A stretch of 64,000 bases of DNA from Octopus vulgaris (taxonomy: Eukaryota), in the NCBI GenBank assembly GCA_951406725.2, contig OX597822.1, positions 72,912,001-72,976,000 of the forward strand, in the 5' to 3' direction. Below, one piece after another: positions 1 through 64,000 of this stretch (positions are counted from its first letter, which is position 1; each line of letters opens with the position of its first letter). Below the pieces are notes generated by a model. The model worked only from the letters and a program-made list of their open reading frames with translations. It made no database searches and was not told the DNA's origin. The translations under genes were made by a program, and so were the position numbers.

Positions 1-1330
1 TATGGAAACAGCGATCATACGCTTGTTTGAAATCAACCCACGAAACAGAAAGATTTCTAAGTCCCATATAGCAGTCCCAGTGAATGATTTAATTTATCAA
101 AAGCTTGTTTTCATCACACAACCTACGTTCGCAGCCATTTTATTCGTTGGGGGAAAATTCTGTAATCCGGGAGAAGGTTATACGTGTCTTTACTAATGGG
201 AGATGTTAGTATGTTATACACAATTGAAAGACAAGTAATTGATCAGAGTTTGGGAAGGGTTATAAGTTACTTCACGTTTGGGATTTAAGCTACTCCACCT
301 ACAAGTCAAAGAAGGATTCTTTAAGGTTCTTTAATATTTCCTGTATCAAACTCACCACCAAAACGTTCTACTTTAATATTTCTACTTCTGTTTTTATTTT
401 ACTACATTCCCTATTGTCCTCATCAGCATCATCGCCGTCATTGCCATCGTCATCGGCATAATCAATAACGTTGTCCTTGACATCGTGATTATCAAACTTA
501 CCGTCGTCGTAGTCATCGTCGTCGTCAAGACGACTTGATATCCCATGGGACTCGGTCAGACATTCAGCCAGAAAATAGGGCTCCCATTTTTCCATGCGAT
601 TTCTATTTCCTGGATTTGCTCATTTCAGTCCGGAGATCTTCATCAAAGAGATCATCATTCCATATTTACTCTTAAATATGTTCAGTATCTCTGATTTACA
701 AACGAATCGAGGGAACATCACAATTGTGTTCATTGGGATTCGATCAGATTGATTTCCAAAACATTTGTACTTACTCCTCGGCAGGGGTAATTTTAACAAT
801 TATATTAGCTTTTGCAATTTTTCTCCAAACGATTCTTTTAGAATCTTTTCGGAACATTCTATTATCCTTGAAGAAGTTTGATCTTTGCTTGAGCCTCGTT
901 ATACCTGATCACTTGCATGGTTTTTCGGCTGCATTATTGATTTCAGTTATTCCTTTTATGTCATATTCTATTTTCAGTTTCTTAGCTTTCGGTATCTTAA
1001 AATTTTCTTCGTCTTTGATATTCCTGAATATTTCAATATCAGATCTAAGTACATTATTTTTAATTCTCTCTTGCTATGCTTGTTTCCTGTTTATAATATT
1101 AATCTTTCTTTTTAGTCGAATACCATCCTGCGCTGGTTACTAACGCTGTAGCATAGAATAAATTATTCACTAAGCTAAGATCTACTTCATTAAGATTTTA
1201 GCACTGCCTTTACCTTTCCTATTATTCTACCAATTACTTTTGAGTTGCGAATCTATGGAAAATCATTGCGAATTCTCATTTCGATGTCTTTGACCAAAAA
1301 CCACTCTGACAGAATTTCTATCAACAGATT
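1..1330 (-). pseudogene. Degenerate R4/Dong-type non-LTR retrotransposon, pre-RT region and start of RT domain (runs off window start)
   Basis: Minus-strand translation with stops/frameshifts gives ITCLSIVYNILTS (cf. RPITCLxxxYKxLT), PNE*NGC...KLLIN and RNLSVSWVDFKQAYD (cf. NLxxAWIDYKKAYDSVPH); upstream TPAEE*VQMFWKS. Interrupted by a degenerate GAY-triplet tract at ~415-530. Confidence 0.75.
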
Positions 1331-2159
1331 GTCAAATTAATTTTTTGTGTTTCTACTTGGACAAAATTTCCAGAAAGGTGCGGAAACTGACGAAGATTCA
1401 AGCTGAAATGCCCTGAGAAAGGGACATTTATAGGCCGTGCCGGCTCAAGGAAAATATGACTGGATCTTATTTAAGATATGAGTAATATGTGCGTTGCTAA
1501 TCGTTCAGTGCCACTGATGGTTGGTGTACAAGTCTGTCAGACATTGCTGACTTCAGTAACGAGAATGAATATAAGCGATTCAGAATAGAAGGAAAAAAGC
1601 GGCATAGTGGCGTGACAGGAGATAGCGACATAGTGGTTTGACAGTGAATATAACATTTATCACAGATGAGTGTGATAATGTTTGGATAAACAAGAGTCGT
1701 GGCAATAGATACAGAAAGCAGGTGTAAATGCAGAAATCAAACGTAAATGAAGCTTCAATCTGTGTTGCAGAACGTACACTTAATATTAATTATGTCCATA
1801 AGAACGCTGAATCACTCTAAGCAGGTAGAAAAGATGACAGCATCAGCGACATAATGAGGGAATACGGTAAACATGGACAAAAGGAACACGAATGGAGACG
1901 TGATAATACACATTGTATTGTTTGGTGGGAACTATGTGGAAAATATACAGTTGAGACAAAGCTGACAGGTGGTACGGATATCAACCAAATATAGTGTAAT
2001 TAAAACAGGAATTTGAGCTGAGGCATTGAAAATATCAATGTTATCAAGTTGTTCAGGTAAGAAGATAATATTGTTATCTTCAAAATATTCTTTACTTTTA
2101 TAATTTGTTGCATTGATTGGACTGAGACCATAAATCAACACGGAGAATTGTTCAATGAT

Positions 2160-2325
2160 AAATTCAATCCCAGGAATTATTTGTACTTATTTCATGTCTT
2201 GTACTAATTCTATCGGCCTTCTTTGGTCAATCTGCTAAAGTATGGATTCACAGATACACATCCACCCGTTGTAAAAGAGTGAAAATAAACATAAGTGTAT
2301 ACATGCAAGCATACACAGACATACA
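2160..2325 (-). mobile_element. Old 3' fragment of CORE-type SINE family
   Basis: Degenerate reverse complement of the 3' half of the family at 9735-10099 and 42570-42973. Confidence 0.45.
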
Positions 2326-2328
2326 TAC

Positions 2329-3570
2329 ATGCATATCTCTGACGAGGAATGTTACAGGTTTCTAGGGGTGGCTGAAAACATATCTTACAATGGCATCTGT
2401 AACGAAACACGTGTCACTAAAAAATATTACAGCCGCAAAAATAAAATTTGGACCTCAGATCTCTCTGCATTCAATAAAACAGTGGCCCACATTGCGTTTG
2501 CTGTGCCAGTTCTCATACCAACATTTGGGCTGCTTGATTGGGCGTTTGAGGAGATCCGAGCCATTGATGTGAAAACCAGGAAAATACTAACAAGCACATA
2601 TAATTTCCGCATAAACAGTGACGTAGTCCACCACTACCTAAAGCGAAAACAGGGCGGCAGAGGCTTAACATTGATCAAAAATGCTTTTGAATGTTGCATC
2701 ATATCCTTTGGGCAACATCTTTTAACCACCAAGCGTCAAAGTCCATCTCTTAAGTTTACATACTTGAGGCTGATAACGTCATAAAACTTGGAAGGCAGCA
2801 CTTTGAGTAGCATTCTTGATGTGATAACCTAGAATACATGCCAAAAGAAGTCGAATGACTCTACCGCAACGTATCATCAGTTGAAAAGATGGGTCTATAT
2901 GAGCAGAAGATTATGCATAGATTTGTTAGTAGAAAGCTCCGAAATGATTGGAACATTGTTCATTAAGCAGTCTATTATGGACCAATAGCCGGATTACTAC
3001 CTTCCACATTAAAGGGTATGAGTTTGCAATCCAGGAACAGGAAATATCAACCAAGTACCTGATGTACAAAAGGATGGAGATGCTGGAAAAGCAGTAAAGT
3101 GTGTCAATCGATGTAGACTTTGTGCAGGTAACAGCGAATATATCACCCACATCATAAGCAGTTGTCCGAAAATGTCATCACGATATTATCGACCGAGGAG
3201 AATGTTGTAGCTAGGACACTCTATAATGAAATCCAGCTGAAAGATAACCTTGAGGACAAAGAAATAAGAACCAACAGTATAGTGGAGGACCTAGCCACTG
3301 AAAATAAAAAGGAGTACTGGTGAAATGTCCTGGTGAAAACCTCAATAAAATTTAAACACAAGATAGGGAAGAGAAACTGTACTTTTGTAGAAATTAGCTG
3401 CCCAGCGGATGTTATCATAAAGCTGAAGAACAGTGAACAATAACTACGCTGAACTATTGAGAAATCTACAGTTACTTTACCCAGACTACAAGTTCAAGTT
3501 TATACTTGTAACTATTGGGGCACTAGGATATATAACACACTGCCTAAATACCGACCTTGAGAAATATGAA
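2329..3570 (+). pseudogene. R4/Dong-type retrotransposon fragment (RT thumb, CCHC knuckle, RLE), degenerate
   Basis: ORF 2329-2784: YRFLGV...NKTVAHIAFAVPVL...IDVKTRKIL...YLKRKQGGRGL; CRLCAGNSEYITHIISSC at ~3110-3165; VEISCPAD and VTIGALG remnants further 3'. Confidence 0.85.
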
Positions 3571-4318
3571 GATTCGTGTCAAAATGGTATAGGAAACTTT
3601 GTTTGAACCAGCATTAACAGGCTGAGAAGTGCAAGACTTAGGAGAAAAGTGACTGCAAATATACCGCTAGCACAGACCCATACTTCTCATAATTGCAACG
3701 TCGACGGGCTTCTTTGCAAATCGCTGGCGGGGCTCAGATATCACATTCGACATAAGCATTATGACTGACAAAATGTGGGTTGTCGGATTCACATACGTCC
3801 ATAACGACGAGAGAGTTTATCTCTCTCTCACACACACACACTCACACACATATGTGTGTGCGTGTGTGTGTGACTGTCGACCGTCAACACCTCTTGTGTC
3901 TACCTTTTATATTCCTGCCTTTAGGCTTTCACTTCATATACGCCAACTCAATTTGATTTGTTCTCAGTCGAAAGACGCCTATTGTTATTTCTTGTTGTCT
4001 GTATTCGTAACTGTGTACCATGTTCTCCGTTTTTTTTGTTTATTTGTCTTTTTTTTGTCTTTGTTGCCATACATATTCGCAAGCTTTCTTACAAAGAGTC
4101 TAATGCTCTTAGCTTAGACTTTTTAGTGGGGCAACCAGATCGAACCATCACAAGTGTAACTGCCCGAAATGGCCGTAATTTCTGGGACTTGACTGATGAA
4201 AGAAAGATAAGAATGAGCCGTCGTTTTTGCCTGCCCTTTTAATTGTTGTTTCTCTTGTCCGCCTATGTATCGTCTATCTGTCTGAATGTTTTAACGCTCT
4301 CTATTGCGTTTATGTTCC

Positions 4319-4383
<65 letters not shown>

Positions 4384-5071
4384 TAGATAGATAGATAGAT
4401 ATAATGTAAACACGCACACACATATGTTTTACACCCTCCGTCACTGTCAACATTTAATGCATATTTTGCAACAATAAACATGATAGTGATTTAGGGTAAT
4501 TTTAATAGTAATGAATTTATAATAATGCTTTAATAATAATCGGTTTGATAATAAATGTAATGTGTCGGAATAACACACAGAAAATAAGTAAATGTTGGAA
4601 ACAGTGAAAGGGTTGTAGTATACAGGATGTACGTGTAATAAACTTTAGTATAAAAGTAATAAAGTAGTAAACATACGAATTAATGAGATTGGACAAAATA
4701 ACATTAAATATAATGATATTGCTTAAAATACATCACCGGTAGACAGAAATTGAGATGTTGCACTTATTATGATAGGAATTTTGTTATGCAATAAATATAA
4801 TAAATTTACAAAAATTTCGAGTACGAAATGAAAAATCGGGAAGATAGTTTCTTTAATGTGTCTGACAAGTTTAACAGTGGAGTAGAGAAGGTACGAGTCA
4901 ATAAATACAAAATCGTGTAGCAGTAATGTAAACGTCGATACACTAAAGTCAAATTGATTAATTATGTAATAGATACGGCATATTTAGAGAATACGTGATT
5001 ATGAATCAACGGAAGACTCCATTCCGAAGTCAAAATATCAGCTCTATCTTACGCCATACGCTTTCATCTTA

Positions 5072-5157
<86 letters not shown>

Positions 5158-5165
5158 TAATAATA
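5072..5165 (+). repeat. (TAA)n microsatellite
   Basis: Direct read. Confidence 0.95.
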
Positions 5166-6151
5166 AAAAGAAAAGTTTGCATTCTATGGTATATATCCTT
5201 GGGCAGACAAACGCACAAAAGTTATTCGCCGCTAGAAAATGGTTGGTCACAGGTCTTCTTCAATCACGGTTGACTTGGGATTCAACAACAAAAAAGAAAC
5301 GTAACTGATATATTCACATTGAATCCCGTGGCCAGTTAAATACCTTGTTGCATTGGGAAATAAATACACGTTTTTGTTTGCGCTTGGACGTTTTCAAGAC
5401 AAATTGTTCAGCAGACTAGACGCTCTAAACTGTCCACTGCACGATTTCTATTGACTTATGGAAGTTTTCTATAAAAAATAGTATGAAATACTGAAAAACT
5501 TCGATTTCCTGAGATCGTTCATGCTGTTACAAATGCGTCTCTTCAAGTTTTTAAATTCTAAAACTCTGAGAATATGCTAACTTTACAGAAAATAGTGGCA
5601 AAGCGTAGTTCTTGTCTTCAAAGTCTATTGTTGAAAGCATCGAACGTGTTTCTGTCTTATTAATCACTTCATTCAAATTTTACCAACATATTTTGTAATA
5701 ATTAATAATGGCCAGTATATTTAGAAATAAGGCGAAAATAATGAACGTTAGTTAAGATTCTCAGCAAAATAACTGCGGAAGAGTATTTCGGGAAAGCCTT
5801 TTGAATTTTATATACAATATGGTAAGGTCTCTCTCAGGTACGAAATATTCAGAAATTAATTACTTGACCATACCCTCGAAACTAGTAAACAGAAACATTT
5901 TTCTTGTAAGGTATTTAAAATCGAAAAATCGAAACCAAAGGAGAAAGCTTTGATAATATCAATCAAAGAAATTTGTTCAAGGATGCTAATAAGGAAAGCA
6001 GTTAAGTGAGGACAGTTTAAGGAAAGGAGTAGATGGCGACAGAATTCTAAATCTGAAGAAAGATAAAACTAAACCTTTTTCCAAAGGCTTCATATAGTAT
6101 TTAACCTTTTCTAACAATTAAGCAATATTCCATTATTATCATTATTATTAT

Positions 6152-6216
<65 letters not shown>

Positions 6217-6217
6217 G

Positions 6218-6440
6218 ACGTGATACCAATAGTAATTGGTGTACTTGGAAGAATCAGCACTCAACTACCAACATGGCTGAAAAAGATCGGTGCAAGTGTG
6301 AAAGTAGAACATCTACAAAAGTCAGCATTGTTTGGAATTGCGAGAATTCGTCTCAGGGTTCTTGAAGCATGATCAGTAAACAAGTGTCACCTTAGACACT
6401 GTGTCTCATACGCAACAAAATAAGCTATGAGTTTTCATAT
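6218..6440 (+). mobile_element. R4/Dong 3'-terminal fragment following (TAA)n
   Basis: VIPIVIGVLGRISTQLPTWLKKIGASVKVEHLQKSALFGIARI..RVLEA*, the typical RLE C-terminus; starts directly after the TAA array. Confidence 0.8.
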
Positions 6441-6459
6441 AATAAGAAGAAAAAGAAGA

Positions 6460-7290
6460 AATAACGAAAGCTGTAAAAACAACTGGGATCCATACTAAAG
6501 CAGCAACGGATTATGATAAAACGGTGGTAAAAAAAGTCCCTTCATGGCAAATATGAGAAGCTCAGGACTCAAATCAGAGACTGAAGGTTTTTAATTGCAA
6601 CACAAGATCAAAGCCTTCTCACCAGAAATTACCAAAAACATGTAGTGAAAAGAAATGCAAGTAACTGCAGAATATCTGGAGAGGGAGACAAAACAATAAA
6701 TCCTATTGTATCTGGCTGTCCAGTCCTGGCTAAGAAGGAATATTTTCACAGACACAACATAGTTTGGATCTATATACACTGGAAGATATGCCAACATTAT
6801 GGAATAATAGAAAAAAGATGGTATAGACATACGGCAGAAAATGTCACGGGTGATGAAAAAGCAACAATACTATGGGATATGACAATACACATAGGCAGAG
6901 AAATTAAAGGTCAACAAGCTGGACTTTCTAATCGATATATCAACACCAACAGATGACAATATTTCTCTAAAAGAAATGGAGAAACTTACAAAATACAAAG
7001 ATCTGGAAACAGAGGTAACTCGAATGTGGAGTGTAAAAACATAAACAATTCCTATCATAGTATGCGCATTAGGTATGATAATAAAATATTCAGACAAATA
7101 CATAACAAAAACCAGGACTAACATGTATATATAACATTCATAAATGCACAAATAGATTGCACAAATCCTACGTAAAACACTTTCAATAGAGTAAATGTAA
7201 GAGCATCACAACAAACTACAGCACATACCCAAGGCACACAGAGCTGCGCTCGGTAGTGCACTGAAAGCACGTGATAAAATTAAGACTACT
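6460..7290 (+). mobile_element. Older, deleted copy of the same Dong family as 8205-9591
   Basis: Colinear with 8650-9590 (CRISGEGDKTINPIVSGCPVLAKKEYFHRH) and shares the 3' UTR gagcatcacaacaaa..cagcacatacccaaggcacacagagctgcgctcggtagtg; has internal deletions and stops. Confidence 0.9.
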
Positions 7291-7329
7291 AAATGATAAT
7301 AATTATTATTATCATTATCATCATTATAT

Positions 7330-7910
7330 TAAGGGAGCACATTAGGAACGAGTAAGTGTCTCCGCTGAGTCGCATCTGCAATAGAGCGAAAGTACTGTAT
7401 TGGAAACTGTGCGAATAGCGGGAGCTAGAGAGAGGCAAGATGTGGTATGAGGACAAACCGCAAAGACTGACAGAGTCGGAGACCAGCAAAATCCTCTGAT
7501 CAGGTGCTGGAGCATAATAGACCAGACTTAGTGGTGACGGACGAGGTGCACCACATATGCTATATAGTTGATGTTGCATGCCTCTTTGACCCACGGATAG
7601 TCAACATGGAAGACGAAAAGATACATAGATACAACTCTCTTAAATACGAAATAGCCCGACTGCGGAAAATGAAGGTGAAGATAGTGCCAATTATTGCGGG
7701 GCCCTTGGGAACAGCATCAGAAGGCATCAAGAAGAATATAAATGAAATTGGAATAGAGTGTCCTGTAGAACTGCAACAAAAAATTTGCCTCCTCGGCACG
7801 GCCAGAATAACCAGGTAAGTATTAGATGAAAAGAACGAATAGCATGGTACCGTAGGCTGCAGGTAGCAAGGGTGCTACGCATACAAGACTCCAAGAGTTT
7901 CAACAAGAGA
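7330..7910 (+). mobile_element. R4/Dong RLE-domain fragment, different family
   Basis: ORF 7504-7818 LEHNRPDLVV...CYIVDVACLFD...KIHRYNSLKYEIARL...IVPIIAGPLG...LQQKICLLGTARI. Confidence 0.85.
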
Positions 7911-7929
7911 AAAAAAAAATAATAATGTA

Positions 7930-8095
7930 AATGCAGAACACCTACAGAAAACAACATTGCTTGGAACTGCAAAAATTATCGCGGGATTCTTGAAGCATGA
8001 CCAGTAAATAATTGTTAACAGCTGGCTGTGGATAGGTGACATTTTCCATAATACTCAGCAAGGTAAGCTGTTAGTTTTTATCAAATAACAACAAC
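7930..8095 (+). mobile_element. Short R4/Dong 3' end, same family as 6218-6440
   Basis: EHLQKTTLLGTAKI; shares cttgaagcatgaYcagtaaa with 6361-6380. Confidence 0.7.
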
Positions 8096-8098
8096 AGA

Positions 8099-9640
<1,542 letters not shown>

Positions 9641-9641
<1 letters not shown>

Positions 9642-10450
9642 GGTATGGATATGAGGTTACGGGTGCTTGGCACCAACATACACCGGAAAAGGTAATGGAC
9701 GAAGAGGAGAAGGCAAAAATCCTTTGGACCTTATTTACCAACTACATGTTCCCGGGTTCAGTCCCACTGCGCGTCAACTTGGGCAAGTGTCTTCTGCTAT
9801 AGCCTCAGGTCGACCAAAACCTTGTGAGTGGATTTGGTAGACAGAAACTAGAAGAAACCCGTCGTAGTATATATATGTGTGTGTGTGTCTGTTTGTGTCC
9901 CTAGCATCGCTTGACAACCTTATTATGTGCATGCTCGTGTGTTTACGTCCCCGTAATCTAGCGGTTCGACAAAAGAGACCGATATAACAAATACTAGGCT
10001 TACAAAGAATAAGCTCTGGGGTCGATTTGCTCGACTATAAAGGCGGTGCTCCAGCATGGCTGCAGTCAAATAACTGAAACAAGTAAAAGAGTAAAAGAGC
10101 ACCCAAGGCCATATATAGCAACCTTTAGTAAGGACAAACAAGAGTGCCTAATAATCGACATAGCAGTGCCAGGAGATCAACATATCACCATGAAAGAAAG
10201 AGAAAAAGTTGGTAAATAAATGGACCTGAGAACTCAGATCGCTAATATGTGGCTGGGCTCAATACCACCCAATCTGAAAAGAACATCTGAAAACCTTAGA
10301 GATACCCTACAGTCTAGATGTATTGCAAAAGTCGGTATTACTTCGAACTGCTGGCATATTGCGTAAAATACATTTCGTCTGAGGTCCTTCTGTGACTTGA
10401 CATATCTTCAATCAACAACCTCACGATATTGTATAGTGTGCGAAGTCTGT
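9641..10450 (+). mobile_element. R4/Dong RLE fragment interrupted by a SINE
   Basis: WHQHTPEKVMDEEEKAKILW (9667-9727) resumes after the SINE as RPYIATFSKDKQECLIIDIAVPGDQHITMKEREKV; ends in TAA repeats at 10450. Confidence 0.8.
9735..10099 (+). mobile_element. tRNA-derived CORE-type SINE with internal TA/TG microsatellite
   Basis: B-box-like gggttcagtccc, CORE-like acttgggcaagtgtctt, internal tatatgtgtg, tail ...gactgaaacaagtaaaagagtaaaagag; more than 10 related copies in the window. Confidence 0.85.
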
Positions 10451-10484
10451 AATAATAATAAATAATAATTATAATAATAATGAT

Positions 10485-10526
<42 letters not shown>

Positions 10527-10820
10527 TTTGGCACAAGGCCAGCAATTTCGGGAGAGCGGTTAAGTCGATTATATTGTCCCCGAAGGGATGAAATGCATAG
10601 TCTGCCTCACTGAAATTTGAACTCAGAACTAAATATGGACGAAATGCTGCTAAGCATTTCAGGCCTGCTTGTCGTCATAATAATATAACATTTCTTCTCG
10701 TTCTAAATTCTGAGTTCAAATACCGCAGAGATCAACTTTCATTTTCCTCCTTTCGGGAGCGTCAAAAAAAAAAAAAAAAGAAAAAAGACTACCAGTAATG
10801 TACGGGGGTATATAGCATCA
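10527..10820. mobile_element. Two degenerate Nin-type SINE fragments in opposite orientation
   Basis: Similar to 28857-29230; first on minus (10527-10680), second on plus (10700-10820). Confidence 0.55.
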
Positions 10821-10962
10821 ACTAATTTGATCCATTTAAATTACTGGCTTTTTGCTTAGAGTTATGCTTAGTCTCCCTCTTTTTTTTCTCTTCATCCACC
10901 TCACCTAACACTGTCTCTTCCCACTGTCCTTTTCTGCTCCTCAGTACCATACCCCACGTCAT

Positions 10963-11002
<40 letters not shown>

Positions 11003-11623
11003 GCTACTACAGTAATCATCATTATCGTCACCTCTCTGATCATCATTATCATCATCACAGGAAAACTACCAAAATCTATTCGATTGATATACATGCTATT
11101 TTAATGTATCATCATTATACACGACTTCCAACACGCACAAATGTTTATTTGACATCTTATTCATGTTATTTATAATACACAGGCAGCAAAAATGTAAAAC
11201 AAAAACGAACGTAAAACTAAATCCTAGTATAGGTTTTCAAATAATACGAGAAACATTATTTATGTTATTTGCCCACTCTTACAATCAGAATGCTGGTCCC
11301 TTCAAAAGCTTTTTAGAACACTTGTACATTAGAACGATCAATATATTGGATGTTGATGGCGAGGCAATACATGCAAACTTATTACTAGAAATCTTGGGGA
11401 ATGAAAGCAACACAATTCTTTTCATACAGGTGTAATATTAAAAAAAAAAATTATCAGAGAAATAAAATTCGAGTTATCAGTTATGTATTATTTTTGATAG
11501 ATTTTTTAAAAGATGCCTATTTTCTGTGTATTTCGAATGAGTATTTCGGACTTTTATCTTCGTCAAAAATTTTTCTTGGTGTTCAAGTATGAGGTACGTG
11601 TGTACATAAGCGTATGTGCGTGC

Positions 11624-11706
<83 letters not shown>

Positions 11707-11740
11707 TGTATGCATGCATGTAAGTATGTATGCATGTGGT

Positions 11741-12045
11741 GGAGGTGCAATAGCCCAGTGGTTAGGGTAGCGAACTAGCGGTCGGAGGATCGCGTTTTCG
11801 ATTCCCAGACTAGGCGTTATGTGTGCTTATTGAGCGAAAAAAAATTAAGCTCCACGAGGCTCCGGCAGGGGGGGGGTGACTCCTGTTGTACCCTTTCGCC
11901 ACAACTTTCTCTCACTCTCTCTTCCTGTTTCTTGAGTAACGCTGCGATGGACTGGCGTCCCGTCCAGCTGGAGGGACCACATACGTCACAGAAACTGGGA
12001 AACCGGGTCCATGAGCCTGGCTAGGCTTGAAAAGGGCGCATAAAT
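11741..12045 (+). mobile_element. tRNA-derived SINE (Meta-like family)
   Basis: A box tagcccagtggttag, B box ttcgattcc, body gctgcgatggactggcgtcccgtccagctg...gaaaccggg...catgagcctggctaggc shared with 52349-52600. Confidence 0.85.
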
Positions 12046-12461
12046 AAATAAAATAAATATAAGCATGTGCGTGTGTGTATACATATATAACAGAACACAC
12101 ACTCGCTTCCACCCACGCATACACATTGGAATAGAGGAAAAATTAACCGGTGCATTACGTAATTAGTTTAATTAAAATAATTCTTAAGCCGTTGCTACTC
12201 TGAGTTTTGTGTTTTGGTTTTTGGATATGAATGCAGATATTTTATGCAATATGTATACAAGTTAACATATATATTTTATAAGTGTATACTTTATAATGAA
12301 ACCTGAGTCGCTTCAATTAATGCGACCACTTGACGATCTCGCCATCTCCTCTCAATATTGTTGTGTGCGTGTTTGTATGTGTGTACATACATATAAATAT
12401 ATAAATATATATATGTATGTGTGTGTGTATATATATATATGTGTGTGTGTATATATTACAC

Positions 12462-12665
12462 TCTTTTTTATTTGTTTCAATCATTTGACTGCAGCCATGC
12501 TGGAGCACCGCCTTTAGACGAACAAATAGACCTCAGGACTTTTCTTTGTAAGCCTTTCGGTTTCTTTTGCTGAACCACTAAGTTACGAGGACGTAAACAC
12601 ACCAGCAACTGTTGCCAAGTGATGGTGGGGGGAAAATATCGATAAAAAAACAAACAAACACGCAC

Positions 12666-12717
<52 letters not shown>

Positions 12718-12880
12718 GACGGGCTTCTTTCAGTTTTCGTCAACTAAATCCACTCAAAATGCTTTGGTCGGCCCGAGCTTATAGTAGAAGACACTTGCCG
12801 AAGGTGCCACACAGTGGGACTGAACCCGGAACCATGTGGTTAGTAAGTAAACTACTTACCACGCTGCCTCTCCTGCGCCT
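12462..12880 (-). mobile_element. CORE-type SINE with internal (TA)n
   Basis: Reverse complement of the 9735-10099 family; (TA)n at 12670-12716 at the internal microsatellite site. Confidence 0.85.
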
Positions 12881-13767
12881 GTATGTGTGTGTGTGTGTGT
12901 ATATGTGCAAGCATACTTATATATATGCATGTATGTATCTATCTATGTATATACATATTTATATAAACACCTTGTTATGTGCATATTATATAAACAACGC
13001 GCTTATAACATTTCGATTCCATTTTTTTTTCTTCGTTATCAATTATTCAGTTATTATTTCGGAATATGGAAATCCCGGGAGGGCGATATACTTACGAAGG
13101 GGCTGCTCATTGAGGAGGAAGAACTAAGATGGAGAAAACTGATAAAAAGGAATAATACTTTGAATAGGAGAAGAAAAGATAATAGCAGAGAAATATTACA
13201 TTAGAGGTTTGCTTTTTAATATTCTTCCGAAAATATTGCCAGAGGAATACAACCATTATGTGAAGCCAGCAACACTTTGATAATGAGTAACCATCTGTGG
13301 CGCTTGAGGAATGGGAAAACATGGTCAATACTAAAGATCTATATTACTATGTGGAAAAATATTCAATGTTTTTAAGGGATCGATGACACTTTTCTCCTTG
13401 CTTGATGTCTTTTCTTTTTTTTTGTTTTGATATCATGGTTTGACTTCTGGTGGTTTTCGTAGTTGTGGACGAGGTGGTGATGGTGGTTGGTTGATGGTAG
13501 TGGTAAGAGAATCAGAGTAAGGTTTGTGTCCGTTCTGCCTTTGCTACTTATGAGTCTTATGGTTATGTTGGTGATTGAAGTGCTAATAATGACGGCGATG
13601 CTCTCATAAAACGCGGGGTGGTTTATGGAACTCCGACTGAGGATGCTCAACATTGTGTAATCGCTGAAGAATCGATTAAGTTTTCTCTTGCAATTTACAG
13701 AGAACAAAATCGTACTAAGGGTGTTTCAAATCTTAAACAAGGAGAAATAGAGATAAATCTAGTTATA

Positions 13768-13981
13768 CGGGGTGGCCCAAAATTAGGTTTACACTTATCG
13801 CATAAGCACTTTAGATTTCTTTCAAAACAGTTTATTACATTTAAAATTCTATCTTACATTTAATTGAATTAGCATATAATAATGTTTCATATTTTTTTTT
13901 TATAATTAAGATCTAAAATGTTAATATATGAATGCGAAAGAGATAGTTGAATAACTGTAAACCTACTTTTGGGCCCTCCTG
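13768..13981. mobile_element. Tc1/mariner-type MITE (214 bp)
   Basis: TIRs cggggtggcccaaaattaggtttacacttat / ataactgtaaacctacttttgggccctcctg, with TA on both sides (13766-67, 13982-83). Confidence 0.85.
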
Positions 13982-14081
13982 TATATGCCAAGAGAAATTC
14001 TGATAAAGATATCGGAGGTAAAAGTGAATCCTGTTATATTCGCAAATTCGCCATTACACACACACACACACACACACACTC

Positions 14082-14112
<31 letters not shown>

Positions 14113-14516
14113 ACGCACACATACATACTATACGCGTACACGTACATACACATTCATACATTATAGACTGCAACCATTAAAAAGAAACCTGTTGCTTTAA
14201 CTACTATATACATTTCAAGTGCTACCTAAACAAACTACAACATACTATACTACTGATTGCGTGCAAACTCTCCTGCTGGTCAAATTTACAGTTATATTGA
14301 CACACAAAAATTGAACATCTAGATAATTTGTTTCACATAGTGTCACACTAACACGTAACTAATAATTTCTCAAATTAAAAATTTGGCGTTGAAGTATCAC
14401 ATATCTAGATAACTCTATAATGCCTTCTCGTGAGGAGTAAATCACTTTATTGGCATCATCCTTACCCCATGAACTAAAGCTACAATGTTGAGCAATACCA
14501 GGACCAATGCATAATA

Positions 14517-14943
14517 CTTTTCTACAAGAGACATAAGACTTGAAATTTGCGGGGGCGGGGTAAGTCGATTATATCGACCCCAATGCGTAACTGGTACTTA
14601 TTTAATCGACCCCAAAAGGATGAAAGGCAAAGTCGACTTCGGTGGAATTTGAACTCAGAACGTAGCGATGGACGAAACACCGCTAAGTATTCCGCTAGGT
14701 GTGCTAACGTTTCTTATTTTTTTATTGTCCACAAGGAGCTAAACATAGAAGGGACAAACAAGGACAAACGGATTAAGTCGATTATATCGACCCCAGTGCG
14801 TAACTGGTACTCATTTAATCGACCCCGAAAGGATGAAAGGCAAAGTCGACCTCGGCGGAATTTGAACTCAGAATGTAGCGGCAGACGAAATACCGCTAAA
14901 TATTCCGCCCGGTGTGCTAACGTTTCTGGCAGCTCTCCGCCTT
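14517..14943 (-). mobile_element. Dimeric Nin-type tRNA SINE
   Basis: Two units containing the reverse complement of gttctgagttcaaattccgccgaggtcgactttgcctttcatcctttcggggtcgattaaat.agtaccag. Confidence 0.85.
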
Positions 14944-15335
14944 AGGAGCAATTTACCGTTAATCTGCCATTACATAAATACGTTTGCGATTGTAATTCGT
15001 AGTTTCATTCCTATAGACACACATGCAAACATATACAAGCATACAACCAGTTGTTTGTGAATGTGTGCACGTGCATGCGTAAGTGCTATTGCGTGTACAT
15101 ATATAAATTGTAAATACGTATTTATATATCTACATAAAATCGGATTAAGAGAAAGTATACGGAAACAGTGTTACTGAATCAGAAATCACGTGACATTACA
15201 TGATGACGCTGAAACACTGAATTAAATTTAGAGTCCATTTGTGGCATTGCAGTAATATATTAAATGCACTTGTATGATTTTAACACTCAGACACCTCTAT
15301 AATATATACATTTTGATGTCGACATAAGTTCCTTG

Positions 15336-15420
15336 ATTTTCCTGATGAGAAATCTGCATAATGTACTCCTTATTCCTTCGGAATTAGGAATATGCAGCCT
15401 TCGAAACATACGTCGAGAAT
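15336..15420 (+). ncRNA. Type-I hammerhead ribozyme with intact core
   Basis: Stem I ATTTTC/GAGAAT (one G-U); CTGATGA 15342-48; stem II GAA/TTC extended by CTGCATA/TATGCAG; GAAA 15403-06; stem III A-CATACG-T; GUC triplet ending 15414. Confidence 0.85.
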
Positions 15421-16597
15421 AAAGGATATTTGTTAACTAGTCGTTCAACTCCATTCTTTCATATACTTATAATTTTAAAACAAACATACAAATTTCCGCA
15501 CGAAGACACGTAGTCTATGCCCAAGGGATGTAGCTTCAACCGTGTTCTTTCTGATGTGAATTTGCTACCCAGGTATCGGTTATCTTTCGAATCATCCTTA
15601 ATAAGATAATTCATTCAATTACTCAAATATATATATATATATATATATATGGGGGGGGGTGCACGCTAGCTGACATACCCGGTAATTCCCGGAAAAGCGA
15701 GGCTTATCCCCCTATTATCATAATTTTTTCGCTAACCTCACACCTCCATACAAGGTAGTAACACTTAAAACGGTTTTTGTGCATTTACAGAGAATACGGA
15801 ACCATCTTACATACGGTCTTGTTTTTGGGAAATGCCAATAAGTTTTGAATACCAAAATCGTGAATAACGTTACGTAATAACAGGCAAATCGGATGTGAGA
15901 TAGCAATTCAAAGTATGTAGCTCTGAAAAGTTCTTCATGCAGCGCCTATCAATTAGCTGAAATGACGTGAAAGATATCGTTATTTATGGTATATTCTTAA
16001 ATAAGTCATTAACCAAAATAAGTGAATCTATTGTTGAGGAAAATACTATGTACTTGTTTAAGTGTTGTTCTGGGTAAGGTGCGAAAATAACCTTAACATT
16101 TCAAATACAAAGAAATAAGCATACTAAATTTGTTTTATAGCAAATAAAATGTAATATTTTGAAAAATGTCTGCACAGTTTACATACAAACAGTACGTTAA
16201 TGGTAAAATTTGAAAATATGTTGCGGCATTGATATATCTATAACCCATGGTGAGATTTTACTCAAGTATAGTTTAAGTCAAACTTAGGTAGGTCTACGAA
16301 ATCTTATTAAATTTATATATTAATTTGGACAGAGGTTAGATTGATAGAATCAATGTCCTTATCTGACAACTTCTTGTAATAAAGTCCACGCAATGTAGAA
16401 CACACACGTATTTATTCAACGAAACCACTGGCAACCGGTCACTCTAGTAATATTGCTTCTCTAATAAATGGAGGGAGAAATGACCAGTGAGCAAAAGAGT
16501 AAAAAGTGAATGGATTATTTACACTTGGTCGATAAAGGAAAATAGATGGGTTATATCTGGACCTCTTCTAGGGGCCCTACTCGATCAGTTTTATATA

Positions 16598-16631
<34 letters not shown>

Positions 16632-16634
<3 letters not shown>

Positions 16635-16752
16635 CGGGCTTCTATTAGTTTCCGCCTAACAAATACAATCATTCTGAGGCTATAGTAGGAGAGACTCGCC
16701 CAATGTGCCACGCTGTGGAACTGAACCCAGAACCATGTGGTTGGGAAGCAAG
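16632..16752 (-). mobile_element. CORE-type SINE 5' fragment
   Basis: gacgggcttc...ctgaacccagaaccatgtggttggg matches the family. Confidence 0.7.
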
Positions 16753-17035
16753 TATATGTGTGTGTGAAACATATGTATGCATGTATGTATATATATATTT
16801 TTGACGTCATAAGAATTTCATAATCTTTCGAAGGAATTTTAAATAAAATTGTTTTTGCTTTTGGAACATTGGATATCGTCTACACAGGGCATAAAGGTAA
16901 ATATATCATCACGTAAATATTGATCTGAAAATCCTTTTTCGATATACTTTCTCTAACCATAACGGTTTTGCAACTTAGTATTTACATATTATTTATAACT
17001 TTTTGTCAAATAACTCAAAATCTGAACGTGTCCGA

Positions 17036-17070
<35 letters not shown>

Positions 17071-17075
<5 letters not shown>

Positions 17076-17465
17076 TAAATTATAATTTAGAGTATCTAAG
17101 AGATATCACCACGCTGGAAATAGCAGCCAAAACTTGACTTTAAAACGACATCAAATGTTCATACAGCACCAGGAGAGAAGACAAAAAGACAAAATAAACT
17201 AGCAAAAAAGAAAAAAGAATTACTGGAGAATTCCAGATCCCGAATTTCTGGTTCTGTATAAGAAATGCTCGTCTTCTCTCCTGGTGCTGTATGAACATTT
17301 TATGTGGTTTTAGAGTCAAGTTTTGGCTGCTATTTCCAGCGGGGTGGTATCTCTTAGGTACCCTAAATTATAATTTTAATAATAATTAATACCTTTGAAG
17401 GGTTTTTTATTACAATGCTGGCCACCTGATAAGATAGTTATTTAAATAACGATCTTATCCTTATT
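17071..17465 (+). mobile_element. Fold-back unit between (TA)n tracts: 112-bp arms (17071-17182 / 17271-17382) plus ~80-nt tail
   Basis: Arms are reverse complements with about 8 mismatches by eye; TA repeats on both sides. Confidence 0.8.
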
Positions 17466-18488
17466 TATATAAATATATATATGCATGTGTGTGTGAGTGT
17501 GTGTATGTGCGTATACATATGTTTATATATGAATTTTTTGCACGTGTCTCTCTCACGTCCTCTATATATACACACAAATACATCAAATATACACGAGTAC
17601 AGGTCTGTGCTCTCCGTGTGTGCGTATGTGTGTATGTATGTATCAAAGACTTGTCTTTACGTAGATTCAAGAAAAGATAGAGATCTTGGTACGCTAGCCA
17701 CTTTAAAAGAAGCCTGACTGCTCTGAATCAGGAAGCAAGAGAAATGTAATGAGCGTAAACGGCTCAATTAAAGCATCATAAAGCATCAGTTCTATAATAA
17801 TTCTTTAGGGAACAATGTTATCTTCATTAATTAAAATTAATAGAGTATACACTTTGGAATAATTAAGGCATGGGCCAAAATTCATACAATCGTTACATCC
17901 ACAACCTGCTCAATCAGTAGCAGATACATGTCAAAGATAGTAATACACTTGGCAAAAATATTCTCTGGAGAATTTATGGAGAAGAACTGCGTGAACCTAG
18001 AGAAAATATTTATAATTACGAGCTTACAAAAGTTTGTTAATGTTAACACCAAGGAAAATGAAAACCACTTCGCAATTCCACTACACCTCTAGCCTAGGAA
18101 GATAAGATACTTGTCAATAATTCAGTAAGCTGATCCGTAACAGCATAACATCTTATGATAAGTTGTCGAAAAGTAGCGCCTATACCGAGTTAAAAGTATC
18201 AAGTTGTTATCTTAAATAACTGTACACCAGATAAGTCACAAATTCAGATAATGTATATCGTTAATAACTTTCACTCTTTGCTCTGAATTCAATAAATCAT
18301 CACCAAATAAACACAATTATGTATCTGTACCGTGTCTGTCTTTTCTTTGGTAGGTGTCGGTGTAAAGAACCATTTCAGTAATTCGTAAGGCTTCTAATTC
18401 TTACCATTTAAACATAATAGCATTCAAATCTTAATTAATACTCATTTATTTTCAGTTCGCATCACTCTTAACTTTTCCTTATATATAC

Positions 18489-18534
<46 letters not shown>

Positions 18535-19769
18535 TATAGTTTCTTCATTGGTTAGCTTTCTTGCAATAAATCAAGATTTACTGTAATCGATAATAAACTT
18601 GTGTGGTAGATGAATGGAGAATATAAAAGAGAAAGCTGGAAACAATAATAATTTAAATTAATGCATTTCGGACGTTTTATGCTCGAAATAAGTTTTTGTT
18701 TTACTTTTTATTTTTATTGGAATTATTTTTGGCTGAAAATAAATTTGAAATGAATAATACAAGGAAATCATGAAAAAACGAAAGTTGCAAGAAAAGTCGC
18801 TGACATTAAGAAAGAAAAGATGTAAAACGAAAAAAAGTAAAAGTGACATGTTTTGGGTGGTGTGAGGGTGTAATGGTGTTAAACGTGATATTGTTCTGAA
18901 TTTAGTCTCGATTATTCATTCAAGCCTACTATTTAGAATTGTCGACATGAATAACATGTCTGGCTATATTTCCATTTCAAACTTAATTAAACCAAAATAT
19001 ACATCCGTCCTACGTTTTCATATTGTGTTGGTAACAATGCCACAGATACATAACAGAAAGCAAAATGTAATCGCGTGATCAGACCTTTCTGAAAGTAATT
19101 TTTGAAGTATCCAAACAAACGAGGACATGGCTTGACATTAATTAACGGTGCTCCTCACAGAAGAGGTTTGTACCATAGGTATGTTGTTTATAGAATTCAT
19201 GCGGATGGATGATTACTTTTTATTTACTTATAATTCGTCATTATCGAACGGATAACACACAAATTTGCCTTCGGAGTAATTTCATTTCAGCAAACGGTGT
19301 GCATAATAAAACCGGAAAAATGCATTAAGTACAATGCGCCACTCTTCCAAGCAGCTGTGTCATTAAACGTTGTATTGACAACTGATAGGCATTTTAGTAA
19401 ATCTAATTTGGGGGTCAAGTGGATAAACACTTGATTGCTCATAACCATGCTTTTGGAACTTATAGACAAAGACGAAAGTGTGATGACGTCGTATTACTTT
19501 GGAAAGAAACGCAGTTGATCCCGTTTAATTTTAGGTGTTTCAGCTTTTCCTATCTTTGAATTTAATATCGTTTTATATTTTGAGCTTGCAAAAGACACAC
19601 GGAGTGTCAAAATATTGTCCATTCGTTCCATTTTCATTTTAATAAACAGATTTAATCTATGTTTATTACCAATAACAGTCGCGCTCTTCTTCTTGTTTTA
19701 ATATTAACAACAAAAACAATAATAATAATAATAATAATAATTTAACCATAATAATAATAATATTATGAC

Positions 19770-20885
19770 CATACCGGTCGCGACTTGCAGTTTCAATATT
19801 ATTTACTGATCGATTACTGAAATCTGTAATATTGATTGAAAATTATGAAAACTATTGTCAATGTATCGAAAGCACCACATTACGGCAGATATAGAACGAC
19901 TTTACCTGCCAATAAAAGAGGGTGGCCGTGGACTTTTACAACAGGAACCAACAATGAAGATTGCCACAATTGGCCTAAATACCTACCTAGAAAACACTAT
20001 GACCTGGATGGTAAAATTTGTCTTAAAGCATGAAATGAAAACATCCTACTCAGTAACAAAATAGGCAACGAAATATCTAAGTGAATTCTAAATACAAAAA
20101 ATTCCAGAATTAGACTACTGCAAACAAGCACTGACAAAGCTGAACGTATGAAAATCCGTGCTATAAGTGCTCCCTTAGATATTCTTAGTGGTAAATGGCA
20201 AGAAAATCTTCTTAGTGGTAAATACCCAAAGAGGGATAATAATGCTGATGTTGACAAAGCCCTTACCCATCAATGGTTAGTGTTTTCTAACTTAAAATCA
20301 GCGACAGAAAGGTTTATCATAGCAGCCCAAATTCAATACCTACCTACAAGAAGCTACCGGGTCAACATCTTAAAGAACGGCAGTAGCCCAACATGTCGTG
20401 TATGTAAACAACAAAATGAAACCATGTTCTCTCTATGTGCAAACTTCTTGTGCCTACAGAGTATCACAGCAGGCATGATAGCGCAGCATAGTATATTCAC
20501 TAGATAATTTGCAAAGACTTGGGTCTGTCTCATTATAAAACCTGGTGGAAACACAAACCACCGCCACTACTTGAAAATGACCATATCTCACTCCATTGGA
20601 ACTTCATCATTCAAAGTGACAGAAAGATAGATGAAAATAGAAGCCAGAGGTTATATTGAAGAATTTCAAAAGAAAATCATGCGTGCTCATCAATATGACT
20701 GTCTCAATCGACATAAATGTATGTGTCAAGACCTACCAACTGAACAAGTATAATGATCTGGAAAGAGAAATTGGCAAAATGTGGAACCTCATGACTAAAA
20801 AAATTCCTGTTGTCATAGGTGTCCTACGAATGATTGCAAAATAGGCTGATTGCTACCTAACTCAGTTACCAAGAAATAGACATAA
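19770..20885 (+). pseudogene. Degenerate R4/Dong C-terminal fragment after (TAA)n
   Basis: HHITADIERLYLPIKEGGRGL, TERFIIAAQIQYLPTRSY...CRVCKQQNET, KYNDLEREIGKMWNL..KKIPVVIGVL. Confidence 0.88.
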
Positions 20886-22563
20886 TCGTGGAGGAGGAGG
20901 CGAGGAAAAAGAAAAAAGGAGGAGGAGGAGGCGAAAAAGAAAAGTTGGAGGATGAGAAGGAGAAGGAGGAGAAAAGAGGAAGAAATAGAAAGAGGGGAGG
21001 AGGAGGGGAAGAAGTGGTAGAAGAAGAAGAAGAGTATTTTTCTACCTACAAGTCCTTGTTCCAATTTTGTAGCTTGTGTTCGGCCAAGCCAGCAAACTTA
21101 CGCTTCATGCAGGGCCTCCTCTCAGTTTTTACTGGTCAAATAGAGGCCATACTAATATGGACCATTTCAGTCCAGATATAAAAATGGTTTTGCATAGGGT
21201 CAACAATCCTACTTACACAAAGTAGAGTTACGAAAACATCAAATACAATTCAGAACCAACGAAATCTGAAAGAGGTAAGCCTTCCATCAGAGAGACACAT
21301 ATCAGGTCGGGATGCTGATGAAGAGCTGAAAAAGTAGGGATCGACCAGGGCGGAAGCAGGAAAGACAGCACCGAGTCGAAATCGGTGAAGGAGAGCCATC
21401 AATGGCCTAAGCTTCATGGAGAGGAGAAGAACGTAATTAAGTATATTATGGGTTTTAGGAAAATTTGGTGTATGATCTTAGCTTCTTTGCATGCGTTTTA
21501 TGCGCGTGTAGGTACGCATGTGCGTACGTAAGAGGAGAACGAGAAAGAGAGGGTGGTAGACAAGCAGATAGATAAAGCGTGACTTAAAAGAAAGAAAGTA
21601 GCGGGTAAGAACATTAGTTGAATTATATAGCCCGACATCGATCAAACACTTCTGTGTACGAATATATATCTAGATACGTTCTTGTTGTTGTTGCATATGC
21701 ACTGTACAAACAAAAACGTGTCAGAACGAAACAATATTTCCGATTATAAAAGAGGATATATAATATTAGATACATTTACAATAGATATAACACACACACA
21801 TATATGTGAAGAGGGAGCACTCACTATCATATTGCTAGTTTAATTACATAATACAATCCAGTGCTAGTTTATAATGGTTATTGACTATGTAATGTTTTGT
21901 GTATCATGTAACAGTAATTATATAATGCAATAATAAGACTATTCTGCGATACAATTTATCCACACACACGCACTCACACAAAAACATAATCGCATTCCCC
22001 TTCCACACACACATACACACGCGCGTTTATATGTATATATATGTGTGTGTGCGTGTGTGTGTCTGTGCGTGTATTCATATGTATATATATATATATATAT
22101 ACGTGTGTCTGTGTATACATGTGTGTATATATATATATATTTATATACTGCGTTCGTCTTTTTGCGTGGTTATGAGTATAACTGTAAAGTGCTCAGGTCC
22201 ATTTTATTTCGTCTGATTTCACCAACTCATTGCTTTGTTTTCAGATACTGCTGCACATATACAACCGTATTCTCAAATATACAAACACACACACACACAC
22301 ATACACTCAGATGCTTTTTCTCACATACTGACAGGTAAGTGCACCTGAAACAAACAGCGTAATAAAATTTAATGATATTTTTCTGCCAGTAAAATTATAT
22401 GTGATATTGTATTTAATTTGTTATTTGTGTGATAAACATTTTGAAATGATAATATAATTATAGCCTCCAGTTATTTTTTCAATTTTCTGCAGAAACTGCA
22501 TTATTTCTACATGAATACCGAGATTTTTGGTGTCGAAAAACAACACTAATGATGATGATGACG

Positions 22564-22599
<36 letters not shown>

Positions 22600-22601
<2 letters not shown>

Positions 22602-23271
22602 GCATTGAGAACAAACTACATAAAATACAGAATTGACAACACGTCAGAAAGTGATAGGTGCAGAAACTGTGGACAAAATGGTGAAACCGTTTGGCATATT
22701 ACCAGTCAATGTACGCCACTAGCCCAGAAGGAATATAAGAGACGCAACGACAATATAGCAAGGCTTGTCCATTGGACATTTTGCAACAAGTATGGACTTG
22801 ACGGAGTAAAAACTTTGGTACGACCACAAACCCGAAATCATCATCGAAAATGATAATGCAAAGATCCTATGGAATTTTTTGATTCAGTGCGACCATGAGA
22901 TAGATAATAGGAAGCCAGACATAAATATAGTATGCCCAGCTGGCAGGCAACAAGGTATGCGATAAGGAAGAAAGAAAAGTCGATAGATATGACAGGTTAG
23001 CTTAGGTGGTTAAGCAGTTGTGGTCGATGAAAAAGGTGGTAGTAGTACCAATAATTGTAGGGGCCCTGGGAACAGTGAGTAAAAATCTTGAGAAGTGCAT
23101 GAAACAAATAGGGGCTGCAATAAGGGTGGAGCACTTGCAGAAAGCAGCACTGCTTGGAACCGCTCGAATACTCCGGAAGGTACTCGAAAAATAAGAGGTG
23201 TTACTTTAGTTCACTGGTAGTGAACAGCTGACACTGTAGTACATCTCCAGCGTTAGAAGCTGTGCAAAGGC
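22600..23271 (+). mobile_element. 5'-truncated Dong-like element between (TAA)n arrays
   Basis: ALRTNYIKYRID...CRNCGQNGETVWHITSQCTPLAQKEYKRRND; VVPIIVGALG...EHLQKAALLGTARILRKVL; TAA at 22565-22599 and 23272-23371. Confidence 0.92.
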
Positions 23272-23296
23272 AATAATAATAATAATAATAATAATG

Positions 23297-23373
<77 letters not shown>

Positions 23374-23849
23374 CGTTTGAAACATCAGTGTGTAGATGTT
23401 CGTACTGTTTTCTGTTAGGTTTTCCAAATCTGAGCAGGAAACATTTAATTTACATTTACCGCCACATTTATAACGGGGTTTCTGTTCTGAACGGCCAGTC
23501 CTGATGCTTGTGGCTCTCATTGATTTTTGTACAGACAACTCATTGATCATATTATCTTCTTATATGCCATAATAATTTGGATTTATATGAAAACCCTGTA
23601 TTACTACAAGTCACCAAATATCACACCCACATTGGCGATCTGTTTAGGTTTTTACGCTGAACCTAAAACAAATGCCAAAATAGTTGACCTTCAAGACAAA
23701 AATCTCGTGGGTAACACTGACACGAGCAAACATGTTGAATTAAATTTAAAATAAAGCAAAGTGAAACCAAATTCTGGATCACCTACAGAAAACTGGCCAA
23801 CACAACCCTAGCAAGAACAATGGAATAAAACATAATGGGTAGTAATATG

Positions 23850-25050
23850 TGGAACTTAGAAAAATGGCAAATTATATGTGTTGGAACCTTGAACATGAAA
23901 ATCTAAAGAGGAAATATTGAAAGAAATAAAGGCAGTAGGAACGTTTCCTTTGATCCAACGAAAATAAACCTAGAGATAAAACAGTAACGGGACTAATGAA
24001 ATCGCAAAACTGACCCTAATAAACTTAATAAAAACAGCCATGAGCATCAATATTACTAGGTTAAAGGCAGCTGCCATTTCTACAAGAAAATGTTTGCATC
24101 CCTTCATATTTGCTCAATACATCGAGATCTATCAAAACCCAATCAAACACTAGATAGGAAAAATAGATAGGAAAAATAATATGAAAATAACAAAAAATAA
24201 TGCCAAAATCCTTTTGAAATCACTACCAACACGGCACAAATAGAAGAAAAGATAGCAAGACAAATAGTGTACAAATATAATAAAGCGAAAATAAGTCAAG
24301 TAATTAAAATCAAAGAAATTGTGAAACAAGAAGACTTGGCTAAATTGAAATAAGCGGCCAGGATAAAAACGACAAAGACTCTATGGATAAAAGAACACGT
24401 ACACACAAGAACTATCAAGAACTAGCTATAAAATAACAGAGGAATCTATGTACAAGCAATAGCAAGAGAAATAGAATACTAGAGCGGAGCACTGACTAGC
24501 TCAACGCGGAAGTGATTGTTTAAAACCAAGAGCTAAGCATTTCTACGAAATGAAATCCTATAATAGCAGACACTTCAAAATGTATGGAGGGTAAAAGAGA
24601 AACTTATTTTCTCTACGCGGTCTTAGTCAATAAAGTACACATTAGCAGGCACTACGGTGTTTATGCTCTCATATATTGAAGATTGGCTAAAACTATGAGG
24701 TAGCGATTTTCTGGTTATCTTTATGAAATGGCTGCATGTTGTCAAGATCCACCAGAAATCTAGGTGGCTCTTAATCAAGGTATCCGTTTCAGTAAAGCAT
24801 AATATTTCTCGAAAAGAAACGAAGAAATTATTCAAATTAAAGATGGAAAAATAAATGTAACCAGAATGTAAAGAATGAAAAGAGAAACTGCCTTTATAAC
24901 AAAATGTCTTGGGAATAATTAAAAGCTATGAGGGCAAATATATTGCTACCATCTACGGTCCTGAATTCAAGTCGTGGATGGGTATATTACGCAACATAAC
25001 TATATCCTGCAATGACAATTGCAACCTCTAGAAACATACACGTCGCAAAT
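23850..25050 (+). pseudogene. Possible highly decayed LINE (RTE-like)
   Basis: A-rich plus strand; remnant SYEGKYIATIYGPEFK at ~24925-24970 resembles RTE FERKILRxIYGP. No clear RT motif. Confidence 0.3.
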
Positions 25051-25625
25051 TAAATCAAAGGATACTTTTTACAGAAAGTCATATTAATACATAAATATCG
25101 TGATCCAATAACTTCGTTACTGAAGCCATTTTACCTATTAAACAATCCACACCAAAATACACCTGTCTTGCTAAGATAAGTATATTGACCCTACAAATGC
25201 ATAGTAGTAAAGCAACACTCCAAATCCTATCTTAATGTAATAAATCTTAATCTAATTTAACATACACGTTATCACAATGCATTCACAGATCAAGGGAAAG
25301 AAAATACTTTTGAGAACTTCAAACACACTAGTCCACTGGAATTAGATGTCAAAGTTTGCAGTTGTCACCAACATAAATTCTGTAACGGAAAAAATATTTG
25401 TAAAAGTGTTGAAAATTTAACAAAGACTGCAATATAAGACATGACTGGTAAACATGCGTATCCAACATGCTAAACATTCTACATGGGTAGTTAGCAGCAT
25501 CACTGATATCTGTACCACGCGCTATCTCACAATACCAGACTGTGCCAATGGGCAACAGTACCAAGCAAATATCTTTAGACATTGCTCGAAACTCAGTGAT
25601 CAAAATTCTATCCTGTGAAGGCATA

Positions 25626-26517
25626 CGAGATCTGATCAATACGTTCCGGACTGTTGCCATAGTGACGAATCTAAATCCCGCAGAGTGAAGCCGCCTGATA
25701 CTGATTGACCTCAGACGCCACTGTGCATGTGCACTAAACTTTAACATTTTAGCTTACTACCACTCTTTACAGAAGTGCTTGGAAGGAAGGTGTGTAGCGT
25801 GTGATCGTCACATTGTCCATGACAGAGAAAGTTGTCAAGGCGATACCTGCTCAAAGGCCAATGCAAAGTTGCAGAAATTGTATAAATAGGATTGTATGAT
25901 CCGCGCAGAAGTGTAGGAGTGGTACAGACGTTTCCAAGATGGCCCCAAATGGTCGATATTGACGAAAGTTTTGGGAGAACCGCAACCAGCAGAGCTGAGA
26001 GAAACATCGCAGATGTGCGTGCAATTGTGAGAGAAAATTGTCGAATCACCATCCGTGAGTTATCAGAAGAAGTGCAGATTAGTTAGGGTTTACTTCAATC
26101 CATTATCACTTTCGATTTGGAAATGAGACACGTATCTGTCAAGTTTGTACCCAAAGTGCTATCAGCTGACCAAAAAGACACTCCGGTTTCAATTGCACAG
26201 GATCTCCTTGATTATGTCGAGAACCATGAGATTTCTTGAAAATTTCGCGTAGGCCCCTGAGCAGGTTTCGTCAAACATTTGGCAACATTTGATGCAGATT
26301 CTCTGCTCAACTTACTTTGACATGGTAAAAGAGGTGATCACACGTTACACATCTTCCTTCCAAGCATTGCTTTAAACATGGAAACGAAGATAGAACATTA
26401 AACCTTAGTGCACATGCACAACAGAGTTCAAGGTCAATTTGTTCCAAACGGCTTCACTTTCTGTGCTTTAGCTTCGTTACCATAGGTACAGTCCGCATAC
26501 TTATTGATCAGTTCACG
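25626..26517 (+). mobile_element. Internally deleted mariner element
   Basis: TIRs cgagatctgatcaatacgttccggactgt / acagtccgcatacttattgatcagttcacg with TA TSDs; HTH remnant DIDESFGRTATSR..NIADVRAIVRENCRITIRELSEEV and VSVKFVPKVL; catalytic domain missing. Confidence 0.9.
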
Positions 26518-27782
26518 TACACAAAAACAGAGCATAATTTGATAACTTAGTTACACCAAAGAGCCAATAGCAATAGAGAAATCTAACCCCTAAGTTCTTT
26601 TCATAAGTGCAAACACCTAGGGCCTGAAATAATTGTTATATAACTATGGATAACTATGTATATAATACTTATAATTATCTGTATCGACGAGACAACGAGC
26701 GAGTCACTGTCTTCACTGAAATTTATTTGAAATACCAACGAAATATCTTTTAATTCTCACCCTACCATCAGGAACATTGATATCTCCGAGACGCTGGCTA
26801 CTAGACGTCAAAATAAACAATTTCATGAATAGATAAATGGTTATAACTTTAATAGCTTTGAACGTAAGCCTGTTTGATCAGGGATGATCCTAAAATGTGT
26901 AAAAATACTCATACACAATTATGTGTGAAAATACTCATTATTGACATATTTAACCCACGCATTTTCATTTCAAAATCTCAAGAGAAATTTAGATACCCCT
27001 GAAACATACAAGTATACATGACAATTGAAACTACATACATAAATACATCAAAACTGTCAATTCTATTTTCGCTTTCCACTCAAACGAAAGAAAAATAAGA
27101 ACAAGCTGTCCAACAAACTACATGTCAGAGAACTAATCTTACGTAATGGACATAACCACTTCCATAAATTGCATTTTCCTGGGTTACCAAAAATATCTAT
27201 CCATAGATGAATATAATTTGCTTTCAAAGTATATCTGCTAAACCTCCACACGTCCTCAAAACATTCACTCAGCTTCATAGGTAGTTAACGTCACGTTCAC
27301 ATCGTTCTTCCATTGTACAACTGTACATCGTTCTGCAGAAAATTAAATCAAATCTACTTCGAGAATGCATTGTCGATCTAGAGCAATGCCTGCCATATTA
27401 ATTATCTCTTTTTGTTAATTATCTCAGCATTAATTTTACTTGGTGTGGTCATGCTGCAGTACTAACTTAAAAAATCTAGTTAAGCAAATTGAACCCAATA
27501 CATATATTTAAAAATTTAGTGCTTATTCTATCGTCTCCTTTGCCAAACAGCTATGTTACGGTGACATAAACAAACAAACACTGATACATATATATTTATA
27601 CATATATACATAAATCAGGAGGATGAGTCGTTCGCAATTTTTCAACTGAAGAGCAAAAATATATGTCACCAGAGCGACTGATGGCGTCATTCAGCACCAG
27701 CATTCCTAGAAATAAGAGTCAAAATAATTCATAGCCAAAATAACGCGCCGTCTTATCTACTCTCACACACACATATATATAC

Positions 27783-27849
<67 letters not shown>

Positions 27850-27994
27850 CACACACACATTATATTTATGAGATAGAGAGAGAGGGGGGTTACATATACA
27901 CATATATTTTTAAACAGATATATAAATATATGAATACATATACACACACGCACACAAACATATATCATCATTTAACAAGACAAGAATAGTTTTT

Positions 27995-28039
27995 ACAGTG
28001 ACTTCGAGGTTTCGGCCACTTAAGCCATCATCAGACTGT
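27995..28039 (-). ncRNA. Minimal type-I hammerhead ribozyme with intact core
   Basis: Minus strand: ACAGT-CTGATGA-T-GGC(ttaagtg)GCC-GAAA-CCTCGAAG-TC-ACTGT; 5-bp stem I, near-palindromic stem III, GUC triplet. Confidence 0.88.
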
Positions 28040-28299
28040 GTTACATTTGAGTTCATCTTGAGCTGATACAGTCTCTCTTATCCATTCACAATTAATTGGG
28101 AAATATTGTTACACAGACAAATAAAGGTAACAACAAACAGTAAACACTGTCAATTATGCACCGATGAATCATACCACATTCTTACATTTAAGAACTAAAT
28201 TTTTAACAGAAACTTCATACAAGTGCAAAATCCCCAAAACATTAAAACATTTCAAGCCAATTGATTTTCTAACGGCTAACCCTAATCCTTCCACACCGT

Positions 28300-28440
28300 T
28301 TCTCATCTTCCGTCCACCAAATTCACTCATAAGTCACTGGCCGGTTCGGAGCGACTGTAGAAGATACTTGGCCAAGGTGCTGGACAGTAGGCTGAAGCCG
28401 AAACCAAGTGGTTGGAAAACTAGTTTCTTAACCACGCAGC
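28300..28440 (-). mobile_element. CORE-type SINE 5' fragment, old
   Basis: cttccgtccaccaaattcactcataag...gccaaggtgc...accaagtggttgg matches the family. Confidence 0.6.
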
Positions 28441-28856
28441 CTTCAACTTCACTTACCACACTGTATCATACGCCATGAAACAACATAAACACATAACACA
28501 CGTAGAAATCTATCATACTCAGATTTAAATACAACACCTCTATGAAATAAAGAAATAAAGAGGTCGTTGTAAAGTTATCTTATGCATAGACAGAGCACAC
28601 ACATTCCAAATTTGTCATTCACACGCAAAAGCAATACTACTAAATTCGAATAAAGAGCCTTTATGTGGTTGTTCGATTTGTTAGAAATTGCAGTTAAAAC
28701 TTCATCAAATGTTTGAAATAGAAACAGGGTATTTATAGTTGGAATATCTTTGAGCAAAGTTTTACTCAATCAGCGATGGATCAGGAGGGTTATACAACAA
28801 TGATTTGTCCAAAAAATATAATGGACAAAAGAGTGAGTTCAATATATCTACAGACG

Positions 28857-29230
28857 AGGCGGCGCGCTGGCAGAAAGGTCAGCGGTATTTCGTCTGCCGC
28901 TACGTTCTGAGTTCAAATTCTGCCGAGGTCGGCTTTGCCTTTCATCTTTTCGGGGTCGATTAAATAAGTACCAGTTACGCACTGGGGGTCGATGTAATCG
29001 ACTTAATCCGTTTGTCTGTCCTTGTTTGTCCCCTCTGTGTTTAGCCCCTTGTGGGTAGTAAAGAAATAGGTATTTTGTTTGTACGTTCTGAGTTCAAATT
29101 CCGCCGAGGTCGACTGTGCCTTTCATCCTTTCGGGGTCGATAAATTAAGTACCAGTTGCGTACTGAGATCGATCTAATCGACTGATCTCCTCACCCAAAA
29201 TTTCGAGCGTTGTGCCTAGAGTAGAAAAGA
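28857..29230 (+). mobile_element. Dimeric Nin-type tRNA SINE
   Basis: ggcggcgcgctggcagaa head, gagttcaaat B box, gcctttcatcctttcggggtcgat...agtaccag twice, joined by aaagaaataggtattt. Confidence 0.88.
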
Positions 29231-30304
29231 ATATATCTGCTGCATTTCACACAGCATCTGACTGGATTCGTCACTATATATTAGAAAGTGTTACGTGGCC
29301 CTGACCTAGACGTGGGTTTGCTGAGCATGACCTTCAAGCGACTATTGCCTTCAAGTGTGTAATACGTCTGCTTTATCTTCACAAGATCAAATATAATTAT
29401 TTCTTTCGACAAACGAAAAAGCATTTTCTTCATCGACTTTATATTTTCATAGTGTAAGATTTTTTAACTGCGTTAAAAAAGAAACGTTAGCACTATTTGA
29501 TACAGTAAATATATTTTCAATGCAGATCTAATTGTTTTAATCAAACGTTTATTGCGCAATTAGTCTACATTATAGGAAGTAAAAGTCTTACAAATAATGA
29601 AGAAAAAAGAAACTTCAATTCTATTATGTTATCAGAAAATTTGAATTCAATAATAAAGATGACCAGAAGCTGATAATTATTAAATGTAAAGAAATATAAG
29701 TAAATAAATCATAATATAATGCAATGTAATTAAAGAACAATTTCCCAGGAAGCTTGTGATAAACAGTAAAATTAATGTAAAATTTGTAATAGAAGCAATC
29801 AATTACAATACACGTTTTATAGGTTTTCATCTCAGAGATGACTTACCATATCATTCAACGCTAGATAGCCAGCAGTTGTAAATGTAAAAAGTCCAAAAGA
29901 AATTCACTTTACATATAATGAAAAAAACATTTAATGGTGAAAGAAGAATTATATCTACAATGTGTTATTGTATTCAAGCATAAAATCACTTATAAAATAA
30001 GAACGACGTAATATTTATCGTGATGTGGTTAGGAATAAAATAAGAGCCGAATAGAAATACGATTTATTTCCTCGATGTCATTGTTATTCATTTAATACAA
30101 GTGTCGTATCAAGCCATAAAACGAAATGCTACTGTCCTTCATTTTCTAAACAGTGTTCATATGCCTGTAAGCATGTAAACACCTGTATATGTAGAGGCTG
30201 GGCGAACACCTGATCGGGAGGTCGAGACGTTTGCTTCGCATTTATGGGTTTTCGGGAATGGCATTACTGCACAGCTTTTTCAGCAAGAACATTCTGTAAT
30301 TGCA

Positions 30305-30655
30305 AGGCGGCGAGCTGGCAGAAACGTTATTCCGCCGAGGTCCATTTTGCCTTTCATCCTTTCGGGTTCGATTAAATAAGTACCAGTTACGCACTGGGGT
30401 CGATATAATCAGCTTAATCCGTTTGTCTGTCCTTGTTTGTCCTCTTGTTTGTCCTCTTGTTTGTCCCTTGTGGGTAGTAAAGAAATAGGTATTTCGTCTG
30501 TCTTTCCGTTCTGAGTTCAAATTCCACCGAAGTCAACTTTGCCTTTCATCCTTTCGGGGTCGATAAATTAAGTACCAGTTGCGTACTGGGGTCGATCTAA
30601 TCGACTGGCCCTCCTCCCCCAAAAGTCTGGGCCTTGTGCCTAAAGTAGAAACGAA
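30305..30655 (+). mobile_element. Dimeric Nin-type tRNA SINE
   Basis: Same two-unit structure and junction as 28857-29230. Confidence 0.85.
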
Positions 30656-31545
30656 TATTCTGCAATTGCCTTTGATTGATCCACACACGTACTGAGGAAA
30701 AAAGAACAGGCTTGTCGGTTGTTGTGTGGAAGACTGTCGAACGATATACCTGTGATTTATATCAGTATGACAGTAAATTCCAGCCAAAACTAATGGAAGG
30801 AGGATAATTCTCCCGCAGCATGTTAAAATGCATCTCTGTTTCGATTCCTTGAAGGAGAATAATTGATGTTAAATCTACATAAGCAAATAAACTTTCAATA
30901 TATTCCTTATTGCAAAATCCTTTAACAACAGCTGTCTATAAAACGTGAAGTTCATAACTTGATATATACAGGCTCCACAGCCCACCGGAAATTTTAAATA
31001 ATGAGTAAACAATCAATTTATAACACGTTTGCCGTTCCTCATTTTATTTTTTACATTCATTATTACGAATCCATTTTGTTTTGCAAAATCCTTTAACAAC
31101 AAGGGTTTAAAATCGCAAGCTCTAAAATTTATATCTCAACGTACTTTAGATTTCGAAATTATGTGAAATAAATAGACTTTTTTCGACTTTGTTTTCTGTA
31201 TTATTCTTAATACTAGGCTTCCGAATATCTGTGTTACATGAGGTCTTGATTACAAACACATTCAAATAAAACCAGTTTTTGTTTCTTGACACATTTTTGT
31301 TATAAAAATAATTAACATTTCCAATTTATTCGAAATAATTCCCTGTAACTAAATAACACGAATGATTGTAATGCATTCCGTTTCGTTCCAGTAATAAATC
31401 CAATTTATTTTTTTTTCGTAGACGAGAATTAGCATCTCATTCCCAAATAAAGAATCGAACAGACAAAGATTTATTGTTTTGGAAATTCCTAAAATGACAT
31501 AATGGTAATTGTTTGTTATGTTGAAAATAGCTAAACTAAACAATT

Positions 31546-33381
31546 CTAATTGATTATTGCTGTATTTCCTGTCAATTTGAAGTCCTTTTTTGTCTCGATC
31601 ACCGAGATTTGTTTTTCTCTTAATTCGATTCGGCTCCTAATGAAACCCCCTTCCCTCTTCTCACTACAAACATAAGATGATGCTTCTGTCACGTGTTTTA
31701 CACATCTTTCCACAGCTTGGATGTGGCACGTTAATTTTTCCATTTGCATCAAATACTGCTAGTGAATGAAGGCATCGATTTCTTCATTGGAAAATGTTTC
31801 TGTTAGAGGTAGTTCAGTAATAATAGGGTCCTGTCAGATAATTAAGTTCATGTAGTTTTGGGGCAGCAAAGTTTGAAAGGTCGCATAGATTTCTCTTTAT
31901 ACTGTGTTCGCGCCTGCTTTATGCGTCTCCATGTTAGTTTTCGAATGTGGCTCCGTTCATCGTTTATCATGGCTAGTAAAATATTTTCTGGGTGCGCGAA
32001 GAGAGCATTCCGTTGTATAACCGGAAATACAATGCCTTGTACTGCTTGATGAATTTCTCTCGAAAACACAATCGTCTTGAACACATTTAGAGCCCCATTT
32101 TCCGAGGAAGAGTTGCGTTAAATTGTGATCCACATCGACACATAAACTTTCATTATATAAGCAACAATTAATTGCATCGTATTAGGATTTTCGGCCGCAT
32201 CATACAACCGTAGCATGCGATTTTCAGTTGTAAGCCATCGAGAATGTGTCATTTTACCGGGATTCCTTAATCCCATTTCAGATGAACATTTTCCTTCAGA
32301 AGTAGATTGGTTGATATCAAGATATTTTTGATCAGTGCTGAGTCCGTTGGAATCTGATTAAATTTCACCACACAATGTTTCACATCGCTCCAGTCTGTTA
32401 TCAATGAGCCCAAGAAATCCACAAGGCCCGGTAGTTTTTCCGTCGAGATCGTTAATAAAATGGCGTTCGGGAAGTTTATTTGCGCGGAGCTGACACACTT
32501 CCCAATGCAATGGCTTCTTCATTTTTATCCTCAAAATGTCTAATGGTGCCTCATTTTGGTCCTGTATTGACTGCAGTACCATCGCAACCTACAGCTGTCA
32601 TGAGATTGTGTACTATCTCATTGGTTTCCAAATAATTCAACAAACCATCGAAAAGGGCTTTTGTAGAACCCGTCCTAACAGCAAAGTGCTCAAGACAGCG
32701 GGACTTAGGTTCTTCTAGCAATGAAATGTGTTCTGCTTGAATTGTTTTCTTACGAAATGTTTCCCCCATTTGTTCACTTATGAGGGTTGTGTGTTCCTCC
32801 TTCCATCAAAATACACGGCTACCTTCCTGCTGCAAAACTCGATCTCTGAGACCACATGGAGAACCGAATATATCGGGCATTCAGTATCATGACGGGTTAT
32901 TGACTTATGAGTCATCACTAGATGTAAACAACACTAAATTTAACACAATCATTAATTTCAATACAATGGCTTAAAGTCAAGGTACAAAGCAGAAAACTTC
33001 ACTCATGTACGAAGTAAGCCCATGCACAACGACTGTTGCAGCAACACTCGAGAGAATTTCACACTCCTGTTCTTTTTATAGTCAATGCGGAACCTCAAGA
33101 TATTAGTTAATTCTTTTGATACTTGGTATACAACCTCTTAAGGATACTATATTTACTATATTTTCTGCTAAATAGGAGTATGTATTCGTTACGGCTGATA
33201 ATCCATGAAATCCAAAATTCGACCAAAAATAGCGATTTTTAAAGTTTTCAATTGCGTTGCGGAGCTTCAAAAAATATTTAACCGTGAAGTTCTTTATACA
33301 CCTTTCTTTTAACCCTAATTCGCCACAAAATATCGATTCTTCATTACCAAATTCGTAAGTTGCAGTTGTCGCTCCACCCTA
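31546..33381 (-). mobile_element. Decayed hAT-superfamily (hATm-like) DNA transposon
   Basis: Minus-strand pieces: AVGCDGTAVNTG, WEVCQLRANKLPERHF..LDGKTTGP, NPGKMTHSRWLTTENR, QRNALFAHPENILLAM, CHIQAVERCVKHVTEAS. Candidate terminus TAGGGTGG reading inward from 33381; other end not located. Confidence 0.75.
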
Positions 33382-34426
33382 CTCTATTTCCGTTTTCTGC
33401 CATATCTTCTCTGTAATGCTTACCGGTGACAGGTATCCTGTCCGCTACTTTGACTATTAATTTACAGAAAGGGTTTCTCTAAGTAGTGATCGCTTGGTTT
33501 CTTTTTTCTTGCCCCTTTCTGGTTTTTATGTTCTTTACCCTGTATGCTTATATTGATGATAGTTGACATTCTTACTGATTGCAGATTACAAAACAGATGT
33601 AACTTATAGCATCAAGGATTTAGATATTAAATAGTAAGATATTAATTATATTTTACAAGTGGTACCACTCTTCTTACATCTTTAGAAGAAAATTAATGAT
33701 TCAGTATATTATGTACCTTCTAATGAGTTATTAGAAATGCTTAATGAGATGGAGTCGTCAATATTTCACCTATGGTGAAACTCACTTCGGAGAAGTAGAT
33801 TCTTGACATTCAACCAAGGAAAATAAATCTACAAAGAACCGTATAGTAACCAGCATTAAGTATTTATCTTACCTCAGATTTCTATTCAGCCTAACTTATG
33901 TTTCAACCTAATTTAAATCTTAGTCATTCAGACACTGGTGCTTTAGTAGTCTCCAGGAATATGCAGAAGTGACGTTCTTTCTGCGCTTAAGTACATCATA
34001 GACAAATGAAATTGCTGCTGCGAGTCAATCATTTTCACAACAAGCACACATTACTGAGGCTTTTTTAAGAGCAATGTATATTATGGGATAAACTGACACG
34101 TGACTAAATATCGACACACCCACATAATTAAGCAACGGAGCGACAAATGCATGACGGTAGTGAGTGACAGTATGACATGTCTAGCTATATCCGTTTCAAT
34201 CTAAGTCAGTGCGTATGAGCACTTACATTGTTACATGTGAATTAAGGATGACAGAGAAATTGTCTTTGGTTGAATGTGTAAATGTTTTCAAATTATAATA
34301 AACTGAATAAAACATTGCGTCGAGTGAATTTTGTGAATATCAGCTATATTTGAATCATAACCATTACACACACATGTACACACACACAACCACATATATA
34401 TACACATCTGTGTGTGCGTGTATTTA

Positions 34427-34468
<42 letters not shown>

Positions 34469-34533
34469 TATTTCACATGCACTCACTCATATACACACAG
34501 GCAGTCCCCCGTGTCTCTCTCTTTCTCTCTCTT

Positions 34534-34559
<26 letters not shown>

Positions 34560-34564
<5 letters not shown>

Positions 34565-35003
34565 TTAATAAGGGTGAGAGAATTAGATACTAATTTAATA
34601 GTATATTTATTCCACACCAAGTGGCCTAGTGCTACGAGAAACCTGGATTATTATAATATTTTATAACATATTACAATATTTTCACAAAATAAATATAAGA
34701 GAGTGGTCACTATATTGATCACCCTAGCACCAGTTAATCCAAAAGGTTTCAACCACGAAAAATACATGTTTCCCATGAAAGCCAGTACGACTGTTAGCTC
34801 ACACGGACAGGGCAAATAAAAAATAAAAAATAAAAAATTGTCCCAAAATAATCTGTATTTTTGTTATTTTTTATTTGCCCTGTCCGTGTGAGCTAACAGT
34901 CGTACTGGCTTTCATGGGAAACATGTATTTTTCGTGGTTGAAACCTTTTGGATTAACTGGTGCTAGGGTGATCAATATAGTGACCACTCTCTTATATTTA
35001 TTT
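34560..35003 (-). mobile_element. Fold-back unit between (TA)n tracts with perfect 140-bp arms plus ~125-nt tail
   Basis: 34687-34826 is the exact reverse complement of 34864-35003 by eye; 37-bp spacer; (TA)n at ~34535-34558 and ~35012-35049. Confidence 0.9.
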
Positions 35004-35006
35004 ATT

Positions 35007-35053
<47 letters not shown>

Positions 35054-35734
35054 TGCATGTGTGTGTGTGTGTGTTTTGTGCTTGTATATGTGTTTCTGCA
35101 AGTGTTGCATTTCGGTATCTTGTTACGTATAGAAAACGAGAGAAACACGTACCCATGTACGCACACATACACACACAAACAGGCAAACACACACACACAT
35201 ACACCCACACACGAGGAAATTATGCTTGTAATCATAGCTATATTTTTATAAATACGTAGATACAGAAACGCGCACACAACCAAACTTAAGTAAGCATCGA
35301 ATTAATATATTAAAATACGCAGACACGTAAATGACCATATACTTAAGCATATCGTCTTGTATGGCATGCGTATACCTATAGTACCACTGTAGTTTTCATT
35401 TCATCCACGCACGATTCTTATTAAAACGTAACTTCCCAATACATATTTTCCCACAATTCCTCTTCTTCCATAAAGATATTTCGTACCTTGGTAAGTCAGT
35501 ATTGCTTGTTTTCTCACACCGCAACCGTTTTTAACTTGGTTATTTTTTTTCTAATATTTTTGTTGTACTTTTATTATCTCTGTCGTTCTACAGATGTTTT
35601 TTTTTTATTAATTTTCTATAGTCCCTCTAATATAATCGAAACACAGAAAGATAAAAGGGATGAGAAATCGATTATTAATATTTTATTGCAGCTACCATCA
35701 CAATTAGGATTCAGCTTTAGATCAATAAAGTAAG

Positions 35735-35795
<61 letters not shown>

Positions 35796-36639
35796 CGTAT
35801 ACTTTATATTTGTGTGTGTGTTTATGTATGGGAGTATGTTATATATATATATAAGTATATATACATACACACACACATATATATATAGTATTCGTTTTCT
35901 TCATAAATATGAATACGTCAGCTTGCAGTGGTAATATGTATTTTAAGGAAGACTACAATCAATCCAGTGGCAAATATGACGAAAATGAATAAGAAAAATA
36001 ATGGCTTGAACGTTGTCATCAACATTGCAACGACAAAATCAATGAGTAAAGATATACGACCGCGGTACGCAATATTACGCGATATGTAGAATGTCTATAA
36101 ATTATCGAGATAATTGTAACTATATCGCAAAATATATATTGTTTCGTTCATACTTAATAAGTGATTAATAGCCAAACACCTGATATTAATAAATATGTTG
36201 TTAATAACACTTCAGGTTTTTGCGATCATTTGTAGCTTATTGTTTTGTTTTTTTTTTGTCATCAGTGTTGGTTTCTGTGTGTATTTTGTATATGTGTGTT
36301 TGTGTAAATACTATAAATTTGTGAATAGATTTTCTACTTAATTATTAATATTGTACTGAGGAAGGAAAAAAAACAGGGAAAATTAATTTCGGCCCACTAA
36401 AACCATCATACCGCTACTTCGTTCCTTTTCTTCACCATATTAGTGAACAACATCTGTAGCTAACAAAATTCATATATGGTCGCTTTACGTATCTCCTCCA
36501 CCACCTCAATTGACAACACACATATGCATATCATTATAACCGTGTCACACTATTACAGCAACCACCTCATCCCTACGGTTATACTCACACAAACTATAAA
36601 ACACTGTCTAAACTCCCACTATACCACTAACGTGAAGTT

Positions 36640-36860
36640 GCATGGCATCGTGGTTTAAGTTGAGCTCACGATCTTGCAGTTGTGATTTCGATTGCCGGAG
36701 CGGCGGATGAGTTATGTTCTTGAGCAAAACACTTCATTTTACGTGGCTCCAGTTCACTCCGCTCTAAATGAGCAACTTTGCATCGTGGTGTTTCCTGTTC
36801 AGGGGAATGTGATCTCGTTCGCTTATACGCCGCAGAACCGGGTCACTGAACCAATGAACC
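36640..36860 (+). mobile_element. Degenerate Meta-like SINE
   Basis: ttcgattgccgg, gttcttgagcaaaacacttcattttacgtggctccagttcactc as in 52349-52600. Confidence 0.65.
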
Positions 36861-37152
36861 TACGATTTGATGGTCCTAATTTTCAGGGATATTTTGCGTT
36901 TTTTGTCTTTTTTTTTTGGCCTATCACTAATACAAAATCTATCCGCTACGAGAACCACCATACAAACATCATGCCTCTCAGTAAATACGTCACAGTTTTA
37001 TTTTGCGAACAACAATTGTGTGATACCAGCTTCGCTCAATCTCTTATGAACGACACATTCACAGTCTCTCATTACTCGATATTTCACAAGTCTCAATGAT
37101 CGAATTGGTTGTCGTTTAGCTGAAGATCCCATAGGAATGTTATCCCAATACA

Positions 37153-37560
37153 GAAGGGAAGTGAGCTACCAGAATCATTAGCACCACAGGTAAAGTACTC
37201 TGCGGCATTTTGTCTATCTTTACGTTCAAAGTTCAAATTCCGCCGAGGCCATATTTGCCTGAAGAATAGGATGGATGTAATCGACTTATCCCCTTCTCTG
37301 AAATTGGAGATCTTGTGCCAAAAGCTGGAATTAATATTATCAGAATTCTCGAAGGCAGCGAGCTGGTGCAATGTTTAGCACGTCAGACAGTATTTTAGCA
37401 AAAACTTTTCTGACATTTACGCTCTTAGGTCAAATCTAGCTGATGTCAACATTGCGTTTCATCCTTTCGAGTTTGATAAAAAAAAAAAAAAAGATACCGG
37501 TAGAGCACCAGGTAAGATGTAATCCACTCTCTCCCTCTCCGATAAATTTGAAAGAAATAT
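37153..37560 (+). mobile_element. Two tandem degenerate Nin-type SINEs
   Basis: gagctaccagaatcattagc and ggcagcgagctgg heads; gttcaaattccgccgagg; gcgtttcatcctttcg. Confidence 0.65.
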
Positions 37561-38840
37561 TGACATAACACTCCCAATGAGTAACCTTACTTTTCGACGC
37601 CACCGGAAGCAAACAGAGAACCTACTGGTATGTATTGATCAAAAGTCCATCTAGATACATTGAACGACTGCTGTTTCCCGCAGTAGAAATATTTCCATTT
37701 GCTATGCGATGTAGATAGAAGATATTATTGATCGTTATTGGTTATTCGCTTTTATTTCAGTTTGTGTTCTTTTTTTCTACGACTTGAAATTATACTTAAA
37801 TATATAGCCGTAAAACTGTCTTTTTTTAAATTTGGTCTTATTATATGAATTATGATTAATTATTCAACACAGTGATTACATATATACATAAATTTCACAG
37901 TCTGTGTCAGTTCAAATATTATAGTTGTATATAAAACGTCATATTCTAGAAATTAGCTGTAAAATAGACGAGAATGTAGTTACTCTAGCAAATAACGGAA
38001 AAAAATTGATGGCTAATCTTTAATTACTTTTCTACCTTGATCATCTAGCATTATCTAGTTTCTATGTACAGAAGCAGACGGATTCTGAGGCTGAAGCTAT
38101 TTCTCAGTATTTCTGTTCTTTCACCTAACTCGTAGTTGGTTTGTTCTTTTGTTTAAACGGTATGTTTATACTGGCTGATCTTAACCAAAAACGTTTATAA
38201 ACACAAAAGCAACAAAGACATAAAATTAAAAAAGAAAACATCATAGGCAATTACTAGAATGTCGTAAATATAAAGATAGTCAACAAAAGCAAAATACATA
38301 TCTTGGTAATGTTTTAAGTGTCAAATAAAATAAGATGAAAAACAAAGCTTTAGAAAACCAACCAAATAAACAGAAAATGACGTCCTAGTACTAATAACAT
38401 AAGAACGAAAAGAGATCAACCGGTAGATACGAGAAAAACAAACAAATGTATGAGCAACAACGAGATTCGTATGAGAAAACAAAAACACATGAATAGAAAA
38501 TGTCATCAAACGATGGTTTTGACTAGGAACTCGAGTGAGAGAAAGGAATCAGGGTAAAAATATAATCAACATTCATAGAGTACAATTTTCTTTCGTTTGT
38601 CGAAAAGCAGTATTTTCTTTTACACAAAGATGCACGCACACGCTTGCACACACACGCGTACACACATATAGGTATTTATGTATGAATATACACACAAGCA
38701 CACACACACACACACACACACACACATTGTATGTTCTCCATCATGTTCATAAATCAATCATGTTGCCGGAAATACATGCAAATCATTGGCGATTTTTTTC
38801 CTTCCGTTTTCCTTTTCTATTGGACTTTCCTCTGTCTCCT

Positions 38841-38875
38841 GTTTCTGAAGAAGAGCTTCGCTCGAAATGTAAAAC
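38841..38875 (+). ncRNA. Minimal hammerhead ribozyme motif (one stem III substitution)
   Basis: GTTT-CTGAAGA-A-GAGC(ttc)GCTC-GAAA-TG-TA-AAAC; ATGT fits a CpG-decayed ACGT palindrome; (TA)n ~90 nt downstream. Confidence 0.75.
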
Positions 38876-39118
38876 CACCTTTCATTCCTTCCTTGAGCGT
38901 TTACTAATACTTTACATGTACCACGTCCTCGCGTTGTTTTTTTCTTTGTTCTTCGTTTTACAAAATATATATATATGCAATGTGTCCGTACAGTCATGGC
39001 CAGATTTCAAAACTATCTTAACGTATATTTGAAGGGCGTAGTTTTGCAAGTTATATCAATAACTAGTTCTGAAATTCCACCATGACATTATAGAAACAGT
39101 ATATAAAATTAGTACGTA

Positions 39119-39280
39119 TGGCACAGAATGGCTGTGTGGTAAGTAACTTGCTTGCCAACCACATGGTTCCGGGTTCAGTCCTACTTGTGGCACCTTGGGC
39201 AAGCCTTCTAAAATAGTCTCTGACCGACCAAAGCCTTTTAGGTGGATTTGGTAGACGGGATCTGAAATACGCCCGTCGTG

Positions 39281-39348
<68 letters not shown>

Positions 39349-39513
39349 CGCTCGTGTATGTGTGTTTGTGCTTGTGTGTTTTTTCACCCGACTTCGCTTG
39401 ACTACCGATGCTGGTGTATTTACGTCCCCGTAACATAGTGGTTCGGCAAAAGAGACTGATAGAATAAGTAATAGGCATACAAAGAATAAGTCCTGGGGTC
39501 AGTTTGTTCGACT
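39119..39513 (+). mobile_element. CORE-type SINE with internal (TA)(TG)n
   Basis: tggctgtgtggtaagtaacttgc...gggttcagtcc...accttgggcaag; microsatellite 39281-39342; tail truncated. Confidence 0.85.
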
Positions 39514-39754
39514 AGCAGATGTGTCCAGTAGAGAAGAGTGGCAGAAATAACCCGAAACCAGAACTCGTTTGCTGGTCCCGTCACTAGCAGGTGGTAGGGA
39601 TTCGCTTCCCAGCTCGCAATGTATCAGATACAACACTATATCGTAAACAAGCTACAGGAGGTGTCCTCTTGGGGTTTAAAAATCGCAGTAGAGTCCGTTC
39701 AAACGGACAGCCATGTTGAAGGAGCTACGAATGTTACTACATAGTACAACTGCG

Positions 39755-39880
39755 TTGTTTCCGTCTACTAAATCCACTCACAAGGCTTTGGTCGGCACGA
39801 GGCTATAGTAGAAGACGCTAGCCCAAGGTGCCACGCAGTGGGAATGAAACCGGAACCATATGGTTGATAAGCAAGCTATG
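39755..39880 (-). mobile_element. CORE-type SINE 5' fragment
   Basis: gtttccgtctactaaatccactcacaaggctttggtcggc...gccacgcagtggga. Confidence 0.75.
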
Positions 39881-40329
39881 GAAACGAAAGGGTTTACAGG
39901 ACTGCAAAAAAGAAGTGCTCAAATGTAAATGAGACAACGATAAAAAATATTGATCTTAGAAAAAACATCAAATTCGAATCAACGACTTCCTCAAAAATTT
40001 TATCTTATATAAATATTACCATGGTTCTTAAACATATAAAAATATACACATATATAAAAGCACAGAAGGTAGAAATATATATGCGAATAAAATACAAATA
40101 TAAAGAACGGCCTATCAAAAGGGTAAATATAAACGTCTTAAAATTCATTAAAATTCTAACGCCTGTTATGCAACTAAAAAACTAAATAAAGTAAGATAAA
40201 ATAATATCAACCGACTAGAAATATTTTGTAAATGTTTTTGTTTTTTTATATTCCTCTCACACAAGAGTACGTTCAAAAAGCTCAATTCTTAATGGCAATT
40301 ACTCTCTAGTCCTATTTCCTTAAAATGTG

Positions 40330-40880
40330 AAAGGTGAAGAAATTTACCAAGGCTGGGCCAAAGATGAAGGTGCCTGACTTTAAAGTTTGGAGTCTGGTCT
40401 TTCAAATCACCTCTTTCGCATTGGCTACTACAAAGAGATAACAAATCTAACCCTCCTCCGATATGAAATCAGGCGGGTCAATTTTTACTATTGACTTAGT
40501 CGATAGCTGTACTCTTCTTGTACTTGACAACAGATGTTCAGCATAAACCCACATGTCTGACACCTCCGAACACTGAACAATAGCATGCAGGACGGTTTCC
40601 CTACCCTGCCCACAGCTTCTCCAGGTCGATGGGCTGTGGTCACCACGCCTTGTGAGCTTGTCCCGAACAGGTAAGTCTTCTCTGTAACACTGCCGAGCTA
40701 GTGACTTCTGAAAGTTATCCAGGATCTTCAGCCCGAATGTATGTTGGAACATGGCCAGCTGGTTTTCGTCGGGACCTAGGGTCTCCTATAAGGTATCGTC
40801 ACATTGGCACTCTACCAACCCTCTATAGAAAGATGCGGTTGAACCATTTCCACAAGCATTGCCTGAACGGCGGAATAGCA
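40330..40880 (-). pseudogene. Older Tx1/L1-type ORF2 C-terminal fragment
   Basis: DNFQKSLARQCYREDLPVRDKL...RSCGQGRETVLHAIVQC, homologous to 57637-58341. Confidence 0.85.
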
Positions 40881-41010
40881 GGAGATTCGACATAGCATAG
40901 AAAATGACTGAAAAGGTCATACAACGCAGCATGGATAATTTAGACTAGAAATTTAAACACGCCGGTTTCAAACCCCGCAAAACTAAATATTATTTACTAT
41001 ATATATATAT

Positions 41011-41250
41011 ATCGAAATGTTAGCGCTAAGCAGTGTTTAGGCATGAACAATATCTAGCTAGGTTAGTTGAAGTGTGCTTAGCGGTATTTCGTCAGTCTTT
41101 AAGTTCTGAGTTCAAATTCCGCCGAGGTCGACTTTGCCTTTCAACTTTTTGGGGCTCGATAAATTTATTATCAGTTCCGTACTAGGGTCGATCAAATCGA
41201 CTACCCCTCCACACCCTCAAAATATCAGGCCTAGTGCCTATAGTAGAAAG
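41011..41250 (+). mobile_element. Nin-type SINE with atypical head; first ~119 bp repeated at 41510-41628
   Basis: Direct repeat with 499-bp period, including taagcagtgtttaggcatgaaca.tatctagctaggttagttgaagt. Confidence 0.75.
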
Positions 41251-41652
41251 GACTATATGAAGATTTATGCGTATATCCTTTTTTTAATACTTAACACTAA
41301 TGTTATAAATATACTTTTATTTCATCTGCTGTCATTTTAAATGAAAAACTGTTAAAATTAAAAACTCTGTATGGAGTACTGCACATTTCTCTTATAATAT
41401 GTGCTAAGAAAATTCCTGCTGTTATAAATTGATTTCCTATCACGAGAAACTGATGTTTTCTCCGCACATACGATAATATGCGTATGTTTAGGCGGGAGAA
41501 CTCTATCACATCGAAGTGTTAGTGCTAAGCAGTGTTTAGGCATGAACATTATCTAGCTAGGTTAGTTGAAGTATGCTTGGCGGAATTTCGTCTGTCTTTA
41601 CGTTCTGAGTTCAAATTCCGCCGAGGTCACATCTACAAATACAGTCTTCATA

Positions 41653-41695
<43 letters not shown>

Positions 41696-41781
41696 TTATA
41701 CGCACGTATTTATTAAATTAGTACCATGAATTTTTTTATATTTTACGATTTCTGAAAGTTATGCGTCTGTAACGGCGCTAG

Positions 41782-41819
<38 letters not shown>

Positions 41820-41851
41820 TGTGTGTGTGTGTGTTTGTGTGTGTGTGTAAT

Positions 41852-42175
41852 ACTGGCCCTCCGTAGGTTACAACGGTCACGTTTTCAGATGATCCTATCA
41901 CCAGGACAACCTGCTCGTAGAATGAACGTGCAAGTGGCTGAGCACCCTGCAAAGAGACGGGGTGGGGTAGGCTTAACGTAATTCTTTTGGAGATTCAGCG
42001 TGATACATAGTGCGACAACTCTGGCCCTTTGAAATACAGGTACAACTCATTTTTACCAATTGACTGGACTGGATCAAGAAGAAATAAAGTGTTTTACTCA
42101 AAAACACAACACGCCGCCGGGAATCAAAATCACGACGGTGAAGCGAATGCCATAACCACTAGGTCATGCGTCTTC
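41852..42175 (-). mobile_element. tRNA-derived Meta-like SINE with a different 3' tail
   Basis: Reverse complement: gacgcatgacctagtggtta...gattcccggcggcgtgttgtgtttttgagtaaaacacttt...ccagtccagtc. Confidence 0.7.
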
Positions 42176-42285
42176 GCTAGATACGCATACATAAACACAA
42201 TTCTATATTTAAGAGTGAGGAATTATGTACATTATTTACATTATTTACATTTGATGGATATTTGTCCTCATCTTGTTTGTTGTTA

Positions 42286-42329
42286 AAACAACATTTCGGC
42301 TGATATACCCTCCAGCCTTCATCAGGTGT
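42286..42329 (-). ncRNA. Minimal hammerhead ribozyme motif (slightly decayed)
   Basis: Minus strand: ACAC-CTGATGA-A-GGCTG(gagggtatat)CAGCC-GAAA-TG-TT-GTTT; perfect 5-bp stem II; one mismatch each in stems I and III. Confidence 0.75.
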
Positions 42330-42569
42330 CTTGGCTAAATTTCGAACCTGGGTTCTCATTCCTAAGGTATTTTTTGATATCATTATTATACAGTATAAGC
42401 ATATACACATGTTGTTCAGTTACTACAACTAGCACCACCACCAACAACAACAACAACACCACTGCTACTACTACTACTGCTACTACTCTTTTCCTTCCGA
42501 AACGCGATATCCGTAGGCTTTATCAATTGTCTGTCTGCAACATGTTCTGTTTTTAAGTGTGCTGTGTAG

Positions 42570-42973
42570 CATACTCTTTTACTCTTTTATTTGTTTCAGT
42601 CATTTGACTGCGGCCATGCTGGAGCACCGCCTTTAATCGAGCAAATCGATTCCAGGACTTATTCTTTGTGAGCCTAGTACTTATTCTAACGGGCCCTTTT
42701 GCCGAACCGCTAAGTAACGGGGATGTAAACACACCAGCATCGGTTGTCAAGCGATGTTGGGGGGGAGGGGGCAAACACAGACATACAAACACATACACAC
42801 ACATACACACACATACACACACATATACATATATATACATATATACGATTGGCTTTCAGTTTCCCTCTACCAAATCCACTCACAAGGCTTTGGTTGCCCA
42901 AGTTGCCACGCAGTGGGACTGAACCCAGAACAGGTGGTTGGTAAGTAACTTACCACACAGTCACTCCTGCACC
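42570..42973 (-). mobile_element. Near full-length CORE-type SINE
   Basis: Reverse complement of the family, with internal CA/TA tract at 42775-42845. Confidence 0.88.
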
Positions 42974-43293
42974 TAACAGTTATTGAGTTGGCGTAGTAAA
43001 CTGTCATAGCTGCAGAAAACACAAAATGTCACAACGCCATATCACTGCTTCTGTCTTTGGTGGATCTCTTTTGCTAGAGTAGACAAAGAACAGACGTTTA
43101 AACTGACAATCAACACCATTAAGTCATCTAACCTTGGGTGTCGCATAAATCACTATTTATGTTTGTTTATGTCTTGAATCAAAGTTAAAAGGAGAATCAA
43201 TCGATTTTGCAGCGACTGCAGTTAGATTCATTATTTAAAAATAATGTCACTGTATACGCACACAAAAACTTGTGCGGACACAGAAATAAAGTG

Positions 43294-43435
<142 letters not shown>

Positions 43436-43457
43436 ATGTCTGTCTGTTTATCTAACA

Positions 43458-44733
43458 GTTCAGTTGTCCAGCAAGTTCTGAGCCTTTATTAAGTTAAATC
43501 TTTTAACACTTCATTGAACACACCTGAAATGCAACAGTTAAAACTTTGGCGTTGATTGAAACGGTAGTGCATTTCCTCTTTGCTCCTGACTAAAAACAGA
43601 TTTATCTTTCCTTCTTGTTACATTTTATTGACATTTGAAATAGATAACCAAAAATTTCATATTCGCGTTGTAATACTTTTCTCTTTTTTTTTTTAAACAG
43701 GAGAAAATGCTGCAAAGACTTGCAAAAACATTTGTGAAGTTTATGGTGATGATGCTGTAGCTGAATCAACTGTTCTAAGGTGGTTTGCAAAAGTTAAAAC
43801 TGGAGAGTTTATCGTAGAAGATGACAGTCCCGGCGGTGGAAGGTCTATAAAATTTGATGAAACTGTTTTGAAGACAAAAATCTCACATATTACGACTAGA
43901 CAACTTGCAGAGCAGTTGAAAGTTTCTAGAAGTACGGCTCATAAATACTTAGTGAGGCTATGATACATTTCTCGAATTTATGTATGAGACCTTCACAAAC
44001 TCTCAGAGAGGAAATTCTTGGACCGGTATTCCGTTTATGATATGGTTTCCAAACGGAATGAAAGCATGCCTTGTTTTAAACAACTTGTGACTGGAGATGT
44101 ATGAAAACGTACTGCGAAAATGATCCTGGAATTTGCGTAAGGATCTCCCATAACAATAACCAATGACGAATATCCATACCCCAAAAGCTATGCTTTGCTT
44201 TTGGTGGGAACATAAAGGCATTATTTATTATGAGCTTCTCTCACGAAACCAGATTATTAATTCTGATGGGTATTTTCATCAGCTGGCTAATTTGAACCCA
44301 AAAAATCAAAGAATTGAGGCCAAAGATTGCCAACAAGAAAGGAGTAGTGATCGAACAAGACAATGCCCGACCACATGTACCTCTGCTACCCGAATGAAGT
44401 TACATAAACTTGGCTGGAATCTCTTACCCCATCCACCATATCTTCCTGATATTGCACCATCCGACTACCGGTTGTTTTTGTTTCTACAGAACTCATCCAA
44501 GAAAAAACAATTAACGATTTAGATGAGGTCAAAATGCATCTAGATAATTTTTTTTTCTTCAAAAGCAGTTAAATATTATGCTGATAGAATATTTAAAATT
44601 GCCTGATAGATGGGCAAAAGTCATTAACAATAATGGAATTTAATTTTTTTAACACAATTTATTGAAAGGTCAATTATTTATATCCCTTTTTTGCATATCA
44701 ATAAACTCTCAGAACCTTCTAGATAATCTAATA
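43458..44733 (+). mobile_element. Near full-length decayed mariner
   Basis: ICEVYGDDA, LVTGDV, PKAMLCFWWEHKGIIYYELL, DNARPH, LPHPPYLPDIAPSDYRLF; degenerate TIRs agttgtccagcaagttctgag / ctcagaaccttctagataatct. Confidence 0.9.
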
Positions 44734-44761
44734 TCTATCTGTCTGTACGTATGTCTATCTG

Positions 44762-44832
<71 letters not shown>

Positions 44833-45999
44833 GTCTGTCTGTCTGTCAATATATCTACTTATCTATCGCTTTATCTATCTATCTGTCTGTCTATCTGTCT
44901 ATCTATCTCTGCCTATCTATTTGTCTGTCTATCTATATGTTTGACTGTCTATTTATCTATCTATCTGTCTTCCTATCTATCTTTCTATCTATATATGTAT
45001 CTATTTATCTATTTATCTATCTATCTGTTTATCTGTCTATGTATGTATGTATATATATATGTATGTACATATATATGTATGTATGCATGTATGTAAGTAT
45101 GTATGTTAACACAGCAGCCCTAGTGTTTTTGCTCGACATTATATAACGATCACACGAAAAAAGTGTGAGAAAATTACGTTGGAAAACTAATGAGAAACTT
45201 CAGAAGAAGTGGACTGCGATGATATATTCTGTGATAAGAACAAAAAAAAAACAGTAAAAATAAAGAGGAGAAATATTTCCGTGCAGAATAACAAAACTTC
45301 ATTAAACTCATTTAAATACAAATTGAACAGACGAATCAATAAATATAGGGAAGAGTCTTTGGATATTTGTAGAACTTTCATCGTTCTGATTGAAATTAGT
45401 ATATGAAAATTATTTTTAGTTTTCTAGATGTTAAAAAATAGAATTCATCAAGCTATGACAAGATTAGACGTGTTGCTATGACAACGTTTATCATGTATTA
45501 TAATATTGCGTCAGCGTTTGACAATTAGACAAACAAATTTGTGGAGAGACGTGAGCGTGGATGTGTGTATGTACGTATATGTTTGTGAATAAGTTAGACA
45601 TCACACATAATGCCACGTCTTTATAAACTTTTCTAATATGACAGCAAAAATAAAAAGTCTTGTATTTTATATTCTGCCCCATCATAACACAAAAAACATC
45701 TGTTTTGACATCAGTATCTATCGCTTATTTGTGAATAAACAGAAATTCACGTGTATTTATGTGTGTGCGTGTGTGTATGTATGCGCCTGTGTGTGCGCGC
45801 GCATATATATCTATGCATGTATGCAGTGATTAAATAAGCGGGTGAAGTCGAAACGTCAGTAATTTTTATTTCAACATGTTTCAATACAATCTAATACTTT
45901 CACCTATGCATGACACGTGCATGCATACATTCATCCATATGTGCGTGTATGTGGTGTAAGTGTAAGTGTGAGTGTGTGCGCGCTTGTGTATGTGTGTGA

Positions 46000-46053
<54 letters not shown>

Positions 46054-46173
46054 CACAGGCATCCTAATTTGTATACGAAGACCATCACTGAAAATTAACA
46101 GATCCGTACCAGATCCTACAAAACCGCATACACACATTTACGAAAGTAAATTCTAACAAGTGTATCTGAGATG

Positions 46174-46255
<82 letters not shown>

Positions 46256-46909
46256 AGTTTGCGCTTCCAATACTTTGGCAAAACTTCCCACCTGCACTGG
46301 ATCATATCCAATCTTCTATTATCAAGCTTTTCGTTGCTGTCTGGCGAGTCTAGTTTTGGTAAGACATATAAATAACAAAAATCCTGCAGACTGAGTTTAC
46401 ATAATTCACTTTAAAGATTTACTTTTCCATGCAGCTCGTTAAAATTCTGCATTTGAAATGCACGCTTTTTTAAAAATATAGCAACCCCAATCATATACAT
46501 TCGCCGTGTACTCCATTGGTGGGAATTGAAAACCTTTCATACCCATTTAAATTTATTTATTCCAAATGCTTTGAAAGAAGACATTAAACATCTTAAAGTA
46601 TTAGCCTTAATTTTTTACTGAGGTTTCTGTTCCTCTACAATAGAGTATCTGATACGAAATAGCTGTTACTTAATCTAAAACCTGCAGATTTTATGTACAT
46701 TTTCCTATCAACTTTTCAAGGTGGACAGCACTGCTCTCGTTTATGTTGTGATGGTAAAATATTGCAACCTCTACCCAGAAGCTTGTTGCTTTAACTCTTT
46801 TTTCTCGTCGCTTCAAATTTTAGATATATAGTAAAGGTGTAATAATGCAACCAGCTCTGATTTTATTCGTTTTTTGACATACAGATCCTGAATGTAAAAT
46901 ACATGAAAT

Positions 46910-47377
46910 GGATCTTTTCGGTTTGAACGGCAGTTTTTTTCTAGCGGTGTCATATGAAATTGTCACCCATAATTATGACCCTAGTATCGATCTATTGCAT
47001 TTCAATCTGTTTTAGGGTTAGAGTTAGCTAGGGTTAGTTAGGGATAAGGTTAGGGTTAGGGTTAGGGTTAGGGTTAGGGTGGAGGGAAGGGTATCTTTTT
47101 TTCTTCAGAAATGTAAATAAACTCAATCTGTTTCTTAAACGAGGGACATATTCGTACGACACAGAATGTTTCCACCTCAATAGACGTCAGTGATTGGTTG
47201 AAATTGGAAAAATTGAAGAAAAAACAACAACAAATATCTTACAAACTATATAATTTTCTCAATAAAGCCAAGAGAAAAAGATATTTTATGAACATATTCT
47301 ACCAGTATACAAACTTTAAAAGTGTTTAGTTACGTGGAAATTATTTTTAAAAAATGCCATTCGAACCGAAGAGATCC
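46910..47377. mobile_element. 468-bp MITE with 8-bp TSD and internal (TTAGGG)n
   Basis: TIRs ggatcttttcggtttgaacggcagttttt / aaaaaatgccattcgaaccgaagagatcc; TSD CATGAAAT (46902-09) / CATGAAGT (47378-85); TTAGGG units at ~47012-47080. Confidence 0.9.
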
Positions 47378-49939
47378 CATGAAGTAAATACTTTAACTAT
47401 TTACTTACATGCCCCACATTTTCTTTCAGGCTATTAATTCAATATAAGCGTACGTGATATTGCGTCAAAGCTTCCAATTCGGAGTGACCGTAAAATGTCA
47501 CTACGTCCACTTAGAAGGTTCTTGCTTTCACTCCTTGTTTTACAGTCTCAACTTTTAGATATACAGTCAAAAATTAATTATGCAATCGTCACTGATTGTT
47601 TTTTCGAGAAACGGTGATGATGGGAATGTTTTTTCATGTTTGCCGCAGGAACAGCTACTTCAGTAAGCAGATAAACAAAACTAATTAATGAAATAAAACT
47701 TATCAGGTACTAATGAACATTCTGGAATTTTAGAATATGTGATTCACATACATTAAGCGTGTGTTATATGCATAAGTTATGTCGATATATTTATGGCTTC
47801 AAAACCATTTGGAGAGACATAAATATCTTTATCTCTGTTAAACTTACGCACAAAAACTATATCGTGTGGCGTCATCTACGTTTGTATTGATTACAACACT
47901 TAGAAAAGCATACGCACTCAGAAATATCAATTTGCGAACCCAAAATGTAAATACGTGACTGACTGTGTGCGTGCGAGCGCGTATGTTTGTATATTTATGC
48001 AGATATGTATGTATACATATTTATAAATGCATGTATTTTTCTTCTTAATTCTATATTTCTCACCCCTTCTCTATCTATTATATATTGTACGCACATATTT
48101 GTGTATATGTGTGTGTGTGATCGTGTGCATGTGTCTGTGTGTGTGTGTAAAACTTAATCTGAATAACGATTAATTATAATCAAAGAGACCATGACTAATT
48201 TCCGGCTCATCGCTGTAAAAATTAAGGACTTATCTTGGAAAGAACACAAACACAAAGCTGAAGATCCAAAATCGGTATAAAATTTGCTCGCTACAAGAAA
48301 AGAAGTCTAAGAATATCTTGTGATTTTAGCTGTTGTCTTTCATTGGAGTAAGGAAAAAAACTAAGAACATTAGAAAACGCATTAGTTAACATTCATGTTC
48401 AAAATATTTTCCAACACGAATCGTAACTAACACACACGTGTTGCCGTTTCTTATACTCTTTTTCTGTTTCAAGGAAGACCAATAGTACTAAACGTATGAT
48501 GCAAGGTAAAAGTGTTTTGGGAAATTTGGTAGTAGGCCTTGGCATTCAGACTCATACACTGACGCAAAAAAACTCAATAATGATTCTCCAGAAAATATCT
48601 CTAATGTAAGGTGTGTCACTGTAGGGATCCTGCCTAATGCCCTTTCACTAGCCACTGTTTCAGAACTCATTAAATATATAAATGCTCAGTTATGACATCG
48701 AATAAAGTAAACTCTATTAAAGATGAAAAAGCACTTAGCACCTTATTAGCTAAATTAATTGGGGAACTCAAATGAAGATAATTCATTATTCCATACTGTG
48801 GTTAATTATACGCTCTGCACGTCAAGATAAAGTTGTTGGGATAGATTCGATTGTATTCTGTGTCACAAGGGATCTTTAAATATGAGTCTAATTTAATAAA
48901 CCGACATGATGAATTATTGTTCAGGTGTTGCCATCGATTTAATAAAACACTCTTAAAAATTCCGATTAACCGACTTAATTGAACTAAATTATGCTATGAA
49001 TAACGTCGTTATTCTTCTTACTAATTTTCACTTCATCAATGGTAAATTTATGTAACGTCCATTATATCTTGAAACTCCCTGCATTAATAATTCCCTACGT
49101 AACTAATTGAAATATTTAGTCTATTGGTAAGTGATCAAAGCCTCTCTGTTCATAATTATGAACAATATCCTTTACATTTACTTTAGCAGACAGTTCTTCC
49201 CCTTATAGTTTAGAAATATTTTAATCTTGGTGTGTTTCCTTTACGCCTTTTAACTCTCGATTTAAGGCACTATTCTGAGAGTAGAAGTAAACTTCAGCTT
49301 CTTCGAGCATTTCCGCTTCCATTCCTAACTTATCTCTGCATCAATAGTATGAGTGCAATAAAAGAATCGTTTTCTGATCTGTCATCATGTTGTAGACCTG
49401 AGCAGTTACACTAGACTTAGTATGGGGAATTACTAAGAAAATCTGTGTATAGTCTCCCCCTCCACTGAATTTCTGATAACCCGCTGCTTCTAACTTATAA
49501 CTTTGCCTTCTATATCCGACATTCCTAATTATATTAAATAGCCCGATATCTGATATAAAGGGCAGTATCAAACTTAGTTTTACCACACATAAATTAGTTT
49601 GAAGGAATGACTAGTGAAATTTAATTATAAACTTGTATGGATTTGCATAATTCATATTAATAGCCCCTAAGAGAATTCATATAAAAAAGCACTTCCAATT
49701 ACTAAAACGGGCATCATTAATTAAAAAATGAAATACCGTCATCTTCAATAATCTATTGGTTAATTTAATGCTATACGACGAATGTATAAACCACATAAGC
49801 GGTAATTTTTTCGGAATATTCAGTTGAATGGAATGTTATTTGGATTAACTGAATAAGTTTTTCTGATTACTTTACCTGTACAATACACTATTCGTGTGTG
49901 CTAAGTGTTTGCCAGGACTTACTAAGTCCCCATTTTCCA

Positions 49940-51910
<1,971 letters not shown>

Positions 51911-52348
51911 CGCTTGTTCCTGTGTCTATATCCATTTGCGTATATGTAGCTACATGCATAATTTGTGTTTTCCTTAATTAAAGCTCCACATAAAAAAAAT
52001 AGTTAGTAATAATAAAGTTTATCACCCGATGTTATAGGCTAGTAATAATAGCCAGCTTTACCTTTATGTCGTATGTGTTTGACTGTATGCTTGTGAATGT
52101 GTGTATGTGTTTGTGTGTGTGTGTGTCTGTGTGTGCGTGTGTGTGTTTGTGTGTCTGCATGAACTGATATGATTGACATGGCAAAAGGCGTTACGCAATA
52201 AACTATAGCTTATATGTGGGACTACATAGAATGCAGCAATCTATTGCGACAATGGTCAGGTCAGTGCAATAGAAAGACCGTCGTATACATCTTCAGAACT
52301 ACGATTTTCCTGTTTTTATATATATGATGTGTGTGTGTGTGTGTGTGT

Positions 52349-52600
52349 GGAGGCGCGTGGCCTAGTGGTTAGGGTGTCACCAACATGATCATAAGATTGT
52401 GGCTTCGATTCCTGGACCGGGCGACCCGTTGTGCTCTTGAGCAAAACACTTCATTTCACGTTGCTCCAGTCCACCCAGCTGGCAAAAATTAGTAACGCTG
52501 CGATGGACTGGCGTCCCATCCAGCTAGGGAACACATACGCCATAGAAACCGGGAAACCGGGCCCATGAGCCTGGCTAGGCTTTAAAAGTGCGCATTTATT
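52349..52600 (+). mobile_element. tRNA-derived Meta-like SINE lying between 42-bp inverted arms
   Basis: ggaggcgcgtggcctagtggttaggg A box, ttcgattcc B box; arms 52273-52314 / 52635-52676. Confidence 0.88.
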
Positions 52601-52769
52601 ATATATATATAAACAATTATGTAAACATTTATATAACAGGAAAATCGTAGTTCTCAAGATGTATACGACGCTCTTTGTATATATATAGTTGAAATTTACA
52701 GAAAGATAAAAGATAAAGACAGGTGTACAAACAAATATATATATATGTGTGTGTATGTATTTATGTATG

Positions 52770-52985
52770 TATCTGTCTCTGTATCTGTGTTTGTTCACCA
52801 CTTCTGCTGGACAACCGATGTCGGTATGTTTACGTCCTCAAAAGAGATCGATGGTATAAGTATCACGCTTTAAAAGGAAAAAAAAGCTACACTTGTCAAT
52901 TCGTTCGACTAAAATCTTTGAAGGCAGTGCCCCAGCATGGCCGCAGTCTAATGACTGAGACAAGTAAAAGATAAAAAATAAAAGA
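52770..52985 (+). mobile_element. CORE-type SINE 3' half (a similar relic lies at 54530-54740)
   Basis: gacaaccgatgtcggtatgtttacgtcc...cagcatggccgcagtctaatgactgagacaagtaaaag. Confidence 0.7.
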
Positions 52986-53249
52986 AGATACACACATACG
53001 GACACACGCACACACACTCACATAGAAACCGCGAGCGCACTCACACACACACCTGTACCAGGTGTCTTTACCCTCCGTGCAAAGATTTCTCTAAACCTAC
53101 AATAATTCTTAACTATCAGCCAATCAACAAAACGAAAAAAATTATCATTTATTATTAACTCGTTAATCCCTGACATTAAGCTTTCTGTGAATCTAAAGTA
53201 TGTAACGGTAAGATGCTGTACATTTGTTGCGGAGTAAAACAATAATAAT

Positions 53250-53900
53250 TTCTGTTATAGGTAGAAGGCCTGAAGTTACGAGGTAGTGAAATATTCAGTG
53301 CTCAGCTGGTACTTACTTCATCAAAATCAATGCTCAACTGGTACTTATTTTATCGAATCCGAAAGGATGAAAGACAGTGTTCCTCGGTGGAATTTTAACT
53401 CAGAATTTAAGGTCAGAAGAAATTCTGCCAAGAATTTTGTCCGGCGTGGTAACGACTCTTTTCTAATCTAGGCACAAAGTTCGAAATTTGGTGGGAGGAG
53501 ACCAGTCGATTAGATCGACCCCATTACGCAACTGATACTTAATTTATCGACCCCGAAAGGATGAAAGACAAAGTCGACCTCGGCGGAATTTGAATTGAGA
53601 ACGTAAAAACAGTCGAAATACCACTAAGCATTTCGCCCGGCGTGGTAACGATTCTGCCAGCCCGTTCGCCTTCGAGTAAACCGTAACATTGATTCCAGAT
53701 TTTGGCACTAGTTGAGCTACTTCGGGGTGGAGATTGAGTCGATTAAATCGACCCCAGTGCTCGACGGTCACGCATTTGCTTTATCGGCTCCGAAAGGATG
53801 AAAAGCAAAGTCAATATTGGCGGAATTGGAAATTAGAAATTGAAGGCCAGAGGAACTTTCGCTAACCATTTTGCCCGGCGTTCTAACGATCCTGCCAGCC
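53250..53900 (-). mobile_element. Tandem cluster of three Nin-type SINE units
   Basis: ccgaaaggatgaaa.ac/gcaaagtc at ~53360, ~53552 and ~53790. Confidence 0.8.
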
Positions 53901-54486
53901 CGTTTCAGTTCAAGTAAAATGTAATAATGAAACAATAAAATAATAATTGCACACAGCGTCGACTATATGAATCGACTCCATTCCTATCTATTTATTTTAT
54001 ATGGTTGCAGGATTGAGTGTGTGATAAGGAGCTTGCTTCAAACTACATAGTTCTAAGCACACACTCACATACACACACAAGCACAGGCGCACACCCACAC
54101 GTTTCTCTCCCGCTTTCTCTTTCTCTCTCAGCTATGTTGTGTGAGTGAACAAACATATTTCCCCATGGAGAGGATGCTACTCTATTGTAGCTCTATTCGT
54201 CACTTCCTATTAAACAATAACAACAGCAAACTGTTTGCTCAAAGAGAAAGAATGGTAGAGTGAATTAGGGAGGTAGAAAGAGGTAGAAAGGAAGAGAGCT
54301 AAAGAGAGAGAGAGAAATACATAGAGAGAACTAGAGAGAGAGAGAAGAGGACACAGGTGCTCCTTAAAGTAAGTATGGAATTGGTTATGAAGGCAGCATT
54401 GTGTGGACGCGGGACATATCTCCTCCAGGCTAAAACATCAGTTTGTCACACCTGTCGTTTCTCCCAAGATGTGAGACCTATTGCCT

Positions 54487-54525
<39 letters not shown>

Positions 54526-56339
54526 TGTCTGTGTCAGTGTTTGTGCCTGTGTTTCTCACCCCCAACACAGCACTTGACAAACGGTATTGGTTTGTTTACG
54601 TCCCCGTAGGCTACTGGGTCAGCAAAAGTAAGGGATATAAATAATGGGCGCCAGGCTTTTAAAAAAATGCTAGAATCGATTCGTTCGACTAAAGATTCTT
54701 TAAAATTCTTCTTATAACTGAAACAACTAAAAGATTAAAAGACAACATATATGCATATATGCGCATGAGTGTGTGTGTGTGCGTATGTGTGTATGTATGT
54801 GTGCGTGCGTGTGTGTGTGTGTGTGCTTTGCTTTCGTATGTACACTTGTCTATATGTGTGTGTGTTGGTCATGCGTTTCCGAAAAATTGAGTATGTGAAC
54901 TAAACTTTTGGGAGTCTATAAATGTCAATAATGACATGGCACTTGTGACAATTCAGATTGAGGAATTTCACATCGGGAAGTGAGAGCGCGTGTTTGTAAA
55001 TAGATAGAGTGGGGAAGATAGAGACGGAGATAGGTGTATGCATATATGAGTTATAGCCTTAATAGTTCTGTCTATGCTGCATGCTCATATGATTGAAGCA
55101 ATTTCAGATAGAGATGGCGGCAGAAAAGAAATTCTATCCTATCTGTTTCACTTATTATACAACTATATATAATAGAAAATGACAGCGACATTAACGACGT
55201 TGAAATTGCCTTGTTTATATTAAACTTGACTTATGAGGCATTCTGCCTCCTGATGAAAACAGCAGAATTGTTATGTAAGCGATATATGTTGATTAGTAAG
55301 TGCTGTCACGAAAATAAATATCACCTAGATGATGACAATACAATTATAAGTTCAGTTTAGCTGATAAATGTAAAGCCACTAAAACAGAAGCTTACAAATA
55401 TAAGTAGGAGAAGCATTGATAATATCGACTGAAGGGAGCTTCCCTTCCCCAGCAAACCCAGTCTGTATATAATATTCATGGGCATTCATATGAAACACAG
55501 AGTGATGCAATATTCTGAGCTGAAAGAAGTAACTCAAATACGAAACGTCTACTCTACTTATAGCAATGAGTTCCCACTCTATTAAAAATTACTGCAATCG
55601 AAACAATAACTGAAATTTCACAAACACATACACACACACGCACAAGGACAAATATATATATACACATGCAAGCATACGTTCATACATACACACATATCTA
55701 TGTGGCGTATTTAGTGGCCTGTAAGGAGCACATTTTTAGGTCTTATAGGCCATGAAATACCTCTCAAAAATATCATCCTATTGGTCCCCCAAAAGGCCGA
55801 TGTTTTTCCTAATATGTTAGTATGTGCTGCTGAAATTGGGGTGCATATGACAAAGCCCATCCGTCAGTACTGTCGTCAAATATGGTATATTGTGTCTGCC
55901 TATATGTATCTCGCATATATGTATAGAATGCTGAAAGAGAGAGAGCGTGTATATGTGTGCATGCTTGTTCATTTACTATGTGTATATGCATGTATGGGTG
56001 TACGTGCGTGTATGTGTGTTCAACATGGTGGTTCTAGCTTCGAACGTGCTTCTACTGCTCTGAGTGAAATTGATTTGGTCTCACAGAAATTTATCGCAAC
56101 AAAATCTAATATTTCGAAGACAAACATAAGTTTAAGTAAAATTATCTTTTGTAAATCGTTATCACAGTATTCTGTCCACGTTTCCAGCCTCAATACCTAG
56201 ATTATCTAAATTTAGTTTGGACGAAGCATATGTGATTAGAAATTAAAAACGTTATAAAGAGAATATTATATACATACCGGTATATTTGTATGTATGTAAG
56301 TACGTATGTATGCATGTGTCTATCTATCTATTCATACAT

Positions 56340-56392
<53 letters not shown>

Positions 56393-56438
56393 TACACACA
56401 CATATATACATATCGTATATGTGTGGTTACGTGTGTAC

Positions 56439-56469
<31 letters not shown>

Positions 56470-56474
56470 AAAAC

Positions 56475-56525
<51 letters not shown>

Positions 56526-56691
56526 AAATAGTGGCACAAAAAGGTACCAAATGTTGCTTGAAATAGTAGTCGATAACCGTTCTACGCTAAGTAAAGCTTC
56601 GCTGAATGTTTAGAGGCAAAGATAAGTGCGGGCAGCAAATATAAAAAGAATTCGTCTTAATTCTAGGAAGAATGCCAGAAAAATGGACTAT

Positions 56692-56762
56692 CTAGTATTT
56701 GCGTTTCGAAATTACTCAGAATATGTTTGGTATCGTAAAAGTGTTTGGTCCTCGTCAGCTAG
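56692..56762 (-). ncRNA. Hammerhead motif, left arm (decayed)
   Basis: Minus strand: CTAG-CTGACGA-GGACC..(long loop)..TTTC-GAAA-CGCAAA-TA-CTAG. Confidence 0.7.
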
Positions 56763-56884
56763 GTCTACCGAAGAGAATGGATTTATTTTTTCACTGATGT
56801 CGATTCTGTTTATGGCTGGTGTTGTTAGCCGAGTATACAGGCATTGATGCAGTGGATATTTTAAATATAGTCTCTTCGGTAGGA

Positions 56885-56954
56885 CTACCTGATGAGGAAC
56901 AATCAGTTTTACGATAACAAACCTATTCTGAAAAGTTCGAAACTCGAGCACTAG
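56885..56954 (+). ncRNA. Hammerhead motif, right arm (decayed)
   Basis: CTAC-CTGATGA-G-GAAC..(34 nt)..GTTC-GAAA-CTCGAG-CA-CTAG; palindromic stem III, U16.1 replaced by C. Confidence 0.7.
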
Positions 56955-57289
56955 GTTGTTCATTTCTCTGGGGTACTTCCTAAAAGAAAGACGAAATTTT
57001 TCTATATGCGCCGCCTGAGCTCATTTTTGCCTCTGTACATTCAGTGAAGCTTTACCCAGAGTCGAACGGCTATCGCCTGATATTTCTAGTGTAATCTGGT
57101 AACTTGATGTGCCACTATTTCCTATTTATGATTGTGCATTTACGGTGCTATATCTCAATGGAAAATAATATTATTGTATTGTAATAATAATAATAAGAAG
57201 AATATATATATATGCAAGGTGAATGCTGCCATAATCGTCACGTTGAGTTGTTTTTTTTATGTAACAGGGAGTTTTGTCGGTCTCTCGCT

Positions 57290-57467
57290 CACCTGCACCT
57301 CACATGTAGAAAGCAAGGGGTTTGTAGTCTGAGGAGTTGGGAGGCCAGATGTTAGGGGTCATGTGGTCGCAGAAATTGTCTGACAGGCATGAGTGTGTTA
57401 CCCTGCTTGTGCTTGTGTGACATGTTGCAGTGTCCTGTTTCCAGTCACAGTGTCTTCCAGCACCCTG
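57290..57467 (-). mobile_element. Tc1/mariner-superfamily catalytic fragment (maT/DD37D-like)
   Basis: WKQDTATCHTS...SDNFCDHMTPNIWPPNSSDYKPLAFY (cf. QQDxAPxH...WPPxSPDxNPLDY). Confidence 0.7.
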
Positions 57468-57610
57468 TATATGTATGTATGCATGTATGTATGTATGTAT
57501 GTATGTATGTATGTATGTATGTATGTATGTATGTATGTATGTATGTATGTATGTATGGATGGATGGATGCATGTATGTATGTATGTATGTATGTATCTAT
57601 CTATCTATCT

Positions 57611-58860
57611 AGCACGCTTTCCCGCAGCTCGTTTCCATGACCGAACTGCAGTCGTGGATCAAAAAGAGGCCGAGGAAGGGCGATTGGCACCGCGAGTGTC
57701 GCGTTGCTCTCAAGCAACTCTGCCGTCCCGGGTCGACCTTGAGTGACTTCAACACAACCAAAGCATTCTATAGGGGATTAGTGGAGGGGAGGTACGACAA
57801 CGAGCTCGGGGCGAACCTGGACGTCGACGAGGAGTACCTGACCCGCCTGTTCAGGACGACTTTCGGGCCAGGGCCCATGGACAACTTCCAGAGATCCCTG
57901 GCCTGGCAGTGCTACCGAGAAGCGCTACCCGTTCGGGATAAGCTCTACAGACACGGCTCGAGAAACACGGGGCCGACCTGCCCGAGATGCGGTCAGAGCG
58001 ACGAAACCGTTCTGCACGCACTCGTGCAGTGTCCAACAATTTCCGACCTGTGGGCTTATGTCGAACAACTGCTGTCACGTGTGGGACCAGTCGGTTTATC
58101 AGCTGAGCCTATCGTCAATATTGTCACGCCTCCTTCCTTCAAACGGGAAGGAAGAGCTATTTTCATCATCCTTGTGGCTATGGCGAAAGAATGTATCTGG
58201 TGGACGCGTCTGAAAGGATTGGAGACAAACACTTTCCTCTCTGGTCAATCTCTCATCAACTTCTTCAAGTACCACTTGAAAAGGAAAGTGAGAGTAGAGA
58301 GGCAAGTTTTGTCTAGCGAATGTTTTAAAAAAGATGGGTGAATGTAGCAAGGATGGCACGTATGAATGACGAAGCCACCTTGAGCATAATCCTATGAACC
58401 CAGAAATTGAAAACAGAGGGTTACCCACTTGCAAACAAATGTGGTAACATATAACAATATTGACCAAGGTTACCGTGGTCTTTTTCGTAGGCTTTTCTTC
58501 CCACGGATAACCCTTACTTGCTTTCCCCTTTACACCATATATCATAACACTGTGATACACGATCCCTATTGATCGTTCTTTTTTTTCCTCTTCCCCTTTT
58601 TTTCCCCTTTTTTCTTCTTTTTTCATTTCTCTTTCCTTTTGTTCCTTTTCCTTTTCTTTTTTTTTCTTTTTATTCTTTTTATTTTATTCAATTTTTTTTT
58701 GTTTTGTTCTTTTCTTCCCTTTTACGATCCCTCTTGATCGAAAACCTACGCCACCCCCTTTTTTTCTTTTTGTTTTTTGTTCTCTTCATCCCCCAAAAGA
58801 AAAGCTCTACCTTGTAACTTGTCCCATCTGTGTGCAGCCCTGTGTGGCCAATAAAGAAAC
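57611..58860 (+). mobile_element. Young 5'-truncated Tx1/L1-clade retrotransposon inserted in (TCTA)n
   Basis: ORF 57637-58341 with SLAWQCYREALPVRDKL, CPRCGQSDETVLHALVQC and AKECIWWTR; T-rich 3' UTR; AATAAA at 58850; TCTA repeats on both sides. Confidence 0.9.
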
Positions 58861-58896
<36 letters not shown>

Positions 58897-58897
58897 T

Positions 58898-59118
58898 TTT
58901 TTTACTTGTTTCAGTCATTTGACTACGGCCATGCTGGAGCACCGCCTTTAGTCGAGCAACTCGACCCCGGGACTTATTCTTTGTAAGCCCACATAAATAT
59001 ATATATACATATATACGACAGGCTTCTTTCAGTTTCCGTCTACCAAATCCACTCACAAGGCATTGGTCGGCCCGGGGCTATAGTGCAAGCTATTTACCAC
59101 ACAGTCACTCCTGCGCCT
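58898..59118 (-). mobile_element. Internally deleted CORE-type SINE
   Basis: Both family ends present with two internal deletions. Confidence 0.8.
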
Positions 59119-59131
59119 ATCTATCTATCTA

Positions 59132-59245
<114 letters not shown>

Positions 59246-59299
59246 TGTGTGGCTGTATGTCTGTGTGTTTGCGTGTGTGTGTATGTGTGTGTTTGTGTA

Positions 59300-60442
59300 T
59301 TGGATCGTCCTATAAAGGATGCGGTTTTTTGTATGCCTTCTTTTCTTTTTTATACTTCTTTTCTTTTTCAAAATGAAGATAAACAAAGTTCTTTTTATAA
59401 TCTAAAATATACTCTCCTTCATTTTCTACAATGCTCTTCCATCTATCTGGTATACTTGATAGGCTCCTATTCCAAAATTCATTACTGTTCTGACCTCGTA
59501 TAAAAAATTCCTATTTTTCCCTTCCAAATGATTTTGAAAACTGCGGAATAAATGATAATCAGATAGGGCAATGTCCGGTGGACATGGTAGGGGGGATGCA
59601 GCGTTTCCCATTCAAACTACTCCAGTCTTTGGAATGTCAACCTCGCTATATGTAGCCGAGGATTATCCTGATAGAAGATATCGTTTTGCTTGGATTTAAA
59701 AGTTCAAAGTGGACTAAACCTTTCTATCCCACCAAACAGAAAACAACACCTTACGTGAGTGAAGACCTTCTTTAGCCTGGGGTGTCGGTGTTTCTCCTTT
59801 CCTTACTCACTGTTTTGGGCGCTTGACATTTTTATAGAGAACCCATTTCTTGTCAACAGTCACTATTCGGTCCAAAAACTGTTCATTCGAGAGACGTGAC
59901 AGCAAAGAAAAGCACTCATTCACTCTCTGCACGCGATTAGACTCGGAACGACCCACTTTGCTGACTTTTTCGATGGCACGCTGGTATCGATGAATGGTTG
60001 AATGAACAAATCAAAGCTTCTCTTCTAGTTCCTCAACAGTTACTATGGGATTTTGTTTCAGTAAGGTATACATGACGTCCTCATCGAGCTTTACACATCT
60101 TTCAGGATGGGTCTCGTCTTCTAGGCTGTAATTTCCGACTCAGAATTTCTGGAACCACCATTGATATTTTTGGCTTACGCTTATTGTCCGATCTCCATAT
60201 ACTGCATAAATATTCCTCGCGCAAAATATGCCGAATATGCTCCTTTGTCGCTTCCATTATAGCTTTGAAAAAAAATAACTACTAAAATTGAACTGCACTC
60301 TTCAAAGCTTTCACTAAGAAGAAGTACAAGGTAAAATTACTACCTGCTTTTATAAGAAGTTGAAGCAGGTAGTTTATTGTGTCTCCCTCCAACGTTTATT
60401 TTATGAAATTGTAAAATACGCATTATTTATAGGATGACCCAA
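59300..60442 (-). mobile_element. Near full-length decayed mariner
   Basis: TIRs ttggatcgtcctataaaggatgcg / cgcattatttataggatgacccaa with TA TSDs; IVTVDKKWVLY, YQDNPRLH, PPDIALSDYHLFRSFQNHL. Confidence 0.9.
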
Positions 60443-61012
60443 TATATATACTACATACATATGTGTGTGAGTGTATGTGTTTATGAGTGATACATATATG
60501 TGTGCGTGTGTTTTTGTGTATGTTTGTGTTTTGTATGTGCGTGTACGAGTGTGCGAAGGGAAAGGAAGGACACATTTAACTATATAGTCCTATACATACG
60601 ACAGAAGGGGTGATCTCAGTCGGAATACCTTTTGTCACATATACCTTTGCTTAAACATGGCTGACTTAGGCATAAACGGTACAAAATAAAAGGATTTGAT
60701 CAATTTATTACATTTTGCTTTGAGGAGAAAATTTAGAGGCGACTATTTTAAAATGGTATTTCACTCGTACCTATTTGCACTGGAAAGTGGAAATCAAACT
60801 TGTTCGTCCCTTCCTAGAATCAAACCCAGAAACTAAAATAATCCAAACTGCTGAATACCTGTAATTGCTGATTGCGAGTTCTGAAGCAGAATATAATTAC
60901 AATTGAGGCTAATGATGGGATAAGCTGCATTTCTATTGGTCGATCGCAAAAATGAAAGGGGAAGCATTTATTATATAAAAGATATCTACCTATCTATTTT
61001 TCCATCTATTCC

Positions 61013-61075
<63 letters not shown>

Positions 61076-61098
61076 GTCTGTGTATTTCTCTCTCTCTT

Positions 61099-61165
<67 letters not shown>

Positions 61166-61168
61166 GTA

Positions 61169-61247
<79 letters not shown>

Positions 61248-61250
<3 letters not shown>

Positions 61251-61562
61251 TAATTTAGAGAACAACCAGCCACTATTAAACAATTCAATAAAGAAAGATG
61301 TTATTCACAGCATATAGAAAACATATACTATAAAAAAAAACTTATTTTAAAAATCAATAAAGTACAAAAATAGTAAATAGTAGTATATGTTTTCTATATG
61401 GTGTGAACAACATCTTTTCTATATGGTGTGAATAACATCTTTATTCAATTGTTTAATACATGTTTTTCTTCTAAATCATATACATATATGTATAGTGAAT
61501 TTTGATTTAAAATGATTAAATTGAGTTTTTCCTATAAGTTTTGGAATTATATTCCCTACTTT
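61248..61562 (+). mobile_element. Fold-back unit between (TA)(GA)n and (TA)n
   Basis: Arms 61248-61330 / 61381-61482 (right arm has a ~25-nt tandem duplication), followed by an ~80-nt tail. Confidence 0.7.
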
Positions 61563-61675
61563 TATATATATATATATATACACAGAGACAGAGAGGAGAG
61601 CGAGAGTGAGGGAGGAAGAGAGAGAGAGACAAAGAGAGACAGACAGACAAATAGCTAGCTAGATAGATGAATAGC

Positions 61676-61807
<132 letters not shown>

Positions 61808-62510
61808 CAGACAGATAGATGGATAAATAGATAGATAGATAGATTGATGGTTGAAATCGACTGAAAACGTCAACGCCCCAAAATTCTACACGGTGTTCAA
61901 GTCAATCACTACAGAGAAATTCCATGTAATGCTCTTTGTGTTTATCTTTGTCATATTTAACACTCAAAAAGTCATGCATTTTAGGGCCATATTTAATGGA
62001 GAAAATGTTCACTTGTATGTTTTCACTGAAAGAAGTTGCAGGTTAAACAATGATAATTTGCTTGAACTGAAGAATAAAAACTGGTTGGTTATTTTTGTAA
62101 CTTCAAATACAAGGCATTCCATAATAAATCTAGAATAATTTAACTGTCAGTTCTAATATTAAATTGAAACAGACAGCGTTTAGGCACAGTCAATTGGGTA
62201 GCGGTAAAATTCATGTGAAAAGAAATATTCTATGAAAATTTTTTAAGACGAAGTTATAATAATAACAGAATAGCTACGATAGTAGTTTGTACAAATGAAT
62301 GATTGTGTTTGTATATTTAACAAATAAAATTAATTCGTCTCCTTCGCTGCATGACTTGGAAATTCAGCTGTCCATTTGTGTGTAGGGAACTCCACACACA
62401 CACACACACATACACACACACACACACAAACACACACAAACAAATAAGCATAAATACATACAGCCATATATATATACGCATATATAAAGAAAGCAGTCTC
62501 TCATATCTAT

Positions 62511-62588
<78 letters not shown>

Positions 62589-62709
62589 GTCTGTCTGTAT
62601 GTATGTATGTATGTATGTATGTCTGTCTGTCTTTCTATCTGTCTGTCTGTCTATCCATCTATCTATCTATCTATCAATCTATCTATCTATTTTATCTTTA
62701 TTTTTATTT

Positions 62710-62996
62710 TTTACTTCTTTCAATCATAGGTCAGTGGCCATGCTGGGCTACTGCTTTGAAGAAGTTTAGTGTAAATCATTATTTTAAGCCTGGTGCTTAT
62801 TCTATCAGTCTTTTTCCCGAACCGCTAAATTACGGGGAGGTAAACAAACCAATACCAGTTATCAAATTGTCGTGAGGTACAAACACACATACAATGACAC
62901 ACACACACACGTATATAGATAGATAGATATACGACAGGCTTCCTTTAGTTTCCTTTTGCCAAATCTGCTCACAAAGTTTTGGCTGGCTCGGGGCTA
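62710..62996 (-). mobile_element. Degenerate CORE-type SINE
   Basis: gtggccatgctgg...gaaccgctaaattacgggga...acgacaggcttc. Confidence 0.7.
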
Positions 62997-62998
62997 AA

Positions 62999-63044
<46 letters not shown>

Positions 63045-63553
63045 ATATATATATATAATCGTCACTAAATGTGACTAAGGATGCCGATACATCGACATTG
63101 CTAGAAACAGGGGTAAGATACTCCTTGTCCTGTTGGAAGAGCGCAAATGTATACACATATTCTAGAAAGATTTTTGATTCGGTAATAGGGCGGTTTCTTC
63201 CCCTGTCAGCGCATATGTATATGTATATGCGGTCTTCCTATAGGACAAGGAGTTTCTTATTCCTACTTATAGCAATCTAGCTGTCTTGTCACGCTTACTG
63301 ACATCTAGCGACGACTGAATTTTTCCTTTAGGATATTATAATGCGTCTAGGTGTTTATATTAGTTTTTTGTATACGCATTAGGATTCCGCTAAGTCATCC
63401 ATAAATTTCTATGGTAAATATATATATAAACTGACTGGCGGAATTATCCGACACCAACTGATCGGACAGCTCAGACTGACAAAGCGTATACGTGTATGTG
63501 TTCGTGCGTGTATGCACATATACATATGTCACACCCACACCACACACCCACGC

Positions 63554-63620
<67 letters not shown>

Positions 63621-63704
63621 CTAAAAAATTATTAATTTATAATTAATAAATTTCACCAAGTAGTTTCGATATGAACCGTATTAGGTAAAAACTTATACAA
63701 GAAG

Positions 63705-63767
<63 letters not shown>

Positions 63768-64000
63768 CTGCTTTTAAAAGAAGCTTATATAAAATCGTAT
63801 TTAACATTAAACTGGAAGGTTTTTATTAGAGTGCATAATTTTTTTAATTATTGCAAGGAAAATGTTGGTGGTGTCCTCGAAGTCAATATCAACATTTTCC
63901 TTGTAAAAATTAATTTAGATACATACATTTATATATATATATATATATATATATATCAATTAAATTTACCGTCGTGTAATCATAGTAAATCAATATTGAC

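Follow-up and report, generated by a model that had tools for sequence, protein, structure and literature searches.

The fold-back element at 56522-57196 of the window, as we call the whole 64-kb stretch of Octopus vulgaris DNA analysed here, is on balance probably a dead insertion of a non-LTR-retrozyme-type parasite on Penelope-like elements (PLEs), a decayed multi-copy, non-coding unit likely measuring ~423 nt. The element aligns with its own reverse complement at 74.0% identity over 615 columns (blastn, E 6.9e-100) and reaches a local self-complement score of 231 compared with a maximum of 28 in 500 shuffles. The arms proper (56522-56785 and 56862-57125) match at 204 of 264 columns (77%), corresponding to a K2P distance of 0.27 substitutions per site, and an earlier sequence-only reading, which had described them as diverged homologues of ~270 bp, is borne out. 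The same reading placed a ~75-nt tail on one side and TA repeats at both ends of the element. The tail is indeed one-sided, its length being ~71 nt, and the element is bounded by (TA)18 on the left but by only (TA)5 on the right. No target-site duplication is readable because the TA runs at both ends mask any. The features of the locus are the following.

56488-56523, no strand: (TA)18, the terminal run of a longer TA/TACA/CA microsatellite patch and likely the insertion target
56522-56785, minus strand: inverted arm, a tail-less copy of 56862-57125 beginning at the 3' foot of the native hairpin (204/264 columns)
56689-56765, minus strand: left hammerhead, type I, decayed (core at 56758)
56789-57196, plus strand: family unit in direct orientation, covering 408 nt of the inferred 422-424-nt monomer (junction arithmetic)
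56790-56856, plus strand: native RNA stem-loop of the unit and centre of the fold-back (folding; family contigs cross it)
56862-57125, plus strand: direct arm, the part mirrored on the left (self-alignment)
56882-56957, plus strand: right hammerhead, decayed (core at 56889)
57126-57196, plus strand: one-sided tail of ~71 nt that ends in an (AAT)n run and belongs to the repeat family (family depth)
57203-57212, no strand: (TA)5, right remnant of the target microsatellite (sequence)

The element belongs to a repeat family that is present in public sequence runs. Nine of 24 listed runs, representing three organisms, contain part of the stretch, and four of them (X1, X2, X8 and X12) were compared at 80% likeness. 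The locus itself is found in all three organisms with 0-4% differences. Contigs of the locus cover 56893-57167 in X1 (1 difference), 56595-56837 in X2 (0 differences) and both 56710-56929 (4 differences) and 56942-57187 (10 differences) in X8. The inversion junction is real and not an assembly artefact, since two of these contigs bridge it (56710-56929 in X8 and 56595-56837 in X2). Further contigs match at ~80-87% identity over the locus, with up to 30 per listed place in X1; summed depth was not taken as copy number. Family contigs, one of them with a junction, are also present in X12, which may be an RNA run, and we do not count them for or against expression. In X1, 13-30 distinct contigs carry the family letter at eight of the nine listed right-arm places in 56850-57057, with fewer at the listed places 56987 (11 contigs) and 57021 (7 contigs). 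The tail shares this pattern, as depth remains at family level up to ~57200 and three family-majority letter changes are found there, before X1 depth drops to 99 at 57228-57259. With 40 of 230 rows of letter changes listed, 21 listed changes fall within 56559-57080. Fifteen of these equal the letter of the other arm, three introduce a third letter and three set both arms against the family. That 15 of 21 changes restore the other arm's letter indicates that the two arms descend from one family sequence and decayed independently. Searches for further copies returned no match in JGI metagenomes (two patterns) or in IMG/VR, and neither blastn nor nhmmer located a third copy within the 64-kb window.

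Contigs of this family join the end of the unit to its start. Three distinct junctions, read on one strand, connect 57189 to 56789 through 21 letters (X1 and X12), 57196 to 56785 through 11 letters (X1) and 57189 to 56791 through 25 letters (X2), giving unit lengths of 422, 423 and 424 nt, respectively. Reading the three junctions on opposite strands also yields head-to-tail joints, but with lengths of 346-359 nt, so that the one-strand reading is preferred. A further tail-to-start joint (56776/57189) is present in X1, X2 (two contigs) and X8, so that junctions of this type are seen in contigs of all four compared runs. Among the contigs listed, none holds two whole units or two complete adjacent hammerheads, and the copy in the window is inverted and without a tandem. 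On sequence grounds, the element thus likely represents a multi-copy family that includes the tail and has a head-to-tail monomer of ~422-424 nt, which would make the direct copy at 56789-57196 (408 nt) nearly one whole unit.

The same joints bear on the principal alternative, in which the unit is the pseudo-LTR (pLTR) of an autonomous, hammerhead-bearing PLE and the copy in the window a heavily 5'-truncated insertion consisting of an inverted pLTR, a pLTR and a tail. No distinct non-autonomous family would then exist, and the head-to-tail joints would reflect truncated copies in partial tandem. In several contigs, 60-270 nt of sequence outside the listing do lie upstream of 56787-56805, and ORF-linked copies may exist among the 41 joints and 691 loose ends beyond those listed. 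Independent random truncations should however not produce three distinct junctions with the same start, a similar AT-rich spacer and near-equal lengths, and these equal-length junctions argue for a closed non-coding unit. There is also no coding frame or Pfam match in or beside the unit; stop-free frames of at least 55 aa that overlap it and are not of low complexity return no Pfam match, in keeping with the absence of an ORF noted previously. We regard the pLTR origin as rather unlikely, though it is the main rival.

Head-to-head joints occur in other copies as well, at positions different from those of the copy in the window: 56569 to 56944 (X1, X2 and X8), 56772 to 57031 and 56571 to 57146 (both X1), and 56623 to 57022 and 56624 to 56788 (both X2), where several of the X2 joints rest on only 30 letters at one side and inserted letters are given for few joints. 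This variation suggests that each insertion likely builds the mirror arm anew. The joint from 56624 to 56788 meets the same stem-loop foot in a derivative without a hammerhead (56861 to 57022). Derivatives of this kind occur in X2, where the joints 56861 to 57022, 56948 to 57026 and 56964 to 57026 delete the hammerhead wholly or partly and resume the unit near 57022-57026. They show high depth over the 3' part and may represent a younger, ribozyme-less subfamily.

Both arms contain a hammerhead motif, and the two are oriented divergently: the left core lies at 56758 on the minus strand and the right core at 56889 on the plus strand. A pattern derived from the two arms matches these two sites only in the window and nothing in 100 shuffles; built from the arms themselves it is circular and shows uniqueness only. 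As had been proposed, the two motifs bear different lesions. Stem I retains 5 of 7 pairs in each arm and helix III 1 of 2, stem II is complete in the right arm (4/4) and half paired in the left (2/4), and the scored core positions are all intact in the left arm while U16.1 is changed in the right. Over both arms 27 of 28 scored core letters are intact, U16.1 being supported by the left arm alone, as the listed family rows do not include it. For the left hammerhead, the cut is predicted between 56696 and 56695. Neither arm by itself passes a strict type I descriptor (core CUGANGA...GAAA...UH, stems I-III, open at stem I), but the column-wise union of the arms does. The union possesses a stem I of 6 Watson-Crick pairs (7 with G.U) and, after a single additional nucleotide, a stem II of 4 pairs, and its helix III is palindromic throughout. 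None of 20,000 shuffles of the union columns gives any descriptor match, and none of 40 shuffled windows gives a single-sequence match. The earlier proposal of a complete type I consensus with a palindromic stem III is therefore upheld, the union being the form that passes. The check by Infernal-type hammerhead models that it had also called for went the other way, as no Rfam family matches within 56530-57190 even at E 10. For the whole window, no hammerhead family is present among the 150 of 169 Rfam matches listed, which are microsatellite-driven miRNA matches below the gathering score. Among the rows listed, with two full sequences, family-majority letters fit the pairing state at 56691, 56698, 56702, 56883 and 56960, the remaining positions being unchanged or beyond those rows.

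Folding of a best-of-two-arms model yields probabilities of 0.98 for stem I, 0.22 for helix II and 0.0 for helix III as a monomer, while a helix III homoduplex of 8 bp is predicted to have a stability of -10.7 kcal/mol. A helix III that is absent in the monomer and stable as an 8-bp homoduplex fits cleavage as a dimer in tandem RNA, in line with the earlier suggestion that a palindromic stem III permits dimers. Dimer cleavage is reported for PLE and axolotl hammerheads in the available text of PMC4209133 and PMC7229834. The extra nucleotide after position 9 (between 9 and 10.1) and the long helix II are, together with the palindromic helix III, described as PLE-type features in the available text of PMC4209133, and the first two favour the pLTR origin. 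So does the attribution, in the same text, of opposite-strand hammerhead pairs 100-700 bp apart to truncated PLEs.

At the centre of the fold-back, 56790-56856 belongs to the monomer as a native RNA stem-loop and not to the mirror arms. These 67 nt fold at -25.6 kcal/mol on the plus strand versus -12.6 kcal/mol on the minus strand, with 8 of 28 pairs being G.U on the plus strand and 0 of 19 on the minus strand; by sequence alignment, where the number is a difference of two counts, G.U pairs come to 5 versus 0. Other family contigs run across this centre, and the point at which the mirror arm begins, 56862, is the stem-loop's 3' foot. The fold-back described by the sequence-only reading thus stands, with a centre that is a structure of the unit rather than a decayed part of the arms. 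As DNA, the cDNA strand of the centre folds at -4.9 kcal/mol on this decayed copy. No G.U excess is found in the arms proper (17 versus 11, p 0.34), and the figure for the whole element (22 versus 11, p 0.08) is partly due to the centre. We accordingly rejected the idea that RNA-level selection or an A-to-I footprint marks the arms. The decayed copy gives no support (z -0.9) for compact self-pairing of the monomer.

The complete plus strand of the element folds at -314.5 kcal/mol (z -26.9). This fold, the common presence of the locus in runs of three organisms and the largely intact core letters could be taken to indicate a working locus, in which either two divergent ribozymes would trim transcripts made in both directions or the host would retain a hairpin RNA from which small RNAs are produced or which is edited. 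We find such a role scarcely credible. Both ribozymes fail the descriptor, the arms have diverged by 0.27 substitutions per site without G.U excess, and the hammerhead region is barely better conserved between the arms than the remainder (81% versus 76% matched). The fold gives this idea no stronger support than any inverted repeat would. Folding of a read-through RNA, whichever strand is transcribed, predicts that the long hairpin takes up 13 of the 14 scored core positions. The notion of two divergent ribozymes acting as a pair is not supported, as they lie on opposite strands, both broken and with nearly all of their core positions predicted to be buried. With both ribozymes broken and read-through RNA burying them in a 300-bp hairpin, the copy in the window is predicted to be dead and its ribozymes non-functional; the copy itself is probably an old, inert fossil. 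The opposite-strand hammerhead pair is probably a by-product of a known insertion pattern, not a new device.

Three more units with the layout (TA)n-arm-arm-tail-(TA)n are located in the window at 17069-17384, 34687-35003 and 63059-63314 (within the surrounding stretches 17040-17480, 34535-35050 and 63007-63430). Their tails measure ~85, ~128 and ~100 nt, and the units are unrelated in sequence to the element and to each other. The tail-less arm lies next to the longer TA run in each of the four units, an observation on four cases only. Isolated hammerheads are present at 28034 (28000-28045, minus strand), which passes the strict descriptor, at 38845 (38837-38880, plus strand), which passes it weakly, and at 42325 (42285-42335, minus strand), which is decayed. 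They are of the PLE type with an extra nucleotide before stem II, and no PLE ORF lies beside them. The sequence-only reading had taken the element to unite these hammerheads and the TA-flanked hairpins as a single system. A link by descent is not supported: none of eight stretches resembles the unit beyond shuffles, and neither blastn nor nhmmer finds a third copy in the window. A defensible form of the idea is a shared insertion architecture in which one mechanism would serve several unrelated families. The other TA units and hammerheads may then have been made from other families by an enzyme of the same kind.

The layout of these units also concerns a third alternative, a DNA-level product in which the hammerhead would be a passenger: either a fold-back DNA transposon or MITE, or else an inverted duplication formed after the element had inserted. 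Long inverted arms, TA at both ends, the lack of an ORF and a mariner-type transposase remnant elsewhere in the window (43697-44519) are all compatible with such a product. MITEs carry fixed, symmetric terminal inverted repeats in all copies, however, and this family differs in having a tail on one side that is part of the repeat. Among its other copies, some are joined head to tail, and others are inverted about different centres or carry deletions. A G.U bias of the RNA type marks the centre, and four unrelated units within 64 kb share the arm-arm-tail layout. A DNA-level origin is in our view very unlikely.

The remainder of the window is rich in other mobile sequences. A very high-copy repeat fragment occupies 57260-57460, where X1 summed depth rises to ~1,000,000 compared with ~36 for a single locus. 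The 3' part of a non-LTR retrotransposon ORF is encoded at 8067-9488 (plus strand) within (ATT/AAT)n repeats, showing a zf-RVT match and a restriction-like endonuclease motif; from its motifs we take it to be R4/Dong-like. Decayed relatives of this ORF are found at 6585-7818, 20085-20507 and 22515-22853. Two zf-RVT-bearing non-LTR retrotransposon ends at 57613-58341 (plus strand) and 40450-40785 (minus strand) are presumably L1/Tx1-like. The sole named relative among 11 matches of a neighbouring retroelement ORF comes from Argonauta hians (59%). The mariner-type transposase at 43697-44519 (plus strand) is broken and retains HTH_48 and Transposase_1 matches. An inverted repeat at 25624-26519 has 212-nt arms at 74% and a 470-nt spacer and is without TA flanks. 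Two dispersed short repeat families, both probably SINE-like, have many copies in the window: one at 9731-10099, 12463-12880, 39126-39514 and 42574-42974, and a second one at 14514-14945, 28881-29240, 30329-30663, 41075-41258 and 53328-53930. Penelope, Dong-R4, L1-Tx1 and mariner families are described as expanded in coleoid cephalopods in the available text of PMC8967140.

The insertion as a whole carries the footprint of an endonuclease-bearing PLE. Head-to-head inversion, a one-sided tail and a TA target characterize such insertions in the available text of PMC8557442, PMC3846280 and PMC8969392; PMC8557442 describes the inverted copy as 5'-truncated and the TA preference as a bias, and PMC3846280 reports palindromes at the inverted junctions of PLEs. 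The octopus copy shows the head-to-head inverted copy, the one-sided tail and the microsatellite target, with a tail of 71 nt compared with the 30-40 bp given for PLE tails in the published text available. This same footprint would be left under the pLTR origin. An autonomous PLE would carry an ORF with RT and GIY-YIG domains, which this copy lacks, and none of the 247 frames of the window matches an RT or GIY-YIG core family; the matches among these frames are zf-RVT, mariner families and sub-threshold noise.

Under the retrozyme reading that we favour, a PLE RT/GIY-YIG enzyme acting in trans would insert the unit into a TA microsatellite and build the mirror arm in the process. The source RNA would be a head-to-tail array or a re-ligated circle, presumably copied without a hammerhead cut because the cDNA spans the cut site intact. 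In a tandem source RNA, two hammerheads could pair via the 8-nt palindromic helix III and release monomers able to circularise. After nicking of both target strands, the enzyme would begin two cDNAs at RNA positions ~71 nt apart (~57196 and ~57125), and this spacing would account for the tail being one-sided. One of the cDNAs would extend through almost the full unit and its stem-loop to 56789, the other would halt at the 3' foot of the stem-loop (56862), and the two ends would join head to head. Alternatively, a single cDNA folding back at the stem-loop would give the same product. We lean only slightly toward two cDNAs, since the centre folds weakly as DNA and the tail-less end is defined. 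A PLE protein is reported to cut and extend both target strands in vitro at AT-rich sites, and its RT to use two internal start sites whose spacing equals the tail, with uncleaved RNA as the main substrate (available text of PMC11167929). The literature searched yielded nothing relevant on twin priming or self-priming in PLEs.

Retrozymes are described as tandem repeats of 150-450 bp that carry type I hammerheads (Cervera and de la Pena 2020, PMC7229834) and treated as non-autonomous PLE derivatives (Li, Clavereau and Pollet, bioRxiv 2026.07.22.740005) in the available text of these sources. The octopus family is non-coding, falls within this size range, carries a type I hammerhead and is multi-copy, and judged by its sequence it likely belongs to the non-LTR retrozymes. 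The original description of the element as non-coding, hammerhead-bearing and PLE-derived or retrozyme-like is strengthened by this multi-copy family with head-to-tail junctions. Like metazoan non-LTR retrozymes, the family has units of that size and of low GC, each with a single type I hammerhead whose 2-bp helix III ends in a palindromic tetraloop, and it shows head-to-tail junctions and dispersed monomer derivatives. Within molluscs, the available text documents a non-LTR retrozyme of 350-390 bp in the mussel. The octopus unit differs from metazoan retrozymes in its long loop II region, the additional nucleotide that follows position 9 and the native 67-nt stem-loop. The copy in the window was inserted with an inverted head and a tail, an arrangement that the available text of PMC7229834 and bioRxiv 2026.07.22.740005 does not describe for retrozymes. 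The element shares inverted arms, a junction palindrome, a tail at one end, a TA target, a hammerhead inside the repeat and a cut site intact in DNA with the architecture of endonuclease-bearing PLEs, but has no ORF body, has the longer tail and appears to close on itself via a short spacer rather than to continue into an ORF. Schistosoma mansoni PLE remnants similarly display two opposite-strand type I hammerheads 100-700 bp apart, with an extra nucleotide between 9 and 10.1, an enlarged helix II and a dimer-dependent design (available text of PMC4209133). The octopus hammerhead differs from these, besides the host, in keeping a 6-nt palindromic insert in helix III and a stem I of 6-7 pairs, and its stem I and helix III are closer to the canonical invertebrate form.

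Both the inverted-arm-plus-tail structure and opposite-strand hammerhead pairs, the latter in 2014 (PMC4209133, as far as its available text goes), have already been published. In the literature searched, with supplements and repeat databases outside its scope, we found no report of retrozymes or hammerheads in octopods, and that literature likewise contained no description of inverted-head retrozyme insertions. Published arguments for the mobilisation of retrozymes by PLEs, in the text available, draw on shared hammerheads, co-occurrence and pLTR homology, and the mechanism is called open there. We tentatively propose a cephalopod retrozyme of ~423 nt that bears the full Penelope footprint, with a direct arm of about one monomer lap and an inversion anchored at the native stem-loop, a combined claim that we hold with less than even confidence. 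If true, it would provide structural evidence, beyond co-occurrence and sequence likeness, that PLE enzymes copy animal retrozymes from uncut or circular RNA, and it would name cis-elements for in vitro work. Breakpoints at the foot of an RNA stem-loop would offer a testable account of how inverted pLTRs form, and a family that combines retrozyme-type junctions with PLE-type inverted-head-plus-tail insertions would tie retrozymes and PLEs together by insertion structure.
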